Positions 1-64,000 of a stretch of 64,000 nt of DNA are shown piece after piece. The stretch is from contig CAYQDB010000001.1 in the NCBI GenBank assembly GCA_964416195.1, positions 26,875 through 90,874 on the forward strand, in the 5' to 3' direction. Below the pieces are notes generated by a model. The model had not been told where the DNA came from. It did not search any database and saw only the letters and a program-made list of their open reading frames with translations. Both the position numbers and the translations under genes were made by a program. Source of the stretch: an uncultured Ignavibacteriales bacterium (GTDB lineage Bacteria; Zixibacteria; MSB-5A5; GN15; FEB-12). How positions within the stretch are numbered: the stretch's first letter is position 1; every line of letters starts with the position of its first letter.

Positions 1-2
1 CG

Positions 3-524
3 AGACACCGGATTGAGCATTTGCAGCTGGTGCGCAGAAAGGACCTGATGCGTATGAAGCGGCTCGGTACGGTGGCCTCCATGCAACCATCGCATTGCCC
101 TTCAGATATTGGTCTGGTGCGCAGATACTGGGGTTCGCATGGCGTCAACGCTTACTTGTTTCGAACGATCATAGACAAGGGCATCGATCTAACTTTTGGT
201 TCTGATGCCCCTATCGAGCCTCTGGACCCAATAGCAGGTATTTCGGCGGCCGTGCGGCGGGCATTGCCAAAAAGCAGGGATGTCTTCTATCCCGGTCAGC
301 GGATAACCGCGAGCGAAGCCCTCTATCGTTTTACCGTTGGGCCGGCTATTGCTGCAGGAGAAGCCGAGCGGCGCGGCCGGCTATTGCCAGGGTATCCTGC
401 CGATTTCGTGGTCCTCTCCGACGACATCGCCAGGGTGGCCGCAAGCAGAATCTATGACACGAGAGTGCTGGCCACGGTGCTTGACGGCCGGGTTAAATAT
501 GTGGACAGCTCGCTCCGGCTGTAA
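3..524 (+). CDS. Amidohydrolase family 3 (YtcJ-like) protein, C-terminal part, truncated by window start
   Basis: Frame is open from base 3 reading RHRIEHLQ; contains ASMQPSH, FGSDAP and PGYPADFVVLS motifs typical of YtcJ-like amidohydrolases. Confidence 0.85.
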   Translation, partial: RHRIEHLQLVRRKDLMRMKRLGTVASMQPSHCPSDIGLVRRYWGSHGVNAYLFRTIIDKGIDLTFGSDAPIEPLDPIAGISAAVRRALPKSRDVFYPGQRITASEALYRFTVGPAIAAGEAERRGRLLPGYPADFVVLSDDIARVAASRIYDTRVLATVLDGRVKYVDSSLRL

Positions 525-582
525 GGCCGCTGCGCGCAACGAGCCGATTATAATTGACATCACAATAAAGAGGAAGCATATT

Positions 583-1974
583 ATGATTATCATGAGCGCT
601 AAGCCCCTTAAATTGTGGACGCTTTTCATCTTTGTTGTTTTTCTGCTACCTGGTATAGCGGCATCGAAGTCGAAGCCGGAAGAGTTACCAAAAGCGTCAA
701 ACGATTCTCTTTCCGGTCAGGTTTCTCCTGCTGAAGAAGATTCGGTTGGCAAAAAAGCGCTTCCGGCGCCTCCGTTGGTTTACACGATGATGATCGACGG
801 CGCTATTGGCACTGTTACCGATGATCGTATCGGCGCCGCGATAGAAACAGCCGAGGACAACGGCGCGGAGCTACTGGTTATATTTCTCGATACGCCGGGT
901 GGGTTCTCCAAACCGACCTGGTCGATTTGCAAGAGAATCCTTAATGCCCGCGTGCCCGTTTGCATATACATTGCACCCTCCGGAGCGCGCGCCGGATCGG
1001 CCGGTGTGTACATGACCTACTCTGCCCACTTCGCCGCGATGGCACATTCGACCAATATCGGCGCCGCTCACCCGGTCTCCGGCACAGGCGAGAAGGTTGA
1101 CTCGTTGATGAATCAAAAGGTAACTAACGACGCGGTGGCCCAGGTAAGAGCCGCCGCGCAAAAGAGGGGAAGAAACGCCGAATGGGCGGAAAAGGCGGTG
1201 CGTGAGTCGGTCTCAATTACGGACCGGGAGGCTCTGGAACTGAACGTTGTCGATATCAGGGCGGAGAACCTTGAGGACTTGCTCAATCAACTGGATGGCC
1301 GGGAGGCCGAACTACCCTTTGGCAAGAAGATAGTTGCGACCAAGGAAGCCAGGACAAAAGAGATCAAGATCTCATTTATCCAAAAGTTCCTTCAGATCAT
1401 AACCCAGCCGGATATTGCCCTTATTTTATTCTCCATAGGCGGGCTGGGAATAGTGCTGGAGCTATATAATCCGGGTTCGATCTTCCCGGGGGTTGTTGGG
1501 GCTATTTCCTTGATTCTGGCCTTTTACTCTTTCCAGACATTACCGATCAACTATGCCGGCCTGGCCTTGATCATACTGGCCATGATACTATTTATAGCAG
1601 AGATAAAAATCATTAGCCATGGGCTGTTGACGATTGGGGGATTAATCTCGTTTTTCCTGGGAGGTATGATGCTTGTAGATACAGTCGATCCTACGTTGCA
1701 AATATCCAAGTCGGTGCTGATTACACTCGTCATCTGTGTTGGGGTGGCCGTGATGCTGGCGGCATGGCTGGTGTGGAAGGCCGCCCGTAACAGACCCTTC
1801 ATCGGGCAGGAAGGGATGGTCGGCAAGATCGCCGAGGTACGGCCCAACGGGTTTGTTTATGTCGACGGCGCTCTGTGGAAGGCCGCTTCCGATGAGGAGT
1901 TCGAAATTGGCAGCAAGGTAAAGATCGTGTCGGTGGAGAATCTGACATTAAAAGTGAAACGAACGGATTCATAA
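583..1974 (+). CDS. nfeD: NfeD-type membrane-bound serine protease (ClpP-class domain, TM helices, C-terminal OB fold)
   Basis: LDTPGG, GARAGSAG and TNIGAAHPV motifs, hydrophobic core, and C-terminal VYVDGALWKA; start moved to ATG 583 after AGAGGA RBS; precedes an SPFH gene as is canonical. Confidence 0.9.
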   Translation: MIIMSAKPLKLWTLFIFVVFLLPGIAASKSKPEELPKASNDSLSGQVSPAEEDSVGKKALPAPPLVYTMMIDGAIGTVTDDRIGAAIETAEDNGAELLVIFLDTPGGFSKPTWSICKRILNARVPVCIYIAPSGARAGSAGVYMTYSAHFAAMAHSTNIGAAHPVSGTGEKVDSLMNQKVTNDAVAQVRAAAQKRGRNAEWAEKAVRESVSITDREALELNVVDIRAENLEDLLNQLDGREAELPFGKKIVATKEARTKEIKISFIQKFLQIITQPDIALILFSIGGLGIVLELYNPGSIFPGVVGAISLILAFYSFQTLPINYAGLALIILAMILFIAEIKIISHGLLTIGGLISFFLGGMMLVDTVDPTLQISKSVLITLVICVGVAVMLAAWLVWKAARNRPFIGQEGMVGKIAEVRPNGFVYVDGALWKAASDEEFEIGSKVKIVSVENLTLKVKRTDS

Positions 1975-1989
1975 GATTGGAGGGATGCT

Positions 1990-2754
1990 ATGAGCTTTCC
2001 TGTTTTTGCAGTAATCGTCTTTTTCGTACTGATACTTCTATTCAACATGCTCAGGATTCTCAGGGAGTACGAGCGTGGCGTGATATTCCGACTGGGCCGT
2101 TTGATTGGCGCCAAGGGGCCGGGGCTGATTATCCTGATCCCGATCGTCGATAAGATGGTACGCGTTGATCTGCGTGTTATTACCTACGATGTCCCCTCAC
2201 AGGACGTCATCACCAGGGACAACGTGTCAGTCAAGGTGAACGCCGTGGTGTATTTCCAGGTAGTGGATGCCAACAAAGCAATAGTATCGGTGGCGAATTT
2301 CTTTGAGGCTACCTCGCAGATTGCCCAGACGACTCTGCGTTCGGTTCTCGGTCAAGTGGAGTTGGACGACCTTTTGACGAACCGCGAAAAGATCAACTCC
2401 GAGTTGCAGCGAATTATTGACGAACAGACTGAGCCGTGGGGAATCAAAGTCTCCGTAGTCGAGGTCAAGAACGTTGACCTGCCGCCTGAGATGCAGCGCG
2501 CTATCGCCAAGCAGGCCGAGGCTGAACGTGAACGACGCGCCAAGGTCATCCATGCCGACGGTGAGTTCCAGGCGTCCCAGAAGCTCGCCGATGCTGCCAC
2601 CGTGATCGCCTCGGCACCCAATGCCATGCAGCTTCGTTTCCTGCAGACGTTGACTGAGGTCGCCACCGAGCGCAACTCCACGCTCATCTTCCCGGTACCG
2701 ATTGACTTGCTGAGTGTGGTAAGAACGTATCTGGAGAAGAAAAGCGGCGAGTAA
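1990..2754 (+). CDS. SPFH/stomatin (slipin) family membrane protein
   Basis: [37 protein letters not shown] and [12 protein letters not shown] motifs. Confidence 0.95.
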
Positions 2755-2776
2755 GGCGCAGGGTTGCAAGATGATG

Positions 2777-2800
2777 CCGGCAGATGTGGATATCTGCCGG
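2777..2800. repeat. REP-like palindrome CCGGCAGATGTGGATATCTGCCGG
   Basis: Hairpin; related copies at 12469-12488 (opposite orientation) and 41211-41237. Confidence 0.75.
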
Positions 2801-2873
2801 GCACGTTGCGATCCTGCCATCAGTAAGGACGGGTGGCCCACCGCTTGGGGAGTGTTGAAAAAGTACCCATATT

Positions 2874-2984
2874 GTCATTGCGAGTCCGCCGCAGGCGGAC
2901 GTGGCAATCTCACACGTCGGCGATCCCTATGGGCAACAATGAGATCGCCACGTCGTCCGCCAAAGGCGGACTCCTCGCGATGAC
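2874..2984. repeat. Composite inverted repeat GTCATTGCGAG...GTGGCAATCTC / GAGATCGCCAC...CTCGCGATGAC with internal GTCCGCCnnnGGCGGAC hairpins
   Basis: Imperfect terminal inverted repeats read directly, located between convergent genes. Confidence 0.8.
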
Positions 2985-3078
2985 GGATTTTTTGATACCT
3001 TTTTGCCCTAAAACGTGGTTTATCAACAAGCCTCTTGCGGTGGGTTTAACCTCAAGAGAATCCCACCTGTTGGGTGGG

Positions 3079-3999
3079 CTACAGGCTACCGTTCTTAAGC
3101 AGACGGAATCGGCGCAGCCTTTCAGGATCGCGATTATCGCTGATCTCTGGTGGTGTGATGTTTTCGGTCAAGTGAATCTCAAAAACGCTAGTGTCTGAGG
3201 GCCAACAGTAGAAAGTCAGTCCGTAGGCATAGTACTCCACAGCGATTGCTGCTGGAGGACGTGGGTCCAGCCAGATTGTGTCCGGTTCCCCCCAAGCGCT
3301 TCTCAAGGAGTCAATCGGAGAACCGACACCGATACCTTCCGCTGTAGTTCCGGTGTATATTGTGTTAACGATAACTCCGTAAATGCTCGATGTGTCGTAG
3401 ATAACCCCATTAGTGTCGAGATCATAGACCATCGCTACAACACCCAGGGCTGCTTCGTAGTTCACATAGATGATTTCTGAACTGTCGAAAACATCGACAG
3501 ACGCTGGTATCCCGTTGAAGTGCTTCACATCGGTATACGTGTCGTCAAACAGAACATATTGCGCCTGGCCGTGCTCACCAGGGATTAATGTGTTGGCCCG
3601 AAACTGGATATCAAGAGAGTCAACGTTTTCAACGACCAAGCGGATTGCAGAATGACCCGAGTCGCCAGTAAAGGCGTACCAGAAACCGGCTGTTCCAGAT
3701 GATGAGTCGGTTATGATCGAGCGGTGGCTGAGTTCGCCATCGCCTTCTAATGGACACAATTGGATTTGCTGGTTGGGCAGGTAGTTGTCGTTCTTATCTG
3801 CTACTGCAAATTGCAAAACTGTGTCAGGGATGGTATCGCCCATAACCCCCTTGTAATACAGGCCATTTATAGCGAAAATCTTCGCCGGGCTACCCGGTCC
3901 GACCGGGCCGTTATCATCATCTCCGCAGCTTATTAAAAAGCCGAAGCACATAATCCCGGCAGCAAGCAGTGAAATAATAATTCTTATAGCATATATCAT
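3079..3999 (-). CDS. Hypothetical lipoprotein
   Basis: 306-aa ORF; hydrophobic N-terminus with lipobox-like LISC followed by GDDD; stop-start overlap with upstream gene. Confidence 0.7.
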   Translation of the reverse strand: MIYAIRIIISLLAAGIMCFGFLISCGDDDNGPVGPGSPAKIFAINGLYYKGVMGDTIPDTVLQFAVADKNDNYLPNQQIQLCPLEGDGELSHRSIITDSSSGTAGFWYAFTGDSGHSAIRLVVENVDSLDIQFRANTLIPGEHGQAQYVLFDDTYTDVKHFNGIPASVDVFDSSEIIYVNYEAALGVVAMVYDLDTNGVIYDTSSIYGVIVNTIYTGTTAEGIGVGSPIDSLRSAWGEPDTIWLDPRPPAAIAVEYYAYGLTFYCWPSDTSVFEIHLTENITPPEISDNRDPERLRRFRLLKNGSL

Positions 4000-4682
4000 G
4001 GTCTAAAGTAGTACTTAAGCCCTACGCCGAAGTTCAGGTAGCGGGGTCTCTGGTCGGAGCCGAGTAAATCGACGCTGTTGATCGAAGAGAGAGTCACAAA
4101 AGACCTGTTTTTGGGTGCTCCCCAGAGCTTGAAATCGGCCCCGAAATTGAGACTGGCAGCAAGAGTGACCCAGTTCTCCGATTCGTAACCGCTGGCTGTC
4201 TGGGAAGTTATGCCGCCATGGAAACCGATACCGATATACGGCGAGATCGGCGCCGTGGCGATGTTCGCCGCCAGGAAGTTCAAATTGAAATCGATGTCGT
4301 ACTGATGAAACGAAGGTTTGATAGGAGAGAATATATAAGAAATGGTAGGATCGACGACAAAAGTATCCAGAGTTTCGATCTTCGTATACCTGAAGCCTAT
4401 ACTGTACAACAGATGTCCCCTGCGAAGCTGCCCGTAAGTGATGCCCAGGTGAAAAGAGGGGTCATACACACGGTCGGCGTCGACGTCGACTATAATCCCC
4501 GCATTATTTATGAAATCGATTGTACCTATCCTACTGTAACTCCCGATAGGTGTTGAGTAGCCCACGTAAGTCTCAATGACGTTCCACTGCTTGGCCACCC
4601 GTCTTATCCGCGCCTCGGCCATTGAGCTCATGGTTAAGACCAAAGCAAGCAACAGCACCGCCAGTCTTATTATCCTTGACAT
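3996..4682 (-). CDS. Outer-membrane beta-barrel protein (OmpA/porin-like)
   Basis: Signal peptide MSRIIRLAVLLLALVLTMSSMAEA, alternating aromatic beta-strands, C-terminal GVGLKYYF; GGGAG RBS before ATG 4682. Confidence 0.75.
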   Translation of the reverse strand: MSRIIRLAVLLLALVLTMSSMAEARIRRVAKQWNVIETYVGYSTPIGSYSRIGTIDFINNAGIIVDVDADRVYDPSFHLGITYGQLRRGHLLYSIGFRYTKIETLDTFVVDPTISYIFSPIKPSFHQYDIDFNLNFLAANIATAPISPYIGIGFHGGITSQTASGYESENWVTLAASLNFGADFKLWGAPKNRSFVTLSSINSVDLLGSDQRPRYLNFGVGLKYYFRP

Positions 4683-4813
4683 AGTATCTCCCGTTGTTTT
4701 CAAGTCGAACTCTTTTTCGCAATTCAAGAGGCAAAAGTTCCTGTCTTTTTTACACTTTAGGGGACAAATCGCCCCAATTTACCGCCAAGATTGAGCCTAC
4801 AGCATAATTTACA

Positions 4814-4841
4814 TTGCCAACGTGAAAAGACAATTTATATT
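4814..4841 (+). promoter_or_regulatory. Putative sigma-70 promoter for hbd-ackA
   Basis: TTGCCA-16 nt-TATATT in a divergent AT-rich intergenic region. Confidence 0.45.
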
Positions 4842-4898
4842 TGCTGTGACTAGGTATAGTTTAATAGGTATCTAATTTGGTTGAAAGGCATAAAACGA

Positions 4899-5789
4899 AT
4901 GGCTGCAGCTGAGATTGTAATTATCGGGGCTGGGGTAATGGGACGAGGCCTGGCGGAGGCGGTCTCAACCTCCGGTCATGAGGTTATTCTCTTAGATAAG
5001 ACGACCAAGCTTGCCGAACGAGGTATCAGGGGCATTGCGGAATCGATTGACCGTGAAATCCACAAATGGGGATTGACGCAGTCCGACAAAAAAGCCATCC
5101 TGGCGCGTATTTCCCCTTCATCGGATCTGTCGCAGGCTGAGGACGCCGAGATAATCTTTGAAGCAATTCCCGAAAACCTCGATATGAAGCGTTCCCTCTT
5201 TGAAAAACTCGACACGATTTGTAAACCGGATGCGGTTCTGGTCACGAATACCGGGACATTATCTATATCGGAGATTGCCGCTGTAACTTCGCGTCCCGGA
5301 AAGATTATCGGGATGCATTTTCTGAACCCGGTAACCAAGATTCCCCTGGTTGAGATTGTTAAGGGACTCAAGACGGATGAAGAGACGTTCCAGAAAGCTG
5401 TAGAATTTGCTGAGCTCTTGAACAAAAAGTGGATAACGGTCATTGAATATCCCGGATATGTAACTACCCGAATTGTCGTGCCACTCTTGAACGAAGCGAT
5501 GCACGTACTGATGGAAGGTGTGGCCACTGCTGATGATATCGATGAGGCGATGAAACTCGGATTTGGATTCAACGTCGGCCCGTTGGCGCTGGCCGACATG
5601 ATGGGGCTGGACGTGGTCATGTCGTGGATGGAAAACCTGCTCAAGGAACTCCACGACCACAAGTACAACCCATGTCCAGTGCTAAGGAAGCTTGTTCGAG
5701 CGAGACACCTGGGTGTGAAAACAGGCAAGGGCTTTTTCGAGTACGATGCTGACGGCAACAGGATTCCACCGAAGGAAGAAATGAAATAG
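4899..5789 (+). CDS. hbd: 3-hydroxybutyryl-CoA / 3-hydroxyacyl-CoA dehydrogenase
   Basis: Rossmann IIGAGVMG, EAIPENLDMK, GMHFLNP, GPLALADMMGLD and LGVKTGKGFFEY motifs. Confidence 0.92.
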   Translation: MAAAEIVIIGAGVMGRGLAEAVSTSGHEVILLDKTTKLAERGIRGIAESIDREIHKWGLTQSDKKAILARISPSSDLSQAEDAEIIFEAIPENLDMKRSLFEKLDTICKPDAVLVTNTGTLSISEIAAVTSRPGKIIGMHFLNPVTKIPLVEIVKGLKTDEETFQKAVEFAELLNKKWITVIEYPGYVTTRIVVPLLNEAMHVLMEGVATADDIDEAMKLGFGFNVGPLALADMMGLDVVMSWMENLLKELHDHKYNPCPVLRKLVRARHLGVKTGKGFFEYDADGNRIPPKEEMK

Positions 5790-5809
5790 AACAGGATAGG
5801 AAAAACGCG

Positions 5810-7018
5810 ATGAAAGTATTAGTCATCAACTGTGGCTCATCTTCAGTCAAGTATCAACTCATTGACACTGACACCGAAACCGCTCTGGCGAAGGGGGTGG
5901 TCTCCCGTATTGGGATGTCCGCCTCGGTTTTGACCCATAAGCCTTTCGACCGTCCCGAAGTAAAGGTATCGGGAGAGATTCTCGACCATATCGTGGCTGT
6001 TGAGTATGTTGTTTCGATGCTGATGTCAGCTAACCACGGCGTCATAAAAGACTGCTCGGAGATCACGGCTATAGGACACCGCGTTGTCCACGGAGGTGAG
6101 AGATTTACTGATTCGGTGCTCATTACGCCGGAACTTATGCGAGAGCTTCGTAACTTGATAGAGCTGGCTCCTTTACACAATCCCCACAACATCCGCGGGA
6201 TCAATGCCTGCGATAAGACTCTCCCGGGCATTCCCCAGGTGGCGGTGTTTGACACTGCGCTCCATCACTTGATGCCGCCATATGCATATATCTATGGGAT
6301 TCCTTATGTTCTCTACAAGCGGTATGGCATCCGTCGCTATGGATTTCACGGTATGTCCCATCGCTGCGTGAGCCAGCGAGCAGTTGCTATGATAGGTAAG
6401 CCAATAACCGAGCTAAAGATCATTACATGTCATCTGGGCAATGGCGCCTCGGTTACGGCCTTTGACGGCGGCGTTTCTATTGATACCTCGATGGGGTTTA
6501 CTCCGCTTGAGGGGCTTTTGATGGGTACCCGCTCGGGTGATCTGGACCCGGCTGTTATCCTGCACCTTATGGCCCGGGAAGAGCTGAGTCTGCACGAAGC
6601 CAATACGCTATTAAACAAGCATTCTGGGTTGGCTGGCGTATCGGGCGTATCATCCGATGTCCGGGAAATTGTAGGGGCCGTTAACGAAGGCAACGCCAAC
6701 GCCAAACTGGCCCTGGATATCTACTGCTACCGGTTGAAAAAGTACATTGGCGCTTATGCCGCGGCTCTGAACGGTCTGGACGTGCTTGTCTTTACCGCCG
6801 GAGTAGGCGAGAACTCAGCCGAGGTGCGCAGCATGACTTGCCAGAACCTTGAATTCCTCGGTATTGCCCTGGACGAGGCCAAGAACAAAGAGACCAAGGC
6901 TACTGAAACCGACATTTCCACCCCGGATAGCAGAGCCCGGGTGCTGGTGATTCCCACTAACGAGGAACTGGTCATAGCTAAGGATACCCAGAGGATCGTA
7001 GAAGAGCAGGAAACGTAG
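5810..7018 (+). CDS. ackA: Acetate kinase
   Basis: INCGSSSVKY, GHRVVHGG, APLHNP, RRYGFHG, CHLGNGAS, MGTRSGDLDP and IPTNEELVIA motifs. Confidence 0.97.
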   Translation: MKVLVINCGSSSVKYQLIDTDTETALAKGVVSRIGMSASVLTHKPFDRPEVKVSGEILDHIVAVEYVVSMLMSANHGVIKDCSEITAIGHRVVHGGERFTDSVLITPELMRELRNLIELAPLHNPHNIRGINACDKTLPGIPQVAVFDTALHHLMPPYAYIYGIPYVLYKRYGIRRYGFHGMSHRCVSQRAVAMIGKPITELKIITCHLGNGASVTAFDGGVSIDTSMGFTPLEGLLMGTRSGDLDPAVILHLMAREELSLHEANTLLNKHSGLAGVSGVSSDVREIVGAVNEGNANAKLALDIYCYRLKKYIGAYAAALNGLDVLVFTAGVGENSAEVRSMTCQNLEFLGIALDEAKNKETKATETDISTPDSRARVLVIPTNEELVIAKDTQRIVEEQET

Positions 7019-7050
7019 TATCGCGATGACAACATACGTGACAATCGAAT

Positions 7051-7087
7051 GCGGTGAGAGTTTTGTGCTCTTACCGCTTGTTTTTTT
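7051..7087 (+). terminator. Rho-independent terminator after ackA
   Basis: GCGGTGAGAG-loop-CTCTTACCGC stem followed by a T-run. Confidence 0.8.
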
Positions 7088-7313
7088 CCGAGACACATAT
7101 CTACAACTGACGTGACGCACGTATTGGAACTGGGGCTTTAAGTGAGTGACTCCAGCTCCCCATGAGCTGTATACATCCAATCTGTTGTTGCTTCTTGAAT
7201 CAAGAGGTATTAATTGGATGAGAGAGTTGCCTCCCGCGACGGGCGTGAGGAAAGAATGCAAGACTCTGCCATGCGAAGGGATATGTCAAATGTATTTCGA
7301 GGCTCTATGACGT

Positions 7314-8342
7314 ATGGAACTACGTGAATCCAAATTCGAGCTGGCAATTGTTATGCCGGTGCTCAATGAAGAGAAATTCATCGGCCAGACGCTCGAACAG
7401 ATCTATATGCAGGACTATCCCATGGACAAGGTGGAAATAGTCATTGCCGATGGCGGATCATCGGATCGCACCCGCGAAATCGCCGAGTCATTCAAAAACA
7501 GGTTTGGGTCACTGAAGGTGCTGGACAATCCAGTGCGTCGCCCTTCCTCGGGCAGGAATGTCGGGATAAGGAACACAACTGCTCCATACATAGCGGTTCT
7601 CGATGGGCATATTTACCTTCCCAGCAAGAGGCTTCTGCGGGATATTGTCGATCTTTTTCAGGCGACCGGAGCGAAATGCCTGTGCCGACCGCAGCCACTA
7701 AGGCCGCCGGATGTCAATGAGTTCGAAACCGCGATCGCACTCTGCCGGGGGTCGGCGCTGGGACACAAGCCGGGATCGGAGATTTATTCCGAGTTTGAGG
7801 GGGAAGTCGATCCCACTTCGTCCGGTGCGATGTATGCCCGATCGGTCTTTGGAGAAATAGGCTATTTTGATGAGAACTTCGATGCCTGCGAAGATGTTGA
7901 TTTCGGCTACCGAATCAAGAAAGCCGGGCTCAAGTCGTTCCTTTCACCCCGGTTGAAGACCTTCTACTATCCTCGATCCAATATTGGCGGACTATGGCGG
8001 CAGATGGTTCGCTACGGCAAGGGAAGGTTTCGCTTTGCTTTCAAGCACCGGGAGTTCTCGGTCATTCAATGGTTGGCCGGCGCTGGCGTATTTGTTTTTT
8101 TAGCGTTGTTGCTTCTCTCGTTGTTTTCTTCTGGAATTGCGTCAGTTTTCAGGACTGTGACGGCGTTATATCTGCTCATGGTGGTTTTCTATTCGCTGTT
8201 CTTGGCTATCAAGGAGAAGCATGCTGGGTGTTTGCTTTACGGCCCCCTGTTTTTCCCTACGATTCACTTTGGCCTGGGGACAGGTTTTCTGTCGGGGCTG
8301 TACGAACAAGCCGTAAAACGAAAGGTTACTTCCACCTCATGA
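7314..8342 (+). CDS. Glycosyltransferase family 2 with C-terminal TM helices (ExoA-like)
   Basis: VMPVLNEE, IADGGSSD, GRNVG, VLDGH and ACEDVDF motifs. Confidence 0.9.
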   Translation: MELRESKFELAIVMPVLNEEKFIGQTLEQIYMQDYPMDKVEIVIADGGSSDRTREIAESFKNRFGSLKVLDNPVRRPSSGRNVGIRNTTAPYIAVLDGHIYLPSKRLLRDIVDLFQATGAKCLCRPQPLRPPDVNEFETAIALCRGSALGHKPGSEIYSEFEGEVDPTSSGAMYARSVFGEIGYFDENFDACEDVDFGYRIKKAGLKSFLSPRLKTFYYPRSNIGGLWRQMVRYGKGRFRFAFKHREFSVIQWLAGAGVFVFLALLLLSLFSSGIASVFRTVTALYLLMVVFYSLFLAIKEKHAGCLLYGPLFFPTIHFGLGTGFLSGLYEQAVKRKVTSTS

Positions 8343-8368
8343 TACTTGAAGGTTGGTGATAGTAGCTC

Positions 8369-9607
8369 ATGTTGTCCACATACAGTTATAGCGCTCTGAA
8401 TACCTTCCGCACCTGCCCACGGAAGTTCAAGTTTCAATATGTAGAGAAGCTCGATGTTCCCAAGCGAGTCACCGCTGACACTTATCTCGGTAATGCCGTC
8501 CACCGTACGCTGGCCAGGCTCTATCAACTCGGTTCGGACGGTATTGTGTGGCCGCTTGAGGATACGATCTTATTCTATCGAGACGAGTGGGAAAAGCTCG
8601 ATCGCAAGACCATAACCCTGATCGACGAATACCATACAGTTGATGACTACATCCGGCTTGGAGAGGAGATGCTTGCCAGATACTATGAGCGCTACCAACC
8701 GTTTGACGAGGGGACACTTCTGGGAACGGAACTTCGCTTGCGCCTTTCACTCCCGGACACGCCCTTCAAGTTTACGGCTATCATTGACCGGCTGTGGAAG
8801 CGTGATGACGGTGTCGTAGAGATCCGCGATTACAAAACGGGACGGCGCCTGGCGAAGCCACATGAAGAGGCTTTTTTGTACCAGATGGGTTTGTACCAGC
8901 TTGCCGTGCAGGAGAATTATCCGCAATTTGAGAAGATCGAACTGGCCCAGCATTTTCTGCGCATGGATGAAGTCGTCAGCTACCGGATGCGCCTCGATGA
9001 ACTGGAAGAGTTGACGGAGGATATCAGGGTGACCGTCGTAGAGGCTATTGAGGCTGAGCGGCTCGACGAATTCCCGCCGAAAGAAAGCCCCCTTTGTCAT
9101 TACTGTGCTTACTCTTCTCTCTGTCCGGCGAAAAGGCATCAATTGACATTGGAGGAGGCCAAACGCCAGTCAGTTGATTCAGGGCGAACCCCTGAAGAAG
9201 AGGCTTATGAACTAGCGACGAGATTCATTGAAGTCGACAGGAATAAGAAACAGCTTGAAGCCGAACACAAGGTACTGAAGAGTGAGCTCATTGAGACAGC
9301 CAGGGTGATGGATGTGACGAAGATCGTTGGAGAAAACGGCGATATCCGTGTTACTTTTGACCCGAAGGAGGAGTTCGTTACTAAGACAAAAGCGCCCGGG
9401 GAATTTGCTGAGCTGTCACATTTGGCGCGGCAATTGGATTTGGACGAGTATTTCGTTCTGGATGGAAAAGCTCTTATGAAGGATGTGTACCGAAAACGCA
9501 GGCTTGACGAAGAAGAACTGGTGAAGCTGAAGGAGTTTGTCGTCGAGGCAGAACATCCGCGCGTCACAGCCAAGCTGAAGCAGGAGAGAGAGTCAGGGGA
9601 GGACTGA
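8369..9607 (+). CDS. PD-(D/E)XK RecB-family nuclease with probable Fe-S cysteine set
   Basis: YSYSALNTFRTCP, GNAVH, IIDRL...IRDYKTG, QMGLYQLA and CHYCAYSSLC. Confidence 0.85.
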   Translation: MLSTYSYSALNTFRTCPRKFKFQYVEKLDVPKRVTADTYLGNAVHRTLARLYQLGSDGIVWPLEDTILFYRDEWEKLDRKTITLIDEYHTVDDYIRLGEEMLARYYERYQPFDEGTLLGTELRLRLSLPDTPFKFTAIIDRLWKRDDGVVEIRDYKTGRRLAKPHEEAFLYQMGLYQLAVQENYPQFEKIELAQHFLRMDEVVSYRMRLDELEELTEDIRVTVVEAIEAERLDEFPPKESPLCHYCAYSSLCPAKRHQLTLEEAKRQSVDSGRTPEEEAYELATRFIEVDRNKKQLEAEHKVLKSELIETARVMDVTKIVGENGDIRVTFDPKEEFVTKTKAPGEFAELSHLARQLDLDEYFVLDGKALMKDVYRKRRLDEEELVKLKEFVVEAEHPRVTAKLKQERESGED

Positions 9608-9656
9608 GCAGGTCGTCTCCAATCTGTATTAGTCTTGTAATCCCGACAAATATATG

Positions 9657-9689
9657 AAAAAACGCCCGAGTACAGACCGGGCGTTTCTT
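9657..9689. terminator. Bidirectional terminator between convergent genes
   Basis: AAAAAACGCCCG-loop-CGGGCGTTTCTT. Confidence 0.8.
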
Positions 9690-9715
9690 ACTGTAAGTGG
9701 TATTTTCTGTGCAGG

Positions 9716-10288
9716 TTACTTCTCTTCCCGCGCCACGAAAGCAGGGATGATCTCAAGCTTCTTGCTCATGTGAACCGGTACAGTATCGGCTTTTTCATCG
9801 AGTTGGGAACGGTCGGCTATTACCAGCAGCGAGTTGTTAGGATGCAGAGTGGTTGTGTCGATCGCAAGTTTTTCGATCGGCTTGTTTTCCACCGATGAGA
9901 CATAGACGGTAACAAGCCGCCCGCTGCCTGGGGTAAGCATATTGTGCGTGGGACCGATATTTGCGATCATCCCCAGCATTACGGACTGAATAGCGGTGTC
10001 GGGACGGAACCCCTTATATGCGAACTTTTCAACCCGTCCGCCGGTGTATACCGCTGAGTCAGCAACGATTCGGGTAAGACCGGCTGTCATTTTCAATGGA
10101 ACGGAGAGACCTATAACTGATTCATCGTTGGTATAAGAAACCGTAATGGTCCAGTTGGAATTATCGATCTTGGCGATATCGGCATAGACTGTGTCGGGCT
10201 TGCCGAAGTAGTCAACCTGCGCCGATACAAGCATTGGCGCCATGAGCACAATAACTGCACCAGTGACTGCCTTTAATGTTGGTTTCAT
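9716..10288 (-). CDS. Secreted hypothetical protein with cohesin-like beta-sandwich
   Basis: Signal peptide ending VSA-Q; GKPDTV, GLSVPLK and PGSGRLVTVY patterns recalled for cohesin-like domains. Confidence 0.6.
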   Translation of the reverse strand: MKPTLKAVTGAVIVLMAPMLVSAQVDYFGKPDTVYADIAKIDNSNWTITVSYTNDESVIGLSVPLKMTAGLTRIVADSAVYTGGRVEKFAYKGFRPDTAIQSVMLGMIANIGPTHNMLTPGSGRLVTVYVSSVENKPIEKLAIDTTTLHPNNSLLVIADRSQLDEKADTVPVHMSKKLEIIPAFVAREEK

Positions 10289-10352
10289 CTTTCCTCCGGT
10301 TAGTTTGGATTTCCTTATCTCAAATTTCTACACTTTGTCTTACCAAAGAGTT

Positions 10353-11864
10353 CTATTTTTCCTGTTCTGGTTCGACTTCAGTTACGCTTGCTCGCAATAC
10401 CGCGATTAATGAATCGGCGGTAGTTTTGTCACCAAGCTCCTTTCGGTATATGGCTGAGGCTTTCAGCAATGCCCTATGGCCGGGTCCGGATTGAGGATAC
10501 TTGTCAAAGAGCTCCAGCAATATCCGGGCTGAGTGGTTCCAGTCCCTTTTTTGCCGGTAAAGGTCCGCTTTGTACGCGAGCGCCTTGGCCTCGGCAACCG
10601 TCCCAGCGCCCAGGGCAGCCACTTCATCGAAGTACTGCTCCGCTTCGGCATACCACCGCGCTGCCTCCCGCTTGCGCCCCTGCTCTTCAAAGAGATCGGC
10701 AATATGCAGGTATGTCGACATAGCTTCATCGGAGCCCCGATAGTTCTCGATCAAATAAGTATACTCTGCTTCAGCCCGAGGCCAGTTGTTCTCAAGCTCG
10801 AAAGAACGTGCTATGCCGTACTGAGCCATCGGAGTGATGGCAAAAAAGCGTGGATAATCCTCTTTTAAGTCAACCAGCATCTTCCTGGCCCGGGAGTACT
10901 TCTCCTGTTCCATTGTAACCATCGCAGCTTTGAAGAGCACCAGAGGCCGGATAAGAGTGTCGGCAACGTCAAGCTCATCAAGTATCTTGTCATATAGCTT
11001 CAGGGCATGCGGCAGGTCTTTGATCTTGGCGCCATAGAGATCGGCGATTCTTATCTGAACAGCCAGACTTGCCGGTGAGCCTGGATTTGACTGCGAGGCT
11101 GAATCCAACACTGCCGACAATTGAGCAAGCTCCTTATCCCATTGCTTAGTGTCATCGTAGAGACGCGCAAGATTGGCGCGAGCGGCAACTGCCAGCTTGG
11201 CGCCGGGGTAACCGGATATCAGGCGGTTGTAGTATTGCTCAGCCTCAGAGAACCTGTCCGCGGCAGCCAGGGAGTCGCCAATCAAATTGACCACCCGGAA
11301 GATATGGGCCGGGAGGTTGAACAAGTCGAGTATCACTTCGCCGGAATCGTCAACAGGCGGATAGAACCTCTCAACAGCGCCATTGTAGACAGCTAAGGCG
11401 CTGTCCCAGGAACCGGACGCCTGCAAAGCCTGACCGAGGTTGACATACGTCGCCACAAGTTGGGGGCTATCCAGTTGAACTGTGTTCAAGAGACGGTTGA
11501 GTATGACAGTGCATGTGCCAAATCGTTGGTGTGTGTAGAACAACTGAGACAGGCGGGTAGAAGACTCAAAGACCAGATGTTGCAACTCCCGGTGTTCGAC
11601 CGGGCTTGCCCGGTTGTCTATTGAATCGAGAGCCTGATAGCAAAACTCCACCACCTGGCCAAACTGGTCAGTAATCGCCTTCAGAGTCTGAGAATCTACC
11701 AGTTCCGGCTTTACCTCAGCGTCCTTGAGATGCTTCTGAGCTGCGTGGAGCGCCTTTTCGGCTTCATACCTCAGACGAATGGCGCTATTGTCGCTGCACG
11801 ACAGCAGAAGGGCAGCCAACAGAAAAGCCATCAGGCAAGTCGAAGTTGTTCTACGGTACCTCAC
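10353..11864 (-). CDS. Tetratricopeptide-repeat lipoprotein
   Basis: Lipobox LLSC; repeated helical TPR-like units (e.g. AQYGIARSFELENNWPRAEAEYTYLIENY). Confidence 0.8.
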   Translation of the reverse strand: MRYRRTTSTCLMAFLLAALLLSCSDNSAIRLRYEAEKALHAAQKHLKDAEVKPELVDSQTLKAITDQFGQVVEFCYQALDSIDNRASPVEHRELQHLVFESSTRLSQLFYTHQRFGTCTVILNRLLNTVQLDSPQLVATYVNLGQALQASGSWDSALAVYNGAVERFYPPVDDSGEVILDLFNLPAHIFRVVNLIGDSLAAADRFSEAEQYYNRLISGYPGAKLAVAARANLARLYDDTKQWDKELAQLSAVLDSASQSNPGSPASLAVQIRIADLYGAKIKDLPHALKLYDKILDELDVADTLIRPLVLFKAAMVTMEQEKYSRARKMLVDLKEDYPRFFAITPMAQYGIARSFELENNWPRAEAEYTYLIENYRGSDEAMSTYLHIADLFEEQGRKREAARWYAEAEQYFDEVAALGAGTVAEAKALAYKADLYRQKRDWNHSARILLELFDKYPQSGPGHRALLKASAIYRKELGDKTTADSLIAVLRASVTEVEPEQEK

Positions 11865-12238
11865 TAGCCATATTATCGGATAATAAGTCCAAACTTATAC
11901 TGACTGACAGGTGGAATATAGAAGTTAGCCCAAAGGCGTTCAAGATAAATCTTATGCAAGTGGCCACGGATTGTAACTCGTTGGACTGCTGGACGTTGGC
12001 CTTTGATGCCCGACATGAAAAATTCACTTGCCCTGCTTCGCTAAGTTGCACTAACACCAAGTCGGGCATTCAGCCGGTTCATGTGGACGGTAGATATCCA
12101 GGGATTGTCTCAAAAGTCTACAGAGTCGTGTAGAGGCATGGGCGCCGCACCTCGCCTTCGGCGGGCGGGCTGTGCGAAGTTAGAAATGTAGGACAAGCCC
12201 TCCTCTGGAGACTGTGCCAAAAGACGGAAACCGCATCC

Positions 12239-12310
12239 CGCGTAGGGCGGGGGCTTGTCTCCCGCCAATAGACGGCGGACGTAAAGCCCGCCGCTACGCG
12301 GAGTTGGAGA
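12239..12310. repeat. GTAG-type REP-like element, copy 1
   Basis: CGCGTAGGGCGGGGGCTTGTCTCCCGCC...CGGCGGACGTAAAGCCCGCCGCTACGCGGAGTT nearly identical to 41090-41173. Confidence 0.85.
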
Positions 12311-12387
12311 CAGTCCCTATGGAATCAATGTGTTCTATACTCACAGAAGTAACGAACTTATGTCACAGCCTCCCTTACGTTTTAACA

Positions 12388-12488
12388 ACGGGAGCGGCAC
12401 AAGGCCGCCCCCTACGCGTTGGTTTTAGTGTGGCGTCAGGTTACTCTGCCTGACGCCTTCTTGTGCTTGGCAGATGTCCACATCTGCC
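12388..12488. repeat. Cluster of REP-like hairpins downstream of the FG-GAP gene
   Basis: ...GGCCGCCCCCTACG; GGCGTCAGG-loop-CCTGACGCC; GGCAGATGTCCACATCTGCC. Confidence 0.7.
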
Positions 12489-12499
12489 CTGTCTGTACG

Positions 12500-14614
12500 C
12501 TACTTCAACAGTATCATCTTCTTAGTATCTACGAATTCACCCGCCTCCAAACGGTACATGTAAACACCACTGGCTGCCTCGCTGCCGTCCCACTGGATAG
12601 TGTGTTCTCCAGCTTCAATCGTACCGTCAACTAAGGTTGCTACTTTCTGGCCCATGATGTTGTAGATTTCCAGTTTCACGTGCGAGGCTGCAGGTAAGGA
12701 GAAACTGATCTCGGTGATCGGGTTGAAGGGGTTGGGGTAGTTGCCAAGCAGAGTAACCGTTGGTGATTCTCCCTTGGAGACAGCAACACCTTCACCTGTC
12801 TTGTGGCTGCCTCGGATCACAACACAATCGATCCCTTCAATGCTTGTGCCGTCGTTAAGCTCTCCGGTAACCGTCAGGGGGATTGTATCCCCGTCGTACA
12901 CTTCACCCAGCGTTTCTACGATCAAGCTCTTATTAAACTTCAGAGTCAGGTCAGGATAGCCGTCGGGGCCAAGTGTATTACACTCACATTCCTCAGCGTC
13001 TTCGCCCACCGGTGTGCTGACGTCTTCGACATTCCAGCGCAGAGCGGGTACTCCTTCTAACATGACTGTCATCGGATCAATGTCTGTGACATTAAAATCT
13101 ACCGTTCCAAGAATTGCTACCGGAAGGACAGCCTTCTTTTTCTTGGGACCGTGAGGCCCTGCCTTCGACGCCACGGGGTTTTCATCGACTTCTCTCAACC
13201 CATGCGTTTTGGGTGCTTTGACGTTGAGGGGATTGGGGCAGGAGCCGGGCTTGATGTCGAGGCTAATCATTACAATTGTGGGTACCATGATATAGACATA
13301 TGCCTTTCCGCATCCGCTGTTGTTCCCTTGTCGTGCTCCGATGATTACATCAGGCAATCCATCATTGTTTACATCCCCGGCACCTGATACAGATATGCCA
13401 AATTCATCGTATTCAGATTCCCCCTCACTCCTAAGTATGCACAACAGAGTACCATCGATGCCGGAATATACGTATGCCCGTCCAGACCAATTATAGGGAT
13501 CATTGTAGCCGTCCGCTCCAACAATTATATCATCATAACCATCACAATTGGCATCTCCCGCGATAGAAACGTCAAGACCAAATTGATCATCAGCGTATTC
13601 GCCCGTGAATATGAGATCTGCATCAGCAGCATTGATTGTAATCGGAAAAGGTTCCGGCCTGCCGTAAAATGCATATGCACGCCCTGCGTAATGTCCGGCT
13701 GTATTATTCCTGTAAGCCCCCACAACAAAATCTACAATGCCATCATTATTAAGATCACCGGCCGATACAGAAAAACCAAAAGCGTCACCTTGAGTTTCGG
13801 CAATCAAATTATATAGTACACTGCCGTCCAAACCTGAATAAACATAGGCCTTAGCTGTTCCATATGGATTCCAAGCTCCAACGAAAAGATCATCATAATC
13901 ATCATTGTTTACATCGCCGGCATCAGAGACTGAGAATCCTAGTCCTCCATCTATAACTGAGCCGGTAAATATCATATCAGCATCTGAAGCGAGAACAGTG
14001 ATGGGAAATGGACCTTCTCCACCATAAAATACATAAGCTCTTCCAGTTCTATTCCCTAAAGCGTCATTGTAGCTGGCTCCGACAATTACATCGGCAAAGC
14101 CGTCATTATTGACATCTCCGGCGCCCGAAATATGATACATGCCGAAACGATCATCTTCTGCTTCGCCTGTAAATGTATATAATAATGATCCGTCAGCGCC
14201 TGAATAGACATAGGCAATACCTGCACCCCAGGACCATATACCAGTCGCTTGCGAAGCTCCAATAATCAGGTCGTCATATCCATCATTATTGACATCCCCG
14301 GCTCCAGAGACTGTCGTACCAAAGAAATCATGATCTGTCGCCCCGGTGAACATGTAAAGTAATGACCCATCCATTCCCGAATAGACATAGGCCCTTCCCG
14401 CGAATAATCCAGCAGCGTCGTTCCCGGGGGCACCGATGATTAAATCGTCAAAACCGTCATCATTGACATCTCCCGCACCTGAAACAGACATACCAAACAC
14501 ATCGTCCAATGCCTCACCAGTGAAGGTATACAATAGTGAACATTGTGGATAAGCGGCTTGCGCGCCAAAAACTAGCAATAATGACAGTACCAACAAATTA
14601 ATTCGCTTTTTCAT
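12500..14614 (-). CDS. Secreted FG-GAP (integrin-alpha-like) repeat protein with C-terminal FlgD-like sorting domain
   Basis: About seven FGxSVSGAGDVNNDGxDDxIIGA repeats, a DIKPGSCPNPLN domain, and NYPNPFNP...DTKKMILLK terminus; signal peptide from ATG 14614. Confidence 0.9.
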   Translation of the reverse strand: MKKRINLLVLSLLLVFGAQAAYPQCSLLYTFTGEALDDVFGMSVSGAGDVNDDGFDDLIIGAPGNDAAGLFAGRAYVYSGMDGSLLYMFTGATDHDFFGTTVSGAGDVNNDGYDDLIIGASQATGIWSWGAGIAYVYSGADGSLLYTFTGEAEDDRFGMYHISGAGDVNNDGFADVIVGASYNDALGNRTGRAYVFYGGEGPFPITVLASDADMIFTGSVIDGGLGFSVSDAGDVNNDDYDDLFVGAWNPYGTAKAYVYSGLDGSVLYNLIAETQGDAFGFSVSAGDLNNDGIVDFVVGAYRNNTAGHYAGRAYAFYGRPEPFPITINAADADLIFTGEYADDQFGLDVSIAGDANCDGYDDIIVGADGYNDPYNWSGRAYVYSGIDGTLLCILRSEGESEYDEFGISVSGAGDVNNDGLPDVIIGARQGNNSGCGKAYVYIMVPTIVMISLDIKPGSCPNPLNVKAPKTHGLREVDENPVASKAGPHGPKKKKAVLPVAILGTVDFNVTDIDPMTVMLEGVPALRWNVEDVSTPVGEDAEECECNTLGPDGYPDLTLKFNKSLIVETLGEVYDGDTIPLTVTGELNDGTSIEGIDCVVIRGSHKTGEGVAVSKGESPTVTLLGNYPNPFNPITEISFSLPAASHVKLEIYNIMGQKVATLVDGTIEAGEHTIQWDGSEAASGVYMYRLEAGEFVDTKKMILLK

Positions 14615-14638
14615 TACGACTTTCCTTTCCAACAAGTT

Positions 14639-14713
14639 TCAACACTTAGTTTGTAGAGAGTCGCCGCAAGAGCCACGACGACTAACATGATCAGGTGCAT
14701 GACAAACTTTCAT
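14639..14713 (-). pseudogene. Frameshifted signal-peptide stub of a lost secreted-protein gene
   Basis: GAGGAGG RBS 7 nt before ATG; a one-base shift after ATGAAA gives FVMHLIMLVVVALAATLY. Confidence 0.45.
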
Positions 14714-15157
14714 ATAAGTTCCTCCTCAAAGTTGTGTGATTGTGCTGAAGAATAAGGCCCACCCTCGCATGCAATTGCAGATCATCGTACTCAAATGTTG
14801 TATTGGGTTCATTGCAATCGGCTTGACGGTTAACTGAATCGCCCATTCCAATAACCCTGCGCACGAATCACTCGTTGTTGTTTATTGCTACTCTATTGTT
14901 GAGAAGATAGTCTTTGCTGTGGTCAGTGTCAAGCGAAAAAGGCTGATTTAATGGGGGATTTGGGAGTTTTGGGGTGGCTTTTGTTGGATTTCTCGTCCGC
15001 CAAAGGCCTCCGTGTCGGCCACCAGGCTGGCGGATGGACGGCTCAGGCTGACGGTCTTTGCCGTCGGTTAAGTACTCATGTAACATACTCTCTATCAAAA
15101 AAACAGCAGAAGCTGTGTTTATAATTCAAACTGACGGTATTGAAAAAAGGAAAGACT

Positions 15158-16429
15158 ATGAGTTGGTTACCAAAGAGCCAAAAGAATGACAGTCCTGATT
15201 GGAGTCGGTACAATGGGCTGGCGGCAGCAGTGAGGTCACCGGGCGCGGGTCGTTTCCAGACTGCCGACAGACTGCACTCAATGCTCAAGCTGTCGGTAAG
15301 TGACATACAATCCGGGCGGTATCGTACTCTTTTGTACCGCTTTTTGACCGATAACATCCCGGTCGTCAACGCCTGTATCTGGACCTGGGGCAGACTGTCG
15401 GCAGCTCCGGGGGCGTTCAAGGTCATCGATTGCACAGATGACAAACTCCGGGAGAAAACAGGTCACCGGCTGGAGCAGCTATCGCAACGCCTGTCTGTAA
15501 ATGCCTCGGGTAATCCCGTGGGTCTGGTAACGTTTCTGACCGAACTGTTTACCAGTCTGTACCGAGACGGCGTTTTTGGTGGTTTTTTGACAGTGTCTAA
15601 AGATGCCTCCGGAGTGGATAGGTTTGTCAGTGTTGACGCCACTGACTTGAGGTGGGAAGATACAGACGGCAGCCCACATCTTATCCTGGATCAAGAGACC
15701 GGTAGCCTCAAGCTGAATCGCAGCGATTTCTATTACATTCCTCTCAACGGCGGTCTCTCTGAGCCTCTGGGGCGGTCAATGCTGAAGGCTGTGCCTTTCG
15801 TATCCTTTATTGAGCAGCAACTGGTTGACGATATGCGGCGTGCCAGTCACAACTCTGGTTTCCACCGCCTTCACGTCAAGATCAAGCCGCCGGAGAGGAC
15901 AGCAGGCGAGTCGGACACCGCTTACATAGACCGCATAAACGGCTACTTCGATTCGACCGTGTCGATGATAAAATCGTGCAATGTCGACGACAACCCGGTC
16001 ACGTGGGACAATGTGGCGATTGAACATATCGGTCCGAGTAGTTCCCGTAGCATCACCAATAGCTGGTTTTTCAATCACCGGGCGATGATTGAAGACATCT
16101 GCTCCGGAACTAACCTGTCGCCATTCCTGCTGGGCTATTCCTACGGTGCTACTACCACCTGGTCAGCCTTCAAATTTGACATCGTCATGCGGCAAGTGAG
16201 GTCGGTCCAGGCGGAAGTGGCTCACTTCCTTGAGTGGATAGGCAACATTGATCTGGCTCTGGCTGGGTATAATGCAAAATGCCAGTTCATGTTTGACAAT
16301 ACGTTTGCCTACCAGGCGGCGGATAAGGCGGCTATCGAATCCAGCCGGGTCGACAATATCCTCAAGCTGTATAATGCCGGGCTGGTGGACGAAGAGGCTG
16401 CCCGCGAAAAAGCCGGGGAACTGATATAG
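15158..16429 (+). CDS. Phage portal protein
   Basis: ~420 aa; YRFLTDNIPVVNACI, PLGRSMLKAVPF and ICSGTNLSPFLLG segments match portal architecture; adjacent to TerL; AAAGGA RBS. Confidence 0.75.
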   Translation: MSWLPKSQKNDSPDWSRYNGLAAAVRSPGAGRFQTADRLHSMLKLSVSDIQSGRYRTLLYRFLTDNIPVVNACIWTWGRLSAAPGAFKVIDCTDDKLREKTGHRLEQLSQRLSVNASGNPVGLVTFLTELFTSLYRDGVFGGFLTVSKDASGVDRFVSVDATDLRWEDTDGSPHLILDQETGSLKLNRSDFYYIPLNGGLSEPLGRSMLKAVPFVSFIEQQLVDDMRRASHNSGFHRLHVKIKPPERTAGESDTAYIDRINGYFDSTVSMIKSCNVDDNPVTWDNVAIEHIGPSSSRSITNSWFFNHRAMIEDICSGTNLSPFLLGYSYGATTTWSAFKFDIVMRQVRSVQAEVAHFLEWIGNIDLALAGYNAKCQFMFDNTFAYQAADKAAIESSRVDNILKLYNAGLVDEEAAREKAGELI

Positions 16430-17763
16430 CCAGCGAGATTGACGCCATCGACTGGCGGCGAGGTTTTTTCGATCCTGGTTACTTTGCGGAGGCTGTCTTA
16501 GGAGTCAACCTTCACGATGGTCAGAAGAAATGGCTTGAGAACTCGCACCACCGGGAAAACATTCTGGTGACCGGCAACCGCTGGGGGAAATCGTTTGTAT
16601 CAGCGGTCAAGATCGTCCATCATGCCTTGTACCGTCCCCGCGAACTGAGGTTTGACGCCAGTGGCAAGTATCGAATAGCCACAGCTTCAATAACCCAGGA
16701 TCAGGCCAACATTGTCTTTAACCAGGTCGTCAGACTGGTTAGGCAGTCACCAGTGGTGGAGCCGCTTCTTACGAACCTTATCAGGACCCCTTATCCGAGA
16801 TTAGAATTTGGCAATGGGGCAACTATTGAGGCGCGCTCCACACAGAACCGGGGGGAGTACCTGCTGGGGCATGACTACGACCTTTTCATATTCGATGAAG
16901 TAGCCTTTGAATCCGATCCGGAATACGTGGTCGAAGAGGTTATCCAGATGCGCTTAGCCGACCGGGAGGGGAGGCTTGACTTAGTGTCGACTCCCAACGG
17001 CAGAAACTGGTTCTACCGGCGAGCCAGAGAAGTTATCGAGGGCAAGCGTGACGGCTACTTTCAGTCAGGTGACAGCCGGGAGAATATGTACATCTCACGG
17101 GATTTCCTCGAAGACAGGTTGAAATACTTTTCAGATAGACGGGTTCAGCAGAACATCATGGGTCAGTTCGTCGATTCCGGAGGAGAGATTCTCAAAGGTG
17201 AGTATGTCGACGCTGCTTTGATGCATTATAATGAAATAGAAGGAACGCTTAGAGGGATTAAAGGAACATCGTTCTTGTCGGGGTGGGATCTGGCTCGAAA
17301 GAGAACGGCTACGGTGGGGCTAACGGTTGAAGTAGCCGATGGTTTGGCGAGGGTTGTCTCTCTGGAACGGTTCAGAATGTTTGACTGGAATGTTGTTATT
17401 GAGAAGATCAAGCAGCGGCAATTGGAATACCCTGGTCAGCTTATTATTGACGCTACCGGTCTGGGAGATGTCGTCGTGGAGCAGCTTAAAGAGTTCAATC
17501 CGACAGCGGTTATTTTCACTCCGGCCACTAAAGCGGAACTGCTCACCAATGTCGAGTTGATGCACGCCAGAAATCAGATTGTCTACGAGCGCTGGGAGTT
17601 GCCGGACGGGCCGGGGAAGATTTGGTCGCTGGAGGATGAACTTCGCCAGGCGCGCTGGGATGACAACAATGAGTGTGATGCTTTAATGGCTTTAGCTCTG
17701 GCCCTGTGGCCGCTGCGTAAAAAGAGCGACTTGTCGCCCGCGCCGAGGGTGGGGAGGGTGTGA
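16426..17763 (+). CDS. Terminase large subunit (ATPase + RNase H-like nuclease)
   Basis: Walker A VTGNRWGKS, Walker B FIFDEVAF, coupling motif VSTPNGRNWF, nuclease GWDLAR / IDATGLG / DECDALMA; conserved N-terminus extends upstream of the ORF-track GTG 16567 to about ATA 16426. Confidence 0.9.
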   Translation: MASEIDAIDWRRGFFDPGYFAEAVLGVNLHDGQKKWLENSHHRENILVTGNRWGKSFVSAVKIVHHALYRPRELRFDASGKYRIATASITQDQANIVFNQVVRLVRQSPVVEPLLTNLIRTPYPRLEFGNGATIEARSTQNRGEYLLGHDYDLFIFDEVAFESDPEYVVEEVIQMRLADREGRLDLVSTPNGRNWFYRRAREVIEGKRDGYFQSGDSRENMYISRDFLEDRLKYFSDRRVQQNIMGQFVDSGGEILKGEYVDAALMHYNEIEGTLRGIKGTSFLSGWDLARKRTATVGLTVEVADGLARVVSLERFRMFDWNVVIEKIKQRQLEYPGQLIIDATGLGDVVVEQLKEFNPTAVIFTPATKAELLTNVELMHARNQIVYERWELPDGPGKIWSLEDELRQARWDDNNECDALMALALALWPLRKKSDLSPAPRVGRV

Positions 17764-17849
17764 GGAAGCTTTGCTCGTCAAAAGCGCCCTTCGAAGCTCA
17801 GGATAGGTAGGGCTTTCGATCTACGAATGTCCTACGGAGCAAATGGAGA

Positions 17850-17885
17850 AACGCCCTTTAAGGGGAGGTAGACTTAAAAGGCGTT
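17850..17885. terminator. Stem-loop between convergent TerL and PEP-CTERM genes
   Basis: AACGCCCTTTAAG-loop-CTTAAAAGGCGTT imperfect inverted repeat. Confidence 0.5.
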
Positions 17886-17917
17886 CCGGGGGTAGAGAGG
17901 ATTGGGAAGAACGTTTT

Positions 17918-18241
17918 TTAAGCTTTCCTACGGCGCACCAAACGGATGACACCCAGCCCGGAAGCTAACAGGATCAAGGTCGACGGCTCTGGAATCTCGG
18001 GTGGAGTTGATGGTTCCTGTGAGTCATAGGCCTGGTAGTCGTCGGGAGACTGGCAAGTATTCTGACTATAGGAGTACCAATCGGGTGAGCTATTATTCAG
18101 GCTACCATTTCCGTTCACGTTGCCGGGTGGAATATTCAACCCGTAGACATCGTCAAAAGTCACTGACAGAACCAGAATAATGATAACAAGTCCAAGCAGC
18201 CACTTGAGCCCGTGTCTCTTGTCTCGCATATATACCGTCAT
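17918..18241 (-). CDS. Small PEP-CTERM sorting-domain protein
   Basis: N-terminal hydrophobic helix, N/S/Q/P-rich middle, C-terminal IPEPSTLILLASGLGVIRLVRRRKA; AAAGGA RBS. Confidence 0.85.
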   Translation of the reverse strand: MTVYMRDKRHGLKWLLGLVIIILVLSVTFDDVYGLNIPPGNVNGNGSLNNSSPDWYSYSQNTCQSPDDYQAYDSQEPSTPPEIPEPSTLILLASGLGVIRLVRRRKA

Positions 18242-18498
18242 AAAAAGTCCTTTCTGCGCTTACGTCATCAATCTATTAGCGCCAATACAGTTTGTAGCAA
18301 TGCCCATGCCCGCATGGAACCACAAGTCCGGACGTGGCGGTAACCTGTTAGCTGAACATAAGTTATCAGAATCATATACACTCAATATAAACCGTATTGG
18401 CACCACAATAATTCGCAAGTTTTTGCGCAAAAAGGGGAGAAACCTGTCGTTGAATGCTTACGCTGTACTTTGTTGTAAAGGAAGCAGTTGGAGGTACG

Positions 18499-20016
18499 AT
18501 GGGTGCCAGTTTAGGCAGGATAACAGCTCGTCTGGTGCAGCCGGCAGACGAGGTATTCTCACCAGATTTGGTGGAGTTGATAAACAAGAATATCAACCCG
18601 CCAACGGCCGTGACTAAATCGGATGTCTATATCGGGGCGATGTATGTCGTCTCAGATGAGGTAAACAGCTTCGGAGGAAGATTCCCGGTTGAGGAGCATA
18701 AACATCTGGCCAGTCTGCTTGTCGATTCGCCGGTCATGGCGGGACACCGCAAAGACAGGCTCCCTATAGGGAGGAACTTCCACGCCATCGTGGTTGAGCG
18801 GGATGGAAAGAGCTGGGTAAAAAGCTATTTCTACTGGTTGAAAAGCACCGAAGGAGCCGAGGCGCTGAGGAAGAACATCGATGGCGGTATCTACAAAGAA
18901 TGCTCCATCGGTTTTACATTCCTATTTCCGGAGTGCTCTATCTGCAAAAAAGACATCCGCACTTGCCCCCACGAACCCCTCCAGAGCTACTCGGCGAGTG
19001 GCGATCACGACAGCGTCATCTGCCACTTCAATTACCGTAAGATCGAGCGGGTTTTGGAAACCTCACTGGTCTACCGCGGGTCAGTGCCGGACACGTCAGT
19101 TTCAAGGGAACTAGCAGTTGTCGGTGGCAGAGAAGCAGATGGATACACCGCTCGTCCTGACCGGGTGACACTCATCAACAGCCTTTCGGAACTTGAACCT
19201 AAAGAAGAGTACCTGCTGGTTCCATTCTACGAGTCACTTCCGGTAATGGTTACTCTCAAAAAAGGCACATTGCGCCTGCGTCGACCTAACGGCGAACCGA
19301 TCGGCAGCGAAATATGCTCGGGCTTTCCAATCAGACGCCCGCTTGAAATGGATCGGGCCTACGGGCACCTGGTAGCCTACCGCGGCCGCGAACGCTGTTC
19401 ACTAGAGCAGTTGGAACGGTACCTGACGGGGCGCCCAAGTCCAGTCACGCGGTTGGAGATAAAACTGTTTCCACCTACCGGTCTGGCCGTGGCAAAAGGG
19501 AGTGACGACACTGCACCCAACAGGATCCAACTTATCCGGCACAGCATTACGAGAGTAAGCAATCTCGATAACTCTGCCCGCTCGATCATGACCCGTGACG
19601 GAGTGCGGCTCTGGCCACTGGGCAGCAACCCGTTGCAGTTTGCCGGTTACCAGTACCGCCCATCTAAACAGGATGCAGTCAAAGATGGAAGTTATACACT
19701 GACCTGTAACAGTAGCAGTCCCTTCGCTACTCTTGCGCTCGCGGACTCAGGCCGCATCGAGATGTTTCGGATAAGTCAATTCAACCTGGCCAGACTGCTC
19801 AGAGGGGGGAGGTTTATTGCAGATAAGGCGGAGGTTCGATCAGTTAAGGCGCCGCCGGGTGACAGGAGGACTACCCAGGGACAGATAGTATCGCTGGTCA
19901 ATCGCGATGAAGGAATTGCCGCGGATTTGACGGGACCTTTGTCGGGCAGGTTTATTTTGAGACCGGCGAGGCTTGACGGGCAGAGACGATACTTATTTTA
20001 CAGGATTGCTTCCTAA
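18499..20016 (+). CDS. HK97-type prohead protease fused to degenerate ATP-dependent ligase-like and LigD phosphoesterase-like domains
   Basis: PVMAGH, IYKECSIGF, CSIC...CPH and ETSLVYRGS (protease); C-terminal half carries degenerate ligase motifs in order; GGAGG RBS before ATG 18499. Confidence 0.7.
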   Translation: MGASLGRITARLVQPADEVFSPDLVELINKNINPPTAVTKSDVYIGAMYVVSDEVNSFGGRFPVEEHKHLASLLVDSPVMAGHRKDRLPIGRNFHAIVVERDGKSWVKSYFYWLKSTEGAEALRKNIDGGIYKECSIGFTFLFPECSICKKDIRTCPHEPLQSYSASGDHDSVICHFNYRKIERVLETSLVYRGSVPDTSVSRELAVVGGREADGYTARPDRVTLINSLSELEPKEEYLLVPFYESLPVMVTLKKGTLRLRRPNGEPIGSEICSGFPIRRPLEMDRAYGHLVAYRGRERCSLEQLERYLTGRPSPVTRLEIKLFPPTGLAVAKGSDDTAPNRIQLIRHSITRVSNLDNSARSIMTRDGVRLWPLGSNPLQFAGYQYRPSKQDAVKDGSYTLTCNSSSPFATLALADSGRIEMFRISQFNLARLLRGGRFIADKAEVRSVKAPPGDRRTTQGQIVSLVNRDEGIAADLTGPLSGRFILRPARLDGQRRYLFYRIAS

Positions 20017-20322
20017 CGGATATCGACCGGGCTCAAGATACTGTTGGGGCCACCCTCGAGGTGCAACTTCACCAGCCCTACCGTCAGAGAGTAATACTCC
20101 CTGCTCTGAACAATCAGGGGTAGTAACGGTAATGCCGTATGCGGAGCCAACAGAAACAATCGTGTTTGTCTGGAGGTAGTTAAGGGTGCGGTTGTTTGCA
20201 AACCCGAGCAGGCTGGAGCCGTCGAGATGTTCAAGCGGGTAGACTATTACGTCATCTTCACCGCAACCGAGCAGAGAACATCCAGCTAAACCCCAATTGT
20301 GAAAGCTGGAAAACCTAGACAC
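19993..20322 (-). CDS. Hypothetical small lipoprotein-like protein (possibly truncated)
   Basis: Perfect AAGGAGGT RBS before GTG; LLGC-GEDD lipobox-like motif. Confidence 0.45.
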   Translation of the reverse strand: MSRFSSFHNWGLAGCSLLGCGEDDVIVYPLEHLDGSSLLGFANNRTLNYLQTNTIVSVGSAYGITVTTPDCSEQGVLLSDGRAGEVAPRGWPQQYLEPGRYPLGSNPVK

Positions 20323-20383
20323 AGTACCTCCTTCCCTAAATAGAATGAAGCCCTAAGCATTTCAAAAAACTTGGGAGGACACG

Positions 20384-20695
20384 ATGTATAGTATTCATGG
20401 TGAGCGAGGGATTCAGTTGACCGGACAACTAATCAATCTGCTAACGATCGTCGTTGGAATCGCAGCGGCCTACTTCCTTACTATTCAGTCACTGAAAACT
20501 GAGCTGGAGACCAAGGCGGAAGGCGCCGTGGTGGAAGTGCTTGACAAGAAACTTGCCGGTTTTGAGGTGATCCTGAAGGAGGGAGTCGTTGGTAGAGAGC
20601 AGTTCTTTCGCTTCTCAAAGGATATCGAAGCGCGATTGACGCGAATTGAACAGTATCTAAAAGATCAATCGGGGGAGCACATTGGAAGACCATAA
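20384..20695 (+). CDS. Single-TM coiled-coil protein (holin/XhlA-like accessory)
   Basis: GGGAGG RBS; one TM helix LINLLTIVVGIAAAYFL then a heptad-rich tail. Confidence 0.55.
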   Translation: MYSIHGERGIQLTGQLINLLTIVVGIAAAYFLTIQSLKTELETKAEGAVVEVLDKKLAGFEVILKEGVVGREQFFRFSKDIEARLTRIEQYLKDQSGEHIGRP

Positions 20696-21095
20696 CAAAC
20701 AGAACGCGCATGTCAATGAATTGGCTGATTCGTTGACCGATGACAAAATGTCTCTCATAGATTTCGATCGGCTAAAACAGTACCTGGCAGAAACGGCAAA
20801 GACTCATAATGAACTCCGGGAAGTACGGAGTGATCTCGGCGTTTTGCGCTGTGACTATATCAACCGTATCGGAGGGATGGTCAAGGCGATAGCGGCGGTG
20901 AATCGTCATCCCGACGGATGGGAAACCGCCCTGACGTACTTGGAGAACCTGCCGTCCTTGAGCGCCGGCGAGCTTGTTGAGCAATATCGGAAAACGGCAG
21001 CTCGCTTCCGCGATGCCTTTCCTACTAGCTTTGGATTAGCACCGAATAGGAAACGGGGCAACGACGGGTTTAAGGACCTAAGAGTTTACAAGTAG
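20682..21095 (+). CDS. Putative capsid scaffolding protein
   Basis: Helical coiled coil directly before decoration and MCP genes; GGGGAG RBS before TTG. Confidence 0.5.
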   Translation: MEDHNKQNAHVNELADSLTDDKMSLIDFDRLKQYLAETAKTHNELREVRSDLGVLRCDYINRIGGMVKAIAAVNRHPDGWETALTYLENLPSLSAGELVEQYRKTAARFRDAFPTSFGLAPNRKRGNDGFKDLRVYK

Positions 21096-21244
21096 ACCTA
21101 TAGACTTAGAGGGATCTTACATCCCGATCAGGGGGATACACTCCCGGTCACACTATTGAACGGGGCAGATGAGGACTCGCCTCTGGCGAGCCGCCCACAA
21201 GATCCGCCTCTGGCGGACCGTGCATGAAATGTAAAGGAGATGCT

Positions 21245-21664
21245 ATGACAGTAAGAGACCAAAACCTTGAAGCCATTGCACCTGTGCTGGCTACGTTTAA
21301 GATCAAGCAGACCGGCGGCGTCGATGACCTGAAAGATGCCAATATCGGTGAGCCAGTGACCCTAACCGGGAATAACGAGGTCGGTCCAATTGGCAGCGGA
21401 GATCAGTTGCTGGGCAAGCTGATCGCCCTCACGTTGACCGACAACGATGATGGCGATCGCCTGGCGACCGTTCAGGTTGGCGGCATTTGTCGTCTTCCTA
21501 TCTCCTCAACCTACCCGCAGGTAGGTAACCGTGTTGTCGGCGGAAGTTCCGCCACCGTGAAGCAGGCGCCTACCGTGGCATCGGACCCGGCAGGGGGCAA
21601 CATTGCCAGGGGGACGGTGCTTGAGGTCAACGGAACCACTGACTGTGTGATTCTGCTCAATTAG
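21245..21664 (+). CDS. Head decoration (cement) protein, DUF2190-like
   Basis: ~140 aa, Gly-rich beta protein (GEPVTLTGNNEV, ATVQVGGICRLP) immediately upstream of MCP; AAAGGAG RBS. Confidence 0.7.
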   Translation: MTVRDQNLEAIAPVLATFKIKQTGGVDDLKDANIGEPVTLTGNNEVGPIGSGDQLLGKLIALTLTDNDDGDRLATVQVGGICRLPISSTYPQVGNRVVGGSSATVKQAPTVASDPAGGNIARGTVLEVNGTTDCVILLN

Positions 21665-21676
21665 AAAGGAACAACC

Positions 21677-22780
21677 ATGGACTTTAACAAATTCCTGCAA
21701 TCGGCGGTCTATGCCGGTATGAAGCACGGGCTTGATTCGGACAACATGACCGGCCCGGTCGATTTGGGCCGCGCCGCCGCAATCGAAGTAAACAAGGACC
21801 TCTACCTCGAAGCTGAAGCGCGGGGTCTGTCTCTGTCCGAGCTGCTGGAGCTCGACGAATTCGATCCCACGCCGCCTGGCTGTCCACTTGACGCTTTCGA
21901 ACGCCAGCTTGCCCTGGCAGGGATACGACTGAGCGGCAAGTCGCCTATGACGGTTGAGCAACTCTACCAGCAAGCCCCTACCCTGTTGCCGGAGTTCATG
22001 CTCCGTGAGATCAAGCGAGGACAGGCGATGCGTCCGGAACTCGGCCGCCTGGTAGCCAACACCACCAGCGTCGCCAGCAACAGCTACACGCCTTTCTTCA
22101 TCAATACCGCCGACGACACCAAGTTCTCTATGCGGCCGATCGGCGAGGGGGCTGATATTCCCCAGCTTGTGGTTACCGAACAGACGCACGCGGTCAGTGT
22201 GGCTGACTATGGCCTGGCCCTGAAGACCAGCTACAAGGCTCTTCGCTACCGGACCACTTCCCAGTTCCGAGTGCTGTTGTGGTATATCGGGTTTAAGATC
22301 CAGACTGACAAGATAGGGATGCTGGTCGGCACCATCATCAACGGAGACGGCAATGACAACGCCGCTACGGTGATCAACACTGCCGCCAGCGGAACTCTTA
22401 CCTACGACGATCTAATCAGCCTCTGGTCACAGTTCAGCCCCTTTGAGATGAACACTATCATCTGCCATGTCAACCAGATGAAGGAGATCCTGACTCTGGA
22501 TGAGTTCAAGGACCCGATGGCCGGCTACCGCTTCCAGCAGACGGGCGATCTGTTCAGCCCCTTGGGAGCAACCTTAGTGCGCTCCGACGAGATAGCCACC
22601 GATCTGGTGCTGGGACTGGACAAGCGGTTTGGTGTTGAAGAAGTCATTACCCAGCCGTTGATGGTCGAGTATGACAAGGTCATCGAGCAACGATTCGAAG
22701 AGGCAGTCATCTCGGAATCTGTCACATACGCCAAGGTAATTAAGGAAGCCTCGGTCGTTCTCGACACAGTATGGAGTTAG
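21677..22780 (+). CDS. HK97-fold major capsid protein
   Basis: 367 aa; LLPEF, PIGEGADIP, YGLALKTSYKAL, IINGDGND and VEYDKVIEQ segments typical of HK97-fold MCPs; AAAGGA RBS. Confidence 0.85.
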   Translation: MDFNKFLQSAVYAGMKHGLDSDNMTGPVDLGRAAAIEVNKDLYLEAEARGLSLSELLELDEFDPTPPGCPLDAFERQLALAGIRLSGKSPMTVEQLYQQAPTLLPEFMLREIKRGQAMRPELGRLVANTTSVASNSYTPFFINTADDTKFSMRPIGEGADIPQLVVTEQTHAVSVADYGLALKTSYKALRYRTTSQFRVLLWYIGFKIQTDKIGMLVGTIINGDGNDNAATVINTAASGTLTYDDLISLWSQFSPFEMNTIICHVNQMKEILTLDEFKDPMAGYRFQQTGDLFSPLGATLVRSDEIATDLVLGLDKRFGVEEVITQPLMVEYDKVIEQRFEEAVISESVTYAKVIKEASVVLDTVWS

Positions 22781-22787
22781 TTCTTGT

Positions 22788-22812
22788 GGGGACTCGGGTG
22801 GTCCGAGTCCCC
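22788..22812 (+). terminator. Strong hairpin right after the MCP gene (terminator or stabiliser)
   Basis: GGGGACTCGG-GTGGT-CCGAGTCCCC, 10-bp perfect stem. Confidence 0.7.
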
Positions 22813-22831
22813 CTTAACTTACAGAGGAACG

Positions 22832-24244
22832 ATGCAGAAGAAAATAACTGAGACAACCGGAAGCTACGGTCTTGGGATGCCGCCGGGACGCAAACTCCTG
22901 AGGGTATCTTCCGGTCAGTACGCCGGGCGGCTGGTGGCTATCATGCAAACGTCCTCCGGCGAGATCAAGTACTCCTATGCCGATCGGCCGTACACATCCT
23001 GGTCATCTCTGACTGTAATCGCTACCGCCGCCGCCGATCAGCCGTGCGACTGCGTGATGGACAATGATGGCCATATTCATGTAGTTTATTCTGAGAATTC
23101 CACCGAGTACCTTGTTACCAGGAAACTGACCTTCTCCGGCGGGACCTGGTCAGTGGGGTCCAAAGTGACCGTATACAATGGCTATCCGTCGCGGTATCCC
23201 TCCCTTGCTATCGAGACAGGGGGTAAGCTCTGGGTGAGTTGGACCCGGATCGACGGCGGCGTCCGCTACGCGCATGCCAAGTCATCTACGGATGGCGGGG
23301 CCACCTGGGGCAGCGGGCCATCGGACTCCGGCGACGCTCTGACCGCGGGAGCGTCATCGGCCTACTCCAAAGTCCTCGTTGGACCTAACGATATACACGT
23401 TGTCTACACCAACGGCGGATTGAACCTTTCTATCCGTTCCCAACCGATTGCGGGAGGAAACTGGACAGGTGAGTATAATATAGCCACCGGCACTACATTC
23501 GATCAGCATTTTGACGCTGCCATCTCGTCTGACGGTTCGTTGGGGGTGGTGTTCGACCACGGTCAGTTGAAGTACCGCGAACACAATGGTGTCAGTTGGG
23601 GTTCGGTTGTTACCCTGGACAGCGATGGAGGAGACTTCCCACAGCTACTATTCAGCGATGGCGTGCCCGCTATTGTTTACCTCTCTTCCCTGGCTTCAGA
23701 TCAGGTCCTGGTGAAATGTACAACTCGCGCTACCGGGAGCTTTTCCTCGCCCGCTGTTCTGGACGAGCGTGCCAAGCAGTTCGATTCGGTAACGCTATAC
23801 GACGCCTCCGCCGCCAGCTATGCCGACCTGACCAACGCCGCCGGAAGCAGCAGCACCGCAGATATATATCATCCCAACTCCAGCGTTCTTATCAAGGACA
23901 GCGGCGACATTATCTATCTGGGCATGGACCAGCGCTTCCGCTACGTAAAGTTTCTTCTCTCGACGGCCGGCAGCGGCGGCACGGTTGTTTACAGTTACTG
24001 GGACGGATCCAACTGGAAGGCTTTCACACCTACCGGCGGTTCTTTTAACCTGGACTCAACGGACAAAAACCTGTTGCTGTGGGATGATTACGTGAGTATG
24101 CCCGGCGACTGGCAAAAGAAGCTGGTGAACGGCCAGACAAGGTTCTGGCTGAAAATCGAGGTCGACTCGGCCTTTACCACGGGACCCATCGGAAGTCAGA
24201 TTACGGCTGCATCCGACCTGCAGGCGTTCATTGTAAGGAGGTAG
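22832..24244 (+). CDS. BNR/Asp-box beta-propeller protein, putative virion structural protein
   Basis: Asp-box AKSSTDGGATW, repeated Trp/Gly blades, C-terminal YWDGSNW / FWLKIEV domain; no signal peptide. Confidence 0.6.
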   Translation: MQKKITETTGSYGLGMPPGRKLLRVSSGQYAGRLVAIMQTSSGEIKYSYADRPYTSWSSLTVIATAAADQPCDCVMDNDGHIHVVYSENSTEYLVTRKLTFSGGTWSVGSKVTVYNGYPSRYPSLAIETGGKLWVSWTRIDGGVRYAHAKSSTDGGATWGSGPSDSGDALTAGASSAYSKVLVGPNDIHVVYTNGGLNLSIRSQPIAGGNWTGEYNIATGTTFDQHFDAAISSDGSLGVVFDHGQLKYREHNGVSWGSVVTLDSDGGDFPQLLFSDGVPAIVYLSSLASDQVLVKCTTRATGSFSSPAVLDERAKQFDSVTLYDASAASYADLTNAAGSSSTADIYHPNSSVLIKDSGDIIYLGMDQRFRYVKFLLSTAGSGGTVVYSYWDGSNWKAFTPTGGSFNLDSTDKNLLLWDDYVSMPGDWQKKLVNGQTRFWLKIEVDSAFTTGPIGSQITAASDLQAFIVRR

Positions 24245-24247
24245 AGC

Positions 24248-25057
24248 GTGTCGTACACGAACGTTGAACTGGTCAGGCACCATCTGGTCGCAACCTTCCC
24301 GACCCAGGAGAAGGTTTATGATCAACCGGTGATTCCTGAGAGTGATTATGTCACATTTTTCAACGGGCCGGTTGAGTCTTCGTCGGTTACAGTCAAATCC
24401 ATTCACAGTAACACGCCGACACGGGCGACGATCACTCTCGACAATGAAAAAACCTCACTGGCTTCTTTGCCGCTGGTGCGCGGATCGGTAGTGGTGGCAT
24501 CCGACAGCTCTCTGGGGACTGTGTATGCTGAGAATGTCGATTATATAATCGACTATGTTCTGGGAGACCTGACAATCAAAGAGGGTGGCGGATTGACAAC
24601 AGGTCAAAGCGTTACCGTTTGGTATCAGAGCTACTTTGTATACACCCTCGGGAACGACTACCAGCTCGACGGCAATCGTGGTCGCCTCAAGAGGCTCTCC
24701 GGTGGAGAGATCGCCTCGGGTGAGACAGTGTACCTTGACTACGCGCCGGTCTACCAGAGCTTCAACGAGGAGATTCTCGCTAAAGCGGTGCTGGAGGCCA
24801 ATGGACTGATCGAAAGTGCAGTGGACCCGGACGGCCAATTCGGCGCCGACCCGGTGCTTCAGGCGTGTGCCACCTACCGAGCCTTAGAGATTATCTGCCG
24901 CGCCTCGGCAGCCCGAGAACTTTCCAGTCTGCGAGGAGAAGATCGCACCGCTCTGGCCTGGATAAAGCTGGCCGAGACTTACGCCGAGCGATCGGAGCAA
25001 CTGCTGAGTTCATTCCGCCCGCCGTTCGATGGTCCCACACCGCCGGTGCACAGTTAA
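24248..25057 (+). CDS. Head-tail adaptor-like protein with inserted beta-domains
   Basis: N-terminal YTNVELVR and C-terminal helical AVLEANGLIES...LQACATYRALEI resemble gp6/gp36-type adaptors; two internal YxxxxDY repeats. Confidence 0.5.
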   Translation: MSYTNVELVRHHLVATFPTQEKVYDQPVIPESDYVTFFNGPVESSSVTVKSIHSNTPTRATITLDNEKTSLASLPLVRGSVVVASDSSLGTVYAENVDYIIDYVLGDLTIKEGGGLTTGQSVTVWYQSYFVYTLGNDYQLDGNRGRLKRLSGGEIASGETVYLDYAPVYQSFNEEILAKAVLEANGLIESAVDPDGQFGADPVLQACATYRALEIICRASAARELSSLRGEDRTALAWIKLAETYAERSEQLLSSFRPPFDGPTPPVHS

Positions 25058-25067
25058 AGGAGGACAA

Positions 25068-25442
25068 ATGACTACAGGATTTGAAAGAGTGACGGCTCGC
25101 AGGGCCTGGTTTGTACCCGGTTTCGTCGTCTGGGGGCTTCCTGTTTGGGAGGAGATCGAATTCCTGACCATAGAGAAGGTCGCATCCGACAAGACAGTAC
25201 TGTATGGCTCTCAAGATATTGGTGGCACGGCGCAGGAGGTAACCTTCAGCGACTTAACCGATCATCGGGGAAACCAGTTGCCATCAATTATCGCATCGCC
25301 GCGGGTTATCATTCGTGGTCGAGGCAGAGACTCGGCTTTTATCGTCAGTGAAGAATCCGAAATGAAATTCAAGATTGCCCGCGACCCGGAAGCCGCAGGA
25401 CCAGTAACGGCCGACCTTCTGGTTGTTGAGTTGGGTAGCTAA
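25068..25442 (+). CDS. Hypothetical beta-rich protein (possible fibre-tip/lectin-like domain)
   Basis: AAAGGAGG RBS; 124 aa; VTF...SPRVII...FKI...DLLVVE pattern. Confidence 0.55.
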   Translation: MTTGFERVTARRAWFVPGFVVWGLPVWEEIEFLTIEKVASDKTVLYGSQDIGGTAQEVTFSDLTDHRGNQLPSIIASPRVIIRGRGRDSAFIVSEESEMKFKIARDPEAAGPVTADLLVVELGS

Positions 25443-25443
25443 G

Positions 25444-25740
25444 ATGCCTCGCGCCGGACGGAACTCGGCCAAGTTCCCAGATGATCTGTCAATGCTTGAT
25501 GATCTGATCAGGCGTTACTATCGGGAACTCCTAAGAAGCGTTGAGGAACATGTCAAACTGGGAGATTTTATCAAGATGATCGAATTGAGACGCAAGCTGG
25601 CTCCCAGCGACTCCGAACAGAAGCGGTTCTGGAGAATGCTGGAGAGAATACGTCAAGAAGCACTGCGACAAGACGACGTAAAACCACCCACGCACAAAAA
25701 ACGGGTCTCAAAAAAGCGGCAGACCAGGGAGCCTAAATGA
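25444..25740 (+). CDS. Small helical basic protein, candidate terminase small subunit
   Basis: 98 aa, helical core KLGDFIKMIELRRKL and basic tail KKRVSKKRQ; coupled to neighbours. Confidence 0.4.
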   Translation: MPRAGRNSAKFPDDLSMLDDLIRRYYRELLRSVEEHVKLGDFIKMIELRRKLAPSDSEQKRFWRMLERIRQEALRQDDVKPPTHKKRVSKKRQTREPK

Positions 25741-26507
25741 AAGGAAGGACAATCTGCGCGATCATCATAGCGCTTGTCACACCTGTGTGCAGTATCCCGG
25801 CTGCGGTAGACACGCTGAAAGGGACATCGGATATTGAGGACTGCACTATCTACTCGTGGGCTAACTGCAATTCCGAAATCACGGGTGAAGACTGCCGTCG
25901 GTACAATTCGGGTTCGATTACGAGTCTGCAAGTGGGTGTCTCAGGTGTAAGCACCGAGCGGCGAACATTGCTCAGCCTTCCCGGTTGGGATAGAACCATG
26001 CCAGATTCTTCGAAGTTGTTGCTATACTGCAAGGGTGAGGCCGACGGAGTCGATCGCAAAATTTTCCTCTATCCGGTGACTACGCAGTTTTACGAGGGGA
26101 CGGAGCTGTCGTACAACCTCGGCGATTACCCCGACCCAGACAGTGGAGCCACCTGGAACCATGCCTGGCTCGATGTAGGTGATGGAGATTCTTCCGTTTG
26201 GTCTTCTGCGGGAGGTGACTACACCACTGCCATAGCTTGTACCGTTACAGTAACTGACACCGGTCAGTACTTCGCTTTTGGCGATTTCAACAGGATCCTC
26301 AATTACTGGGATACTTCCGGTAGTGCCTACGGTCTGATTTTGATAAACGAAAATGCTTTCCCAGGCAATACCACCATGAAAACCTTCAACGCCACCGAGG
26401 GCGACAGCGCCAGTGGTCCGTTGGTGATTCTATACTACGGTGGTGCTGCGGTTTCATGGCGGCTTCGTATGATAAAATCTCTTGGGAAGAACCAGCGTGG
26501 TGTTTAA
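25737..26507 (+). CDS. Secreted DNRLRE-domain protein
   Basis: Signal peptide; EDCTIY, ERRTLLSL, ATWNHAW, WSSAGGDY and GPLVILYY motifs. Confidence 0.7.
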   Translation: MKGRTICAIIIALVTPVCSIPAAVDTLKGTSDIEDCTIYSWANCNSEITGEDCRRYNSGSITSLQVGVSGVSTERRTLLSLPGWDRTMPDSSKLLLYCKGEADGVDRKIFLYPVTTQFYEGTELSYNLGDYPDPDSGATWNHAWLDVGDGDSSVWSSAGGDYTTAIACTVTVTDTGQYFAFGDFNRILNYWDTSGSAYGLILINENAFPGNTTMKTFNATEGDSASGPLVILYYGGAAVSWRLRMIKSLGKNQRGV

Positions 26508-26546
26508 TGATATTCATTTTGTGCAAGGTAAGCGATCATTGTTCAA

Positions 26547-26570
26547 GTCACCCTGAGCGGAGTCGAAGGG
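26547..26570. repeat. REP-like half-element GTCACCCTGAGCGGAGTCGAAGGG
   Basis: A degenerate complementary half (CCCTTCGAAGCTCAGGAT) lies at about 17787-17804. Confidence 0.6.
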
Positions 26571-26645
26571 TGATGAAAACAGTCAAAACTCAACCTACAG
26601 ATTAGTCAAAGCAATGGCTATAAGCAAAGGAGGATGTAACAAGAA

Positions 26646-27845
26646 ATGCAAACAGGGCCTATGCGAATCATTGCATTCACAATCGTCTTGATATTAACAG
26701 CGGCAACGTTGTCGGCATCAATTGTCAACAACTCAACCTCATCACCAACCGCCGAGGATTCGCTGTCGTTTGTTTTTTACTCACTGGACAGCATCGGCAA
26801 TCCGACGACAGCGGACTCGCTATATATCCTGGTAACAGGACCAACTGGAACGGTGGTATACAAAGACTCGGTAGCGTCTTCTGACAGCCGCATCACCTCC
26901 ACCACCGTCAGGGGAAAGCAGTTCTACTCGTTTGCGGAGCAGGTGTCCGATATTGACGGTTCGGGCGCTGCCGGACACTATGTTATCACCCTACTGGCCA
27001 AGAAAAACAACGGGGATCTTCTCACTCCGAATACATACTCGTTCCAGATCATCAGCGAGGAGCTGTCCGACCAGATAGCGCTCATAGGAGACTCCGTGTA
27101 TGTGAAGGGTGGGGCAGTCGATTCCAACCGCACGGAAATGGGCGGTTCAGGAGATTCCACGTCCATGGCTCGCTGGGTCTGGAACGCCCCTCAGATAAAC
27201 CACACTACAAGCGGCAGCTTCGGCAAGTATCTCGACACCGAGGTCTCAGGAATAAGCGGCGGCGCGGGGGCCTATTCATTCACGGTCGTAACCTTTGATT
27301 CTTCCGTCAGCCAGACCGTCCCACAGGCAGCCCTCGCGGTGCGTAATGTGAGCCAGACCTCGCTCATAGCAACCGGCAGAACCGGCAACGAGGGCACGGC
27401 AATGTTTAACCTCGATGCCGATAGCTTTGTCGTAGTGGCGACAGCCCCGGGCTATTCCTTTGACGCCTACGACACCATCGTCGTCAGCGGGACGGGAAGC
27501 GATACCATCTTCGGAGACCAGTTTGATCCGGGGTCTCCATCAGCACCGCAGTTGTGTCGCGTGTATGGTTTCCTGTACGATATCACCGGGCAGCCGGAAG
27601 AGGGGGCTTCGGTAACAGCATGTCTTCCTTCAGGGGTGGTGCAATATGTAGTAGTGGTTGTGTCACCCTACTCAGTTTCAACAACTACCGACAGCTCCGG
27701 TTACTTCTACCTCGACCTGATACCATCGGACTCACTCATCCCCCCCGGCACTAAGTACGAGTTTACGATAAGCCGTACCGATGGAACGATTCTCAGGCAA
27801 CGCCTAACAGTGCCTGATTCTACGCAATGGCGACTGACATGGTAG
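26646..27845 (+). CDS. Secreted beta-rich protein resembling phage fibre/structural proteins, with carboxypeptidase-regulatory-like domains
   Basis: Signal peptide MRIIAFTIVLILTAATLSA; VWNAPQINHTTSGSFGKYLD and TTDSSGYFYLDLIP motifs. Confidence 0.6.
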   Translation: MQTGPMRIIAFTIVLILTAATLSASIVNNSTSSPTAEDSLSFVFYSLDSIGNPTTADSLYILVTGPTGTVVYKDSVASSDSRITSTTVRGKQFYSFAEQVSDIDGSGAAGHYVITLLAKKNNGDLLTPNTYSFQIISEELSDQIALIGDSVYVKGGAVDSNRTEMGGSGDSTSMARWVWNAPQINHTTSGSFGKYLDTEVSGISGGAGAYSFTVVTFDSSVSQTVPQAALAVRNVSQTSLIATGRTGNEGTAMFNLDADSFVVVATAPGYSFDAYDTIVVSGTGSDTIFGDQFDPGSPSAPQLCRVYGFLYDITGQPEEGASVTACLPSGVVQYVVVVVSPYSVSTTTDSSGYFYLDLIPSDSLIPPGTKYEFTISRTDGTILRQRLTVPDSTQWRLTW

Positions 27846-27897
27846 AGTATCTCGGTAAAAGATAAACATTAACGATTTCAACAGAAGGAGGAACAAA

Positions 27898-28200
27898 GTG
27901 GAAGCACTATTGTCGGATCCGGGTTCATGGGTCGGTATATTGGGCTCAGTGGCGATGTTGCTGGCCGGCTTTGCCGCAAACAAGTATGTCATTCCCTTCC
28001 TCAAGGTAGGCAGAAGGCAGCAATACGCCCATTTCATTGCCACGATTGCTGATGAAGTAACCGATGATCTGAGGAACAAATACCCGGACAAGAAGTGGCT
28101 CAAGCACCTTGACGAGGCGGTCGACCGTTTGATTGCTATTTGCGGAATATCGTCGGAGATCGCCAGACGGGCGATCAGCGCTGCAGCGGCTCGCAAGTAG
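27898..28200 (+). CDS. Holin-like membrane protein (LL-H-like architecture)
   Basis: AAGGAGG RBS, GTG start, one N-terminal TM then helical charged tail; last gene of the cluster. Confidence 0.55.
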   Translation: MEALLSDPGSWVGILGSVAMLLAGFAANKYVIPFLKVGRRQQYAHFIATIADEVTDDLRNKYPDKKWLKHLDEAVDRLIAICGISSEIARRAISAAAARK

Positions 28201-28225
28201 ACAAACCGTCCATAACAGAAACAAT

Positions 28226-28270
28226 GGCGTCAGGTAATATCTTACCCTGCTGGATAAGACCTGACGCTAC
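28226..28270. repeat. REP-like hairpin / terminator at right end of the cluster
   Basis: GGCGTCAGGT...ACCTGACGCTAC followed by an A-run; same core as 12432-12457. Confidence 0.6.
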
Positions 28271-28342
28271 ATTAAAAAAAGCACATCTCAGTCTTTTACT
28301 CAAAAGGTTTCAGAGTTTCTGACGAGACACACCATACTGTAA

Positions 28343-29125
28343 TCACTCAGCTTCCTTCATGTTGGTCTCTGGAATATGAAAGCCACACATTGCAAACTGC
28401 TCAAGCAGATTCTTTGGTGAAGCCTCCCACTGCCCCCATTTCCGAGAAATATGTTCAGTCCACCCATAGTTGGTAAAAGTGAATGTTTCTTTACGGTCCG
28501 TTTCCAGAGGAATCTTGTAGTTTGCTTCGCGGTAGTAGTCCTGGGCAATATATCCTTCATCCATTTCCATCATCGCTTTAGTGATCATTTCCTCACTGAA
28601 CTCAGGGTATTTATCTTCAAAGAGAACAAAGTCCATAGGATATCGCGGTCGAGAAGCCGGGTTTTCCGCCGGGTATCCCATAGCTAATCGTACCAATGGG
28701 AACACACGTTTGGGCAACTCATACTCCTTTACGATTCTTTCAATTATATTAGGAAAGATTCCCAAAAAGCAGCTCCCCAATCCCAGACTCTCAGCCGCCA
28801 TTACCATATTTTCTGCCATCAAAGAGGCATCTTGAATTCCAAACAGCAGCAAGAGAAGGTCATTCGTAACCATCTGCCAGTGTCGTCTGGCCATGATGTG
28901 TTCCAGCTTATGGAAATCGACACAAATCGTAAACAACAAGGGTGCTTTGAAGGGATGTTTGTCTTTATTGCGTGACAGCAATAGACTGTATAGCTGAGAA
29001 GCAAACGGAGCCTGTTGTCCGGCTCGAACAATGGCTGCTATGACCTCGTCAGATGGTGATTCATCATTGTATTGACGAATTGATTTGCGATTAAGCATAG
29101 CTTCGATTATTGGGTTATTGATCAT
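28343..29125 (-). CDS. Nitroreductase family protein (NfsA/FRP-like)
   Basis: NRKSIRQY, AGQQAPFAS, AAESLGLGSCFLG, LAMGYP and SRPRYP motifs. Confidence 0.9.
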   Translation of the reverse strand: MINNPIIEAMLNRKSIRQYNDESPSDEVIAAIVRAGQQAPFASQLYSLLLSRNKDKHPFKAPLLFTICVDFHKLEHIMARRHWQMVTNDLLLLLFGIQDASLMAENMVMAAESLGLGSCFLGIFPNIIERIVKEYELPKRVFPLVRLAMGYPAENPASRPRYPMDFVLFEDKYPEFSEEMITKAMMEMDEGYIAQDYYREANYKIPLETDRKETFTFTNYGWTEHISRKWGQWEASPKNLLEQFAMCGFHIPETNMKEAE

Positions 29126-29361
29126 GATATGTCCTTTCTATTTGGGACAATGGTGGTTGTCGATCTTAGAAAAAATATGTAACAAAGTAAGTTCGGCTAC
29201 CGAGAGCTGTCAATCTTTTCCTTACCCCTTGGAGTATTGCAGAGTTCCGTCGGGCCACACCTCGCCGGGGGCGAACCAAGACCTGACGTAACGAGCAAAA
29301 CGTACGCCGGCCACATGTGCGCTCATGGAGTGGCAGGATAAGCCGGAGTGTTCGGCCACAC

Positions 29362-31506
29362 TCAATAGCAGGGCGTTCCGGCAGTGCCAAACAGGTAGTT
29401 CATGTAGTAGACAACATCGGCGATGTTGACATTGTTGTCGCAATTGGCGTCGGCTCGACCGGCCCCTCCGACAGGCGGGGGACCATCTAACGCTATAAAC
29501 TGCAGCAGATAGTCAAGATCAAGGATGTTAGCGTCACCGTCATTGTTATAGTCACCGGGAGTATAAGATTGCGAGCAGTTGTATCTAAACAGCACCACCT
29601 GCGATCCATATAACCCGCCGGCGTCCTGCCCGACGCTGCGGAAGAAATACGGGTTATCTTCAGTCAACCCGAATGGTGTCCAGGGTAGCGACCAGCCATC
29701 GGCCCCGCTGAAATCCGCTCCGATGAAGCTCCGCGAAACAGTCCAATCATTGGCCATAAGCGACATCATCAGATCCACGCGCTGCCAACCCCCATTGAAG
29801 TAGACTTCGTTTATGCTGAGGTTGTTGCGCATAGGCACGTTTATCATAGTTCCCGTAAGTGGGTTGGATACCCGGACAAGATAACTGCCATCCGGTTGTT
29901 GCCATTCGCTGAAGCCATCAACTGCCAGCCAGACGCCCGGCGTTCCCCCCAGCCCAATTATCACGGCTTTCTCTTCCTCCTCAACCCAGGCGCGAAGAAG
30001 AAAATAGTCGGGGTTTCTCTGGTATTCAAAAGAGAGGTGATTGCCATGCGTCACGGAGTAATCTTTGATCCCTTGAAGCAGGTTTTCGTCGTAGGTGCCG
30101 AGATTTTCTCTCGTCTCAAATTTCTCCGCCAAGCGTTCGGCCACCGTGTCGATAGGAAGGATATCAAAGCCCTGTTTCATCAGTTGCTCGTAACCTCGGT
30201 CGAACCAGAGTTTGATGGCGATAGCGGCTGCCACCGGCCCGCAGTAGTAATCGCCGAATTCACCGTTGGCGGCATGGTTGCCGTCACCGGGATTGCCGTT
30301 GGCATCTCCCAGCGTCGACTGGTCCAGCGTCACCATACCGGCAGAGTAATCTGTCTGAGCTTCGCGCTTAAATACCTGTATGAATGAGAGGTCTTCGTCG
30401 CTTGTGGTCATGAGAAGCTCTAATGGCGTGCAGAAATCCGAACCGTTGGGCGGAGAAGTTACAGTGGGAATTGGTGGTGTCGGTTCAATGTAGACGGTTA
30501 TGCTGTCAGAGGAACTTCGCCCCAAAGTATCATAGGCGGTTGCACGCAGGGTATGTATGCCTTCAGAGACTGAGGAGAAATAGCAATTGAAGCTGAATCC
30601 ATCGCCGCTGCCGGGGTTATTGACGCCATCACGCAATGGCCTCAGACCGTCATAGTCGCGCCCGATTTCAGAATAACCGCCGCCTGAGGAACACTCAAAA
30701 GAAACATAGTCGATGATCTCCGAGCCGGACGTATCCCAGGCCCACAGATCGACAGAACCAAAGAGGGTGTCGCTATTACCGGGCGCTACGAAGGTGAGGG
30801 CCGGAGCAGGCTGGTAACCGCCATTTCCACCGGGGAAACCGACGGCATACAGCACCAGGCGTCCCGGGAAGTTCCAGAATTCATTGTTGTTCAGATCAAC
30901 AAAGCCGATGCTCTCATCCCAGATGTTGTACGATGTGCATAAAACGGAAATATCGTCGATGATGACAGCGGGACTGTCGGCCGGATCAAGGGCGTTACTT
31001 ATAAAGAACCCGGCGAAAAAAGGACCATTCACTACGTACGGCGAATCCAACGGTACCCATATCTCATACAGTCCCGTTCCCGGTATCTGGACCTGGTACT
31101 CACTGGAGATGGCCAGCAGGTTGCCGGGAAAAGGACAACCAGGCTGTGTGTTATCTACACCCTCGATATCAACCGAGACTCCCATTGGGGTAGAGCCGAA
31201 AAAGTATATCGGCATGACGATTTCCGTCACAGCAAACGGATATGGTCCCTCGCAACTGGCAGCGGGATCAAGATATCCCTTGTATAATTCGTTTCCCGTA
31301 ACCCAACCATCGATTTTCCACACCATCCCACTGTCATGGCGAACAACGCAGGAATCAGCTGTCGCCAGAGAGGGTCTGATTCGTATGTCCTGTGACGGCA
31401 AGTCGCCAATTCTGACCAGCTTAGCTTCTTTCCGCTGGTCGGCGTTGGTTTGTGCAACAAGCAGTAAGAGAACCAGACTACTTATGATGACTGGCAGACG
31501 TGGCAT
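29362..31506 (-). CDS. Secreted protein with Ig-like, C39-peptidase-like and C-terminal dockerin-like domains
   Basis: Signal peptide; YCGPVAAA; duplicated GDYNNDG / ADANCDN calcium-loop repeats at the C-terminus. Confidence 0.75.
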   Translation of the reverse strand: MPRLPVIISSLVLLLLVAQTNADQRKEAKLVRIGDLPSQDIRIRPSLATADSCVVRHDSGMVWKIDGWVTGNELYKGYLDPAASCEGPYPFAVTEIVMPIYFFGSTPMGVSVDIEGVDNTQPGCPFPGNLLAISSEYQVQIPGTGLYEIWVPLDSPYVVNGPFFAGFFISNALDPADSPAVIIDDISVLCTSYNIWDESIGFVDLNNNEFWNFPGRLVLYAVGFPGGNGGYQPAPALTFVAPGNSDTLFGSVDLWAWDTSGSEIIDYVSFECSSGGGYSEIGRDYDGLRPLRDGVNNPGSGDGFSFNCYFSSVSEGIHTLRATAYDTLGRSSSDSITVYIEPTPPIPTVTSPPNGSDFCTPLELLMTTSDEDLSFIQVFKREAQTDYSAGMVTLDQSTLGDANGNPGDGNHAANGEFGDYYCGPVAAAIAIKLWFDRGYEQLMKQGFDILPIDTVAERLAEKFETRENLGTYDENLLQGIKDYSVTHGNHLSFEYQRNPDYFLLRAWVEEEEKAVIIGLGGTPGVWLAVDGFSEWQQPDGSYLVRVSNPLTGTMINVPMRNNLSINEVYFNGGWQRVDLMMSLMANDWTVSRSFIGADFSGADGWSLPWTPFGLTEDNPYFFRSVGQDAGGLYGSQVVLFRYNCSQSYTPGDYNNDGDANILDLDYLLQFIALDGPPPVGGAGRADANCDNNVNIADVVYYMNYLFGTAGTPCY

Positions 31507-31630
31507 CAGGTATCTCCTCATCCTGTTGAGTCTTTGCCTTTCTCTTGATTATCGAGCGTTTTGGCATATACTTGATGGGAAAAAACGGACAGAACGTGAC
31601 TTTGCGAGCATTGAGTACCCGGCACAGCCC

Positions 31631-32506
31631 ATGAAAAAGCATCTTGGCGACAACCAGATTAAGCGTAAACCGGCCTGGCTAAGGGTAAAAGCCTTCACCG
31701 GCCCGAGTTACGGCCACGTCAGCCGCCTGCTCAAACGTCACGGGTTGAACACTGTCTGTCAGGCGGCAAACTGCCCCAATCGAGGTGAGTGCTTTGCTCG
31801 AGGGACAGCAACGTTCCTGATTTTGGGGCCTGTTTGCACGCGCAATTGTCGCTTCTGTAATATAAAATCTGGAAAACCTGAGCCGCCAGATAAGAGCGAG
31901 CCGAGGAGGGTCGCCGAAGCAGCCCGTGAGATGAAACTCAAGCACGTTGTTATAACCTCGGTAACTCGTGATGATCTGCCTGACGGCGGCGCGGCCCAGT
32001 TTGCTGAAACAGTCCGCCAACACAGATGGTCCCTTCCAGAGGCGACCGTTGAAATACTGACGCCGGACTTCAGGGGTTCCTTCGAAGCCTGGGGGATAAT
32101 CCCTGATAGTCCCCCCGATGTCTTCAATCACAACATTGAAACAGTACCACGGCTCTATCCACTGGTCAGGCCCTCTGCTGACTATCAGCGTTCACTGAGA
32201 TTGCTTGAGTGGATGCAGGAGAATTCAAAAGCGGTTATTAAATCCGGCCTTATGGTTGGTCTGGGGGAATCGTCTGACGAACTCAAACTAGTGTTTGCAG
32301 ACCTGGCTCGAAACGGGGTGTCAATCCTGACTATTGGCCAGTACCTGGCTCCGTCAAAACAACATTTCCCGGTAGCCGCCTACCTGCATCCGGAGGAGTT
32401 TGTCCGGCTGGGGGAAGAGGCCCAAGAAGCAGGTATACGGACCGTAGTTTCAGCGCCCCTGGTGCGCTCGTCTTACCAGGCGGATATTGCCCTTTCCCAA
32501 CTGTAG
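31631..32506 (+). CDS. lipA: Lipoyl synthase
   Basis: KPAWL, CQAANCPNRGEC, radical SAM CTRNCRFC, NHNIETV and RSSY; true start ATG 31631. Confidence 0.95.
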   Translation: MKKHLGDNQIKRKPAWLRVKAFTGPSYGHVSRLLKRHGLNTVCQAANCPNRGECFARGTATFLILGPVCTRNCRFCNIKSGKPEPPDKSEPRRVAEAAREMKLKHVVITSVTRDDLPDGGAAQFAETVRQHRWSLPEATVEILTPDFRGSFEAWGIIPDSPPDVFNHNIETVPRLYPLVRPSADYQRSLRLLEWMQENSKAVIKSGLMVGLGESSDELKLVFADLARNGVSILTIGQYLAPSKQHFPVAAYLHPEEFVRLGEEAQEAGIRTVVSAPLVRSSYQADIALSQL

Positions 32507-32613
32507 GTCTGTTCCTGTCGCGATCAATCTTTATACAAAAGCCGTTCGACCGGTGGCCTTTCATAGCCTCTGTCCGATAGATGCATTGTGGCCCTAGCCT
32601 CGAAAGGACAACA

Positions 32614-34128
32614 ATGAAAGACAACAAGAAGACCAACATCTTGGTGGTTGATGATGAGAAGCATATTTGCGAGATCATAGTCGAGGCTGTCTCATCTGAG
32701 AACTTCCATATTGTCTCTCTCTCGGATCCACAACAGGCCCTGGAGTATATCAAAAAGCATCCGGTCGACCTTGTTCTCACTGATCTGATCATGGGAGAAT
32801 ACTCCGGGGTACAGATTCTTGAGGCCGCCCTTGCCAATCACAGCGACGTAGTGGTTGTACTGATGACCGCTTATCCGACGGTGCAGACGGCTATTTCGGT
32901 ACTGAAAAAGGGCGCTTTTGATTTCCTGGTCAAACCCTTCAAGTTGGATCTGTTGAAAGCGACGGTCAATCGAGGTCTCAGGCATCAGAGGATTGTACGA
33001 GAGAACCTGCGCCTAAAGGAGCGGGTGGAGTTTCTCAAGATTGCCAACGCTTCCCAGACCGGAATTCAGATCGGTGAGTTTCTGAAATTGGTAGTCAGCG
33101 CCTGCAAAAGGGAAATGTCGGCCAGCGCGGCCGGCTTAATCGAGATCCACCCGCAAAGCAAAGAACCTCTGCGAAAAATATGCGACTCCGAGGAGCAAGA
33201 GTATAACGGCGAGGTACTTGACGAGACGACACTCCAGCAGTTCGCCTACACGAAGAGCGCCAAGCCTGTGATTCAGACGGAGGCAGTAACAAAAGAAAAC
33301 GGGGCAGCCATAAGAACATTTATTTCTCAACCCATTTTCATCCAGCGTCAGCTCCATGGCGTAATCAACCTTCTAATACAAACACGCTTCGACGATGTCA
33401 CTCCTGGCCAGTTGGATGTTCTAACAATTTTGACCAACTCAGCGGCGTCAGCCATGGCCAACCATCAGCTATACCAGGACCTGCAGTCCTCATACCTGCA
33501 AGCCATCCAGGGTCTGGCAAAGGCGATCGAGGCGCGTGACAAGTGCACAGCCGGACATACCGATCGCGTCTCCAAGCTGGCAGGACTGGTGGCGCATCGC
33601 CTAGGGTGGAATGATTCACAAGTTAATGACCTCGCAATGGGTTGTTCATTGCACGACATTGGGAAAATAGGCGTGCCTGACTCAGTCCTGAATAAGATAA
33701 CCAAACTCACCGAGAAGGAACGCCGCTTGATGAACAACCACCCCAAGATGGGGCTCAAGATTATCCAGGGTATTGACTTGTTCAAACCGGCTATTCCCTA
33801 CATCATAGCCCACCACGAGCGATATAATGGGACGGGTTATCCTCGGGGGCTGAAAGGTGAAGATATTCCAATAGAAGGACGACTACTGGCTGTTGTGGAC
33901 GCCTTCGACGCCATCATGGCCAATCGGCCATATCGAAAGGGGGCCAACCTCAAAGTAGCGATCTCAGAGCTGATCGCCTATAGGGGAATACAGTTCGATC
34001 CCAAGATCGTGGACGTCTTCGTTGAGGTGTTGCTGGAGGAGCAGATTGATTTTCGGCAGATGTACGGTAGAGACGAAGACCCCAGCTTTTTGCACGAATT
34101 GCCGATCAGTGAAAAGGTACCGGTGTAA
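32614..34128 (+). CDS. Response regulator-GAF-HD-GYP c-di-GMP phosphodiesterase (RpfG-like)
   Basis: REC (VVDDE, LTDLIM, LVKPF); HD-GYP (GHTDRV, LHDIGKIG, HHERYNGTGYP, DAFDA). Confidence 0.9.
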   Translation: MKDNKKTNILVVDDEKHICEIIVEAVSSENFHIVSLSDPQQALEYIKKHPVDLVLTDLIMGEYSGVQILEAALANHSDVVVVLMTAYPTVQTAISVLKKGAFDFLVKPFKLDLLKATVNRGLRHQRIVRENLRLKERVEFLKIANASQTGIQIGEFLKLVVSACKREMSASAAGLIEIHPQSKEPLRKICDSEEQEYNGEVLDETTLQQFAYTKSAKPVIQTEAVTKENGAAIRTFISQPIFIQRQLHGVINLLIQTRFDDVTPGQLDVLTILTNSAASAMANHQLYQDLQSSYLQAIQGLAKAIEARDKCTAGHTDRVSKLAGLVAHRLGWNDSQVNDLAMGCSLHDIGKIGVPDSVLNKITKLTEKERRLMNNHPKMGLKIIQGIDLFKPAIPYIIAHHERYNGTGYPRGLKGEDIPIEGRLLAVVDAFDAIMANRPYRKGANLKVAISELIAYRGIQFDPKIVDVFVEVLLEEQIDFRQMYGRDEDPSFLHELPISEKVPV

Positions 34129-35275
34129 ACGAGAGCACCAGTATAACCAGTGAAGTTATCCCCATGGCCATAGCCACGCCTCCCGGCTGTCGACTGTCAT
34201 CCAGTGTGGGAGGGTGTTTTACCCCAAAGAAGAGCCCAAAAGCGGCAAAGAACCACCACATCAATGACTGAAATCCCAGGACAATCAGCGCCACCATGGC
34301 AATACGAGCCAGAAAGAACTGCCTGCGCCGACCCAGTCCATACAGAATATGGCCGCCATCCAATTGACCGATCGGCAGCAGGTTTATTGCCGTGACGAGC
34401 ATACCGACCCATCCCGCGAAGGCCACCTCGGACAGCATATAGTAAGAGCCCTGTGGAGCCTCTCCCACCAGCCCAAGGGTGGCTATGCGCATGATGATTG
34501 ACTCCCCGTCAAGCGAGAAAACCATATCTTTGAGAGTAAACGCTTCAAGCGGCAGGCAAGCCGACTGCGATAAACCCCACAACAGCCAGCCAATCGCCAC
34601 CACCCACCCGGCGATAGGTCCGGCCGCGCCGACCTCGATCAGGTCGCGTCTATTCCAGAAGGGAGATTTCGATGTAATTACGGCTCCAAACGTGCCAATG
34701 ATATTTGGCGCAGGGATAAAGTACGGCCATGACGTAATAATGTTCCGACGTCGGCTGGCGATGAAATGGCCCATTTCGTGGACGAAAAGAATAGAAATGA
34801 GCGCCAGCGTGAACACTATGCCGGCTCCGTGAGCCAGGTCGTGCAATGTAGCGTGGAACGTAAGAGGTATGGCGTCCAGGGTCAAACGCATCTCTTCTAA
34901 GAAAGTCTGCGGTGGGATTGCTGCCTGTTTCACGAGGCGATACATGATCGGAGGGAGGTTGCGCAGGAAGACCGGAACGAAATAGACCGAGAAAAGCGTC
35001 AGGACAAACAGGACCACGTTTGTAGTCGGGATTCTGAAGTGTTGTTTCGGGTCTATGGTCAGGAACAAGGCCTGTTCACCTTCGGTGAGCGTGAACTTGT
35101 AGCCGGCCAGTTTGAGCCGATCTTTTATCAGCGGCACCGATCTTCGCCGGTCGAAACGGCACGTGAGACTGAAAACGAGACTTTCGCGTTGCCTGTAAAC
35201 GGCCTGGACCTCAAATAAATCGTCCAATAGAGCGGAAACGCTTGCGGTGTTTTTGTCAACCTCGGAATTCTTCAT
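34106..35275 (-). CDS. Site-2 protease family (M50) metalloprotease
   Basis: HEMGH and NLLPIGQLDGGH motifs with multiple TM helices. Confidence 0.92.
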   Translation of the reverse strand: MKNSEVDKNTASVSALLDDLFEVQAVYRQRESLVFSLTCRFDRRRSVPLIKDRLKLAGYKFTLTEGEQALFLTIDPKQHFRIPTTNVVLFVLTLFSVYFVPVFLRNLPPIMYRLVKQAAIPPQTFLEEMRLTLDAIPLTFHATLHDLAHGAGIVFTLALISILFVHEMGHFIASRRRNIITSWPYFIPAPNIIGTFGAVITSKSPFWNRRDLIEVGAAGPIAGWVVAIGWLLWGLSQSACLPLEAFTLKDMVFSLDGESIIMRIATLGLVGEAPQGSYYMLSEVAFAGWVGMLVTAINLLPIGQLDGGHILYGLGRRRQFFLARIAMVALIVLGFQSLMWWFFAAFGLFFGVKHPPTLDDSRQPGGVAMAMGITSLVILVLSFTPVPFH

Positions 35276-35313
35276 GCTGGTGCTATAATAATGCCGCCGG
35301 CAGCTTGGGGACA

Positions 35314-35352
35314 CAAAAAAAGAAGCGAGGAACAAATCCTCGCTTCTTATTT
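35314..35352 (-). terminator. Rho-independent terminator after the 1659-aa gene
   Basis: AAGAAGCGAGG-loop-CCTCGCTTCTT with a T-run on the minus strand. Confidence 0.8.
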
Positions 35353-35375
35353 ATGCGTAACTGAACTTCTTCGAT

Positions 35376-38300
35376 TTAGAAGATCCAGTTACCGACCGGG
35401 CACGGCCCGCAATCGAAGTAATATGCAATGAGATAGTTCACATCAGCCATGTCGATGAGACTATCATTATTGACATCACTCAAGTGCTTGAATGGCACAG
35501 CGCCGGGGCCGCCGTTAACGGTAGCGGCAAGATAAATGATGTCGGCAAGGTCAACCGAACCGTCATTATTCACGTCACCACGACCGAAACCGGCCCACTT
35601 GTTGACCATGTGGGCCAGAGGAGCAATCTCAGCGGGATCGGTAGCGTCAGTCAGACCGCTCAGACCGAAGTGGGCGACACCAATGATGTATGTCTCGTTC
35701 GGACCGAAGTCTTTCTTAGCTAAGGTAGCCATCGCTTCAGCGTCAGAGGTTGTCATCTGGCCGGCATCCGGAGCATGGAAACCTGGAGGATACTGCATCC
35801 AGTTGTAGCAGGAATCCCAGAAGATTCCCCAACCCCAGAAACCGTTGCCAGGTGTACCTGACACACCAGCAAAGCCGTGGTAGTTAATCAACGGTTCGTA
35901 TCCACAGCCACCAAACGGGATCTTTATCTGACCCCATGCAGCATCCTCAGCCGGACGGTTGTACGCCCAACCAGCTGAGATACTGGCATCCATGGTAGCG
36001 GAGTCACCGCCTACATCGCAGTCCCAAATCTCACTGAGGTACCAGCCTTTGACGGAATCGCCGTTACGCTCGGTGAATTCAAGGATTTCGAGCGTCAGGT
36101 TGGCCAGCTCAGGTACACCAACGGCGCCAACCACGCGGCCATTGCAGTAGAGGCCCATGGTGGAGTCGTTGTCGAACGGAGCGCCGAAGTTCTCCCAATC
36201 CCATCCGCCTCCGAGATCGAAGTTCTGGACGGAATCGAGGAAGCTCTTGCAAACCATGTCGCCCGTGACAGTGGTGTAGTTCAGGCCGCCGTCAGTGGTC
36301 ATCTCGCCCAGCGAAACGCCGGCATCGAGATACGGCTTGCAAGCGTCGTCGCACCAGTTCGGATCCGGCTGCATGGAGACGAAGGCGTCAATTTCGCCGC
36401 CGCCAGAGGTCCAATCCTGCGTGTGTACGGCAACACGATGAGTGCTCACCGCGTACACGTAGGCGCCCTGGTAGTAGGAAGCGCCATCGCCGTCGATCAA
36501 GAAGCAGTTGTAGCCGGCAGGGCCATCGCCCCAGTCACCAGTGCCCAAACGACCGGTGTTTGTCACCAACTGCTCATTAGCAGGACCCACGCCGAAGTAC
36601 AGCGTGGTGGAGTCGATCAAGCAACCACCGACAAGGCAAACATGCTGGACAGGCTGCATAGTGACATTATTCAGGAAGAAGTCGGGGTCGTCAGTCTCCA
36701 GAGAGAGATAGAAGCACTGTGGACCACGGTTGATAGCGGTCTGAATGACATCCAGATCGATGGCCATTGGAGGATCGGTGGGGGTCAAAACGTCACCTGC
36801 TGCGGGATGGACAACCGAGTTCAGATACGGAGGGAAGCCGGCAGCAGCGCGGTTGATTCTCTCCTTGTTGAGGTCCATCTCCCGTACCGAGACCATGTTG
36901 TTCTCGTCAAGGACATTCTCGTTCGGACGCAGGTACTTGGACAGGAAGGCATCCCGCGCCAGCTTATCGGCGATACTCGCCGCCCGATCCATGAAGCTCG
37001 GGTCAACGGTGTTGGCCGAAGCAAAGTCAGGGATCGTCGTACCAGGGTTGACCTCGTCTGCCGTCACGGAAATAAAGTTGAGGTTAGCGCAACCGGTGTT
37101 CACGTAAACATCCGGGATGGAAACCGGCAGGCTTGTCGCCGGACCGAACTCAACCGCAGTCATCGGGCTGTAGGTCTGGATCTGTAAACGCGGACGATCT
37201 ACCTGCTTGGTCATGTCGAACAGGTCGCCCCAGTAGGTGGCGAACAAAACGTGGGTTTCACCAGTGCCGGGATCGGGAGCGATCGCTCCGGCCATACCCA
37301 GGTTAGCAGTGCCACCACCATGATCAATACGACGACGGTAGACTTCCTCAAAGGTTACGGCATTGACGCAACTGAGGAAACCGTCTTCGTTGAACACATA
37401 AAGCAGATCAGGTTCGGGTTCCGGCTCGCAGGTAAGGATGCCATCGACGTAGTAGCGGCCACCGCTGGCGCTGGTAAAGGTGCGCTCGATAGCGCCGCTG
37501 CTCTTCTTGACGGCATACATATTGCCACCGGCCGGAGCGCCGACCCATCGGGTCAAGGAAGGCATGTAGACATGGTTGACATCGATGATTGGAGTCTGGT
37601 AATAGGCGCGGTTGGCAATCGTCGCGGAGCCAACAAGCATTCCATTGGTAGAATTAAGGCGATAGAACAGACCATCAGTCGGGTGGTCGGCTTCCGCACG
37701 CGAGTTGGCATATATAACGCCATTCTCATAGGATATACCGGCAGTGAAGCCCTCATCGTTGTTGTAGCCATTGGCATGGGTCCAGACGACCGGACCCTGC
37801 AGGCCGGCAGCGGGTGGTACGGACAATTGCCAGTTGAAACCACCAGTGGCGGCGTTTATCGAGTAGAGATCACCTTCGACACCGGTAGCAAAGGTGCCAA
37901 AGAAGAGATTCTCGCCATCGGTAACGCCGGAAACATAGGTAGAGTACGAGAGGTCAACCGGGTAGCCGGGCATGAGAACGCCGGTTAGAGCGTCAACGCC
38001 GACAACCTTGCCGTCGTCAGTACCCCAGAAGACATAGTCAATTGCACTGAGGTTCACGACGGTAAAGCGGCCCCAACGGGTGGTGCCCCACACTCCACTA
38101 GGACCAACAGTGCCCAGGTCGCGGCTCCAGATCAGAGCGCCGGTGTTATAGTCATACGCCATAATGGCGAATGAACTGCCACCGGATGCGAACAGAACAG
38201 GATCAGGGTAACCCGCAATAGTAGCTACGGTCGGTGTCGACCGAATACTACTGCCGATCATTGTCCCGTCGTAAGGCAACGTATATATGGGCATTCCGGT

Positions 38301-40355
38301 CGCCAGATCAAACGTGATATAGTGATCACTGAATGAGCAGGTGACTTTATCATAAGCAATGATTGGTCCGCAGAAACTGACGCCGCTGCTCGGGTCCTCA
38401 TAGGCCCAATTGAGCGTCAGGTCGCACCAGGCATCGCCGACCGGGTTCAAGGAAGCGCCGGTACGGGCGTAGTCATGCTGGTAAGTGTACCAGTCTTCGC
38501 CTGTGGGCTCACAGATACGTCCGGTATAGGGGATGCAGCAGTGGAAGGCTTCGACTATACCAGCAATGTCTTGCGGCATACCGCCACCCCAGTAGGGATA
38601 CAGGAGCTCCCAAGCGCCAGCATAGTTCTCCGCCAGGCCGTCCACGCAGCCGCCTCCTCCGTTATCGGACAGGGTACGGATGCCGTCGGTCTCGTCAGTA
38701 CCGAACGACTCGATGCCGACCCAGTAGTCTCCAGTGACGTAAACATTGAGAGGCTCGAAGTCGACGCACATCGCTGCCGGGAAGATCTGGTATGGGATAC
38801 CGGACCCCGGTCCGATTGTGATTCCAGCCCGCTTGGCGCCGGGTAGACCACCAGCGTCGCTATAGACCTGAATCTCGGACTGCGTCGTGTAGATGTTTGG
38901 GTCACCGTTGTCATACAGGTACCAGCAGACATCATGTACCCGGCACTCCTTACCTTCACCATGGAATTTCTGTGCATGTGCATAGTCACCATAGGCATCA
39001 GGCAGGCGCCAGAACCAGTCGAGGCTGACATAGCACCAGTTCCAGGCACATTCATAGAACTCGTCTTTGCAGAGGTAGGCGTCGAACAGGAAGTTGGCGT
39101 CAAGGCCCCAGCAGGTGAGCATGTCGATCCAACCACCTTCATCGCACGTGGAACGTCCGACACCGTCGGTGCCGTCGGATGACAAGCAGGCTTCATAGTC
39201 ACCGCTGCCGGGAATGGCGCTGGATGAGAAGGCGATATGGAAGTCATTCATGGTGATATTGTAACCCGGGATCAATACCAGGTTGAACGTGAATCTCTCC
39301 CATGACGGGAAGAAGGCATAAGGTGGTGATTTCACTACCTGGGCAATCTGAGCGCCCGGCAGGCCGCCGGCATCGTCGTAGATGGTTATGATAACGTCGT
39401 CATTACCACAGTTGCCAGTACCATCGTCATAGATAGCGACATCTACGACCTGGAGGGTCTCCGCGCCTTTGACGCTATGGCGCATGGCATAGGATAGGTC
39501 ACCATAGACGGGATGCGGCGCCCGCCAGAGATAGGCAACGTTTGTGTAGTAATACTGCCAATAGCAATCGGTATAAGGTATTTCTCCACAGCAACGCTCG
39601 GAGAGGATGAAGAATGATACATCAATTCCCCAGTCGTTTAGCATCGTTCCCCACATACCACCACAGAACTCACTGGAACGCTCTTCGCCCACATACGGAC
39701 CGGTAGCGTCGTCTGAGATGATAGCCAGGGTATCTCCAGGGCTACCCAGGATCGTCCACCCATAGTGGTACTTCTCACCGGTAAAGACCCACCAGTTGCC
39801 GCTGGCATTGCCGGCAGGGGTGAAGTCGGCAGCGACGTACGCAATACCGCTGGTCGGGAGACTTGCGTTCAGGATGTCCACCGAGTCGAGCTTGGCGAAA
39901 GGGAACCCGAAGCCGTCGTCATCCCAGAGGAAGCAGCGCATGTCAGGAGTGCCAACCATCACCGTGCCGTACATGAGGTAGTCGGCGACCATCAACGTGC
40001 AGTAGTAGTCAGGAATAGATGTGAACCGCATGTTGAACAGGTCGTCGCCATAAACATCCGGGATGGGCCAGTAGTAGTATGGAACACCGTTGGTGTAGTC
40101 CTCAACATCGCAGAAGTAGGTCTGAGGAGGAGTAGGCGCCGTCATACCGCCAGGCAGTTGCTTGAGGGCCGATTCTGGTTTTCTAAAGGCAGGTTGTTCC
40201 GGTCTGGCATCGGCAAGGTTCACAAATCGATCGTGATTTGGATTCACCTTGATGACAGGGTTCAACTCGCCTTTAACTACATCTGAAATTGCCGTACCGC
40301 TCAGAGCCAAGACAAGACTCAGAACGAATACTGCGCTTATCAGTCTTTTCAACAT
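35376..40355 (-). CDS. Very large secreted protein with PQQ-like beta-propeller and C-terminal dockerin-like domain
   Basis: Signal peptide, AAGGAGG RBS; WYTYQHDYARTG and repeated W...G blades; GDVNNDGSVDLADIIYL...DVNNDSLIDMADVNYL. Confidence 0.85.
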   Translation of the reverse strand: MLKRLISAVFVLSLVLALSGTAISDVVKGELNPVIKVNPNHDRFVNLADARPEQPAFRKPESALKQLPGGMTAPTPPQTYFCDVEDYTNGVPYYYWPIPDVYGDDLFNMRFTSIPDYYCTLMVADYLMYGTVMVGTPDMRCFLWDDDGFGFPFAKLDSVDILNASLPTSGIAYVAADFTPAGNASGNWWVFTGEKYHYGWTILGSPGDTLAIISDDATGPYVGEERSSEFCGGMWGTMLNDWGIDVSFFILSERCCGEIPYTDCYWQYYYTNVAYLWRAPHPVYGDLSYAMRHSVKGAETLQVVDVAIYDDGTGNCGNDDVIITIYDDAGGLPGAQIAQVVKSPPYAFFPSWERFTFNLVLIPGYNITMNDFHIAFSSSAIPGSGDYEACLSSDGTDGVGRSTCDEGGWIDMLTCWGLDANFLFDAYLCKDEFYECAWNWCYVSLDWFWRLPDAYGDYAHAQKFHGEGKECRVHDVCWYLYDNGDPNIYTTQSEIQVYSDAGGLPGAKRAGITIGPGSGIPYQIFPAAMCVDFEPLNVYVTGDYWVGIESFGTDETDGIRTLSDNGGGGCVDGLAENYAGAWELLYPYWGGGMPQDIAGIVEAFHCCIPYTGRICEPTGEDWYTYQHDYARTGASLNPVGDAWCDLTLNWAYEDPSSGVSFCGPIIAYDKVTCSFSDHYITFDLATGMPIYTLPYDGTMIGSSIRSTPTVATIAGYPDPVLFASGGSSFAIMAYDYNTGALIWSRDLGTVGPSGVWGTTRWGRFTVVNLSAIDYVFWGTDDGKVVGVDALTGVLMPGYPVDLSYSTYVSGVTDGENLFFGTFATGVEGDLYSINAATGGFNWQLSVPPAAGLQGPVVWTHANGYNNDEGFTAGISYENGVIYANSRAEADHPTDGLFYRLNSTNGMLVGSATIANRAYYQTPIIDVNHVYMPSLTRWVGAPAGGNMYAVKKSSGAIERTFTSASGGRYYVDGILTCEPEPEPDLLYVFNEDGFLSCVNAVTFEEVYRRRIDHGGGTANLGMAGAIAPDPGTGETHVLFATYWGDLFDMTKQVDRPRLQIQTYSPMTAVEFGPATSLPVSIPDVYVNTGCANLNFISVTADEVNPGTTIPDFASANTVDPSFMDRAASIADKLARDAFLSKYLRPNENVLDENNMVSVREMDLNKERINRAAAGFPPYLNSVVHPAAGDVLTPTDPPMAIDLDVIQTAINRGPQCFYLSLETDDPDFFLNNVTMQPVQHVCLVGGCLIDSTTLYFGVGPANEQLVTNTGRLGTGDWGDGPAGYNCFLIDGDGASYYQGAYVYAVSTHRVAVHTQDWTSGGGEIDAFVSMQPDPNWCDDACKPYLDAGVSLGEMTTDGGLNYTTVTGDMVCKSFLDSVQNFDLGGGWDWENFGAPFDNDSTMGLYCNGRVVGAVGVPELANLTLEILEFTERNGDSVKGWYLSEIWDCDVGGDSATMDASISAGWAYNRPAEDAAWGQIKIPFGGCGYEPLINYHGFAGVSGTPGNGFWGWGIFWDSCYNWMQYPPGFHAPDAGQMTTSDAEAMATLAKKDFGPNETYIIGVAHFGLSGLTDATDPAEIAPLAHMVNKWAGFGRGDVNNDGSVDLADIIYLAATVNGGPGAVPFKHLSDVNNDSLIDMADVNYLIAYYFDCGPCPVGNWIF

Positions 40356-41089
40356 TTAATTCCTCCTTAAAAAAGGAAAGAGTGTGAATTCGTGTTCTCT
40401 AAAGTTGGCAAATTACCGGACTGACCATAATATCGGCAGTCATGAGGCATTTTGCCAGTATCCGGCAAGAAAGAATGTCTAGGGAAAAACCGTATACGAA
40501 CTTTAGCCAACGAATTCATTAAATTCCTCTTCTTTTTGGAGTCGGAGCCTTGAAAGCCCCTGTTGTATCAAAAGTTTCATGCTTCTGCGCTCTTATTTTC
40601 AGCCAATTGTCTATATGTTTCACCTCCTATATAACTGACATCAGTCAGCCAAAGGCTTATGGTTTTCAGATAAGGACTTAACATGGAAAGTGTTACAGAC
40701 ACTAACTATACAATGCAGAGAATGAATTACCGCTCGGCTGATTTGGGTACCGAAAGAATCTTGCCCGTTGGACAGACCCCTACGGACCTGCCTGACGGCA
40801 ACTTCATTAGCATTATACAGTCTTCTCGAGGTAAGTAGGTGTTACAACATGAAACACTTGTGGCTCTCGGATTCACTTGTAACTTAACACACGCTCATAA
40901 GAAAGTTAATTGTTTTCCACAGTTTGTCAAGACAAAAATGGGAATTTTTTGCCAAATTATTCAGGGTGTTAGCGGACTCTTTGCTTCTATCGGTTTAATG
41001 AAGGCTATTTTTGTATTGTTTTATGCTAATCTTGTGCGCGACAACCGGCAGACGTGGAAAGGGTGTCCCAAAAGGCAATGATGCCTACT

Positions 41090-41173
41090 CGCGTAGGGTG
41101 GGGGCTTGTCTCCCGCCTAAAAGTGGCGATGCCACCGGCGGACGTAAAGCCCGCCGCTACGCGGAGTTAGAGA
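41090..41173. repeat. GTAG-type REP-like element, copy 2
   Basis: Near-identical arms to 12239-12310 with a different spacer; followed by a GGCAGATGTGGACATGTGCC copy at 41211-41237. Confidence 0.85.
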
Positions 41174-41359
41174 ATGGCGACCTCATTTGGTGTAGATCTA
41201 ATCTTGTGCGCGGCAGATGTGGACATGTGCCAGGCACAGGTTTTTTAGCACGCCCCGAGTTTGGGAATGCCACCCGTCGGCGGACGTGGTAACTACCCGA
41301 CTTGGTAGTCACGAATACCTTGACAGGCCGGAGAAAAAGTCGGTTTTTGTGGTAGTGCT

Positions 41360-43768
41360 ATGCGCCTGGTCTCACTTAAAGCACGGAATTTCAGGGTTCT
41401 CAGGGAAGTCAGCCTGGTTTTTCCCGATAGCGTCATAGGCGTGATCGGACCTAACGGGGCGGGCAAATCCTCGCTGGTAGAGGCAATTTCCTGGGCGCTG
41501 TATGGCACACAGGTGGCACGTTCCGGGAAAGAAGAAATAAAATCGGTTTTTGCCGGCCCCTCGGAACTTTGCGAAGTCTGCCTGGAATTCGCAATCAATG
41601 GTGAATTATATCGTGTTGTGAGGCGTCTGACCGGCAGGTCTGATCGACCGGAAGTGGAGCTGTATCGGGGTGCGGCGGCGGAATCAGTGGGGGTAAACGA
41701 GACCCGACGCTATGTGGGCGAACTGCTTGGCCTTGACTGGCGAGGCTTTTTGACTTCCTTCCTGGCTCGTCAGCAGGAGCTAAACGCCCTGTCGGATCTG
41801 CAGCCATCCAAGCGTCGGGACCAGTTAGCCGGAATGCTCGGAATTGAACGGCTCGATAGGGCTATCAGGAAAGTCAAGGAAGATACCCGTTCTGATGAGC
41901 GTCAGGCCGGTTTTCTTGAGAAACAACTGGCCGACTTAGGTTGGATCGAGCTGAGGATTAAGGAGCTCACTGCTCAGATATCACAGTTGTCACAGCGGGT
42001 TAGCCGTCTGGAAACAGCCTGTAAGGAGGCGCAGACTGCCTTCGAAAGAGCCTCGGAGCATTTTCAGAGAGTCCAGCAAGCGAAATCAGCCTGGCTGCAA
42101 CTTCAGGCGCGGCTCGAAGCAGAAGAGAAATCAATCGTGCACCTCTCAGAGCAGCTCCAGAACCTTAGGCAGGAAGCGTCCCGACTGGCCCAATACCAGC
42201 AAGAGCTGTCGGAACTGGAGATAAAGCTGGCTGATCTGCCGGCTCTTCGAGAGCAACTGGAAACCATGAAACTCGCCAGGAGCCGTCTGGAGATGCGTCA
42301 GACGTTGACCAAACAGGAGGCCGACCTTACCCGCGAGAGAGATCAAATCGAAAGCCGGATGGCATCAAATGACAGGATGATGGCTGATTATGAAGGACAA
42401 ATGAGCAGTATTCCTGATAATGTGCGTGGCCTTCTTACTGATGAACAACAGCGATTGGAACAGGCACGCAATGAATACAGCCGATTGCGCTCCCGCAAAG
42501 TGGCACAGGAAGGCGAAATCAGGAAGCTGAAGCAACAGATGGAGTCGATTGCCCAGTTCGGCCCGGAATCAGTGTGTGATCGCTGCCTGCGGCCGCTTGG
42601 CGACAGCTTGCCAGAGATCAGGGCGCATCTGACAAAGGAGCTTGCCCAGCTCGAACGAGCCGCGGCGGAGCTGGATAGGCAACTCCAGATAAAGCAGGAG
42701 GAGGGCAAAAAGCTCAAGGAGTCCTGCCGGGATTTGGAGGACCGCGCCAACACGCGCTATCAATTGTCTGTTAAAAGGGAAGCCTGTCTCAGCGAAAGGG
42801 AATCTCTTTTAGAAAGAAGGAGAGAGCTGCAAGGCAAGTTGTCAGAAATCTCAGGCCGGCTTGCGCAACTGGGGCAGGCTCATTTCGACGAAGAGCAGTT
42901 TTCCTCGCTAGCGGGGAGAGCCGAACAGCTTGAGCAAGTTCGCTCGCGCTCCAACCAGCTTAAAGGAGAGTTGTCCCGATTACCGGCCGTCAGGCAGGCC
43001 ATTGAGGATCATACCCAAAAGCAGGAATCGGCCGACAAGGAGGTGGCTTCCCTAAAGGCAGAACGGGAAAGGTTGGCTTTCGGTGAGAAGGATTTTGAAG
43101 CGGCTCAGCAGTCTTTCCAGACAGCGCAAAAACAGCTTGAGCTGGCCAAAAACGTGTATCTGTCGGCTTCCAAAGAACATGAGCTTAATCAGAGGGAGTT
43201 GGAGGGCAAGCTGGAGCAGATGAAGCGGTTCGAGCAGATGTCCCAGGAGCTTGAAAACTGCCGCACCAGCCTGTACTACGGTGAAAAGCTGGCCGGCTTA
43301 TTTGTCAAGTTCCGCTCTCACCTGATTGCGGGGATACGTCCCGCGCTGGCTGGGTTTTCCAGTCAGTTGATGTCGGAGATGACGAGCGGCAAGTACAACC
43401 TGGTTGAACTCGACGAGAAGTACAATCTGAGGGTCATGGACTACGGTCAGTATTACGGCGTTGACCGCTTTTCCGGGGGAGAAAAGGACCTGGCCAATCT
43501 CTGCTTGCGGCTGGCCATATCGCTGGCGCTTACAGAGTCGGCCGGACTGAGCCGGTCTTTCATCATTCTTGACGAGATTTTCGGCTCTCAGGACAATGAA
43601 AGAAAAGATTTGATCATTAGAGCGCTGGCCAACCTGAAAAACCGGTTTCCCCAGGTTCTTCTCATCACTCATGTTGAAGACATCAAAGACAGAGTTGAAG
43701 AGTTGATCGAGGTTGTCCCAACCGGCGCCGGCTGGTCGGAGGTTATGGTAAATGGCAACCCAGCGTAG
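41360..43768 (+). CDS. sbcC: SbcC/Rad50-type SMC ATPase
   Basis: Walker A GPNGAGKS, long coiled coil, zinc hook CDRC, signature FSGGE, Walker B IILDE, H-loop LITH. Confidence 0.88.
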   Translation: MRLVSLKARNFRVLREVSLVFPDSVIGVIGPNGAGKSSLVEAISWALYGTQVARSGKEEIKSVFAGPSELCEVCLEFAINGELYRVVRRLTGRSDRPEVELYRGAAAESVGVNETRRYVGELLGLDWRGFLTSFLARQQELNALSDLQPSKRRDQLAGMLGIERLDRAIRKVKEDTRSDERQAGFLEKQLADLGWIELRIKELTAQISQLSQRVSRLETACKEAQTAFERASEHFQRVQQAKSAWLQLQARLEAEEKSIVHLSEQLQNLRQEASRLAQYQQELSELEIKLADLPALREQLETMKLARSRLEMRQTLTKQEADLTRERDQIESRMASNDRMMADYEGQMSSIPDNVRGLLTDEQQRLEQARNEYSRLRSRKVAQEGEIRKLKQQMESIAQFGPESVCDRCLRPLGDSLPEIRAHLTKELAQLERAAAELDRQLQIKQEEGKKLKESCRDLEDRANTRYQLSVKREACLSERESLLERRRELQGKLSEISGRLAQLGQAHFDEEQFSSLAGRAEQLEQVRSRSNQLKGELSRLPAVRQAIEDHTQKQESADKEVASLKAERERLAFGEKDFEAAQQSFQTAQKQLELAKNVYLSASKEHELNQRELEGKLEQMKRFEQMSQELENCRTSLYYGEKLAGLFVKFRSHLIAGIRPALAGFSSQLMSEMTSGKYNLVELDEKYNLRVMDYGQYYGVDRFSGGEKDLANLCLRLAISLALTESAGLSRSFIILDEIFGSQDNERKDLIIRALANLKNRFPQVLLITHVEDIKDRVEELIEVVPTGAGWSEVMVNGNPA

Positions 43769-44423
43769 TGCGACCAGGCGGAAAATGAGAGCCGGTTATA
43801 AATGGGCGATATTCCTGTTGCTGGTGGTTCTTATTCTGTGTCTCCGGTTGGTGGAAGAAATCGGCCTTGATGGTAAACCGGACGATCGTTTCATCATCAA
43901 GAAAATCGAAGACGGCGACACAGTGGAACTGCTGGGCGGTGACCGACTTCGCCTGCTTTCCGTCGATACCCCTGAGAAAGGTCAGTTGTTTTATGACGAA
44001 GCGTGCCGATTTCTTGCTGATTTGACGCTGGGGAAAACGGCGCGGATAGAGTTCGCCGGTCGTCGTCGCGACAAGTACGGGCGGCTGCTGGGTTACCTAT
44101 ATATTGACAGTATTTTCGTCAACAAGGCTATCCTGGAAAAAGGGTTGGGGCTTCTGTACCTGTTCCGGGACACCGAGTTGGATCGCCCTGAAACAAAAGA
44201 GCTGCTCATGGCTCAGCGAGCCGCTATGCAGAAGAAAGTTGGCCTGCATTCCATTGAGCGAGCAAAAGAGGATCGCTATATTGCTAAACAAGGCTCGTTT
44301 CGTTTCCATCGCCCCGGCTGCCCCTCGGTGAGAAACCTGCGACCGGGAAGTTATCAAACCTTCAACACTCGCGAGGAAGCTCTCCGGGAGGGGCTTTCGC
44401 CATGCCGGAGGTGTAAGCCGTAA
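43752..44423 (+). CDS. Thermonuclease (SNase) family protein with N-terminal TM and C-terminal Ada-like Zn-binding domain
   Basis: DGDT, RLLSVDTPE and RDKYGRLLGY; FHRPGC...PCRRCKP. Confidence 0.88.
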   Translation: MATQRSATRRKMRAGYKWAIFLLLVVLILCLRLVEEIGLDGKPDDRFIIKKIEDGDTVELLGGDRLRLLSVDTPEKGQLFYDEACRFLADLTLGKTARIEFAGRRRDKYGRLLGYLYIDSIFVNKAILEKGLGLLYLFRDTELDRPETKELLMAQRAAMQKKVGLHSIERAKEDRYIAKQGSFRFHRPGCPSVRNLRPGSYQTFNTREEALREGLSPCRRCKP

Positions 44424-44538
44424 CTGGAGGCACTTGTCCCGCTCACTCACTTGTGGGCATCACCCTGGCTTGGTAATCTAAAACGGGACTTCAAGTTTTT
44501 CATTGCCACCGAGGAAGTTTCACATAGATATTCAGGCT

Positions 44539-45186
44539 ATGAAGTTGAGCGTCTACAATGTTAGACTGCGTATCGCAACCATCCTACTGGCGTCGCTTTC
44601 AATAGTCCATGCCGAAATACGGAGCCGAGCGGATTTGCCCACTACCCCTCCGGCTGATTCGGCAGAAGCGGAACGGGTCCGTATCTGGGTGCCGATTCAC
44701 AGGCAGAGTCGGTGTCGTGTCACTGTCGATATCCTGAACGACTCAAACAGCGTTGTCTGTCATCTGGCCGACCGGCTTATGTCTCAGGGTTACTACAACT
44801 TCTATTGGGATAAAAAAGATGATTCAGGAGAATTCGTCAGACCCGGCGAATACGTCTTCGTAGTAAATGACTGCGGCCGGAAAAGCTATGGGGAGGTCAC
44901 GGCCCAGTTCCAAGAATGGGAAAGGGCAGGCCGCATCTATCCTCCAGAAGAAAAATGGTCTACAAACGTTGGGTTCGAACTGCTGGTGGACTCGGCTGTT
45001 GTCTCCGTGAACATATACAACCGCCGGGGTGGGTTGGTGGATAACCCTATTGTCGATTCCTTGATGAATCGAGGGAAGTACAAGTTTGAATGGCTTCCGC
45101 TTGAGAAAGTCCCCCGAGGGATATATACCCTCAAATTGACCGTAGGTGACTTCACACACGCGGTCGAAATTGGCTACCGCCCATGA
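44539..45186 (+). CDS. Secreted protein with two FlgD-like Ig domains
   Basis: VTVDILNDSN...YWDKKDDSGEFVRPGEY and VSVNIYNRRG...GIYTLKL repeats. Confidence 0.65.
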   Translation: MKLSVYNVRLRIATILLASLSIVHAEIRSRADLPTTPPADSAEAERVRIWVPIHRQSRCRVTVDILNDSNSVVCHLADRLMSQGYYNFYWDKKDDSGEFVRPGEYVFVVNDCGRKSYGEVTAQFQEWERAGRIYPPEEKWSTNVGFELLVDSAVVSVNIYNRRGGLVDNPIVDSLMNRGKYKFEWLPLEKVPRGIYTLKLTVGDFTHAVEIGYRP

Positions 45187-45686
45187 CGCGCGCCAGATAT
45201 ACCCTATTAATAATGAGGGTAGTATCATGTTCATACCTTTCAGCAGCGCTGGTTGTCGGGTGCGGTAAGTATTGGACCCATGACCGATCCGGAGTAGAGG
45301 CTCAAGGGGGCGGGCATTACGAAATAGCGTGGATAGATCCACAGATTGTCATTTCGGATTCACTGTTCACACTCATCAAGGCTCAGCGGATCGATTCTTT
45401 CTTCCTAGACCAACCTGCATACCCAACCTCGGCTGCGGCTCCCTCGTTGGTATTCCGCATACTTTATGATGAGTGCGTAACTTCAGTAAACTTGATAAAC
45501 TCCGCAGGGGATGTAATCAGGCCTCTCCTTGTGAAGCGTCTTGGTCAAGCATATTACAAGCTTACCATTGATCTGAGTCATTTCAACGAAGCGACCAGCA
45601 CCACGCTCCCTCTGTATCTCGAGGCCAACTACTGCGGTGAATCGGTCCGCCAACCTATTAGATCAGTGGGTAGACCTGGCGGATAG
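45183..45686 (+). CDS. Hypothetical lipoprotein with degenerate FlgD-like domain
   Basis: Lipobox-like VVGC; stop-start overlap with upstream gene; VNLINSAGDVIR. Confidence 0.55.
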   Translation: MTRARYTLLIMRVVSCSYLSAALVVGCGKYWTHDRSGVEAQGGGHYEIAWIDPQIVISDSLFTLIKAQRIDSFFLDQPAYPTSAAAPSLVFRILYDECVTSVNLINSAGDVIRPLLVKRLGQAYYKLTIDLSHFNEATSTTLPLYLEANYCGESVRQPIRSVGRPGG

Positions 45687-45920
45687 AAGGCAGGGATCGC
45701 CCTCTCATTCAGAAGCACTAACGTTATGACCTGCGAAGCTGGTGTCTTGCCATAACTTGCGCAAATCGTGCGCCAACCTAAGTCGATGTTTCTTTAAGCG
45801 TTCTGCCACCTGACGGCTCCTTCAGCCGCAAGGTATCAGCGTGTCCTGCGCTATGCAGTCATTGCCTGATAAAACGCTGCCATTCGCTGCATGAAGAGCG
45901 GTGGAATTCGGAAAAAAGAA

Positions 45921-45949
45921 TTGACATTTAGAGGGGGAGAGTGTAGATT
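45921..45949 (+). promoter_or_regulatory. Sigma-70 promoter
   Basis: TTGACA-17 nt-TAGATT. Confidence 0.65.
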
Positions 45950-46179
45950 GAAATGCTAATTACTACTAATGAAGTCTCCTCTTCGGAGCCCGATGTGGGC
46001 TCTGTACTTGGGTAAGAACAGTGGAAGTGGAAGGAGGGGTCATGTTGCATGACGCATTTACCTGATATCACCAACGCCATTCCCGTGTCTGCCGAAGATA
46101 TATTGCGCGAAGTTGATAATTCAATCTTATTACCAGGCGCTTCGGGCGCTTTTAACAACTCAAAGTGGAGGAACAACAG

Positions 46180-46395
46180 ATGAGACGAGGTCTTCTCTTG
46201 CTACTGGTTGGCTTCGTTGCCTTTGTCGCTATGTCGACTCAGGCGCAGCAGCCAGATCCTGGCAGAGTGGACACAGTTGAGCTGGCGCTGACGGTAGGCC
46301 CGGACTTCAATGCCGGCCAGATGCAGGTGCAAGTTTATCATATAATATGTAGTAAAGAGTATGTTAAACGCTCAACCATTTATACCAACTGTTAA
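46180..46395 (+). pseudogene. Truncated secreted-protein gene (signal peptide plus first residues of a cohesin-like domain)
   Basis: GGAGG RBS, MRRGLLLLLVGFVAFVAMSTQA-QQPDPGRVDTV; sequence turns abruptly AT-rich near 46335 and stops. Confidence 0.6.
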
Positions 46396-46417
46396 CCAAG
46401 TCAAGAAGGAGTGCAAA

Positions 46418-49400
46418 ATGAAACGCATCTCATTTTTACTTGTATTCACTGCACTGATGGTTTTTTCATTCGGCCTAGTCCATGGCCAGTCTGAGGTCGT
46501 ACTGGATGTGGTTGAGGGTCTCTTTGGCAGTGCCACGAGCGACACAGTCGAAATTGACACCCCACTCAAGTTCACGTTTCGCTTAACCCAGAACACCGGG
46601 GATAGTCTTTTTGCCTTCACCCACGGTTTCCAGGTCTACACGAAACTGAGTGACGCTAATCCCGCCACCTCCGGTTACTTTGATGCGCCGTTTCTTGACA
46701 CTCTCCCAATAGGGCCGAGTGGCTGGTTCTACCACAGCATCTTCAATCCGAATGGTCATTTTGATGACATAATTTTTCAACAGTTCAGCCTCGACGGTCT
46801 GGGCCGAGACACCACTGCTGTCTCTGTTGTTTGGACGACGGGGAACGCACCCGGTTTTGAGACCGGCTACAGTGAGCAGGTCTGGTACATTGCAACACAA
46901 GGCCACACCAATGGGGATACTCTGTGTATTGACTCCTCATTCTTCCCTCCGGGCGGTGCCTGGCTGTGGTCACTCTCAGCGGGTACTCCGCCTACTCTAT
47001 CCCCGGACTGGTATGGTCCCTATTGCTATCACATTTATGACCCGACTGTGGTGCAGGCCAACCTGGTTGTGTCTCCACCGGTGTTGTATTTCGGCGCTAT
47101 TGAGGGTGGTTCCAATCCTGCTAACAGGACCTTCAACATCGGCTCTGACGGCAACCCGCTTGATTTCACCTTATCCAACCACGAAGGTTGGCTTTCGACC
47201 GTTCCCAGTGTGGGTACGACCGATGCTACAATCCAGGTCTCGGTGAACATTTCCGGCCTGAGTGCCGGCATCTATCTCGATACGATAACCGTTGTTTCTC
47301 CAACCGCTTCGAACTCGCCACAGTATGTGGAGGTGAATCTCGTGGTAATACCTGCGGGCGGTGTCAATGAGATCGTATTAGACGATGTGACCAATATCTT
47401 AGGCAGTCCGACAAGCGACACTATTGAAGCCGGGGGAATAACCAGGTTCACGTTTCGCCTGACCAACACTGCAGGGCTTGATACCATTTACGGTATGAGC
47501 AATGGTTTTGAGGTTTATGAGAAAAATGGCGGCAATTACTATCCTATCACCGGTGACACATTGGCTTCCGTTGGATTTAAGAACAGGTTCGATCTCGGGT
47601 TTTGGATACAGACTTATAGTGCGACTGGTTCGGGCTGCGACACTATCGGTTTCGGTGGGGCAGCGATGTCTGGCTCTGGCATTGGATATAGTTTTTCTGA
47701 ACCGGTCTGGTGGATAGAGACAGGCAGCGACAATGGTGGCGACACTCTTTGCATAGACTCATCGTTCTTTCCACCCTCCGGTACCTGGGTGTGGGGGGTG
47801 AAGTCTGATGGGATCATAGTCCCTGATTGGGGTGGCCCTTACTGTTTCCATGTGGAACAGGCACCCTCACCGCCCCAGTATCTGTACATCACGCCTAACA
47901 TTCTGTATTTCACAGCTGCTGAAGGTGGTGCTAATCCCGACAGTCAGGCGTTCAATGTCATTGAGATCGGCGGGGCGGTAATTCCTTTTGCTGTTTCTGA
48001 GACATCAAGCTGGTTTGATCTTAACAAATCAGGCGGCACTACCCCTGATTCGGTTTATGTGACTGTTGATATCAGCTCACTGGTTGCCGGTCACTATCAT
48101 GACACAGTGGTAGTCTCCTCTGGTGAGGCTGCCAATTCGCCTCAGCTTGTCTTTATAGACCTTATTGTAACAGGTGGCTGTGGCGGCGACGAGTATTATG
48201 TCTTTGCCGATTTTGATGTAGATGGCTATGCGTGTGAAGGTTACTGGATAGATGACACCACCGGCCATTTGTACGTGGATAATGGTGGAGACTGCTATGT
48301 ATACCTGGTGTCGATTCCGGCAGGCTCCGATCCTGACCAGCACCCGGACAACCCCTGGAATCCTGGTCCAATGGCTCCGAGGACTTTGACCCTGATCGAA
48401 ACATATGACTTCAGTGCTGATTGCGGTTGGAGTGGGAGCCATCATGCTGAGTTCTATGTAAATGATAACTATATTTACTATGGACCGGACGATTATGGAG
48501 CCGGAGGGATTGAAAAATGGTACAAAAATCCCGACGGGACTTTTGGAGCTTATATCGGAAGGGAACCTATTCCTGTTCCACCCAGCAATGGCGAGACATT
48601 TGGGTACGATGCCATCAACCATGTGTGGTATACCTGTACCCGTGGGAGGGATGTGTATAGTTTCGAGGCCGGCGTTGATGTGGCCTGGCAGTATGAGTTT
48701 ACCTATCCCAGTTATGCCGGCAGCCATCACGATGGTCTGGAGTTTGTCGGCGGTTACCTGTGGGTTTCGGATATGACCTCGGATTCCATAGGTCAATGGT
48801 TGGACAGCTCCGGAATATGGATCGAGAAACATCGCTTCGGATACAGTCACCCTTCGCCTGTTGAGGGAATGGGCTATGGGCCGATGGGACACTTCTGGGT
48901 CACCAGTGGTACTAGTCTCTACGAAATTGGTGGAGGCTGGATCGGTTTTGTAGTACCCGGCATCCCGGACCAGTGCATACATATGGGCGAATCATTCCAG
49001 TCCTTTGACCTTGATGACCATGCTGTCGGTGTTCCCCCTATTACTTGGAGCTGGTCCGGCAACACCGATATTACCATCACTAAAGATTCAGAGAACGTGG
49101 TCACACTTACGTATCCTGAGGGATGGTGCGGCTATGAGAAGGTCACTTTCACAGTGACTGATGGCTGCGGACGCACCGCCCAGACGACACCGGTGTTTGC
49201 GGTGCTGCCCGAGCACTTTGTGCTCGATATACCTAACCAGAATGCGCCGTTCGAGTCCTTCGATCTGGATGACTATGTGGATACATCGTGTGGAATAGAC
49301 CCTGCGAAGATTGTCTGGAGTTACTCAGGTAACACCTTTTTTGTCGTTGATATTGATCCGGTTACTCACCTGGCCACCGTTACCAATCCCCTCGATTCAA

Positions 49401-50971
49401 CCCGGCCGGAAACGATCACGTTCACGGCCCAGTACCTGTGTGCAGAAAACAGTGACGAGGCGACATTTGCTCCGGTTCCGGGCATCACACCCACCTACGA
49501 ATGGATCAACATTTACTGTGACAAACCTCACCTGAACGGCGTGTCTCTTGCCCCGGGTGATGTCATTACCGCCTACGATCCCGACGGTGTGCTGTGCGGC
49601 ATGGATGTTGTCCGAGCGGACGGCTCGTTTGGATTTATGCCGATCTATCGTGACGACATATACTCCGCTGCTGACGAAGGGGCAGACCCCTGTGATATCA
49701 TTACACTCATGATCAACGGCGAAGAGGTCTACCCGGATCCGCTTGTCATATGGACGTCCAACGGAGACGAGTTCCAGGTCTGTGAGTTCAGCACCTGTGT
49801 GTATATCCACCTGCATAAGGGCTGGAATCTGATTTCGTGGAACGTGACCTATAGCGCCGGCATTGACGAGATCATGGCACAACTCGGCAAGTGCACTTGC
49901 GTCGAAGTCATCTTGGGCTTTGACCAGGGAGCGCTGACGTACGATCCTGACCTGCCGGAATTCTCGACACTCCTTGATGTAGATTACTACCACGGCTACT
50001 GGTTTAAGATGAATTGCGATGCGATGCTGGAGATCTGCGGTCCGCCGATTGATCCGAGAGAGAGTATTGTCATTTATAGTGGCTGGAACCTTGTCAGCTA
50101 CTGGCCCAATGAGACGCTCTCGGTTGAGGATGGATTTGCGTCAATCTTGGATAATCTACTTGTTGCTCTCGGGTACGATTACGGCGGTCTGACATGGCTT
50201 CCCGGAGATACCTTGTTCAACACTCTAAAGGAGCTGAAACCATTATTTGGTTACTGGGCTAAATCTTCGGCGGACGACGTACTGGTCTATCCCGGATTCA
50301 TTGCTCCACCGTTTGCAACCACCAAAGACCAGGATGGTTCTCAGATAGCAGCCACTGCTGTGATCTCCTCGCGCGCCTGGGTATCGCTATACGGAGCTGG
50401 TATTACCCTCGACGGCATGGAGCTTACTTCGGGCTCGGCTATCGAGGCGTATACAAAAGACGGCGTCCGCTGCGGCAGTTCTCACTATGGCGACGGCCTT
50501 CTGAAGTTCTCACCGGTCTATGGGTACGATCCGCTGGGCGAAGTAACAGCCAACTACCCGAAAGATGGCGATGCTGTCACTCTCTATGTTGACGGCAGCA
50601 GAGTCTATCCGGATGTTGAGTGGGCTGATCACAGCAGCCGCGTTCGGATTGACAACTTGTTCAGCACTGCTGCGGGGACAGGTATACTGCCTGATGATTA
50701 TGCATTGATGCAGAACTACCCCAACCCGTTTAATCCGGCTACTGAGATTGCCTTCAATCTGCCTACGGCGGGTCATGCAACCCTGGAGATCTTCAACGTG
50801 CTGGGCCAGCGAGTGACGACGTTGACAGATGGTGTTCTTGACGCCGGCGAGCATGTTCTTATATGGGATGGCACCGATGCTGATGGTAATGCGGTGTCAT
50901 CCGGTATCTATCTCTACCGCTTGCAGGCAGGCGACTTTGTCGACACCAAGAAGATGATGTTGGTGAAGTAA
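46418..50971 (+). CDS. Large modular secreted protein (duplicated N-terminal module + BACON-like domains, propeller, Ig-like repeats, FlgD-like C-terminal sorting domain)
   Basis: Two copies of DTLCIDSSFFPP...PDWxGPYC and of F(G/T)AxEGGxNP; GWNL(I/V)S repeats; NYPNPFNP...DTKKMMLVK. Confidence 0.85.
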   Translation: MKRISFLLVFTALMVFSFGLVHGQSEVVLDVVEGLFGSATSDTVEIDTPLKFTFRLTQNTGDSLFAFTHGFQVYTKLSDANPATSGYFDAPFLDTLPIGPSGWFYHSIFNPNGHFDDIIFQQFSLDGLGRDTTAVSVVWTTGNAPGFETGYSEQVWYIATQGHTNGDTLCIDSSFFPPGGAWLWSLSAGTPPTLSPDWYGPYCYHIYDPTVVQANLVVSPPVLYFGAIEGGSNPANRTFNIGSDGNPLDFTLSNHEGWLSTVPSVGTTDATIQVSVNISGLSAGIYLDTITVVSPTASNSPQYVEVNLVVIPAGGVNEIVLDDVTNILGSPTSDTIEAGGITRFTFRLTNTAGLDTIYGMSNGFEVYEKNGGNYYPITGDTLASVGFKNRFDLGFWIQTYSATGSGCDTIGFGGAAMSGSGIGYSFSEPVWWIETGSDNGGDTLCIDSSFFPPSGTWVWGVKSDGIIVPDWGGPYCFHVEQAPSPPQYLYITPNILYFTAAEGGANPDSQAFNVIEIGGAVIPFAVSETSSWFDLNKSGGTTPDSVYVTVDISSLVAGHYHDTVVVSSGEAANSPQLVFIDLIVTGGCGGDEYYVFADFDVDGYACEGYWIDDTTGHLYVDNGGDCYVYLVSIPAGSDPDQHPDNPWNPGPMAPRTLTLIETYDFSADCGWSGSHHAEFYVNDNYIYYGPDDYGAGGIEKWYKNPDGTFGAYIGREPIPVPPSNGETFGYDAINHVWYTCTRGRDVYSFEAGVDVAWQYEFTYPSYAGSHHDGLEFVGGYLWVSDMTSDSIGQWLDSSGIWIEKHRFGYSHPSPVEGMGYGPMGHFWVTSGTSLYEIGGGWIGFVVPGIPDQCIHMGESFQSFDLDDHAVGVPPITWSWSGNTDITITKDSENVVTLTYPEGWCGYEKVTFTVTDGCGRTAQTTPVFAVLPEHFVLDIPNQNAPFESFDLDDYVDTSCGIDPAKIVWSYSGNTFFVVDIDPVTHLATVTNPLDSTRPETITFTAQYLCAENSDEATFAPVPGITPTYEWINIYCDKPHLNGVSLAPGDVITAYDPDGVLCGMDVVRADGSFGFMPIYRDDIYSAADEGADPCDIITLMINGEEVYPDPLVIWTSNGDEFQVCEFSTCVYIHLHKGWNLISWNVTYSAGIDEIMAQLGKCTCVEVILGFDQGALTYDPDLPEFSTLLDVDYYHGYWFKMNCDAMLEICGPPIDPRESIVIYSGWNLVSYWPNETLSVEDGFASILDNLLVALGYDYGGLTWLPGDTLFNTLKELKPLFGYWAKSSADDVLVYPGFIAPPFATTKDQDGSQIAATAVISSRAWVSLYGAGITLDGMELTSGSAIEAYTKDGVRCGSSHYGDGLLKFSPVYGYDPLGEVTANYPKDGDAVTLYVDGSRVYPDVEWADHSSRVRIDNLFSTAAGTGILPDDYALMQNYPNPFNPATEIAFNLPTAGHATLEIFNVLGQRVTTLTDGVLDAGEHVLIWDGTDADGNAVSSGIYLYRLQAGDFVDTKKMMLVK

Positions 50972-51005
50972 GCCCGCTACTGACACTTCATAGGACTTCA
51001 TAGAA

Positions 51006-51046
51006 CCGGCCATCCTTGCTGATGCAAGGGTGGCCGGACTGCTTTT
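51006..51046 (+). terminator. Rho-independent terminator
   Basis: CCGGCCATCCTTGC-loop-GCAAGGGTGGCCGG then CTGCTTTT. Confidence 0.75.
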
Positions 51047-51159
51047 GACAGTGTGGAAATATCTAACCGACAAAAAGGACTTGCTTTGGGCTCAGGACCC
51101 CTACTATTTGCTGGCAAGCTGGATGTGAACTTGTTGGCTTGACAACACCTTATGTGACC

Positions 51160-52833
51160 ATGGCATCTCAGACTAACGTTACGGAAATAGTGGAACGCTT
51201 CAGAAAAGGAGGCATAGCACCGCGGGCAATGGAGATCATCACTCTGGTGGTCCCATTTCTGCTTTATCTGTATCTTACTCTATCTCTTTCCGGGTGGATT
51301 ATGGACGACGCGGGAATCTCTTTTGCCTATGCCAGGAATCTGGCCCATGGACACGGGTTAGTCTCTCAGCCTGGTCTTGCGCCGGTGGAAGGATATTCCA
51401 ATTTCCTGTGGGTTATTCTCATGGCCCCCTTTTTTCTGTTCAACATTTTTGATCCGTTCATAACGTCTAAGACAGTAAGCCTGGTCCTGGTAGGGATAAC
51501 ATTCTATTACCTTAATAAGTCCATGATCTACTTGACAGGCGGCAATTTACTGGCTTCTTTCACTGCCCTGACATGTTTGGCGTTGAACACTTCATTCACT
51601 GTCTGGACCTGCTCCGGTTTGGAAAATCCCTTGCTTATAGCTCTAATAACAGTACTGTTTTACCAGCAGCTTTCGTACATAGATAAAAAGTATTTACCAA
51701 AGCTCACTCCTTTTGTTTCGGGCTTACTGGTCGGCGGCATTGCCATGACTCGCCCTGATGGCATCATGTACGTTTTTGTCTTCCCATTTACAATTGCGCT
51801 TGGGTTTTTCTCGAAGGAGCGACCAAGTGTCGGTGTACTGCTGAGGGCTTTCTCTGTACATGCGGCTACGCTCATTGTGGTGTATGGAGGTTTCATACTC
51901 TTTCGCTACCTGTACTTTGGGGAATTCTTACCAAACACGTATTATGCAAAAGGTGGGCCGTCACTGGGCATGTTAGTTCCCGCCCTCACCATGCAGGCGA
52001 AGTACCTAACCAAGTTTCAACAGCTTGCAGCCAGTGTGCTGGGGGCACGATGGTGGTGGGCAGTGCCGGTCGTATGGATCTCTTTGCTTACCCTTGCGCT
52101 CTCCAGAAAAGGGCGTTGGCGTGAGTACCTTCTTCTATTGGCAATGGTTTTCGCAGCAGGGTTTACTTACCTTATCATGCCAAATGATTGGATGGGAGAG
52201 TATCGTTTTGCGACACCGTTCTTTCCATTTGTGTCCTGCTGCTTTATTCTGCTTGGTAACTTTCTTATCACTGGCTTGCCGCGAGGAGCATGGCGCTGGA
52301 TACTTAGTAGTCTTTTACTTATGGGAATTCTTTATTTCTCGGTGGCTACACACTTGCCTCGCTTGGAAAAGTTCTCCTTGAGAAAGGCGGTGAATTTTAC
52401 ACGTATTGCCAGAGCATATGGTGAGAGGTTCAACAATTTTGCCGAGTTTCTCCAGCTTGAGAATGCCTCGTTCTTGGTGCCCGACATCGGTGGGACGCTG
52501 TACTATTCCAAATTGCGTATCTATGATCTGGCGGGGCTCTGTGACAAGACAATCGCCCGGACGCGAGGTAAAGATCAGCAGCGCTTTTACGATTATGTCT
52601 TTGATTCGCTGAAACCAACCTTTATCCATACTCACGGATATTTCACCGGCGTGTCAAAATTCGACGACGACCCCAGATTCCGGCGCGACTATGTGGCTAT
52701 AAAGGAATACCAGGATAAGTACGTTGAGAGGAAGTATAAAGCGTCGCGCATCTCCGGCAATTTCGTCAGGCGCGATCAGATACAGGGGCGAGAGGCTCAA
52801 CTGGACTCCCTGCGTCAGGGGCACCTGCCATAG
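51160..52833 (+). CDS. Polytopic membrane glycosyltransferase (GT-C fold, arabinofuranosyltransferase-like); start uncertain
   Basis: MDDAGISFAYARNLAHGHG, PVEGYSNFLW, TRPDG and LPNTYYAK motifs. Confidence 0.7.
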   Translation: MASQTNVTEIVERFRKGGIAPRAMEIITLVVPFLLYLYLTLSLSGWIMDDAGISFAYARNLAHGHGLVSQPGLAPVEGYSNFLWVILMAPFFLFNIFDPFITSKTVSLVLVGITFYYLNKSMIYLTGGNLLASFTALTCLALNTSFTVWTCSGLENPLLIALITVLFYQQLSYIDKKYLPKLTPFVSGLLVGGIAMTRPDGIMYVFVFPFTIALGFFSKERPSVGVLLRAFSVHAATLIVVYGGFILFRYLYFGEFLPNTYYAKGGPSLGMLVPALTMQAKYLTKFQQLAASVLGARWWWAVPVVWISLLTLALSRKGRWREYLLLLAMVFAAGFTYLIMPNDWMGEYRFATPFFPFVSCCFILLGNFLITGLPRGAWRWILSSLLLMGILYFSVATHLPRLEKFSLRKAVNFTRIARAYGERFNNFAEFLQLENASFLVPDIGGTLYYSKLRIYDLAGLCDKTIARTRGKDQQRFYDYVFDSLKPTFIHTHGYFTGVSKFDDDPRFRRDYVAIKEYQDKYVERKYKASRISGNFVRRDQIQGREAQLDSLRQGHLP

Positions 52834-52854
52834 GCTTGCACGGTTAACAGCAAG

Positions 52855-52883
52855 AAAAACCGCCCCGGAGCCGGGACGGTTTT
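52855..52883. terminator. Bidirectional terminator
   Basis: AAAAACCGCCCCGG-loop-CGGGACGGTTTT between convergent genes. Confidence 0.7.
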
Positions 52884-52906
52884 GATATCGGTAGTAATCG
52901 TCTTGC

Positions 52907-53761
52907 TTAGTTAAGATAGGCGCGAAGGGATCGACTGCGTGAGGCATGACGCAGCCGCCGGATCGCCTTCTCCTTAATTTGACGCACGCGTTCGCGGGTC
53001 AGTGAGAACCGAGCGCCGATTTCCTCAAGCGTCAGCGCCTTTTCATAGCTGAGTCCGAAGTAGAGGTTGATGACCTCGGCTTCACGCGCTGTGAGGCTGT
53101 CAAGCGCTTTGTCGATCTCAACTCGCAGCGAGCCTTTCAGCAACGCCTCGTCGGGTGACGGCTGGAATTCGTCTTCGAGGACATCGATAAGCGAATTATC
53201 CTCGGAAGCCGCAAAGGGAGCGTCGAGAGAGAGGTGCGAGTTGGAAATCTTAAGCGTGTCGGACACCTCACCTGCTGTTAATTCCAGCTCGTTGGCAATT
53301 TCCTCCGGTGAGGGAACCCGCCCTAGTCCCTGTTCGAGTCGGCTGGAGATTTTACCGATCTTGTGAAGGGTGCCGACGCGGTTGAGCGGCAGTCGGACAA
53401 TACGGCTCTGCTCGGCCAACGCCTGCAGAATCGCCTGCCTTATCCACCACACTGCATAGCTGATAAACTTGAATCCCCGGGTCTCATCAAACCTTTTGGC
53501 CGCCTTGATTAGGCCGATATTGCCTTCATTAATTAAATCGGCCAGGGAGAGACCCTGATTCTGGTACTGTTTGGCAACCGAAACGACGAAGCGCAGATTG
53601 GCCTTGGTCAGTTTTTCCAGGGACCTTTTATCGCCCTGCTTGATTTTTCGGGCCAGACGCACTTCTTCTTCGGCGTTAATAAGAGGTGTTTCCCCTATTT
53701 CGCGCAAATACATGTCTAACGACCGGTCTTCATCGCGATATTTGAGGGATTGTTTAGCCAC
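52907..53761 (-). CDS. RNA polymerase sigma-70 factor (short RpoD/SigA-like)
   Basis: [60 protein letters not shown]. Confidence 0.95.
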
Positions 53762-53843
53762 TATCTCTGACTGTCTCCTTCCACCTATATGTTGTTCTTC
53801 GACCGCCTCCGTCGGGCAAGTCGCTTAGACGTTTAAACTCATG

Positions 53844-55343
53844 CTATCTCTGCCTGATGACTTTTCTGGCAATGGTCCCGTCAGGTTCCTGTACAATTAA
53901 AGGAATCCTGCCGGTGTTTCCTTCCAGCTTTTGGGCGATTTTCTCCACATCCTCAAGAGATTTTGTGGTTGTCTTGGCAATCTGCAAAACTATGGTACCA
54001 GGTGTAATCGATGCCCAGTCAGCCGGACTGTTAGCATGCACCCGCTTAACGTAAACTCCGTCGACATGTTCAATAGAAAGGGCACGGGCAATATCTGGTG
54101 TGAAATCTATCAGTTCCATACCCATCCAAGCTACTGCCTGAAAATCATCCTGGTTCTTTTCGCGTTGCAAGGAGGCCAGGAACGTATCCCGATCAGTGAT
54201 GCCGGTAGTTAACTTCAACTGTTCTCCGTCACGAACAACCTCTACCGGAATTGAGGACTCGTTACTAGTAACCGTCGAAACAAGGACCGCTAGTTGATTG
54301 ACGTTGTCAACCGGCTGGTTATTGAAGCCGACAATAATATCGCCTCGTTCGATGCCGGCTTGGGCAGCAGGCGAGTTAGCAATTACCGAGTCAATTTTTA
54401 CCCCTTTCACTGCATCCAGTCCTTCTCGTTTGGCGTCTCGTTCCGTCACGTTGGACAGCATGACTCCCAGCCAGCCGCGGTGTGGCTTGCCGGAGGCGAT
54501 AAGATCTGGAACCACCGCCCGGGCCAGATTGATGGGAACAGCGAAACCGATTCCCACCGAGCCGCCTGTCGGAGTAGAGATAGCGGCGTTGACCCCGATG
54601 CACTCACCCTGGAGATTCAGCAATGGACCCCCGGAGTTGCCGGGATTGATCGAGGCGTCGGTCTGGATGTAATACTGGTAGTTTGGTGTTTCCCGTCCGA
54701 AGTTCAAGTTGCTGCGCCCCTTGGCTGAAATGACCCCGACCGTTACTGTTCTATCAAGCCCCTGTTGGGGAAACGGATTTCCGATAGCAATTGCCCAATC
54801 ACCTACCTTCAGCGCGTCCGAATCGCCAAAGGGAATGGGGGTAATCTCCTCTTCCGGATCAACTTTCAGCACCGCCAGGTCAGTCTCGGGATCGGTGCCG
54901 ACCACATGGGCCTCGTAGACATACCCAGAGGCCGTTCGGACCGCCAGTTTTACTGCTCGCTTCACCACATGGTTGTTGGTCAGGATATAACCATCTTTGC
55001 GAAAGAAGAACCCCGAACCTGACGATGTGCCGTAGGCCGAACCGCCGTACCACCAGGGGAGCCTTTCTTCACGGGTACGCGCAGAAATGTTTACAACCGC
55101 ATCCTGCGCTTTCTCAACCACGGCCACAAAGGGTGACTCAAGCTTACCGGCGTGCTCTACAACGGGATAGTGACCGGCCTGCACTACGTCACTCTGGGGG
55201 TCGGCTACCGCTCGCGGAGAGAGATCAAAACGCGCCGCGATTAGAACCCCGATAAAAATACACAAAGCTGCCACGAGGGTAATAGCGGCCGCCTTAGACC
55301 CCTTCTTGTTTGTGGCAGAGCGGGGAGAAAAATGCTCGTTCAA
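53844..55343 (-). CDS. degP: HtrA/DegP-family serine protease with two PDZ domains
   Basis: ILTNNHV, DLAVLK and INPGNSGGPL catalytic triad motifs; N-terminal TM. Confidence 0.92.
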   Translation of the reverse strand: MNEHFSPRSATNKKGSKAAAITLVAALCIFIGVLIAARFDLSPRAVADPQSDVVQAGHYPVVEHAGKLESPFVAVVEKAQDAVVNISARTREERLPWWYGGSAYGTSSGSGFFFRKDGYILTNNHVVKRAVKLAVRTASGYVYEAHVVGTDPETDLAVLKVDPEEEITPIPFGDSDALKVGDWAIAIGNPFPQQGLDRTVTVGVISAKGRSNLNFGRETPNYQYYIQTDASINPGNSGGPLLNLQGECIGVNAAISTPTGGSVGIGFAVPINLARAVVPDLIASGKPHRGWLGVMLSNVTERDAKREGLDAVKGVKIDSVIANSPAAQAGIERGDIIVGFNNQPVDNVNQLAVLVSTVTSNESSIPVEVVRDGEQLKLTTGITDRDTFLASLQREKNQDDFQAVAWMGMELIDFTPDIARALSIEHVDGVYVKRVHANSPADWASITPGTIVLQIAKTTTKSLEDVEKIAQKLEGNTGRIPLIVQEPDGTIARKVIRQR

Positions 55344-55374
55344 GTAACCCAGTCCTCCAACCAGATAACCTTGT

Positions 55375-55403
55375 ATAATACCATCTAATAAATCCTATGT
55401 CAA
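55375..55403 (-). promoter_or_regulatory. Sigma-70 promoter for the HtrA gene
   Basis: TTGACA-17 nt-TATTAT on the minus strand. Confidence 0.7.
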
Positions 55404-55686
55404 GAAGAATCTTTCCACTAACTGCATTCCTTTCACTCTTTATAACGCACAACAACAGGCTTTGATTCAATAAAATCTTCCTTGCTTATCAAACACTGTG
55501 GCTACTCTCACCATTTCACCGCAGATGCCATCCTATTACCAAACAATGAATTAACAATGCGAACAAGACATCTCCGTCCATAAGGCATTTCTACCGCTCA
55601 AGTTGCGGCAAGCTCGCCCTGCATCATCATGGCTGAACCTATCCCCTAACCTTCCGGTGTAATTCGCCTCAGACAGCCCCAAGTTG

Positions 55687-55715
55687 TTGACAACGTTTGA
55701 AAAGCTCACTAATTT
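55687..55715 (+). promoter_or_regulatory. Sigma-70 promoter for the aldolase-fol-panB operon
   Basis: TTGACA-17 nt-TAATTT, 9 nt before the ATG. Confidence 0.6.
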
Positions 55716-55724
55716 GCGCCAGTT

Positions 55725-56384
55725 ATGGCATCACCTTTCAGTCTTGGCAAGGCCATCGTCAATACCGCACGGCAGCTTTATGAGCGCGGCATGCTCGTGG
55801 GTACTGAGGGCAATATCTCTGCCCGTCTTGATGACAACCGAATTATGATTACCCCTTCGGGTCTGGCGAAGGGTGGACTGTCCCCTGAAGATATGGTTAT
55901 TGTTGACATTAACGGTAAGCAGTTGCAGGGCCGGAACCAGCCTTCCTCGGAACTGCTGATGCACCTATATGTCTACAAGACCAGGCCCGATGTAGGAGCT
56001 TGCGTTCACTCGCACCCACCCTATACGACGGCTTTCGCAGTCGCAGGCATTCCTTTGGCGGAGGATGTTCTTCCAGAAGTCGTTCTTTTCATCGGTAGTA
56101 TTCCTCTAACTGACTATGCCATGCCCGGCACTGATGCCGTGCCAGAATCGCTTGCTCCGTATGCTGAAACCGGCAGCGCCTTTGTTTTGCGAAATCATGG
56201 CCTTTTAACTGTCGGTTGCACCCTTGAGGAAGCCTTCAATTGCCATGAAACAGTGGAGCATTATGCCCATATCCTGTTTCTTGCACGGCAGCTTGGCAAC
56301 ATTGAGACGATTCCGCCCGATGACTTCAGGCGGCTGGAGGAAATGCGGCGCAAGTTTGAGAAAACTTGGAGCAACAAACCCTGA
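55725..56384 (+). CDS. Class II aldolase/adducin family protein
   Basis: GNISAR, ITPSG, PSSELLMH, VHSHPPY and LRNHG. Confidence 0.92.
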   Translation: MASPFSLGKAIVNTARQLYERGMLVGTEGNISARLDDNRIMITPSGLAKGGLSPEDMVIVDINGKQLQGRNQPSSELLMHLYVYKTRPDVGACVHSHPPYTTAFAVAGIPLAEDVLPEVVLFIGSIPLTDYAMPGTDAVPESLAPYAETGSAFVLRNHGLLTVGCTLEEAFNCHETVEHYAHILFLARQLGNIETIPPDDFRRLEEMRRKFEKTWSNKP

Positions 56385-56396
56385 GACTATTATACC

Positions 56397-57578
56397 ATGC
56401 CCGTTAAAAAGGTAGTGATCGACAAGGCCAGCCGACTCTATCAACTTGCCCCTGAGATTCGGTCGTTTGTCCCTGCCGAACCTCGACGCTCGCTGGTGAG
56501 GAAGACCGAGGCGCTGGACCTGGCTACTTTTACATGGCCTGTTGGAGACCGGCAGAACCAACTTGCCGCTCGGGGAGGTCTCCAACCTGCAGCCCAGGAG
56601 AGATTGGACAATCTAAAAGAAGAACTGGCCGGGTGGTTTCACGCTTATCACGGGGCGAAGGTCGAGCCTTCCAAGGAGATATTCATTGGCGGGAGCATTT
56701 CCAACCTGATGTTCACGATTGCCCTGGCTTTTATTGACAACGGAGATATCGCGTTTGTACCGGAGCTGGGAATTCCGCTTTATCGGCGGGTAACGACCGC
56801 CTGTGGGGGAGATGCGGTGAGCTACTCCATCTCACCAAAGAACGGCTGGCTTCCTGACTTCGAACGAGTTCACACCCGCCTCGGTCATGTTGCCAGTATC
56901 CTCTTTCTCAATTCGCCTCACAACCCTACGGGAGCTGAGTTGAATGAGAAGGAAATGGCCGATCTGGCTTGGTTGGCCAGTCACGAGAATATCATAGTCG
57001 TCAATGATGTTGCTTACGGAGCAATTTCCGGCAGGAGGCATGTTTCTCTTATGTCGGTCACTGGCGGGAAGAGAGTAGGTGTGGAGGTTTATTCGTTTGC
57101 ATATCACTTTGGGCTTCCGGCTCTGCCCTTCGGCTTTGTGGTGGGCAATCGGGAGATTGTGCGTGGTCTGGAACTCGCCTCGCAAGTCGTGCCCAGCTTT
57201 GTTCCGGACTGCTACGTAAGGTTGGCTCTGCCGGCGGTCCGGCAGTTTCCTAACGATCTCATCAGGGAAGCTCGTGCCGTTGTGACCCGTAATGCGGCCG
57301 AAGGAGCCAAGCTCTTGACTATGCTAAGGCTTGAAAAGTCGGGTTTTGACACAGTACCATTTATCTGGGCGAAGATCGAACGTCGCCGACAGGCAGTCTC
57401 AGCCGCGACCCTATTGTACAGGCGCAGCCGTATTCTGGCGGTGCCGGGAACGGCCTTTGGCGGCAGCGGTGAGGGGTATCTGAGGTTTTCCCTGACAGCC
57501 CCACCTGCGTCGTACACCGCCGCTGTCGATCGGCTGAGGAAAAGGCGTAAGTTGGCAAGATTAGGTGACTACAAATGA
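56397..57578 (+). CDS. Class I/II aminotransferase-fold protein lacking the PLP lysine
   Basis: LNSPHNPTG, NDVAY, VPGTAFG and GYLRFSL present; SFAYHFG replaces SxSKTY. Confidence 0.8.
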   Translation: MPVKKVVIDKASRLYQLAPEIRSFVPAEPRRSLVRKTEALDLATFTWPVGDRQNQLAARGGLQPAAQERLDNLKEELAGWFHAYHGAKVEPSKEIFIGGSISNLMFTIALAFIDNGDIAFVPELGIPLYRRVTTACGGDAVSYSISPKNGWLPDFERVHTRLGHVASILFLNSPHNPTGAELNEKEMADLAWLASHENIIVVNDVAYGAISGRRHVSLMSVTGGKRVGVEVYSFAYHFGLPALPFGFVVGNREIVRGLELASQVVPSFVPDCYVRLALPAVRQFPNDLIREARAVVTRNAAEGAKLLTMLRLEKSGFDTVPFIWAKIERRRQAVSAATLLYRRSRILAVPGTAFGGSGEGYLRFSLTAPPASYTAAVDRLRKRRKLARLGDYK

Positions 57579-57973
57579 AAGATATCATACGTCTGAGCGG
57601 GATGTCCTTCTATGGGTATCACGGCCTCACTGCAGCGGAGAAGGAAACAGGGGGACTGTTCGAGGTTGACTGCGAACTTGAGGTCGATCTTTCCGATGCC
57701 AGTCGTTCTGACCGGCTGAATGATACTGTCGACTACCAGCGTGTTCACCACGTAATCAGGGACGCGGTGGAGGGAAAGGCTTTCTCGCTTCTTGAGGGGT
57801 TGGCAGGCAAACTGGCGACCAAAATACTTAACGCCTTTCCGGTTTACCGGGTAACTTTGCGCGTTCGCAAGATGAACCCACCTATACCGGGATATGTCAA
57901 GTTTATCGAGGTGGAATTGACGCGTTCCCAAAATGATCCCTTGAAGTTAGCAGGTAATCGCAAAGCTGAATGA
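57575..57973 (+). CDS. folB: Dihydroneopterin aldolase
   Basis: FYGYHG...EK, TVDY, LLEGLA and VRK motifs. Confidence 0.92.
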   Translation: MKDIIRLSGMSFYGYHGLTAAEKETGGLFEVDCELEVDLSDASRSDRLNDTVDYQRVHHVIRDAVEGKAFSLLEGLAGKLATKILNAFPVYRVTLRVRKMNPPIPGYVKFIEVELTRSQNDPLKLAGNRKAE

Positions 57974-57985
57974 TAGAGGACTGAT

Positions 57986-58495
57986 ATGGCGGAAACAGTG
58001 TACGTATTGATGGGCTCAAACGTAGGTGATCGAGAGAGAAACCTTTCGGCGGCGCTGGCCAAACTGGAAACGCTGCCGGGGTTGGAAATAGTAGCTGTCT
58101 CAGGTATCTACATCTCTGAGGCGGAGGAGATGGAAGGGGAAAATCCCTCCTTTATGAATCAGGTTGTTATGGGGGATTATCAGTACCTTTCCAACGAGCT
58201 GCTTGACAGCCTGGAGTTGATTGAGAAGAAGCAGGGACGTACCGGCAAGGGCAAAAAACAGGCGCGCACGATTGACCTGGACATTCTCCTGTTTGGCGAC
58301 AAGATTATTGAAACTGAGCGCCTGTCGATACCTCACCGGGAGCTTCTGAACCGACCGTTTGCGATGGTGCCGCTTTTGCAGATCGAGCCAGACCTCATCC
58401 ACCCCGTGGCAAAACGACCAATCGCCGAGTTCCTCACCGACCAACAGCGCCAAACGGTTTTGTTGTTCAAGGATCATGTTGCCCGAAATGTGTGA
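57986..58495 (+). CDS. folK: 2-amino-4-hydroxy-6-hydroxymethyldihydropteridine diphosphokinase
   Basis: MGSNVGDR, RTIDLDIL, IPH...NRPF. Confidence 0.93.
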   Translation: MAETVYVLMGSNVGDRERNLSAALAKLETLPGLEIVAVSGIYISEAEEMEGENPSFMNQVVMGDYQYLSNELLDSLELIEKKQGRTGKGKKQARTIDLDILLFGDKIIETERLSIPHRELLNRPFAMVPLLQIEPDLIHPVAKRPIAEFLTDQQRQTVLLFKDHVARNV

Positions 58496-59138
58496 GCACA
58501 ACTACATCGCCGTTGAGGGGGTGATTGGCGTCGGTAAGACCTCGTTTGCCGGGATGCTGGCGGAACGACTTCAGGCAGAGCTGGTAAACGAAGAAGTGTT
58601 TGAAAATCCATTTCTGGTTGATTTCTACAAAAACCGCAAGCGGTACGCCTTTAGCTGCCAGCTCTATTTCCTGCTTTCACGTTTTCAGCAACAGCAACAG
58701 CTTTTGACTCGAGACCTTTTTGCCCAGAGGATTGTAGCCGACTACCTGTTTGCCAAGGACTCAATATTTGCTTCGGTCAATCTTTCCGACCGCGAGCTGG
58801 CTCTCTATAACAAGTTGGCGCCGGTTCTCGCACGTGATGTCCCCCTCCCCGATCTGGTGATATACCTTCAAGCGTCGACGCCGGTTCTGCTGCAACGTGT
58901 GCGCAAACGGAACCTACCATTTGAGAAAACCATTAACGCTGATTACATCAAAATCCTGAACCAAGCGTATGACTACTTCTTTTTCAACTACAGTGATACT
59001 CCCCTGCTGGTGGTGAGAACAAACGACATTGACTTCGTGAATAATCCTAAGCACTTTGACGACCTGATCGAGCAGATCGGCAAGCCGATGGCTGGTAAGA
59101 AGTATTACGCCCCAGCCGGAAATCTTTCCCCAAGGTAG
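58488..59138 (+). CDS. Deoxynucleoside kinase
   Basis: IAVEGVIGVGKT, QLYFLLSRF, PDLVIYLQA; typical position between folK and panB. Confidence 0.9.
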   Translation: MCEHNYIAVEGVIGVGKTSFAGMLAERLQAELVNEEVFENPFLVDFYKNRKRYAFSCQLYFLLSRFQQQQQLLTRDLFAQRIVADYLFAKDSIFASVNLSDRELALYNKLAPVLARDVPLPDLVIYLQASTPVLLQRVRKRNLPFEKTINADYIKILNQAYDYFFFNYSDTPLLVVRTNDIDFVNNPKHFDDLIEQIGKPMAGKKYYAPAGNLSPR

Positions 59139-59141
59139 GAT

Positions 59142-59969
59142 ATGTCGAAAACGAACGATAAAAAGAGAACTGTTCAGACGTTCATAAGTAAGAAGGCCAA
59201 GGGTGAGAAAATCGCTGTTCTGACCGCCTATGACTATTACATGGCAAAGCTCCTCGACCAGGCCGACATCGATGCTGTCCTCGTCGGCGACTCGGCGGCC
59301 AATGTCGTCCACGGCTTTGACTCGACGCTTCCCATCACAATGGATGTCATGGTCGCCCATACTGCCGCCGTAGCGCGCGGAGCGGCAAAAGCTCTGGTTA
59401 TCGCCGATATGCCTTTTCTATCCTTTCAACCCTCGGTCGAGATGGCTATTGCGAATGCCGGACGCTTTCTAAAGGAAGGTCAGGCCAAGGCGGTGAAGAT
59501 CGAAGGCGGCATTGAGATGGCGGCAACAGTAAAGCGGGTAATCGAATGCGGAATACCGGCGATGGGACATATTGGTCTTACTCCGCAGTCCATACACCGC
59601 TTCGGTGGTCCGAAAGTGCAGGGAAAAGACAAAAAGTCGGGAGCCTACCTGATGGAATCGGCGCTGGCCTTGGAAGAGGTGGGCTGTTTTTCGATAGTGT
59701 TGGAATTGATCGATGCTGCAGCCGCATGCGAAATCACAGCAGCTCTCAAAACAGCGGCCACAATCGGGATCGGTGCCGGACCTCACTGCGACGGCCAGGT
59801 GCTGGTCACGAATGACATACTCGGACTACGCGAGGGCGATTTTAAACCCAAGTTCCTGCGCACGTATGCAGACCTTCCCCCGATAATCACTGCGGCAGTC
59901 AAAAAATACATAGACGACGTCAGGCGGGGTGACTATCCCGGCGAGGGAGAGTCGTACCACAGTAACTAA
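59142..59969 (+). CDS. panB: 3-methyl-2-oxobutanoate hydroxymethyltransferase
   Basis: LTAYD, LVGDS, ADMPF, VKIEGG, GHIGLTPQ, IGIGAG and DGQVLV. Confidence 0.97.
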   Translation: MSKTNDKKRTVQTFISKKAKGEKIAVLTAYDYYMAKLLDQADIDAVLVGDSAANVVHGFDSTLPITMDVMVAHTAAVARGAAKALVIADMPFLSFQPSVEMAIANAGRFLKEGQAKAVKIEGGIEMAATVKRVIECGIPAMGHIGLTPQSIHRFGGPKVQGKDKKSGAYLMESALALEEVGCFSIVLELIDAAAACEITAALKTAATIGIGAGPHCDGQVLVTNDILGLREGDFKPKFLRTYADLPPIITAAVKKYIDDVRRGDYPGEGESYHSN

Positions 59970-60022
59970 GTGACTATACTCGGTTCCACTCAGAGTAGGT
60001 TAATCGAAGCTCAGCCGAAAAA

Positions 60023-60051
60023 TAGGCAGGAGTCGGAGACTCCTGTCCTAC
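60023..60051. repeat. GTAG-type REP-like hairpin
   Basis: AGGAGTC-GGA-GACTCCT followed by GTCCTAC. Confidence 0.55.
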
Positions 60052-60090
60052 GATTTGTTGCATCACAACTAAAAAATGATATGAATCATC

Positions 60091-60270
60091 TCAGAAACCC
60101 CTTGACATTTTGACCTACGTTTTTTATACTTGAATAGTATTATCAATAGGATGTACAGCCGATTTCGTCTCAGCAAAGGTCACTTTATCGTACCAGCGCT
60201 ATAGTTTTGACCGACTTAAAAAAACCTTAAACAAGAGGAGAAGTTATGTCAAAATGCAGCGCCTCACGTA
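60091..60270 (+). repeat. Duplicated promoter/leader/start region (copy 1; copy 2 at about 62238-62420)
   Basis: Direct alignment by eye; includes an identical 37-nt block. Confidence 0.9.
60102..60130 (+). promoter_or_regulatory. Sigma-70 promoter
   Basis: TTGACA-17 nt-TATACT. Confidence 0.8.
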
Positions 60271-62048
60271 AAGATGCTCACAGGTATCTTATGCTCTGGT
60301 GTTTGCTGCTGGTCTTCGCATGGCTGATTCAACCGTCAGTCTTGTTATCCCAACCGGCAGATGTGCCCTCAGTAGTTATACAGCGGGTAAGGGATGTGCA
60401 GTTGGGGGATTCTGTTGCAGTCTCGATCAATTGGACTAACGATGATTCCACATTCGAAGTGGGCGGCTTTGACTTTCTGTTTGCGTATGGTACCTCAGTT
60501 CTTAATTTCCTTTCCGCCGAACCGGGGCAGTTGTTGGTCGACTGCGAGTGGGAGTACTTCCAGTATCGATACGGTTCTAACGATAGCTGTGGAGACTCAA
60601 CTTGCCCTTCCGGCATTGCTCGTGTTGTAGCCGTTGCTGATATTAACAACGGATCGATTCACCCAACCTGCTATGCCAACAGCCCCGGCGAGTTGGCCAG
60701 TTTACAATTTTTTGTGGCCGATGATCAAATCTTCGAGTGCCAGTTTGTACCGATACGTTGGATCTGGTATGACTGTGGGGACAACGCATTCTCCTCAAAA
60801 GTTGGTGATTCCCTGTTTGTCTCTCGCAATGTTTACGATTTTGAAGGCACTCAGATAGATTCATCTTTACCATTCCCGACTTTCTCCGGCGCTCCCGATA
60901 CTTGTGTGGGCGCTGAAGTTGTACGCGTGATTGATTTCTACAACGGCGGCGTTGATTTCCTCTGCCACGACTCAGTCAGCGTCCGTGGCGATATCAACCT
61001 GAACGGCATCTGTTATGAGATTGCCGATTGGGTGCTGTTCTGCAATTACTTTTTGTACGGGCTAAGTGTTTTTCACGTCAGCGTTGAAGGCCAAACAAAG
61101 GCTACTGATATAAATGCTGATGGCATCACTTTAACCCTCGACGACCTTATTTACCTCTGGCGAATTATCACTGGCGACAGCATTCCTTTTCCTAGGGTGC
61201 CGACGGATACCGCTGTGTTTACTCAGGATGTGACGAATCGGATCGTTGACATCGCTTACTCGGATAGCCTCACAGCCGCCTACCTGGTTTTTAGAGGAAA
61301 TGTCGTTCCTACATCCCTGGTGGGAGAACTGGGTATGTCTTACAATTTCGACGGTGTCTATACCCGAATCCTCGCTTTTCCTCCACTGGAAGGCGGCCCA
61401 CCGCCAATCTTCACCCCCGGTCCGCTTATGACCTATGAGGGTAACGGTCTGTTAGAAGAGGCGTACGTTTCCGATTACGGGGTGAATAAAATCGAGACCT
61501 CTATTCTCATCAATGGATACCCAGGCTCACACGCGGACATTTCTCCTGATACCATTTCGGCCTACTGGGGCTATGTCACTGATACGACTTATGCAACCGT
61601 GTATTTTGGTGACTTTGCCGATCGCGATGTAAATGATATCGACCAGCTATCTATCAGCATCAACGACATCGTCGCGCCGATTTCCATCCGGGTTTTGCCT
61701 GAGTGGCCCGGTTTTACAGGTCCAGTGATGGAGATCACTTTCTCTGCAGGTGAATTTGTCCAGAGTTACATGCCGCAGTATAACACCTCGGCGCGTAGCT
61801 ACCTGGTGAGCGGAGACTTTTACGATAGCAGCCCTTTTGCGGTGATTGGGCAAGTTACTATCAGCGGCACGGTATTGGGCGATGTTGATCTTAACGGTGA
61901 ATTGAACATCGTTGATGTGATCTTCCTTGTTGACTATTTATTCACTAACGGTGCTGTGCCCCCTGCAATGGAAGCTGCCGACATTTATGCTGACGGGTTT
62001 ATCAACATTGTAGACGTGACGTCGCTGGCGAAGCTCCTTTTTGAATAA
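60246..62048 (+). CDS. Secreted protein with cohesin-like and dockerin-like domains
   Basis: Signal peptide; GGFDFLFAY; GDINLNG...DINADG; terminal GDVDLNGELNIVD...DIYADGFINIVD. Confidence 0.8.
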   Translation: MSKCSASRKDAHRYLMLWCLLLVFAWLIQPSVLLSQPADVPSVVIQRVRDVQLGDSVAVSINWTNDDSTFEVGGFDFLFAYGTSVLNFLSAEPGQLLVDCEWEYFQYRYGSNDSCGDSTCPSGIARVVAVADINNGSIHPTCYANSPGELASLQFFVADDQIFECQFVPIRWIWYDCGDNAFSSKVGDSLFVSRNVYDFEGTQIDSSLPFPTFSGAPDTCVGAEVVRVIDFYNGGVDFLCHDSVSVRGDINLNGICYEIADWVLFCNYFLYGLSVFHVSVEGQTKATDINADGITLTLDDLIYLWRIITGDSIPFPRVPTDTAVFTQDVTNRIVDIAYSDSLTAAYLVFRGNVVPTSLVGELGMSYNFDGVYTRILAFPPLEGGPPPIFTPGPLMTYEGNGLLEEAYVSDYGVNKIETSILINGYPGSHADISPDTISAYWGYVTDTTYATVYFGDFADRDVNDIDQLSISINDIVAPISIRVLPEWPGFTGPVMEITFSAGEFVQSYMPQYNTSARSYLVSGDFYDSSPFAVIGQVTISGTVLGDVDLNGELNIVDVIFLVDYLFTNGAVPPAMEAADIYADGFINIVDVTSLAKLLFE

Positions 62049-62248
62049 CAGGCCACCGGCAGGTCTGTTGTGGTTATGTATCTTTCTAATTGTGGTATAA
62101 CAAATAGTAGGTTCGATTGAGGTTTCGTTAGGATTAGGATAAGAGAAGTCGTTTTCTGTCAATCACACCATCCCGATGCGGGACCGTGGGCATCCGATCT
62201 TTTTCCTCGTTGGAGAGCGGACAAGCCAAGTGAATCATCAGAAACCCC

Positions 62249-62277
62249 TTGACATTTCGACTTACGTTTTTTATAAT
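62249..62277 (+). promoter_or_regulatory. Consensus sigma-70 promoter
   Basis: TTGACA-17 nt-TATAAT. Confidence 0.85.
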
Positions 62278-62392
62278 TGGATAGCATTATCAATAGGATT
62301 TACAACCGATTTCATCTCAGCAAAGGTCACTTTATCGTACCAGCGCTATAGGTTTTGACAACTCAAACAAACCCTAAAAAACGGGAGGACTT

Positions 62393-64000
62393 ATGTCAAA
62401 ACGTAGCGTCTCAAAAACAGAGACCCCAGGGCGTCTTATGCCCTGGTGTCTGCTGCTGGCTTTCGCCTGGCTCATCTGGCCGTGCGCTGTCATGCCCCAG
62501 GTGACAGACCAGCCATCAGTGATGTTTGAGATAGTGCGGTTAACCGAACTAGGAGAGGAAACAGAGGTGAGCATCACCTGGGTCAACACTGATTCCACGT
62601 TTGAAGTGGCCGGTTTCGATATTCTCTTTGTATACGGCACCCTGGCTCTCAGTTTCTTGTCCGCCGAACCGGGGCAGTTGTTGGTCGACTGCGACTGGGA
62701 GTACTTCACCTACCGCTACTCGTCTTTGCCGCCCGACCGTGGTCTCGTCAGAACAGTTGCCATTGCTGAGACCAACAATGGTGACGACCATCCGATCTGC
62801 TATGCTGACAGTTCCGGCGAATTGTTTAGTCTCAGATTCCGTGTGACCAACGACCAGGCCTACGACTGCCAGTGGGTACCGCTTCGCTTTTACTGGGCCG
62901 ACTGCGGTGACAACGCCTTTGCCGCAAGGAGCGGGGAATCTCTTCTTGTCTCTCGTGACGTCTATGATTATGATTGGGAAGACGCGTTATACCTGCAAAT
63001 AAACAAGGATTCCCTGTTTCCCACTTACTACGGTGCCCCTGATGCCTGTGTGGACTCCATCCCACCGGGGGTCGCTATCCGCATGATTGACTTCTACAAC
63101 GGCAGCGTTTTGATCAAATGCCACGATTCAATAGACTTTCACGGTGACGTTAATCTGAATGGGGTGCCAAATGAGATCGCCGACTGGGTGTTGTTCGCCA
63201 ACTACTTCCTGTATGGGCTGAGTGTCTTTACTGTCAATCCTGCCGCTCAGATTGAAGCTACTGATGTAAATGCAGATGGCATTCCTCTGACTCTTGATGA
63301 TCTTGTTTTCCTGTGGCGGATTATCATTGGTGACGCATCGCCTTTCCCCAAACTGTCAGTCGACACTGCCGTGTTCACCCAGGACCCAGAAACAAAAACC
63401 GTAAGTATTGCCTATCCTGACAGCCTCACGGCCGTACATCTGATTTTCAGGGGAAATATTGTCCCCACGTCTTTGGTCGGAGCGCTGGATATGTCTTACA
63501 ATTTCGATGGTGTCTACACCCGAGTGCTGGCCTTTCCAAACAACTTTGGTCATTTTCCGCCAATCTTTAGCCCCGGCCTACTGCTGACCTACACGGGTAT
63601 TGGAGTGCTCGAAGAGGCTTATACTTCCGATTATGGCGTAGACCCGATCTCCACTGAGATTGACGTGCTTGCCAACCTGGAAGCCAAAACCGAGATTGAG
63701 CCAACACCTATGTACGCCTTCTGGGCATATGCCATCGAGCCTGTCATAGGCACTGCCTATTTGGGCAATTTCGACGGACCGGACGTAACTGACGTTGATG
63801 TATCAACTATCCGGATCAACGATGTCCTTGAGCCGATCTCCACACAGATCCTGCCCGGCCGTCCGGGATTTACCGGTGAAGTAATGGAGATCACTATCTC
63901 TGCAAGCGATCTAGTCCGCGGCTATCTTCCACTCTATGACACCGCCGGTCTCGTGTACAGTGTGACGGGGCAATTTGCGGACCTGACCTCCTTCACTGTT
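62393..64000 (+). CDS. Tandem paralogue of 60246-62048, truncated by window end (absent from the ORF track)
   Basis: GGGAGG RBS, ATG 62393; manually translated open frame to the window end (MSKRSVSK...AEPGQLLVDCDWEYF...GDVNLNG...PGFTGEVMEI). Confidence 0.88.
   Translation, partial: MSKRSVSKTETPGRLMPWCLLLAFAWLIWPCAVMPQVTDQPSVMFEIVRLTELGEETEVSITWVNTDSTFEVAGFDILFVYGTLALSFLSAEPGQLLVDCDWEYFTYRYSSLPPDRGLVRTVAIAETNNGDDHPICYADSSGELFSLRFRVTNDQAYDCQWVPLRFYWADCGDNAFAARSGESLLVSRDVYDYDWEDALYLQINKDSLFPTYYGAPDACVDSIPPGVAIRMIDFYNGSVLIKCHDSIDFHGDVNLNGVPNEIADWVLFANYFLYGLSVFTVNPAAQIEATDVNADGIPLTLDDLVFLWRIIIGDASPFPKLSVDTAVFTQDPETKTVSIAYPDSLTAVHLIFRGNIVPTSLVGALDMSYNFDGVYTRVLAFPNNFGHFPPIFSPGLLLTYTGIGVLEEAYTSDYGVDPISTEIDVLANLEAKTEIEPTPMYAFWAYAIEPVIGTAYLGNFDGPDVTDVDVSTIRINDVLEPISTQILPGRPGFTGEVMEITISASDLVRGYLPLYDTAGLVYSVTGQFADLTSFTV

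Follow-up and report, generated by a model that had tools for sequence, protein, structure and literature searches.

Head and packaging genes of phage origin were found at positions 15158–28200 of the window, i.e., the whole 64 kb stretch of Zixibacteria DNA that was analyzed. The comparisons made here support a chromosomal phage-derived head/packaging module that is vertically inherited and under purifying selection. Because it occupies the same site in hundreds of species of the uncultured phylum Zixibacteria and has evolved alongside its hosts, this cluster has the appearance of a virus-like particle system that belongs to the host and has not been described before, i.e., a gene-transfer-agent-like (GTA-like) element. 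The explanation that we favor as probable is an ancient domesticated Zixibacteria phage head-and-packaging module, a GTA-like "viriform" that is neither a prophage nor a satellite. In a literature search, no paper connecting Zixibacteria to a gene transfer agent or to a cluster of capsid genes was found. A preliminary description of this DNA had listed the head genes and proposed a vertically inherited head/packaging cluster; its gene content and this part of its interpretation stood, but its fibre and holin genes, its likeness to Clostridia and its layout of REP elements and promoters breaking up the cluster did not.

Gene content and organization of the cluster

The portal and TerL genes form a first block and the genes from the protease-like g520 to g105 a second one. 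Between this packaging block and the head block lies a PEP-CTERM gene on the opposite strand, at a position conserved in 45 loci. The features are as follows:

15158–16429, + strand: portal (phrog_3753, E 3.8e-21)
16426–17763, + strand: TerL, large terminase (phrog_2, E 6.5e-29; Terminase_6N PF03237, E 1.2e-8)
17918–18241, − strand: small secreted PEP-CTERM protein (PF07589, E 3.3e-5)
18422–18431, no strand: conserved palindrome TTTGCGCAAA, core TTGCRCAA, between the divergent genes ahead of the head operon
18499–20016, + strand: g520, prohead-protease-like (phrog_16951, E 3.8e-11)
20384–20695, + strand: g103, small protein, one transmembrane segment plus a coiled coil
20682–21095, + strand: g137a, helical protein, between protease and MCP
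21224–21664, + strand: g146, phrog_4588 "virion structural protein" (E 2.7e-6), directly upstream of the MCP
21677–22780, + strand: MCP, HK97-type major capsid protein (phrog_3922, E 4.3e-61; PF25209, E 1.1e-5)
22832–24244, + strand: g486, six-bladed sialidase-like beta-propeller with a C-terminal jelly-roll domain
24248–25057, + strand: g269, N-terminal helix, Ig-like beta-sandwich and C-terminal three-helix bundle
25068–25442, + strand: g137b, 124 aa from Met14, in 56 loci
25444–25740, + strand: g105, small and helical, basic at its C-terminus, conserved with low identity in 50 loci
25737–26507, + strand: g256, secreted protein in a variable slot, in 17 loci only
26646–27845, + strand: g399, exported multi-domain protein (carboxypeptidase-regulatory-like Ig domain PF13620, E 1.2e-5, below cutoff)
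27898–28200, + strand: g100, single-pass membrane protein, conserved in 31 loci

The portal, TerL and MCP named in the preliminary description were all recovered by these profile matches, the MCP weakly matching TIGR01554 as well. Portal identity ranges from 49 to 72% over about 40 Zixibacteria loci; the listed ORF begins with a TTG at 15140, and the likely start is the ATG at 15158, with the ribosome-binding site AAGGAAAG nearby. The TerL had been described as having intact ATPase and nuclease motifs and, indeed, Walker A, Walker B, STPNG and the three nuclease Asp motifs are kept in at least 95% of 41 sequences. The TerL frame runs open from 16375 without any ATG, GTG or TTG start codon, and its non-canonical ATA start (16426) shares bases with the stop codon of the portal gene (ATATAG). 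Among 42 loci, this junction reads ATAA/ATAG in 22 and NTGA in 11, the TerL start and the portal stop covarying (ATA with TAA/TAG, NTG with TGA), and the distance to a conserved Trp is fixed at 26 nt in 30. Such an overlap implies that TerL translation would be coupled to that of the portal.

The PEP-CTERM gene and g100, the latter next to a dockerin gene, are still present in L134, a relative devoid of any capsid gene. This retention without capsid genes marks the PEP-CTERM gene as probably a host gene and g100 as probably a gene of the host neighborhood. Hence g100, whose window protein had no holin family match, is not retained as holin-like. The palindrome TTTGCGCAAA, which may act as an operator or promoter element for the head operon, occurs as a single exact copy within the 64 kb. 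Of 56 sequences, 30 have TTGNNCAA at a similar offset (−21 to −42), the window being among them. REP-like repeats were all outside the cluster (12239–12310, 12462–12488, about 41.1 kb and 2.8 kb), with none found inside 15158–28200, while promoter-like sites were at chance level (9 observed vs. 9.6 expected) and terminator-like hairpins mildly enriched (20 observed vs. 12.4 ± 4.3 expected), which does not sustain the proposed division of the cluster into units by such elements.

In the head block, the N-terminal ~215 aa of g520 constitute a prohead-protease-like domain, into which a Cys/His zinc ribbon is inserted, and the poorly conserved C-terminal ~300 aa might be a scaffold. Its ORF opens at 18454, the likely start being the Met at position 16, conserved in at least 90% of homologues. 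Residues H98, S151, C161, C164, C171 and H173 and the motifs GHRKD..LP and ECSIGF are invariant, the family is likewise located between portal and MCP in phage relatives, and hhalign aligned g520 with the homologue of phage L083 at 99.7% probability. The His/Ser motifs previously reported are present, and the protease fold itself stays a prediction. The small protein g103 was found in 66 loci at 44–75% identity and had weak matches in a PHROG scan of 69 pooled small proteins (phrog_462 "lipoprotein" in 6 of 69). By its position, g137a is a candidate scaffold; it was found in 70 loci yet is fast-evolving (median identity of 37%), with no match in family-profile searches. A decoration or cement role may be considered for g146, which is 63–92% identical across loci and whose family holds the equivalent position in the myophage contig L083.

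Downstream of the MCP, the propeller reported for g486 was confirmed by a high-confidence AlphaFold2 model (pLDDT 94.3, pTM 0.88). This cytoplasmic protein has no signal peptide, and its homologues are 470 aa long, the true start being Met17 of the listed ORF. Foldseek matched it to pseudaminidase 2w38 (E 1.7e-11), to a portal-tail chain of phage LME-1 and to sialidases and lectins, and its BFVD matches were phage sialidase-domain and tail-fibre proteins. The g486 protein could be a particle-borne glycan-binding or glycan-cleaving spike, or a nozzle-like protein. The g269 model (pLDDT 84.8) gave weak Foldseek matches to phage Ig-like tail/baseplate domains, to the neck chain 8vhx_G of phage Chi (prob 0.82) and to other neck chains, and the protein matched NF052337, the Ig-like part of the YSD1 tube protein, at E 1e-11, below the cutoff; it is a candidate head-tail adaptor or neck protein with an Ig-like insert. 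Neither PDB, PHROG nor Pfam gave a match for g137b, whose gene is also called at 124 aa in another assembly and which, by position, may be a head-completion or stopper protein. Altogether, protease, scaffold, adaptor and stopper are candidate roles based on position, motifs and weak fold matches. As a speculation, g105, without a match in family-profile searches, might be small-terminase-like or DNA-binding. The slot of g256, a protein with a weak DNRLRE-domain match, holds an unrelated secreted protein of 411–460 aa in other lineages, L036 and L038 being cases with a different gene there. The conserved neighbor g399 (48 loci, 32–73% identity) has signal peptides visible in the window, L036 and L038. 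Both g399 and g256 carry signal peptides and are thus exported, which makes them unlikely virion parts, and the designation of g399 as fibre-like was dropped.

Missing functions and the question of a tail

In agreement with the preliminary description, profile searches of the cluster and of the rest of the 64 kb gave no match for integrase, repressor, replication, tube, sheath, tape-measure, baseplate or endolysin functions, and a repeat search found no direct repeat flanking the cluster; no tRNA was found. Within the locus, no small terminase was recognized and no ejection-protein gene was found. Besides, no tail gene was found up to 10 kb on either side of the MCP in 80 loci, as judged by homology to window proteins only. 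With no tail, ejection-protein, small-terminase or endolysin gene found, delivery is left without a mechanism.

A serious though clearly less probable explanation is a complete tailed GTA or another tailed phage-derived machine with tail, lysis and small-terminase genes at other loci, of which the window would show only the head/packaging locus. The neck/adaptor-like architecture of g269 implies that something is attached below the portal, and, among true phages, the head module has its closest relative in a myovirus that carries a tail sheath gene. Moreover, the cluster is already interrupted by a probable host gene, its flanks are rearranged in some lineages, and RcGTA offers a precedent, its head-spike, tail-fibre and lysis genes being located outside its main cluster. 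However, neither the 64 kb nor, as judged by homology to window proteins, the 10 kb on each side of the MCP in the 80 loci yielded a tail gene, and no homology could be detected between g269, g137b or g486 and the neck proteins of the related myophage.

Distribution and evolution of the cluster

More than 900 MCP homologues were found, the top 120 being 71–100% identical and 364–372 aa long, and those bearing a name were mostly labelled Zixibacteria. The claimed resemblance to head clusters of Oscillospiraceae/Clostridia was rejected, every close relative being from Zixibacteria. MCP relatives are present in 287 species genomes, of which the best 80, from 80 different assemblies, show 68–89% MCP identity and one copy each. 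Gene order and flanks (h_9716, TPR, dockerin protein and RR-HD-GYP) were conserved in the loci compared, the synteny and single-copy check suggested beforehand returning the same locus among the same flanks across the phylum. A Cas4-like nuclease is a conserved upstream neighbor. MCP divergence followed flank divergence (Mantel r of 0.79 for RR-HD, 0.76 for dockerin and 0.70 for TPR, each p = 0.001), with a regression passing near the origin and no strongly discordant pair; none of the pairs compared had near-identical MCPs and divergent flanks. Such flank-proportional divergence upholds the vertical inheritance previously proposed. dN/dS was 0.087 for TerL, 0.115 for g486, 0.127 for g399 and about 0.18 for the MCP, compared with 0.146–0.165 for the flanks; the cluster range of about 0.09–0.2 indicates purifying rather than relaxed selection. 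Only about 6 genuine internal stops were encountered over all homologues examined.

Among the 2.9 million contigs of IMG/VR, a single fragment of this MCP type was found, and only 5 phage records matched, at 33–35% identity. Within 1.84 billion cluster representatives, the MCP family forms an isolated clade, the next best MCP being 42–44% identical. The cluster is dispensable and not universal in Zixibacteria, judging from 7 of 21 flank-gene-anchored metagenome loci that lack it within 5–10 kb, in at least three lineages; both capsid blocks are cleanly missing from L134. The complete genome CP070766 keeps the head block with only a 56-aa remnant of TerL, the cluster of the complete genome CP070796 is cut after mid-g486, and portal-TerL is apart from the head block in 4 of 31 well-flanked loci.

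These missing parts and empty sites, together with a tetranucleotide signature slightly off that of the rest of the window (r of 0.845 vs. 0.91–0.94), could point to a decaying prophage remnant, or to an active phage or satellite repeatedly integrating at one site. Nevertheless, this explanation is strongly disfavored and highly improbable: about 12 genes are intact at 40–90% identity across the phylum with dN/dS of 0.1–0.2, catalytic motifs and the covarying overlapped start/stop are conserved, the cluster co-diverges with its flanks without near-identical MCPs beside divergent ones, no integrase in the 64 kb and no att repeats were found, and viral collections are nearly devoid of this cluster type.

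It is also conceivable, though rather unlikely, that the capsid was repurposed for capturing tails of infecting phages, as capsid-forming phage-inducible chromosomal islands (cf-PICIs) do, for decoy or defence, for DNA export into the biofilm matrix, or as a DNA-free shell. The head-only content with an adaptor-like protein, resembling cf-PICIs, would fit such a use, as would the location among secreted/surface protein genes (PEP-CTERM, dockerin, T9SS and g399), the intact head block beside the truncated TerL of CP070766 and the conserved Cas4-like nuclease. Yet PADLOC returned no defence-system match for any cluster protein, no cargo-type or targeting feature came to light, and the portal and the ATPase and nuclease motifs of TerL are conserved throughout the phylum, which speaks for DNA packaging as the activity under selection.

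Proposed mechanism

If the cluster is a domesticated head-and-packaging module, the head operon would be switched on by a host-controlled promoter, possibly via the conserved TTGCGCAA palindrome. The portal ring would then be the assembly base for the MCP, together with g146 and with a scaffold provided by g137a and/or the C-terminal part of g520, the shell being matured by the g520 protease. Little TerL would be produced, since its weak ATA/NTG start depends on re-initiation at the portal stop codon; it would dock on the portal and package DNA by headful. As no small terminase was recognized, host DNA would probably be packaged without specificity. The portal would be closed by g269, perhaps also by g137b, and the sialidase-like g486, having no signal peptide, may be carried on the particle and bind or cleave nonulosonic-acid glycans of the target-cell surface.

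Comparison with known systems

RcGTA-type GTAs of Alphaproteobacteria are viriforms (PMC9953437, PMC11841831). The Zixibacteria cluster resembles them in being a set of phage-derived structural genes on the chromosome that lacks integration, replication and lysogeny genes, by its vertical inheritance with lineage losses, purifying selection and presumably host control, and by its TerL, portal, predicted protease, HK97-type MCP and adaptor-like genes. In contrast, its origin is independent and in another phylum, its MCP sharing no more than 44% identity with any protein outside the clade; the portal precedes TerL, a probable host gene is inserted between the packaging and head blocks, a sialidase-like propeller directly follows the MCP, and no recognizable small terminase, tube, tape-measure or distal-tail gene is present.

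cf-PICIs are also head-only, with MCP, portal, protease, packaging and head-tail connector genes and no tail genes, but they are sporadically distributed mobile satellites that carry an integrase, regulators and replication genes. Going by this likeness, the head may be tailless and depend on a tail supplied from outside. The Zixibacteria cluster contains no integrase, regulator or replication genes, occupies a single fixed site and diverges together with its host.

The T7-like short tail of Legionella phage LME-1 (PMC12407071; PDB 9efk) is another point of comparison, g486 matching chain 9efk_M (Foldseek E 2.6e-11) and the order MCP, decoration, adaptor, nozzle recalling the MCP followed by g486 and g269. 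However, this match is no better than those to cellular sialidases and lectins, TM-scores are low (0.37 and 0.25), g486 has 470 aa vs. 817 aa, and the Zixibacteria locus has neither internal core/ejection proteins nor a fibre gene free of a signal peptide.

The head-module families and their order match those of uncultured myovirus-type phages (IMG/VR L083 and human-gut "Bacteriophage sp.", e.g., MT835508), which share the succession portal, phrog_16951 protease-like protein, phrog_4588 protein and phrog_3922-type MCP. Nonetheless, identity is only 24–36%, and these phages carry a tail sheath, other tail genes and a different TerL, without counterparts of g486, g269, g137b and g105. Finally, encapsulins likewise are HK97-fold shell proteins in cellular genomes, but their systems have no portal, terminase or prohead protease, all three of which, the protease being predicted, are conserved in the Zixibacteria cluster.

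Gene content of the phage-head cluster

The phage-head genes form a compact plus-strand run between 15.1 and 28.2 kb of the window. Family matches from HMM scans are given below together with the gene order; open reading frames without an established name are designated by their length in residues.

Gene order of the cluster and its flanks, with family matches from HMM scans
Upstream flank: Cas4-like nuclease, h_9716 (gene of a 190-aa secreted protein), TPR protein
15158-16429, plus strand: portal (phrog_3753, E 3.8e-21)
16426-17763, plus strand: large terminase, TerL (phrog_2, E 6.5e-29; Terminase_6N, E 1.2e-8); with the portal, the packaging block
Next, minus strand: PEP-CTERM gene
Head block, plus strand: g520, 520 aa (N-terminal third matching phrog_16951)
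Head block: g103 and g137a
Head block, plus strand: g146, 146 aa (phrog_4588, "virion structural protein")
21677-22780, plus strand, head block: HK97-type major capsid protein, MCP (phrog_3922, E 4.3e-61; PF25209)
Head block: g486, g269, g137b and g105 (no sequence-family match)
After the head block: variable secreted protein (g256 in the window), g399 and g100 (no sequence-family match)
Downstream flank: dockerin protein (minus strand), then a response regulator with an HD-GYP domain (RR-HD-GYP)

Scans of the whole 64 kb returned no match to integrase, repressor, replication, tail tube, sheath, tape-measure, baseplate or endolysin families, so that the gene inventory of the preliminary description was essentially right. 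The window holds no tRNA, no direct or att-like repeats were found flanking the cluster, no small terminase was recognised among its genes, and an Rfam scan of 10-35 kb detected no RNA family. Outside the cluster the window is ordinary chromosome, with genes for acetate kinase, a GT2 glycosyltransferase, a Cas4-like PD-(D/E)XK nuclease, TPR, FG-GAP/T9SS and dockerin proteins, the RR-HD-GYP regulator, an M50 peptidase, an SMC-like ATPase, a sigma-70 factor, HtrA, PanB and HPPK. Scanned member by member against Pfam and PHROG, the homologues of g105, g137a, g103, g100 and g137b gave scattered weak matches only, and none of the profile searches against PDB sequences (g486; g520, full-length and C-terminal part; g269; g137b; g399) produced a significant match.

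The proposed division of the cluster by intergenic promoters, hairpins and REP elements found no support: promoter-like sites occurred at chance level, terminator-like hairpins barely above chance, and no REP element was found within the cluster at the thresholds used. REP-like intergenic repeats, made of a GC-rich unit of about 72 nt and a hairpin-forming unit of 27 nt, lie only outside it, at 12.2-12.5 kb (12239-12310 and 12462-12488), 41.1 kb (41090-41238) and 2.8 kb (2778-2804). They occur near the FG-GAP/T9SS gene, which is itself absent from all 80 loci compared below.

Conservation at one locus in Zixibacteria

More than 900 MCP homologues were retrieved, the top 120 being 71-100% identical and 364-372 aa long. 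Top homologues with a taxon label, on contigs of up to 3.18 Mb, are mostly named Zixibacteria, an uncultured phylum common in sediments and groundwater; the host is not clostridial, and the clostridial kinship first suggested for the head genes was abandoned. With each GTDB species represented by a single genome, 287 genomes were found to encode an MCP relative; the best 80 (68-89% MCP identity) come from 80 different assemblies, four complete chromosomes among them. Each window protein was then searched by tblastn against these best 80 loci, gene order being judged where contigs were long enough. Wherever the contig sufficed, the order was constant and the flanks were the same. The FG-GAP gene (12500-14635) and a nitroreductase gene (28343-29125) are insertions, found in none of the 80 compared loci.

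The Cas4-like PD-(D/E)XK nuclease (412 aa, 8369-9607) is a conserved upstream neighbor in many Zixibacteria loci, and no CRISPR-Cas genes lie near it. Public metagenome-assembled genomes labelled Thermoplasmata archaeon, Deferrimicrobium, Acidoferrum, Flavobacteriaceae, Calditrichaeota or "Ignavibacteriales" also carry the cluster with 73-81% MCP identity (loci L010, L009, L024, L041 and others). All of these probably represent Zixibacterial contigs that were mis-binned, or bins that were mislabelled, including those under archaeal, Flavobacteriaceae or Acidobacteria labels.

Inheritance and selection

Pairwise MCP distances were correlated with those of flanking genes (Mantel r 0.79, 0.76 and 0.70; p = 0.001 each), and regression of MCP on dockerin distances gave a slope of 0.42 with an intercept of 0.03. 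No pair combined near-identical MCPs with divergent flanks, that is, there was no sign of recent transfer. Measured against the flanking genes, vertical inheritance as first proposed is thus borne out by the common locus and flanks, Mantel coefficients of 0.7-0.8 and zero discordant pairs. Purifying selection is likewise indicated by dN/dS values of 0.09-0.2 in the few closest pairs, the only informative ones since synonymous sites were saturated for most pairs: 0.087 for TerL, 0.115 for g486, 0.127 for g399, about 0.18 for the MCP and 0.20 for g520, with 0.146 for the flanking RR-HD-GYP gene and 0.165 for the dockerin gene. Genuine internal stops are rare, about six over all homologues, some of them in long-read assemblies.

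The GC content of the cluster is 53.4% versus 51.5% elsewhere in the window, and its tetranucleotide profile departs slightly from the rest (r 0.845 versus 0.91-0.94). Among 2.9 million IMG/VR contigs, a single 11-kb fragment of the Zixibacteria type was found, with 60% MCP identity; the remaining viral matches are at most 36% identical and have only the portal, the protease domain and the MCP in common with the cluster. A collection of 50,697 phage records yielded five MCP matches at 33-35% identity and no close match. Among 1.84 billion representatives of 50%-identity sequence clusters, the family is represented by a single full-length sequence and by fragments, and the nearest MCPs beyond it are 42-44% identical; one of the intermediate relatives (38-44%) is named, Candidatus Hinthialibacter. 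Taken together, the intact genes, the dN/dS values, the co-divergence, the composition, the near-absence from viral collections and the isolation of the clade rule out that the cluster is an assembly chimera, an active phage, a satellite that inserts repeatedly at this site or a remnant in neutral decay. We are highly confident that the cluster has been domesticated and is kept under selection.

Lineages lacking all or part of the cluster

A metagenome scan anchored on h_9716 recovered 52 loci, 21 of which extend at least 4.5 kb on the cluster side. The portal, TerL and other cluster genes are present in 14 of these 21 and absent from the other 7, which belong to at least three groups: a clade sister to the lineage of the window, in which the TPR gene is cut to a 33-aa remnant; the clade of loci L142 and L151; and L134 (Ga0163152_10000034, a 206-kb contig, 3162-10537), which has the same flanks. 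In L134 the order is dockerin protein, g100, a 217-aa protein, the PEP-CTERM gene, TPR and h_9716, both capsid blocks being missing, and this locus represents either a double deletion or a pre-insertion-like state. As the PEP-CTERM gene and g100 persist there, both look, from gene order, like genes of the host neighborhood, which undermines the label "holin-like" given to g100. Partial clusters occur as well, two of them in complete chromosomes. Locus L066 (CP070766, 6296-6463) has lost the portal and retains a 56-aa remnant of TerL beside intact head genes, and locus L072 (CP070796, 11153-12361) is cut inside g486, with everything downstream gone. Of 31 loci with good flanks, 4 do not have the portal-TerL pair next to the head block. 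Although widespread, the cluster is dispensable.

The terminase and its junction with the portal gene

The ATPase and nuclease motifs of TerL, described as intact in the window, are kept in at least 95% of 41 sequences: Walker A (TGNRWGKSF), Walker B (FDEVAF), the STPNG coupling motif and three RNase-H-type aspartate motifs. Such conservation speaks for selection on ATP-driven packaging and on cutting of DNA.

The TerL gene has no ATG, GTG or TTG start; Walker A occupies residues 3-9 of the listed reading frame, and the frame stays open upstream, beyond the portal stop codon. The distance from the portal stop to a conserved TerL tryptophan is exactly 26 nt in 30 of 42 loci. In 22 of the 42, the TerL-frame codon overlapping the portal stop is ATA (ATAA or ATAG), and in 11 it is CTG, TTG or GTG (NTGA); a GGAG- or GGGA-like element lies 5-10 nt upstream in most ATA cases. 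The pairing of ATA with TAA or TAG, and of NTG with TGA, indicates that start and stop codons covary in a way that preserves a 4-nt overlap. In the window, the ATA at 16426 overlaps the portal stop TAG at 16427-16429 (junction 16424-16431). The RNA fold of the junction was no stabler than shuffled sequences (z = -0.57), which lends no support to a structure that stimulates frameshifting; overlapped re-initiation fits the junction better. Judging from the sequence, TerL would be made by termination-reinitiation, ribosomes that have translated the portal restarting at a weak start codon, and this weak start would fix a low TerL-to-portal ratio. If its role in dosage is as proposed, the ATA-start coupling offers a neat example of gene-dosage control. 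Owing to this coupling, standard gene callers truncate or miss the terminase.

Putative particle proteins

Protein g520 occupies the position of the protease in related phages and carries two invariant motifs, GHRKD..LP and ECSIGF (His98 and Ser151, 53 residues apart), as well as a Cys3-His ribbon; profile searches of the PDB found no solved structure matching it. It is treated here as a candidate prohead protease, with a C-terminal half without assigned role. The contig of an uncultured myovirus, L083 (IMG/VR_UViG_3300028388_003025), encodes a 913-aa protein (6085-8826) that includes the protease-like domain as a fusion; the g520 profile aligns to it up to residue 465, and its middle part resembles a PHROG whose annotation is ATP-dependent DNA ligase (E 1.1e-18). 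The gap between g520 and g103 is filled in the window by a minus-strand 109-aa ORF (19993-20322) with a lipobox-like LAGC and a GGAGG ribosome-binding site. Since this gap is missing in loci L036 and L055, the ORF is a lineage-specific insertion of a small lipoprotein gene.

The true start of g486 is Met17; the protein is then 470 aa long, like its homologues. Its model (pLDDT 94) consists of a six-bladed propeller and a jelly-roll domain. In structure it comes closest to a pseudaminidase, to sialidases and fucose lectins, and to chain M of the portal-tail complex of phage LME-1; a search of a viral structure library brought up sialidase-domain and tail-fibre proteins. The protein has one Asp-box and near-invariant Arg33, Asp51, Arg249-Glu250, Arg299 and Tyr323 (numbered from Met17), a series that may parallel the catalytic set of sialidases. 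Lacking a signal peptide and locked in the capsid operon, g486 would be carried on the particle as a glycan-binding or glycan-cleaving spike; a nozzle-like role is a conceivable alternative. The g269 model (pLDDT 85) begins with an N-terminal helix, followed by an Ig-like sandwich and a bundle of three helices. Its structural matches, all weak, are to phage Ig-like domains, the phage Chi neck, other neck chains and the N-terminal part of T7 gp17, making a head-tail adaptor with an Ig-like insert a plausible but unproven role. In hhalign comparisons, g269, g137b and g486 showed no kinship with the post-MCP neck proteins of L083 (all probabilities below 1%).

The "fibre-like" g399 of the preliminary description has a clear signal peptide, as has g256. 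Both are thus exported proteins, which is unexpected for components of a particle that forms in the cytoplasm. Between g105 and g399 lies a slot (25737-26507 in the window; 13919-15301 in L036; 14049-15284 in L038) that holds g256 in the window and 16 loci and an unrelated secreted protein of 411-460 aa in others; it looks like a hot spot of surface-protein turnover.

A candidate operator upstream of the head operon

The PEP-CTERM gene and g520 are divergently oriented, and the region that separates them contains a palindrome of the form T(3-5)GCRCA(3-5). Counting the window, 30 of 56 sequences have it at a similar distance ahead of the head operon. The window has one exact copy, TTTGCGCAAA (18422-18431), and a one-mismatch copy upstream of g399 (26518-26527). 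The palindrome, TTGCGCAA, is a candidate operator through which the host might control the cluster. A conserved GCA-N5-TTGC motif was considered as a sigma-54 promoter and rejected by eye, its spacing being one base short and its GG unconserved.

Relation to known systems

By presumed function, gene transfer agents (GTAs) are the closest known systems to this cluster. As in GTAs, a phage-derived structural cluster resides in the chromosome without integration, replication or lysogeny functions in the 64 kb scanned by HMM and without att-like repeats, is inherited vertically with respect to its flanking genes, is under purifying selection and has been lost in at least three lineages. GTA particles package random host DNA in pieces too small to hold the whole cluster and deliver it to recipient cells through a tail. 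For this cluster, the conserved TerL and portal and the lack of a recognisable small terminase would be at most indirect pointers to such packaging, and g486 and g269 are no more than candidates for a stub tail, the window having given no match to tube, sheath, tape-measure or baseplate families. In the family scans and the search of cluster representatives, no homology to a described GTA family was detected: the MCP clade is isolated (next relatives at most 44% identical) and its match to TIGR01554 is below threshold. The gene order differs from that of RcGTA. To our knowledge, only a handful of independent GTA families have been described, all tailed and all found in cultured organisms.

A functional temperate prophage would carry integrase, immunity, replication, tail and lysis genes and att sites, none of which was detected in the 64-kb window; nor was a prophage-like sporadic distribution or virome presence seen, given 287 species genomes and one IMG/VR fragment. 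The head-only module, with candidate connectors and no tail genes at the locus, resembles capsid-forming PICIs, which are mobile satellites with integrase, regulatory and replication (primase/ori) genes. The cluster differs from them in lacking such genes, in its fixed site and in its co-divergence with the flanks. Encapsulins are HK97-fold shells without portal or terminase that enclose cargo proteins bearing targeting peptides, whereas portal and TerL are present and conserved here. A T7/P22-like tail complex comprises a dodecameric adaptor, a hexameric nozzle or hub, fibres or spikes and internal ejection proteins. In the structure searches, g269 gave weak matches to neck proteins and the T7 gp17 N-terminal part, and the g486 propeller matched LME-1 chain 9efk_M no better than it matched sialidases; no candidate ejection protein was recognised in the cluster. 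Nine cluster proteins were scanned with PADLOC models without a match; a match was obtained for the upstream Cas4-like nuclease alone.

The nearest true phage with this head module is the L083 myovirus, in which the portal, the phrog_16951 protein, the phrog_4588 protein and the MCP follow in the same order and precede a tail sheath gene. This arrangement suggests that the cluster probably descends from a tailed phage, the tail genes having later disappeared or been relocated.

The preliminary observation is largely borne out, and its interpretation is well supported as regards a vertically inherited phage-head system kept by the host; it erred on the phylum and on several details, and the cluster proved dispensable. 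The full GTA-like mechanism proposed here is somewhat favored. It is a more tentative suggestion that the particle is truly tailless, transfer-competent or otherwise of a new kind. Equally speculative is the broadest reading, a phylum-wide, host-regulated organelle of viral origin in Zixibacteria: a tailless or near-tailless capsid that would package cellular DNA without a small terminase, bear a sialidase-like surface enzyme and set TerL dosage through ATA re-initiation. If true, this would be the sixth independently evolved GTA-like viriform family, the first in the FCB superphylum and the first without a tail module at the locus, consisting of a head-and-packaging module inherited across an uncultured phylum. 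The cluster offers a testable case of a cell keeping a viral DNA-packaging machine without a tail, and a possible route for gene exchange or DNA release in Zixibacteria. Virus-prediction and binning tools are prone to flagging the locus as a provirus. Within the full-text literature searched, no paper links Zixibacteria to a capsid cluster, a terminase-containing element or a gene transfer agent.

Other features of the window

Direct repeats at 60091-62720, 2147-2156 nt apart and 76-78% identical, reflect tandemly duplicated genes of dockerin-domain proteins. At 41360-44423, the gene of an 802-aa SMC/SbcC-like ATPase precedes that of a protein with staphylococcal-nuclease and Ada zinc-binding domains, and the two proteins may form a DNA-repair or defence pair.

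Follow-up and report, generated by a model that had tools for sequence, protein, structure and literature searches.

In the window (the whole 64,000-nucleotide stretch of DNA analysed here), no ATG, GTG or TTG lies upstream of the conserved and required N-terminal sequence of the terminase large subunit, TerL. Comparison with related loci indicates that TerL is probably translated from the AUA codon at 16426, by initiation coupled to termination of the portal gene, in what would be an ATAG/ATAA variant of the ATGA overlap. A weak ATA start with translational coupling to the portal stop had been suggested in the original prediction, and this is now supported by comparative evidence: alignment of the codon, conservation of ATA, selection on the A that creates it, an upstream Shine-Dalgarno (SD)-like site, and the N-terminus itself. 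The relevant features are:

15158–16429, + strand: portal gene (first ATG at 15158, with a TTG at 15140), C-terminal end ...AREKAGELI followed by TAG
16372–16374, + strand: TAA that closes the TerL frame upstream, leaving it open from 16375
16415–16419, + strand: SD-like GGGGA within the 3′ end of the portal gene, 6 nt before ATA
16426–16428, + strand: proposed AUA start codon of TerL, which in relatives is GTG, TTG or ATG
16426–17763, + strand: full-length TerL coding sequence as proposed, 445 codons, on the basis of Pfam Terminase_6N, PHROG 2, orthologue alignment and fold
16427–16429, + strand: portal stop codon TAG, seen in the sequence
16429–16566, + strand: N-terminal 46 codons with no canonical start ahead of them (DW.RG...YFA...LH.GQ..WL...EN.L)
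16438–16440, + strand: in-frame ATT, proposed earlier as an alternative start; not conserved
16447–16449, + strand: in-frame ATC, a case similar to that of the ATT
16567–16569, + strand: GTG, the first canonical start codon, inside Walker A; chosen by gene callers, giving a 398-residue product

The junction is as it had been described. The TerL frame was said to be open from 16375 without ATG, GTG or TTG before GTG 16567, which is correct base for base, and that GTG, placed within Walker A, encodes the Val of VTGNRWGKS, two residues ahead of the Gly. The ATA codon is in frame with TerL and does overlap the portal stop, the two having TA in common (ATATAG), and GGGGA sits at the claimed distance. 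The upstream gene matches PHROG portal families 3753 (E 4e-21) and 30703 (E 8e-12).

The geometry, AUAUAG, is the 4-nt layout of the common AUGA overlap with A replacing G. Ribosomes completing the portal gene would terminate at UAG; these ribosomes, or others recruited by the upstream GGGGA, would then restart one base back on AUA with initiator tRNA, producing the full-length 445-residue terminase at a small, fixed fraction of portal synthesis. We infer that initiator tRNA reads the AUA, that translation of the portal gene is needed for initiation, and that the arrangement serves to keep the terminase dosage low. AUA is a poor initiator in model bacteria, and it is reasonable to suppose that the weak codon limits the dosage of terminase. 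In E. coli, AUA starts give 1–2% of the output of AUG (bioRxiv 10.1101/063800). In S. aureus, the AUA starts of ccpN and citZ give about 10%, with ccpN reaching up to 30% in rich medium, and infC also starts at AUA (PMC13009471). The initiator tRNA of the genome studied here is ordinary: its anticodon stem has three G-C pairs, and it carries a 1:72 mismatch. The genome yielded no additional initiator-like tRNA. RNA folding of 16385–16485 gave no sign of a hairpin that sequesters the start (z = -1.0).

The identity of TerL and the need for its N-terminus are supported by several lines of evidence. Terminase_6N (PF03237) matches with 35 bits, above the curated cut-off of 22, and PHROG 2 matches with E 7.7e-35. 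The latter match begins at residue 44 of the frame that opens at 16375, which is 21 residues before the GTG, and it covers part of the upstream text that had been likened to a TerL N-terminus; this segment is conserved and structurally required. Close orthologues of 445 residues align end to end with the proposed protein. The N-terminal segment contains 10 invariant columns in 28 homologues, and its dN/dS of 0.10–0.27 (at dS of about 1–2) indicates that the 47 codons upstream of the GTG are under purifying selection; the first 7–8 residues are not conserved. In the predicted model, helices at residues 10–15, 17–23 and 31–39 and strand β1 at residues 44–47 precede the Walker A P-loop, GNRWGKS, at residues 50–56; β1 and these helices are present only if translation starts at or near ATA. 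Model residues 11–14 onward align with residues 2–4 onward of the P74-26 TerL ATPase (Z about 12). Further downstream, residues 252–431 form an RNase H-like nuclease domain that superimposes on the G20c TerL nuclease (Z 19.1, rmsd 2.6 Å over 160 residues).

The comparison set consists of 88 unique loci, which are related, so that the nominal p-values given for them overstate independence. In 76 of the 88, the portal stop and TerL overlap by 4 nt. TerL is in the -1 frame relative to the portal gene in nearly all loci, and in most of them the portal stop lies 146 nt upstream of the codon for the Walker A Gly. A canonical start ahead of the conserved DW motif is absent from 32 of the 76 abutting loci, and 27 of these 32 have ATA at exactly the same codon (codon 0). 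It is the only near-cognate codon common to the ATA loci that lack a canonical start. Two of the startless loci have only CTG (L034, L045) and further loci only TTA. Canonical starts are found in the other 44 abutting loci. Overall, ATA is the commonest state of codon 0, occurring in 45 of the 76; this number includes 18 loci which keep ATA despite a canonical codon within a few codons. The conserved A could therefore have some other role, either instead of or alongside that of forming a start codon.

In some relatives codon 0 is an accepted start. The aligned codon is GTG in L027, L030 and L043, TTG in L041, L044, L088 and L089, and ATG in the 445-residue proteins P0003, P0005, P0007 and P0008. 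In the alignment of orthologues that had been called for, ATA is conserved and is replaced at the same codon by GTG or TTG, or by ATG where the genes are uncoupled; the Walker A Val is not where orthologues begin, and they conserve the N-terminus. The startless state also persists between lineages that are only 61–66% identical.

Natural variants in which the two genes have separated bear on coupling. All 12 non-abutting loci have canonical starts (nominal Fisher p 0.003). In the window's own clade, the six abutting loci are all ATA-only, and both non-abutting loci use ATG. One of the variants, L071, whose portal is 83% identical to that of the window, is almost identical to L072 and L077, both of them ATA-only, and carries a 330-nt insertion flanked by a duplicated junction, with GGTATAG changed to GGTATGA at the new TerL start; a search of the insertion against Rfam found nothing. 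Among these loci, then, sequence comparison shows that the switch to ATG, GTG or TTG accompanies loss of the overlap.

Codon usage at the end of the portal gene also supports a start at ATA. Among 67 cases in which the portal gene ends in an NTN codon, this codon is NTA in 42, against a background of 6.8% for NTN codons in the same genes (nominal p 3e-32); the adjoining Leu codon prefers G. By this measure, selection for the A that completes ATA is strong. A model of +2 re-pairing, described below, also predicts that NTA is conserved before TAR. An SD-like site occurs 5–8 nt upstream of codon 0 in related loci. With an assumed anti-SD sequence, the genome bin being without a 16S 3′ end, the mean predicted pairing is -7.4 kcal/mol in the 27 ATA-only loci versus -2.8 for the portal-body background, and 89% of the ATA-only loci versus 14% of the background reach -6 kcal/mol or better. 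The GGGGA of the window, at -5.7 kcal/mol, is among the weaker sites.

An alternative that we consider unlikely is that the junction directs a slip rather than a start. When the P site holds the last portal codon, AUA, and the A site holds UAG, tRNA-Ile would move by +2 (equivalent to the -1 frame) and re-pair on the overlapping AUA two bases downstream, producing a low-level portal-TerL fusion that carries the junction peptide AGELIASEIDAIDWR, in which the portal C-terminus is joined to TerL. AUAUAG permits perfect re-pairing in the window, AUA to AUA; the -1 frame of TerL suits such a slip, and NTA before TAR (42 of 67) is what it also predicts. The SD-like element upstream could serve to stimulate frameshifting, as in prfB or dnaX. 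Yet the last portal codon is ATA in only 14 of the 45 loci with ATA at the junction; the CTA, TTA, GTA and even AAA (L033) found elsewhere would mis-pair at the first or second position, and the CTG-only and TTA-only loci do not fit re-pairing. Moreover, the canonical starts of 44 abutting and all 12 non-abutting loci lead us to expect TerL as a separate protein there, and a fusion is impossible in L071, although its TerL is 87% identical: the functional TerL start there is 330 nt away from the portal stop, and a TGA soon closes the frame that follows this stop. We know of no precedent for a portal-TerL fusion. A more elaborate version, which strikes us as less probable still, is that the conserved NUA-UAR junction is a +2 "shifty stop" recoding site. 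In a domesticated capsid system found across the phylum, a small number of terminase molecules would then be linked covalently to the portal ring, and relatives with canonical starts would have lost this mode.

It is similarly improbable that initiation occurs not specifically at ATA but at another near-cognate codon (ATT 16438 or ATC 16447) or jointly at several weak ones. Both codons are in frame and ahead of the conserved DW motif, in E. coli AUU and AUC are about as efficient as AUA in initiation (10.1101/063800), and a slightly shorter N-terminus should be tolerated, since the first 7–8 residues are not conserved. However, seven loci (L008, L013, L024, L026, L029, L031, L042) have no near-cognate codon other than the ATA at codon 0, the 6-nt spacing from the SD-like site to codon 0 fits better than the 18 nt to ATT or 27 nt to ATC, and selection on the A at -1 would be left unexplained. 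ATT 16438, offered in the original prediction as an alternative start, is a poor candidate because relatives do not conserve it.

Production of TerL as a 398-residue protein from GTG 16567, or decay of a gene that has lost its start, is very unlikely. The GTG is the first canonical codon, and gene callers pick it, such that the 398-residue form (P0004) is the one called in public data. A start at this codon would, according to the model, remove β1, three helices, the conserved HxGQ motif and, with these, 10 invariant residues and part of the fold, even though the segment upstream is under purifying selection. Nor does the gene look like one in decay: TerL as a whole is intact, with dN/dS of 0.03–0.08, it is chromosomal, 144 of the 151 genomes sampled from the phylum keep it as a single copy, and startless forms have persisted across the divergent lineages noted above. 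The phage-derived capsid gene cluster to which it belongs appears to be vertically inherited.

A sequencing or assembly error for ATG is scarcely credible. A one-base change would restore ATG, but at the cost of the portal stop, whose TAG would become GAG. At the contig level, at which a check for error was made, ATA and not ATG is seen both in contigs of run X1, possibly the source of the assembly, which carry the same sequence across the site, and in an independent salt-marsh contig from another sample (X7), whose record spans 16258–16499 with 0 differences. ATA is also present in 45 other unique loci, which come from unrelated assemblies, and the same arrangement recurs in dozens of other species. 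Two further routes into the TerL frame were rejected: a frameshift at the T6 run (16465–16470) from the out-of-frame TTG 16439, as the run is not conserved and the conserved DW.RG motif, which precedes it, is already in the TerL frame; and a -1 slip at GAAAAAG (16406–16412), as a stop in the TerL frame lies only 3–4 codons before the junction in L004–L006, L011, L042 and L065.

Coupled initiation at AUA, the reading that we favor, does not seem to be a general habit of this genome, since TerL is the only clear case in it. When the whole genome was scanned for 4-nt overlaps between ORFs of 150 codons or more, 12 ATA and 11 CTG "orphans" came up. On inspection, most look like shadow ORFs, and the two that have Pfam hits and were examined further possess canonical starts: a NuoF-like gene (C47) with GTG 55 codons upstream, and a SIS protein (C4) with a downstream ATG. 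Our literature search found no papers on ATAA/ATAG overlaps, this terminase, or a Zixibacteria capsid element.

If correct, our interpretation would mean that AUA initiation can be natural and evolutionarily stable inside a stop/start overlap (AUAA/AUAG), a class invisible to surveys limited to ATGA and TGATG and to gene callers. A practical consequence is that public databases hold truncated versions of TerL (for example 398, 400, 421 and 424 residues) which lack part of the ATPase fold. The arrangement would be a straightforward means of setting terminase production to a small fraction of that of the portal. The loci also form a concrete set with which to ask whether post-termination ribosomes tolerate near-cognate starts better than free 30S subunits do.

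As a protein, TerL resembles the large terminases of tailed phages with solved structures (P74-26/G20c, T4 gp17, Sf6 gp2, D6E, HK97), which likewise have an ASCE ATPase, with Walker A after N-terminal helices and β1, and an RNase H-like nuclease. Unlike these, it is encoded on the chromosome (in 144 of 151 genomes) and follows the portal gene; no gene for a small terminase was identified beside it. Shifty stops with +1/+2 frameshifts, of the prfB type (reviewed in PMC5009743), have in common with this locus an A-site stop beside a codon able to re-pair out of frame and an SD-like element upstream; they differ in that here the re-pairing potential appears not to be conserved among relatives, and relatives with canonical starts or a spacer are expected to make free TerL. 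Also comparable are the conserved non-canonical starts, behind strong SD sites, of S. aureus infC, ccpN and citZ (AUA) and cvfC1 (AUU; PMC13009471) and of E. coli infC and pcnB (AUU; 10.1101/063800). As in those genes, a conserved non-canonical codon, here AUA, would be the only start of an essential-domain N-terminus, with an SD ahead and presumably low expression. Those starts follow untranslated leaders, have extended SD sequences and were mapped by ribosome profiling, whereas the TerL start lies in an overlapping stop, has an ordinary SD, belongs to a phage-derived gene and is proposed on a comparative basis. Another close parallel is offered by the ATGA-type 4-nt stop/start overlaps (Huber et al. 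2019, PMC6728339; review PMC12548453), same-strand pairs in which the last two bases of the start are common with the upstream stop, the SD lies inside the upstream gene, and interacting partners are encoded, here portal and terminase. Surveys of termination-reinitiation have covered ATGA and TGATG overlaps only (PMC6728339, PMC12548453). In the present case ATAG or ATAA takes the place of ATGA, which makes the near-cognate AUA the proposed start, and coupling is deduced from natural variants. With ATA rather than ATG, GTG or TTG as the overlap codon, the locus is best regarded as a variant of the ATGA type and not as a standard member.

The portal gene of the window (PHROG 3753, E 4e-21) ends in ...GAA CTG ATA TAG, and the large terminase (TerL) gene follows in a frame lying one base back. 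TerL is recognized by Pfam Terminase_6N (35 bits; cut-off 22) and by PHROG 2 (E 8e-35), the latter match beginning 21 residues ahead of GTG 16567. This GTG had been named as the first canonical start of the frame, and indeed no ATG, GTG or TTG lies between the upstream TAA and that codon; the other coordinates of the original prediction likewise agree with the sequence. The relevant features are:

12500-14635, minus strand: protein of 711 aa with FG-GAP repeats and, at its C-terminus, a sorting domain for type IX secretion, located immediately before the capsid cluster in opposite orientation
16372-16374: TAA closing the TerL frame, which is then open through 17763
16415-16419: GGGGA, upstream of ATA
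16426-16428: ATA (codon 0) in the TerL frame, overlapping the portal TAG as ATATAG
16427-16429: TAG, the portal stop
16438 and 16447: ATT and ATC in the TerL frame, downstream of ATA
16567: GTG, encoding Val two residues ahead of the first Gly of Walker A (GNRWGKS)
21677-22780: major head protein, downstream of TerL (PHROG 3922, E 4e-61)

On comparative evidence, the most economical reading of this arrangement is AUA initiation coupled to portal termination, in which ribosomes terminating on portal would start TerL at the overlapping AUA. Homologous loci were gathered from species-representative genomes (69) and metagenomes (70), and 88 were informative after duplicates were removed. The portal stop abuts TerL with the geometry of the window in 76/88, usually 146 nt ahead of the Walker A Gly codon and with the TerL frame one base back; the junction codon therefore joins the last base of the final portal sense codon to bases one and two of the stop. 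Aligned in this way, orthologues have ATA at the junction in 45/76 abutting loci and GTG or TTG in 8.

Junction codon in the 76 abutting loci
ATA, no canonical start ahead of the conserved DW motif: 27
ATA, canonical start within a few codons: 18
TTG, itself the start: 5
GTG, itself the start: 3
GTA, CTA, TTA or CTG, canonical start at -4 to +7 codons: 18
TTA, no canonical start: 3
CTG, no canonical start: 2

The sole near-cognate codon common to startless loci is ATA at codon 0, and seven loci (L008, L013, L024, L026, L029, L031, L042) have no other candidate. In five abutting loci neither a canonical start nor a codon-0 ATA is present: L017, L020 and L084 have TTA at the junction, with ATT as the preceding codon and ATA two codons further on, and L034 and L045 have CTG with a TGA stop. 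Family f3 of the same order also shows startless ATA/TAG junctions, in L145 (genome G035) and L163 (G071); here the junction reads tcaTAG, the N-terminal linker is longer and the stop lies 173-215 nt ahead of Walker A. In more distant families a short spacer is present and the start is ATG, TTG or GTG.

Loci in which the two genes have come apart are informative. Canonical starts occur in 12/12 non-abutting loci versus 44/76 abutting ones (Fisher p 0.003). Within the well-supported clade of eight that includes the window, 6/6 abutting loci have only ATA, and 2/2 non-abutting loci have ATG (p 0.036). The clearest natural experiment is L071, in which a 330-nt insertion sits between two copies of the junction; branch lengths of just 0.01-0.04 separate it from its ATA-only relatives L072 and L077. 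Its portal end retains GGTATAG, followed by the former TerL 5′ end in decayed form, and in its functional TerL copy the sequence is GGTATGA, which puts ATG at that codon. Four 445-aa proteins (P0003, P0005, P0007, P0008; MTTDV.AIDW) similarly have Met at the junction codon. The insertion (L071:1174-1500) is flanked by a ~45-nt junction duplication, and within it lie repeats able to form hairpins and a 113-aa ORF in antisense orientation; no Rfam match to it was found.

The codon itself appears to be selected. Where the portal ends in an NTN codon, that codon is NTA in 42/67 cases, against 6.8% (168/2465) of NTN codons ending in A over the 120 portal codons before it in these loci (binomial p 3e-32, indicative only, as the loci are related), and the adjacent Leu codon favours G (31/47). 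Since synonymous sites are saturated even in the closest pairs, this reflects selection rather than inheritance. Among loci with a TAR stop, ATA is found in 27/30 without a canonical start versus 18/32 with one (p 0.004). A +2 slip, in which the P-site tRNA would move from AUA to the overlapping AUA at the stop and so fuse portal and TerL, likewise predicts NTA ahead of TAR, but perfect re-pairing is possible in just 14/45 ATA-junction loci, the final portal codon of L033 is AAA, and CTG-only loci do not fit. Free TerL is moreover expected in many canonical-start relatives and in the spacer-bearing L071. We regard such a slip as improbable.

AUA initiation is also in line with the upstream sequence. 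The genome bin of the window (2.93 Mb, 98% complete) has no recognizable 16S rRNA 3′ end, leaving its anti-Shine-Dalgarno (anti-SD) unreadable, and the usual sequence was assumed.

Pairing of the 15 nt ending 4 nt ahead of codon 0 with the assumed anti-SD (mean; share at -6 kcal/mol or better)
ATA-only loci (n=27): -7.4 kcal/mol; 89%
Loci starting 3-4 codons upstream: -3.5 kcal/mol; 5%
Portal-body background windows: -2.8 kcal/mol; 14%

With this assumed anti-SD, pairing differs from background (Mann-Whitney p 5e-14) and is -5.7 kcal/mol in the window itself; an SD-like motif accompanies 62% of the ATGA junctions in its genome. A start at ATT 16438, offered originally as an alternative, or at ATC is unlikely, as neither conservation nor SD spacing supports it.

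The segment ahead of GTG 16567 is, judging from alignment and model, coding and needed. TerL homologues number in the hundreds, chiefly from Zixibacteria genome bins, and in a 28-homologue alignment ten residues are invariant (W10, L25, H30, G32, Q33, W36, L37, E44, N45, L47), all preceding the GTG codon (residue 48). The invariant Gln, 17 residues ahead of the Walker A Gly, probably lies within one residue of the position of the adenine-binding Gln in T4 gp17. Between pairs of startless loci, dN/dS is 0.10-0.27 (dS ~1-2) over the 48 codons from junction to Walker A and 0.03-0.08 in the following 200 codons, and the N-terminus is conserved. An AlphaFold model (mean pLDDT 70; 74-88 across residues 11-40) predicts three helices (10-15, 17-23, 31-39) and, immediately ahead of the P-loop, strand β1 (44-47). 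The P74-26 TerL ATPase domain aligns from its residues 2-4 onward with model residues 11-14 onward (Z ~12), and the G20c nuclease aligns with the C-terminal half (Z 19). Because the model places β1 and the three helices upstream of GTG, a GTG-started product would lack them; with the constrained N-terminus, this makes translation from GTG, or decay of the gene, very unlikely. Gene callers shorten the terminase to 398-436 aa (public protein clusters P0004, P0010, P0015, P0017, P0030), starting at a downstream GTG, TTG or ATG, in some cases within or just ahead of Walker A, so that part of the ATPase domain is missing from many database entries.

The junction ATA is not an error: among contigs of four salt-marsh runs compared with positions 16200-16800, where run X1 may be the source of the window, one from a different sample (run X7) shows zero differences over 16258-16499, and ATG at the junction would also destroy the portal stop, making a sequencing error scarcely credible.

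TerL is single-copy in the window's genome and occurs, apparently once each, in 144 of the 151 phylum genomes sampled; in G085 the match consists of two fragments, each on its own contig. TerL identity follows taxonomy (60-84% within family, 50-61% within order, 38-51% within class), a pattern that fits vertical inheritance of a domesticated capsid and packaging module (window 15158-28200). Zixibacteria-type terminases of 72-84% identity also occur at L001, L012, L024 and L002, in bins labelled Ignavibacteriales, Thermoplasmata archaeon, Calditrichota and Deferrimicrobium; these contigs are probably mislabelled or mis-binned. Two copies with TAA inside the TerL match (G076:C82:12201-13517, G143:C6:16231-17247) may be pseudogenes or assembly errors among otherwise conserved copies.

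No sign of a general relaxation of start selection was found in the window's genome, from its initiator tRNA, which is canonical, or from ATA/CTG overlap candidates; the others considered were spurious or had a canonical start nearby. Our literature search found no description of ATAA/ATAG stop/start overlaps or of this capsid element. AUA is an established weak start codon. In E. coli it yields 1-2% of AUG (10.1101/063800); in S. aureus, ccpN and citZ reach ~10% of AUG, ccpN up to 30% in rich medium, and infC likewise starts at AUA (PMC13009471). In the window, such a weak codon may serve to limit terminase relative to portal. The junction differs in a single base from the AUGA overlap, where termination-reinitiation is already demonstrated (PMC6728339, PMC12548453). 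It would combine two things known separately, a gene pair coupled through its overlap and a start codon of non-canonical type.

Follow-up and report, generated by a model that had tools for sequence, protein, structure and literature searches.

What does a capsid maturation protease carry when its C-terminal half resembles a DNA repair enzyme stripped of its active sites? The question is raised by the gene at positions 18499-20016 of the window, by which we mean the whole 64,000-nt stretch of DNA that was analysed. Known prohead protease fusions join the protease to a scaffold or capsid protein, and our literature search found no description of a prohead or maturation protease fused to a DNA ligase/phosphoesterase (LigD) cassette. 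The analysis shows the gene to be composed of an S78/HK97-type protease, a disordered linker and a descendant of a LigD cassette, that is, of an ATP-dependent ligase nucleotidyltransferase (NTase), an OB domain and a 3'-phosphoesterase (PE).

Gene organization

The ORF called on the plus strand spans 18454-20016, and position 18499 is Met16 of that ORF. The start at 18499 given in the earlier note is right, since a GGAGG lies 4 nt upstream and all homologues, ~505 aa long, begin at the equivalent Met. The gene and its parts are as follows.

18490-18495, plus strand: ribosome-binding site GGAGGT (GGAGG at 18490-18494, 4 nt 5' of the ATG at 18499)
18499-20016, plus strand: whole gene, 505-aa fusion of prohead protease, predicted dead ligase NTase and predicted dead LigD-PE (stop 20014-20016)
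18499-18558, plus strand: N-terminal peptide, aa 1-20, low pLDDT (M1, G6 and A10 in at least 90% of sequences, L12 invariant)
18559-19077, plus strand: prohead (capsid maturation) serine protease domain, aa 21-193, S78/HK97 gp4-like fold (71% mean identity in the family)
18745-18747, plus strand: codon of His83 (GHRKD), candidate catalytic His (invariant in 199/199 relatives)
18904-18906, plus strand: codon of Ser136 (ECSIGF), candidate catalytic Ser (invariant in 199/199 relatives)
18934-18972, plus strand: putative CCCH zinc knuckle, Cys146-x2-Cys149-x6-Cys156-x-His158, a family-specific insert in the protease domain
19078-19158, plus strand: linker, aa 194-220, variable, disordered and acidic, pLDDT <50; candidate autoproteolytic release site
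19159-19674, plus strand: ATP-dependent-ligase NTase-like domain, aa 221-392, predicted catalytically dead (net charge +6.9)
19219-19236, plus strand: motif I remnant VPFYES (for EPKYDG), aa 241-246, with Phe243 at the Lys position
19360-19395, plus strand: motif III remnant YGHLV (for DGELV; Glu replaced by His290), aa 288-292, then YRGRER (from the profile alignment)
19597-19614, plus strand: motif IV remnant DGVRLW (for EGAMVK; Lys replaced by Trp372), aa 367-372 (from the profile alignment)
19675-20013, plus strand: LigD 3'-phosphoesterase-like beta-barrel, aa 393-505, predicted dead (net charge +7.8)

The first 20 residues form a putative capsid-targeting peptide. In direct searches the window protein had no Pfam family at E<=1 and no NCBIfam match at E<=10, and a Pfam scan of 55 aligned homologues returned only noise (no family at E<=1). 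No match was found among PDB sequences by phmmer with the protein, nor with a profile of its C-terminal half. In PHROGs its sole match was the unnamed family phrog_16951. Since neither Pfam nor NCBIfam recognises any of the three domains, this family is worth considering for new profile models.

The protease domain

An HK97-type protease had been proposed for the N-terminal part, and both structure and sequence bear this out. At the top of the Foldseek matches in BFVD, with TMt 0.67 and E 5.2e-12, stood a prohead serine protease; many COG3740 proteases followed, and over 10 of the other matches carry a prohead protease annotation. By tblastn it is 31% identical (E 6e-10) to the head maturation protease of Enterococcus phage fHoEfm07, which passes PF04586 (23.7 bits, cut-off 21), and His83 and Ser136 align with the His and Ser of that protein. 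The PF04586 HMM matched neither the window protein nor the 55 aligned homologues, and the link to this family is transitive only, through the fHoEfm07 protease.

The caudovirus prohead serine proteases (MEROPS S78, PF04586; HK97 gp4 type) have the same fold and the aligned His and Ser, but carry a short tail or a scaffold where the window protein has a 285-aa enzyme-derived module. Gene position is alike as well, with a major capsid protein (MCP) of phrog_3922 encoded downstream. The phage protein lacks the CCCH zinc knuckle that follows the Ser motif in the window protein. A reading of the N-terminal domain as a triphosphatase tunnel, prompted by whole-query alignments with vaccinia D1, was rejected on an rmsd of 22 Å, set against the BFVD protease matches and the sequence links.

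A ligase fold without its catalytic residues

For the part that follows the linker, the earlier note had claimed a ligase fold that had lost its Lys, and quoted five degenerate motif strings. All five (VPFYES, RLRRPNG, YGHLV, DGVRLW and YQYRP) are present in the translation; VPFYES was placed at 19225-19236, which covers FYES only. Profile-profile alignment to PF01068-certified relatives pairs motifs I, Ia, III and IV as claimed and in the correct order, with RLRRPNG (aa 259-265) falling on the turn of motif Ia. The assignment of YQYRP (aa 384-388) to motif V is probably wrong: it aligns weakly to OB-domain remnants, and the motif V/OB segment is deleted and absent from the alignment.

The fold itself is well matched. 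Foldseek against the PDB with two independent models returned archaeal and human ATP-dependent ligases (among the matches 3gde, 3rr5, 4eq5, 2hiv and human Lig1/3/4) and the vaccinia capping enzyme D1, all at E 1e-4 to 1e-3 and probability 1.0. The PF01068 HMM did not match the window protein. In hhalign, the NTase-like domain aligned with that of the intact relatives described below over 151 columns (probability 97.4, E 1.4e-11), while cross-domain controls gave E values of 0.08-0.74 and probabilities <1%. None of the motif I Lys, the motif III Glu, the motif IV Lys and the motif V Lys-x-Lys is found in the window protein, and the first three losses are family-wide. The motif I Lys column is hypervariable (R/A/Y/F/H/C and others), with K in 6/210 sequences. 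Judged from these residues, the domain is catalytically dead. The YRGRER signature is conserved, with R295, G296, E298 and R299 invariant or nearly so; the intact forms have YKGRTR or YRGKSR.

A LigD phosphoesterase-like domain

The C-terminus had been likened to the end of the LigD-PE domain, with no visible His/Asp metal ligands. Comparison of the AlphaFold model by Foldseek matched the archaeal LigD-PE 3p43 (TMt 0.66, rmsd 3.8 Å, 124 columns, probability 1.0). Against the PE of the intact forms, hhalign gave a probability of 95.5 and an E value of 1.6e-8 (cross-controls <1%), and the PE profile of the intact forms in turn matches PDB 3p43 and 3p4h (E 3e-8 and 5e-7). The PF13298 LigD_N HMM had no match in the window protein; in relatives its matches were weak (E 6e-4 and 1e-2) and below cut-off. 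The C-terminal string LTGPLSGRFILRPARLDGQRRYLFYR (aa 477-502) aligns with the last strands of the LigD-PE domain, and the terminal strand pattern L-x-G-x-L-x-G-x-[FY]-x-L-R...LF[YW][KR] is kept.

The metal ligands are indeed missing, a loss that the alignment shows to be family-wide. FATLA lies opposite HHDLR of the intact relative P0240, with His replaced by Ala410, Asp by Thr411 and Arg by Ala413, and the first His of the metal site is opposite a gap. The His/Tyr loop (EDHxxxYxxFEG; YH..W..FEG) is deleted. By alignment, then, this is a PE-like domain without catalytic residues. An alternative assignment of the last domain to a ligase OB fold, which came from ligase matches spanning 260-320 columns, was rejected because hhalign gave 0.3% against OB and 95.5% against PE, and because 3p43 matched with a TMt of 0.66.

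LigD, the bacterial NHEJ ligase with a 3'-phosphoesterase, and the archaeal LigD-PE 3p43/3p4h have the NTase and PE folds in common with the window protein. In contrast to LigD, the window protein has no Lys nucleophile, OB domain, polymerase domain or Mn ligands; the domain order of its family is Lig-(OB)-PE, joined to a capsid protease, and PF01068 and PF13298 are blind to it.

Intact relatives and a series of forms in one gene slot

Exhaustive searching with a profile brought to light no more than 170 relatives, four of which (P0239, P0240, P0241 and P0245) carry PF01068, with E values of 6e-18 to 1e-30. Homologues with an intact KxDG exist: P0240 (745 aa) and P0252 (740 aa), two metagenomic proteins with the database name 'hypothetical protein', are orthologous protease-ligase-OB-PE fusions. 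Their ligase motifs are complete (EPKYDGxR, DGE(L/I)V, FD, EGAM(V/I)K and WF(K/E)WKK), the OB domain is kept, and the His/Asp/Arg motifs of the PE are kept in P0240. Their protease domain is 58% identical to that of the window protein, the NTase-then-PE order is alike, and the genes occupy the same slot of a syntenic portal-TerL-protease-MCP cluster. In the P0240 cluster the MCP and the phrog_4588 protein are 62% and 61% identical to those of the window. By comparison, the window protein has lost the ligase motifs, the OB domain, the PE motifs and an extra segment of ~90 aa. A reading of that segment of P0240 as a minimal Pol-beta-type nucleotidyltransferase was dropped for want of PDB support.

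The loss of the OB domain, which the earlier note had not remarked on, was seen in hhalign: P0240 ~499-606 has no counterpart in the window family, and the window domains gave probabilities <1% against an OB profile. A degenerate OB survives only in a clade of ~600 aa. Architectures of 408, ~500, ~600 and ~745 aa occur in the family, the 408-aa form being a protease plus PE-like domain without the ligase. The same gene slot thus holds an intact enzyme, a dead form with OB, a dead form without OB and the 408-aa form, and this series is a clean system for the transition from an enzyme to a non-catalytic structural or binding module. A neighbour-joining tree of the protease domains was poorly resolved as to the number of OB and Lys losses. 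Outside the family, the ATP-dependent DNA ligase of the archaeal virus ANMV-1 (AJP62006.1, 866 aa), compared with P0240 and not with the window protein, aligns with the Lig-OB-PE part of P0240 at 25% identity (E 2e-24, 97% of its length), but has no protease fused to it and is encoded outside a head module.

The capsid gene cluster and its chromosomal setting

The fusion gene sits between the portal/TerL genes and the MCP gene, in a cluster with the following further members.

15140-16429, plus strand: portal protein (phrog_3753, E 4e-21)
16567-17763, plus strand: terminase large subunit, TerL (library matches)
20384-21095, plus strand: two small overlapping ORFs of 103 and 137 aa, candidate scaffold (conserved in the cluster)
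21224-21664, plus strand: virion structural protein (phrog_4588)
21677-22780, plus strand: HK97-fold MCP (phrog_3922, E 4e-61)

This cluster occurs in many Zixibacteria genomes, with unrelated genes inserted into it across genomes. The left flank (GT2, PD-(D/E)XK, a 190-aa ORF and TPR) is common to four other Zixibacteria contigs at 41-58% identity, and the right flank (DUF7451) to two of those four. The cluster contains no integrase or replication module, the 64,000-nt window contains no tRNA, and IMG/VR holds no relatives of the fusion protein. Read depth is flat across the cluster junctions. Contig joints between ~26571 and ~12469 were considered as possible att or circle junctions; that idea was dropped in view of the flat depth and of a search of the window that found no repeat to match.

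That the cluster has these same neighbours in four other Zixibacteria genomes and is missing from IMG/VR suggests a domesticated element resembling a gene transfer agent (GTA). Like RcGTA-type agents, it has head genes without integrase or replication genes and the same flanks in divergent genomes; it differs in that no tail genes are recognised. A literature search returned nothing on GTAs in Zixibacteria, and the papers on Zixibacteria prophages were not relevant. It has the look of a domesticated virus-like element, so far unrecognised, in an uncultured phylum, and virus-detection collections miss it; it is therefore of interest for horizontal gene transfer in sediments, such as the salt-marsh sediments in which the genome of the window occurs. 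Genome CP070674 combines an MCP truncated to 153 aa with an intact fusion gene, a pattern that could reflect a capsid-independent role or recent decay and that counts against the procapsid-cargo explanation given below.

Distribution and conservation

The fusion gene was found in 169 species-representative genomes, with 521 database homologues, and the ~500-aa length is kept without truncation in most of them. A search for RNA runs returned none. Identity in the C-terminal half is 35-39%, against 71% in the protease, so that this half evolves about twice as fast. Such fast evolution also fits relaxed or merely structural constraint.

P242, Y244, G296, R299 and F439 are invariant in the C-terminal half, whose invariant positions are kept even between sequences of no more than 30% identity. 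The AlphaFold model has a pLDDT of 87. The half is still under constraint, given its maintenance in the 169 genomes, the model confidence and the invariant positions.

Possible roles of the C-terminal module

Prohead proteases are generally co-assembled inside the procapsid. The best explanation overall, towards which we lean with some reserve, is a protease fusion with a dead LigD-derived module that is delivered as procapsid cargo. The protease would be co-assembled within the procapsid of the neighbouring MCP and portal, and because of this co-assembly the C-terminal module would be dragged inside with it. Autoproteolysis, probably in the linker of aa 194-220, may then free the module. Where the cassette is intact, an enzyme that processes and seals DNA ends would travel in the particle; the module of the window lineage would work without catalysis. 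Should the module indeed be packaged, it would represent a new route of cargo loading into tailed-phage-type capsids, and the intact lineages would have the first capsid-borne end-joining enzyme.

What such a cargo might do is a more tentative matter. The module may be a basic internal protein that binds DNA or DNA ends and escorts or protects the packaged DNA, much as the earlier note had proposed; this is the reading we favour, though at somewhat less than an even chance. Its basic charge (+6.9 and +7.8 for the two domains, whereas those of the intact P0240 are acidic) and the gene position speak for it. Against it stand the absence of the OB domain, the part that ligases require for clamping DNA, and a positive charge that is modest at the family median (+2.1 for the NTase-like and +4.8 for the PE-like domain, range -9 to +10). 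T4 internal proteins and gp2, Mu N and MuF-fused toxins share the concept of a head-packaged protein that travels with or guards DNA, but they are of unrelated fold and are not fused to a maturation protease. The broadest picture would be a widespread, vertically inherited GTA-like capsid system of Zixibacteria whose protease delivers a LigD end-repair cassette. In few lineages the cassette would be active, supplying end joining and 3'-end cleaning along with the DNA, and in most it would be an inert DNA-end binder that shields or accompanies the DNA transferred; taken as a whole we think this picture doubtful.

The module might instead be an assembly element only, acting in scaffolding or capsid targeting through contacts with MCP or portal and having no role with nucleic acids. 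In protease-scaffold fusions (lambda C/Nu3, P2 gpO, Mu I/Z) the scaffold stands, by analogy, where this module stands, and no library identified a canonical scaffold in the cluster. The loss of the catalytic residues and of the DNA-clamping OB domain, and a divergence faster than that of the protease, would fit such a role too. Yet the two small conserved ORFs just downstream (20384-21095) are better scaffold candidates, and, with its globular NTase and beta-barrel folds, the module does not resemble the coiled-coil scaffolds that are known. Intact enzymes are found in the same slot, which argues that the ancestral role was not scaffolding. We regard this alternative as unlikely, though it deserves serious weight.

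Against the reading of a cargo that works without catalysis, one could also suppose that the module keeps another catalytic or nucleotide-binding activity, through R295, G296, E298, R299, R318, T365 and R438. The signature Y-R-G-K/R-E/x-R after motif III is common to dead and intact forms, and several Arg and Glu are invariant or nearly so, but aa 221-505 contain no conserved Lys or His nucleophile, the residues of the AMP pocket are all gone, the PE has lost its metal site and loop, and conservation is only 35-39%. Such an activity is improbable. A shade more improbable still is a C-terminal half that has no function and is slowly decaying, maintained only through its attachment to an essential protease: fast evolution, the loss of catalytic residues and of a whole domain, and the varying architectures are what decay would leave, but most of the genomes and homologues uphold the ~500-aa length, and the confident model and the invariant positions across 30%-identical sequences also count against it. 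A last reading, in which the C-terminal half has an unrelated fold and its motifs match those of ligase and PE by chance, could appeal to the want of any Pfam, NCBIfam or PDB sequence match to the window protein itself. It is refuted by Foldseek on two independent models, by hhalign (E 1e-11 for the NTase, 1.6e-8 for the PE, and no match in the cross-controls) and by the bridge proteins with PF01068 and PDB LigD-PE matches.

The fusion gene and its protease half

The gene (505 aa) lies inside a phage-type head module, with the large terminase on one side and two small ORFs, a virion protein and the major capsid protein on the other.

15140-16429: portal (phrog_3753)
16567-17763: large terminase, TerL (PF03237, phrog_2)
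18454-20016, plus strand: ORF of the fusion gene
20384-21095: two small ORFs 3′ of the fusion gene
21224-21664: virion protein (phrog_4588)
21677-22780: HK97-fold major capsid protein, MCP (phrog_3922, E 4e-61)

The start proposed in the earlier note, ATG 18499, is functional: GGAGG is located 4 nt upstream, and every homologue begins at the equivalent Met and is ~505 aa long. Scans of the window protein gave no Pfam family at E≤1 and no NCBIfam family at E≤10, a PDB sequence search gave no match, and PHROGs gave only one unnamed family (aa 18-165). No relevant Pfam family was detected in any of 55 aligned homologues. A search over 5.8 billion proteins yielded 521 full-length homologues (43-73% identity), all of them "hypothetical protein" where named; Zixibacteria MAGs, some of them chromosomes of 3.2-3.6 Mb, are the source of nearly all. 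The protein is encoded by 169 GTDB species representatives, nearly all labelled Zixibacteria or GN15, and no relative was found in IMG/VR. In the whole-protein alignment conservation is high in the N-half (mean 71% identity) and far lower in the C-half (39% and 35%).

His83 (GHRKD), Ser136 (ECSIGF), Cys146, Cys149 and Cys156 are invariant in 199 relatives, and His158 is present in 198 of them. Prohead serine proteases ranked first in a Foldseek search against viral models (E 5.2e-12, TMt 0.67). Among GenBank phages, tblastn matched the head maturation protease of Enterococcus phage fHoEfm07 (31% identity, E 6e-10), which clears the PF04586 cut-off and is encoded in a portal-MuF-protease-phrog_3922 MCP module. 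His83 and Ser136 align with the His and Ser of that enzyme; the protease dyad of the window protein is intact. The CCCH knuckle is absent from the fHoEfm07 protease and is therefore a family-specific insertion.

Homology of the C-half to ligase-OB-PE proteins

In the AlphaFold2 model of the whole protein (mean pLDDT 81), aa ~21-193 and ~223-505 are folded and a disordered linker (194-220) separates them. Its top PDB matches by Foldseek were ATP-dependent DNA ligases and the vaccinia capping enzyme (E 5e-6 to 1e-3, prob ~1.0). When aa 221-505 were modelled by themselves (pLDDT 87), ligases and capping enzymes were matched again, and so was the archaeal LigD 3′-phosphoesterase (PE) 3p43, from end to end (124 columns, rmsd 3.8 Å, TMt 0.66, prob 1.0).

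Searched exhaustively with an HMMER profile of the C-half alignment, 1.84 billion representatives yielded only 170 proteins at E≤1e-3. The most distant relatives (P0239, P0240, P0241 and P0245) carry PF01068 (E 6e-18 to 1e-30), and P0239 and P0240 also show weak PF13298 (LigD_N) matches. In P0240 (745 aa) the protease domain shares 58% identity with that of the window protein and is followed by a ~90-aa segment, a complete ligase, an OB domain and a PE domain. Its ligase motifs are complete (EPKYDGVR, DGELV, FDILY, EGAMVK, WFKWKK), which supplies the homologue with intact KxDG sought in the earlier note, and its PE domain keeps QKH...HHDLR and YH..W..FEG. It matches phrog_114, ATP-dependent DNA ligase, at E 8e-26. 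Three contigs carry P0240, and it fills the same slot of a syntenic cluster, in which the MCP shares 62% identity with that of the window; P0240 is thus a true orthologue of the window gene, and an assembly chimera was ruled out. P0252 (740 aa), from a different sample, has the identical architecture.

By hhalign, the window-family C-half aligned with the intact ligase-OB-PE region over 278 columns (prob 97.4%, E 1.1e-11), the nucleotidyltransferase (NTase)-like part with the intact NTase over 151 columns (97.4%, E 1.4e-11) and the PE-like part with the intact PE over 99 columns (95.5%, E 1.6e-8). All cross-domain control pairs stayed below 1% (E 0.08-0.74). The PE profile of the intact forms matches PDB 3p43 (E 3.4e-8) and 3p4h (E 4.9e-7), which closes the chain from the window family to bona fide LigD-PE.

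The 866-aa "ATP-dependent DNA ligase" of the ANMV-1 virus (KP703175.1; locus L089, 3200-5800) matches the Lig-OB-PE region of P0240 over 97% of its length (25% identity, E 2e-24), so this domain order also occurs in an archaeal virus; unlike P0240, it has no protease attached. The conserved ~90-aa segment (KLVGGxxxKGYSDHDIDL...; P0240 aa ~228-317, also in P0241 and P0239) precedes the ligase domain in intact forms; in the 408-aa proteins of the P0250 family it stands before the PE-like domain, and the window protein lacks it. It has no Pfam or PDB match.

Loss of catalytic residues and of the OB domain

The strings quoted in the earlier note were all found at their positions. VPFYES aligns on EPKYDG (motif I, Lys to Phe243), YGHLV on DGELV (III, Glu to His290) and DGVRLW on EGAMVK (IV, Lys to Trp372). 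In the PE-like domain FATLA aligns on HHDLR (His to Ala410, Asp to Thr411, Arg to Ala413), and the loop that bears the second active-site His and the Tyr in intact forms has been deleted. The motif I Lys column is hypervariable among 210 aligned relatives (R, A, Y, F, H, C, N, L and others); K occurs in six, two of which are the intact forms. That note's observation and domain interpretation stand. Its assignment of YQYRP to motif V is not supported, the string aligning weakly to OB remnants instead, and the absence of the OB domain escaped it: with the whole C-half aligned, the window family shows one continuous gap opposite ~499-606 of P0240, where the OB segment lies. The window protein has lost ligase and PE chemistry and the OB domain, and intact orthologues exist.

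A ~600-aa clade (17 representatives) keeps a degenerate OB domain (hhalign prob 90%, E 1.7e-6). The architectures thus form a series: intact NTase+OB+PE, dead NTase+OB+PE, and dead NTase+PE, the window's form. The 408-aa Zixibacteria cluster (P0250) has only protease, ~90-aa segment and PE-like domain. In a rough NJ tree built on the protease domains, intact and ~600-aa forms make one clade among ~500-aa forms and long dead forms fall outside as outgroups; its resolution is too low to count losses.

The head-gene cluster in other genomes

7314-11864: left flank (GT2, PD-(D/E)XK nuclease, 190-aa ORF, TPR protein)
15140-27845: head-gene cluster, ~13 kb
29362-31521: right flank (DUF7451/dockerin protein)

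The left flank is common to the window and four divergent Zixibacteria genomes (chromosomes CP070777, CP070674 and CP070756 and a 712-kb contig), and the right flank to the window, CP070777 and the 712-kb contig. Protein identities are 41-73%, and unrelated genes inserted within the cluster differ between genomes. There is no tRNA in the 64-kb window, no integrase or replication gene among the scanned ORFs of cluster and nearest flanks, and no recognisable tail gene in the cluster, for which IMG/VR holds no relative either. Salt-marsh metagenome contigs cross both cluster junctions at flat depth. A vertically inherited, domesticated (GTA-like) element would account for this pattern better than a mobile prophage.

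Some genomes (CP070674.1, CP070756.1) carry a decayed cluster. In locus L001 (CP070674.1) only a truncated MCP of 153 aa is left, at 12726-13183, and downstream genes are replaced; portal, TerL and protease fusion are still full-length ORFs. The PD-(D/E)XK exonuclease (window 8369-9607, plus strand; phrog_69, E 9e-35; PF12705 in syntenic loci) is conserved beside the cluster in all compared genomes, and could be an ancestral-phage relic or a host gene.

Other Zixibacteria carry one or two chagasin-family peptidase inhibitor genes (PF09394, Inhibitor_I42) between TerL and the fusion:

Locus L001 (CP070674.1): 8486-9399
Locus L002: 9071-9472
Locus L087 (CP070756.1): 8312-8713
Locus L088: 4830-5231

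The window has no such gene there; instead it has a 107-aa ORF (17918-18241, minus strand) whose C-terminus resembles, by eye, a PEP-CTERM sorting signal.

Possible roles of the module

By analogy with what is established for S78 proteases, the fusion protein would be built into the procapsid, so that the module would be carried inside, and the disordered acidic linker would be its likely release point. The modules of the window protein are basic (+6.9 and +7.8), the family median is mildly basic and the intact P0240 modules are acidic, a difference that hints weakly at a switch to stoichiometric nucleic-acid binding. We tentatively favour, at somewhat less than an even chance, a non-catalytic DNA- or DNA-end-binding internal protein. 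Against it stand the missing DNA-clamping OB domain, the fast divergence of the C-half and the intact fusion gene of CP070674 despite its truncated MCP. A pure assembly role ranks below DNA binding and is rather unlikely; a cryptic new activity is improbable, and a functionless relic more improbable still. The exaptation of end-binding folds as capsid cargo, proposed in the earlier note, is a plausible hypothesis. We found no description in the literature of a prohead protease fused to such a ligase/PE-derived module.

The edge of the cluster

12500-14635, minus strand: 711-aa protein, between the TPR and portal genes

This protein has internal ~180-nt repeats resembling, by eye, FG-GAP repeats (D-x-N-x-D-G pattern). 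Among the compared loci, L003/L004 alone have a match to it, confined to its C-terminal ~62 aa (48% identity), which makes the protein a lineage-specific insertion. In four salt-marsh runs the intergenic region 11667-12500 is covered at 4-8 times the depth of the contig around it, and contigs often break there; it is therefore a short repeat present in many copies. Joints between ~26571 and ~12469, with unmatched letters in the middle, occur in some contigs, and the window holds no repeat corresponding to them. This probably reflects dispersed short repeats.
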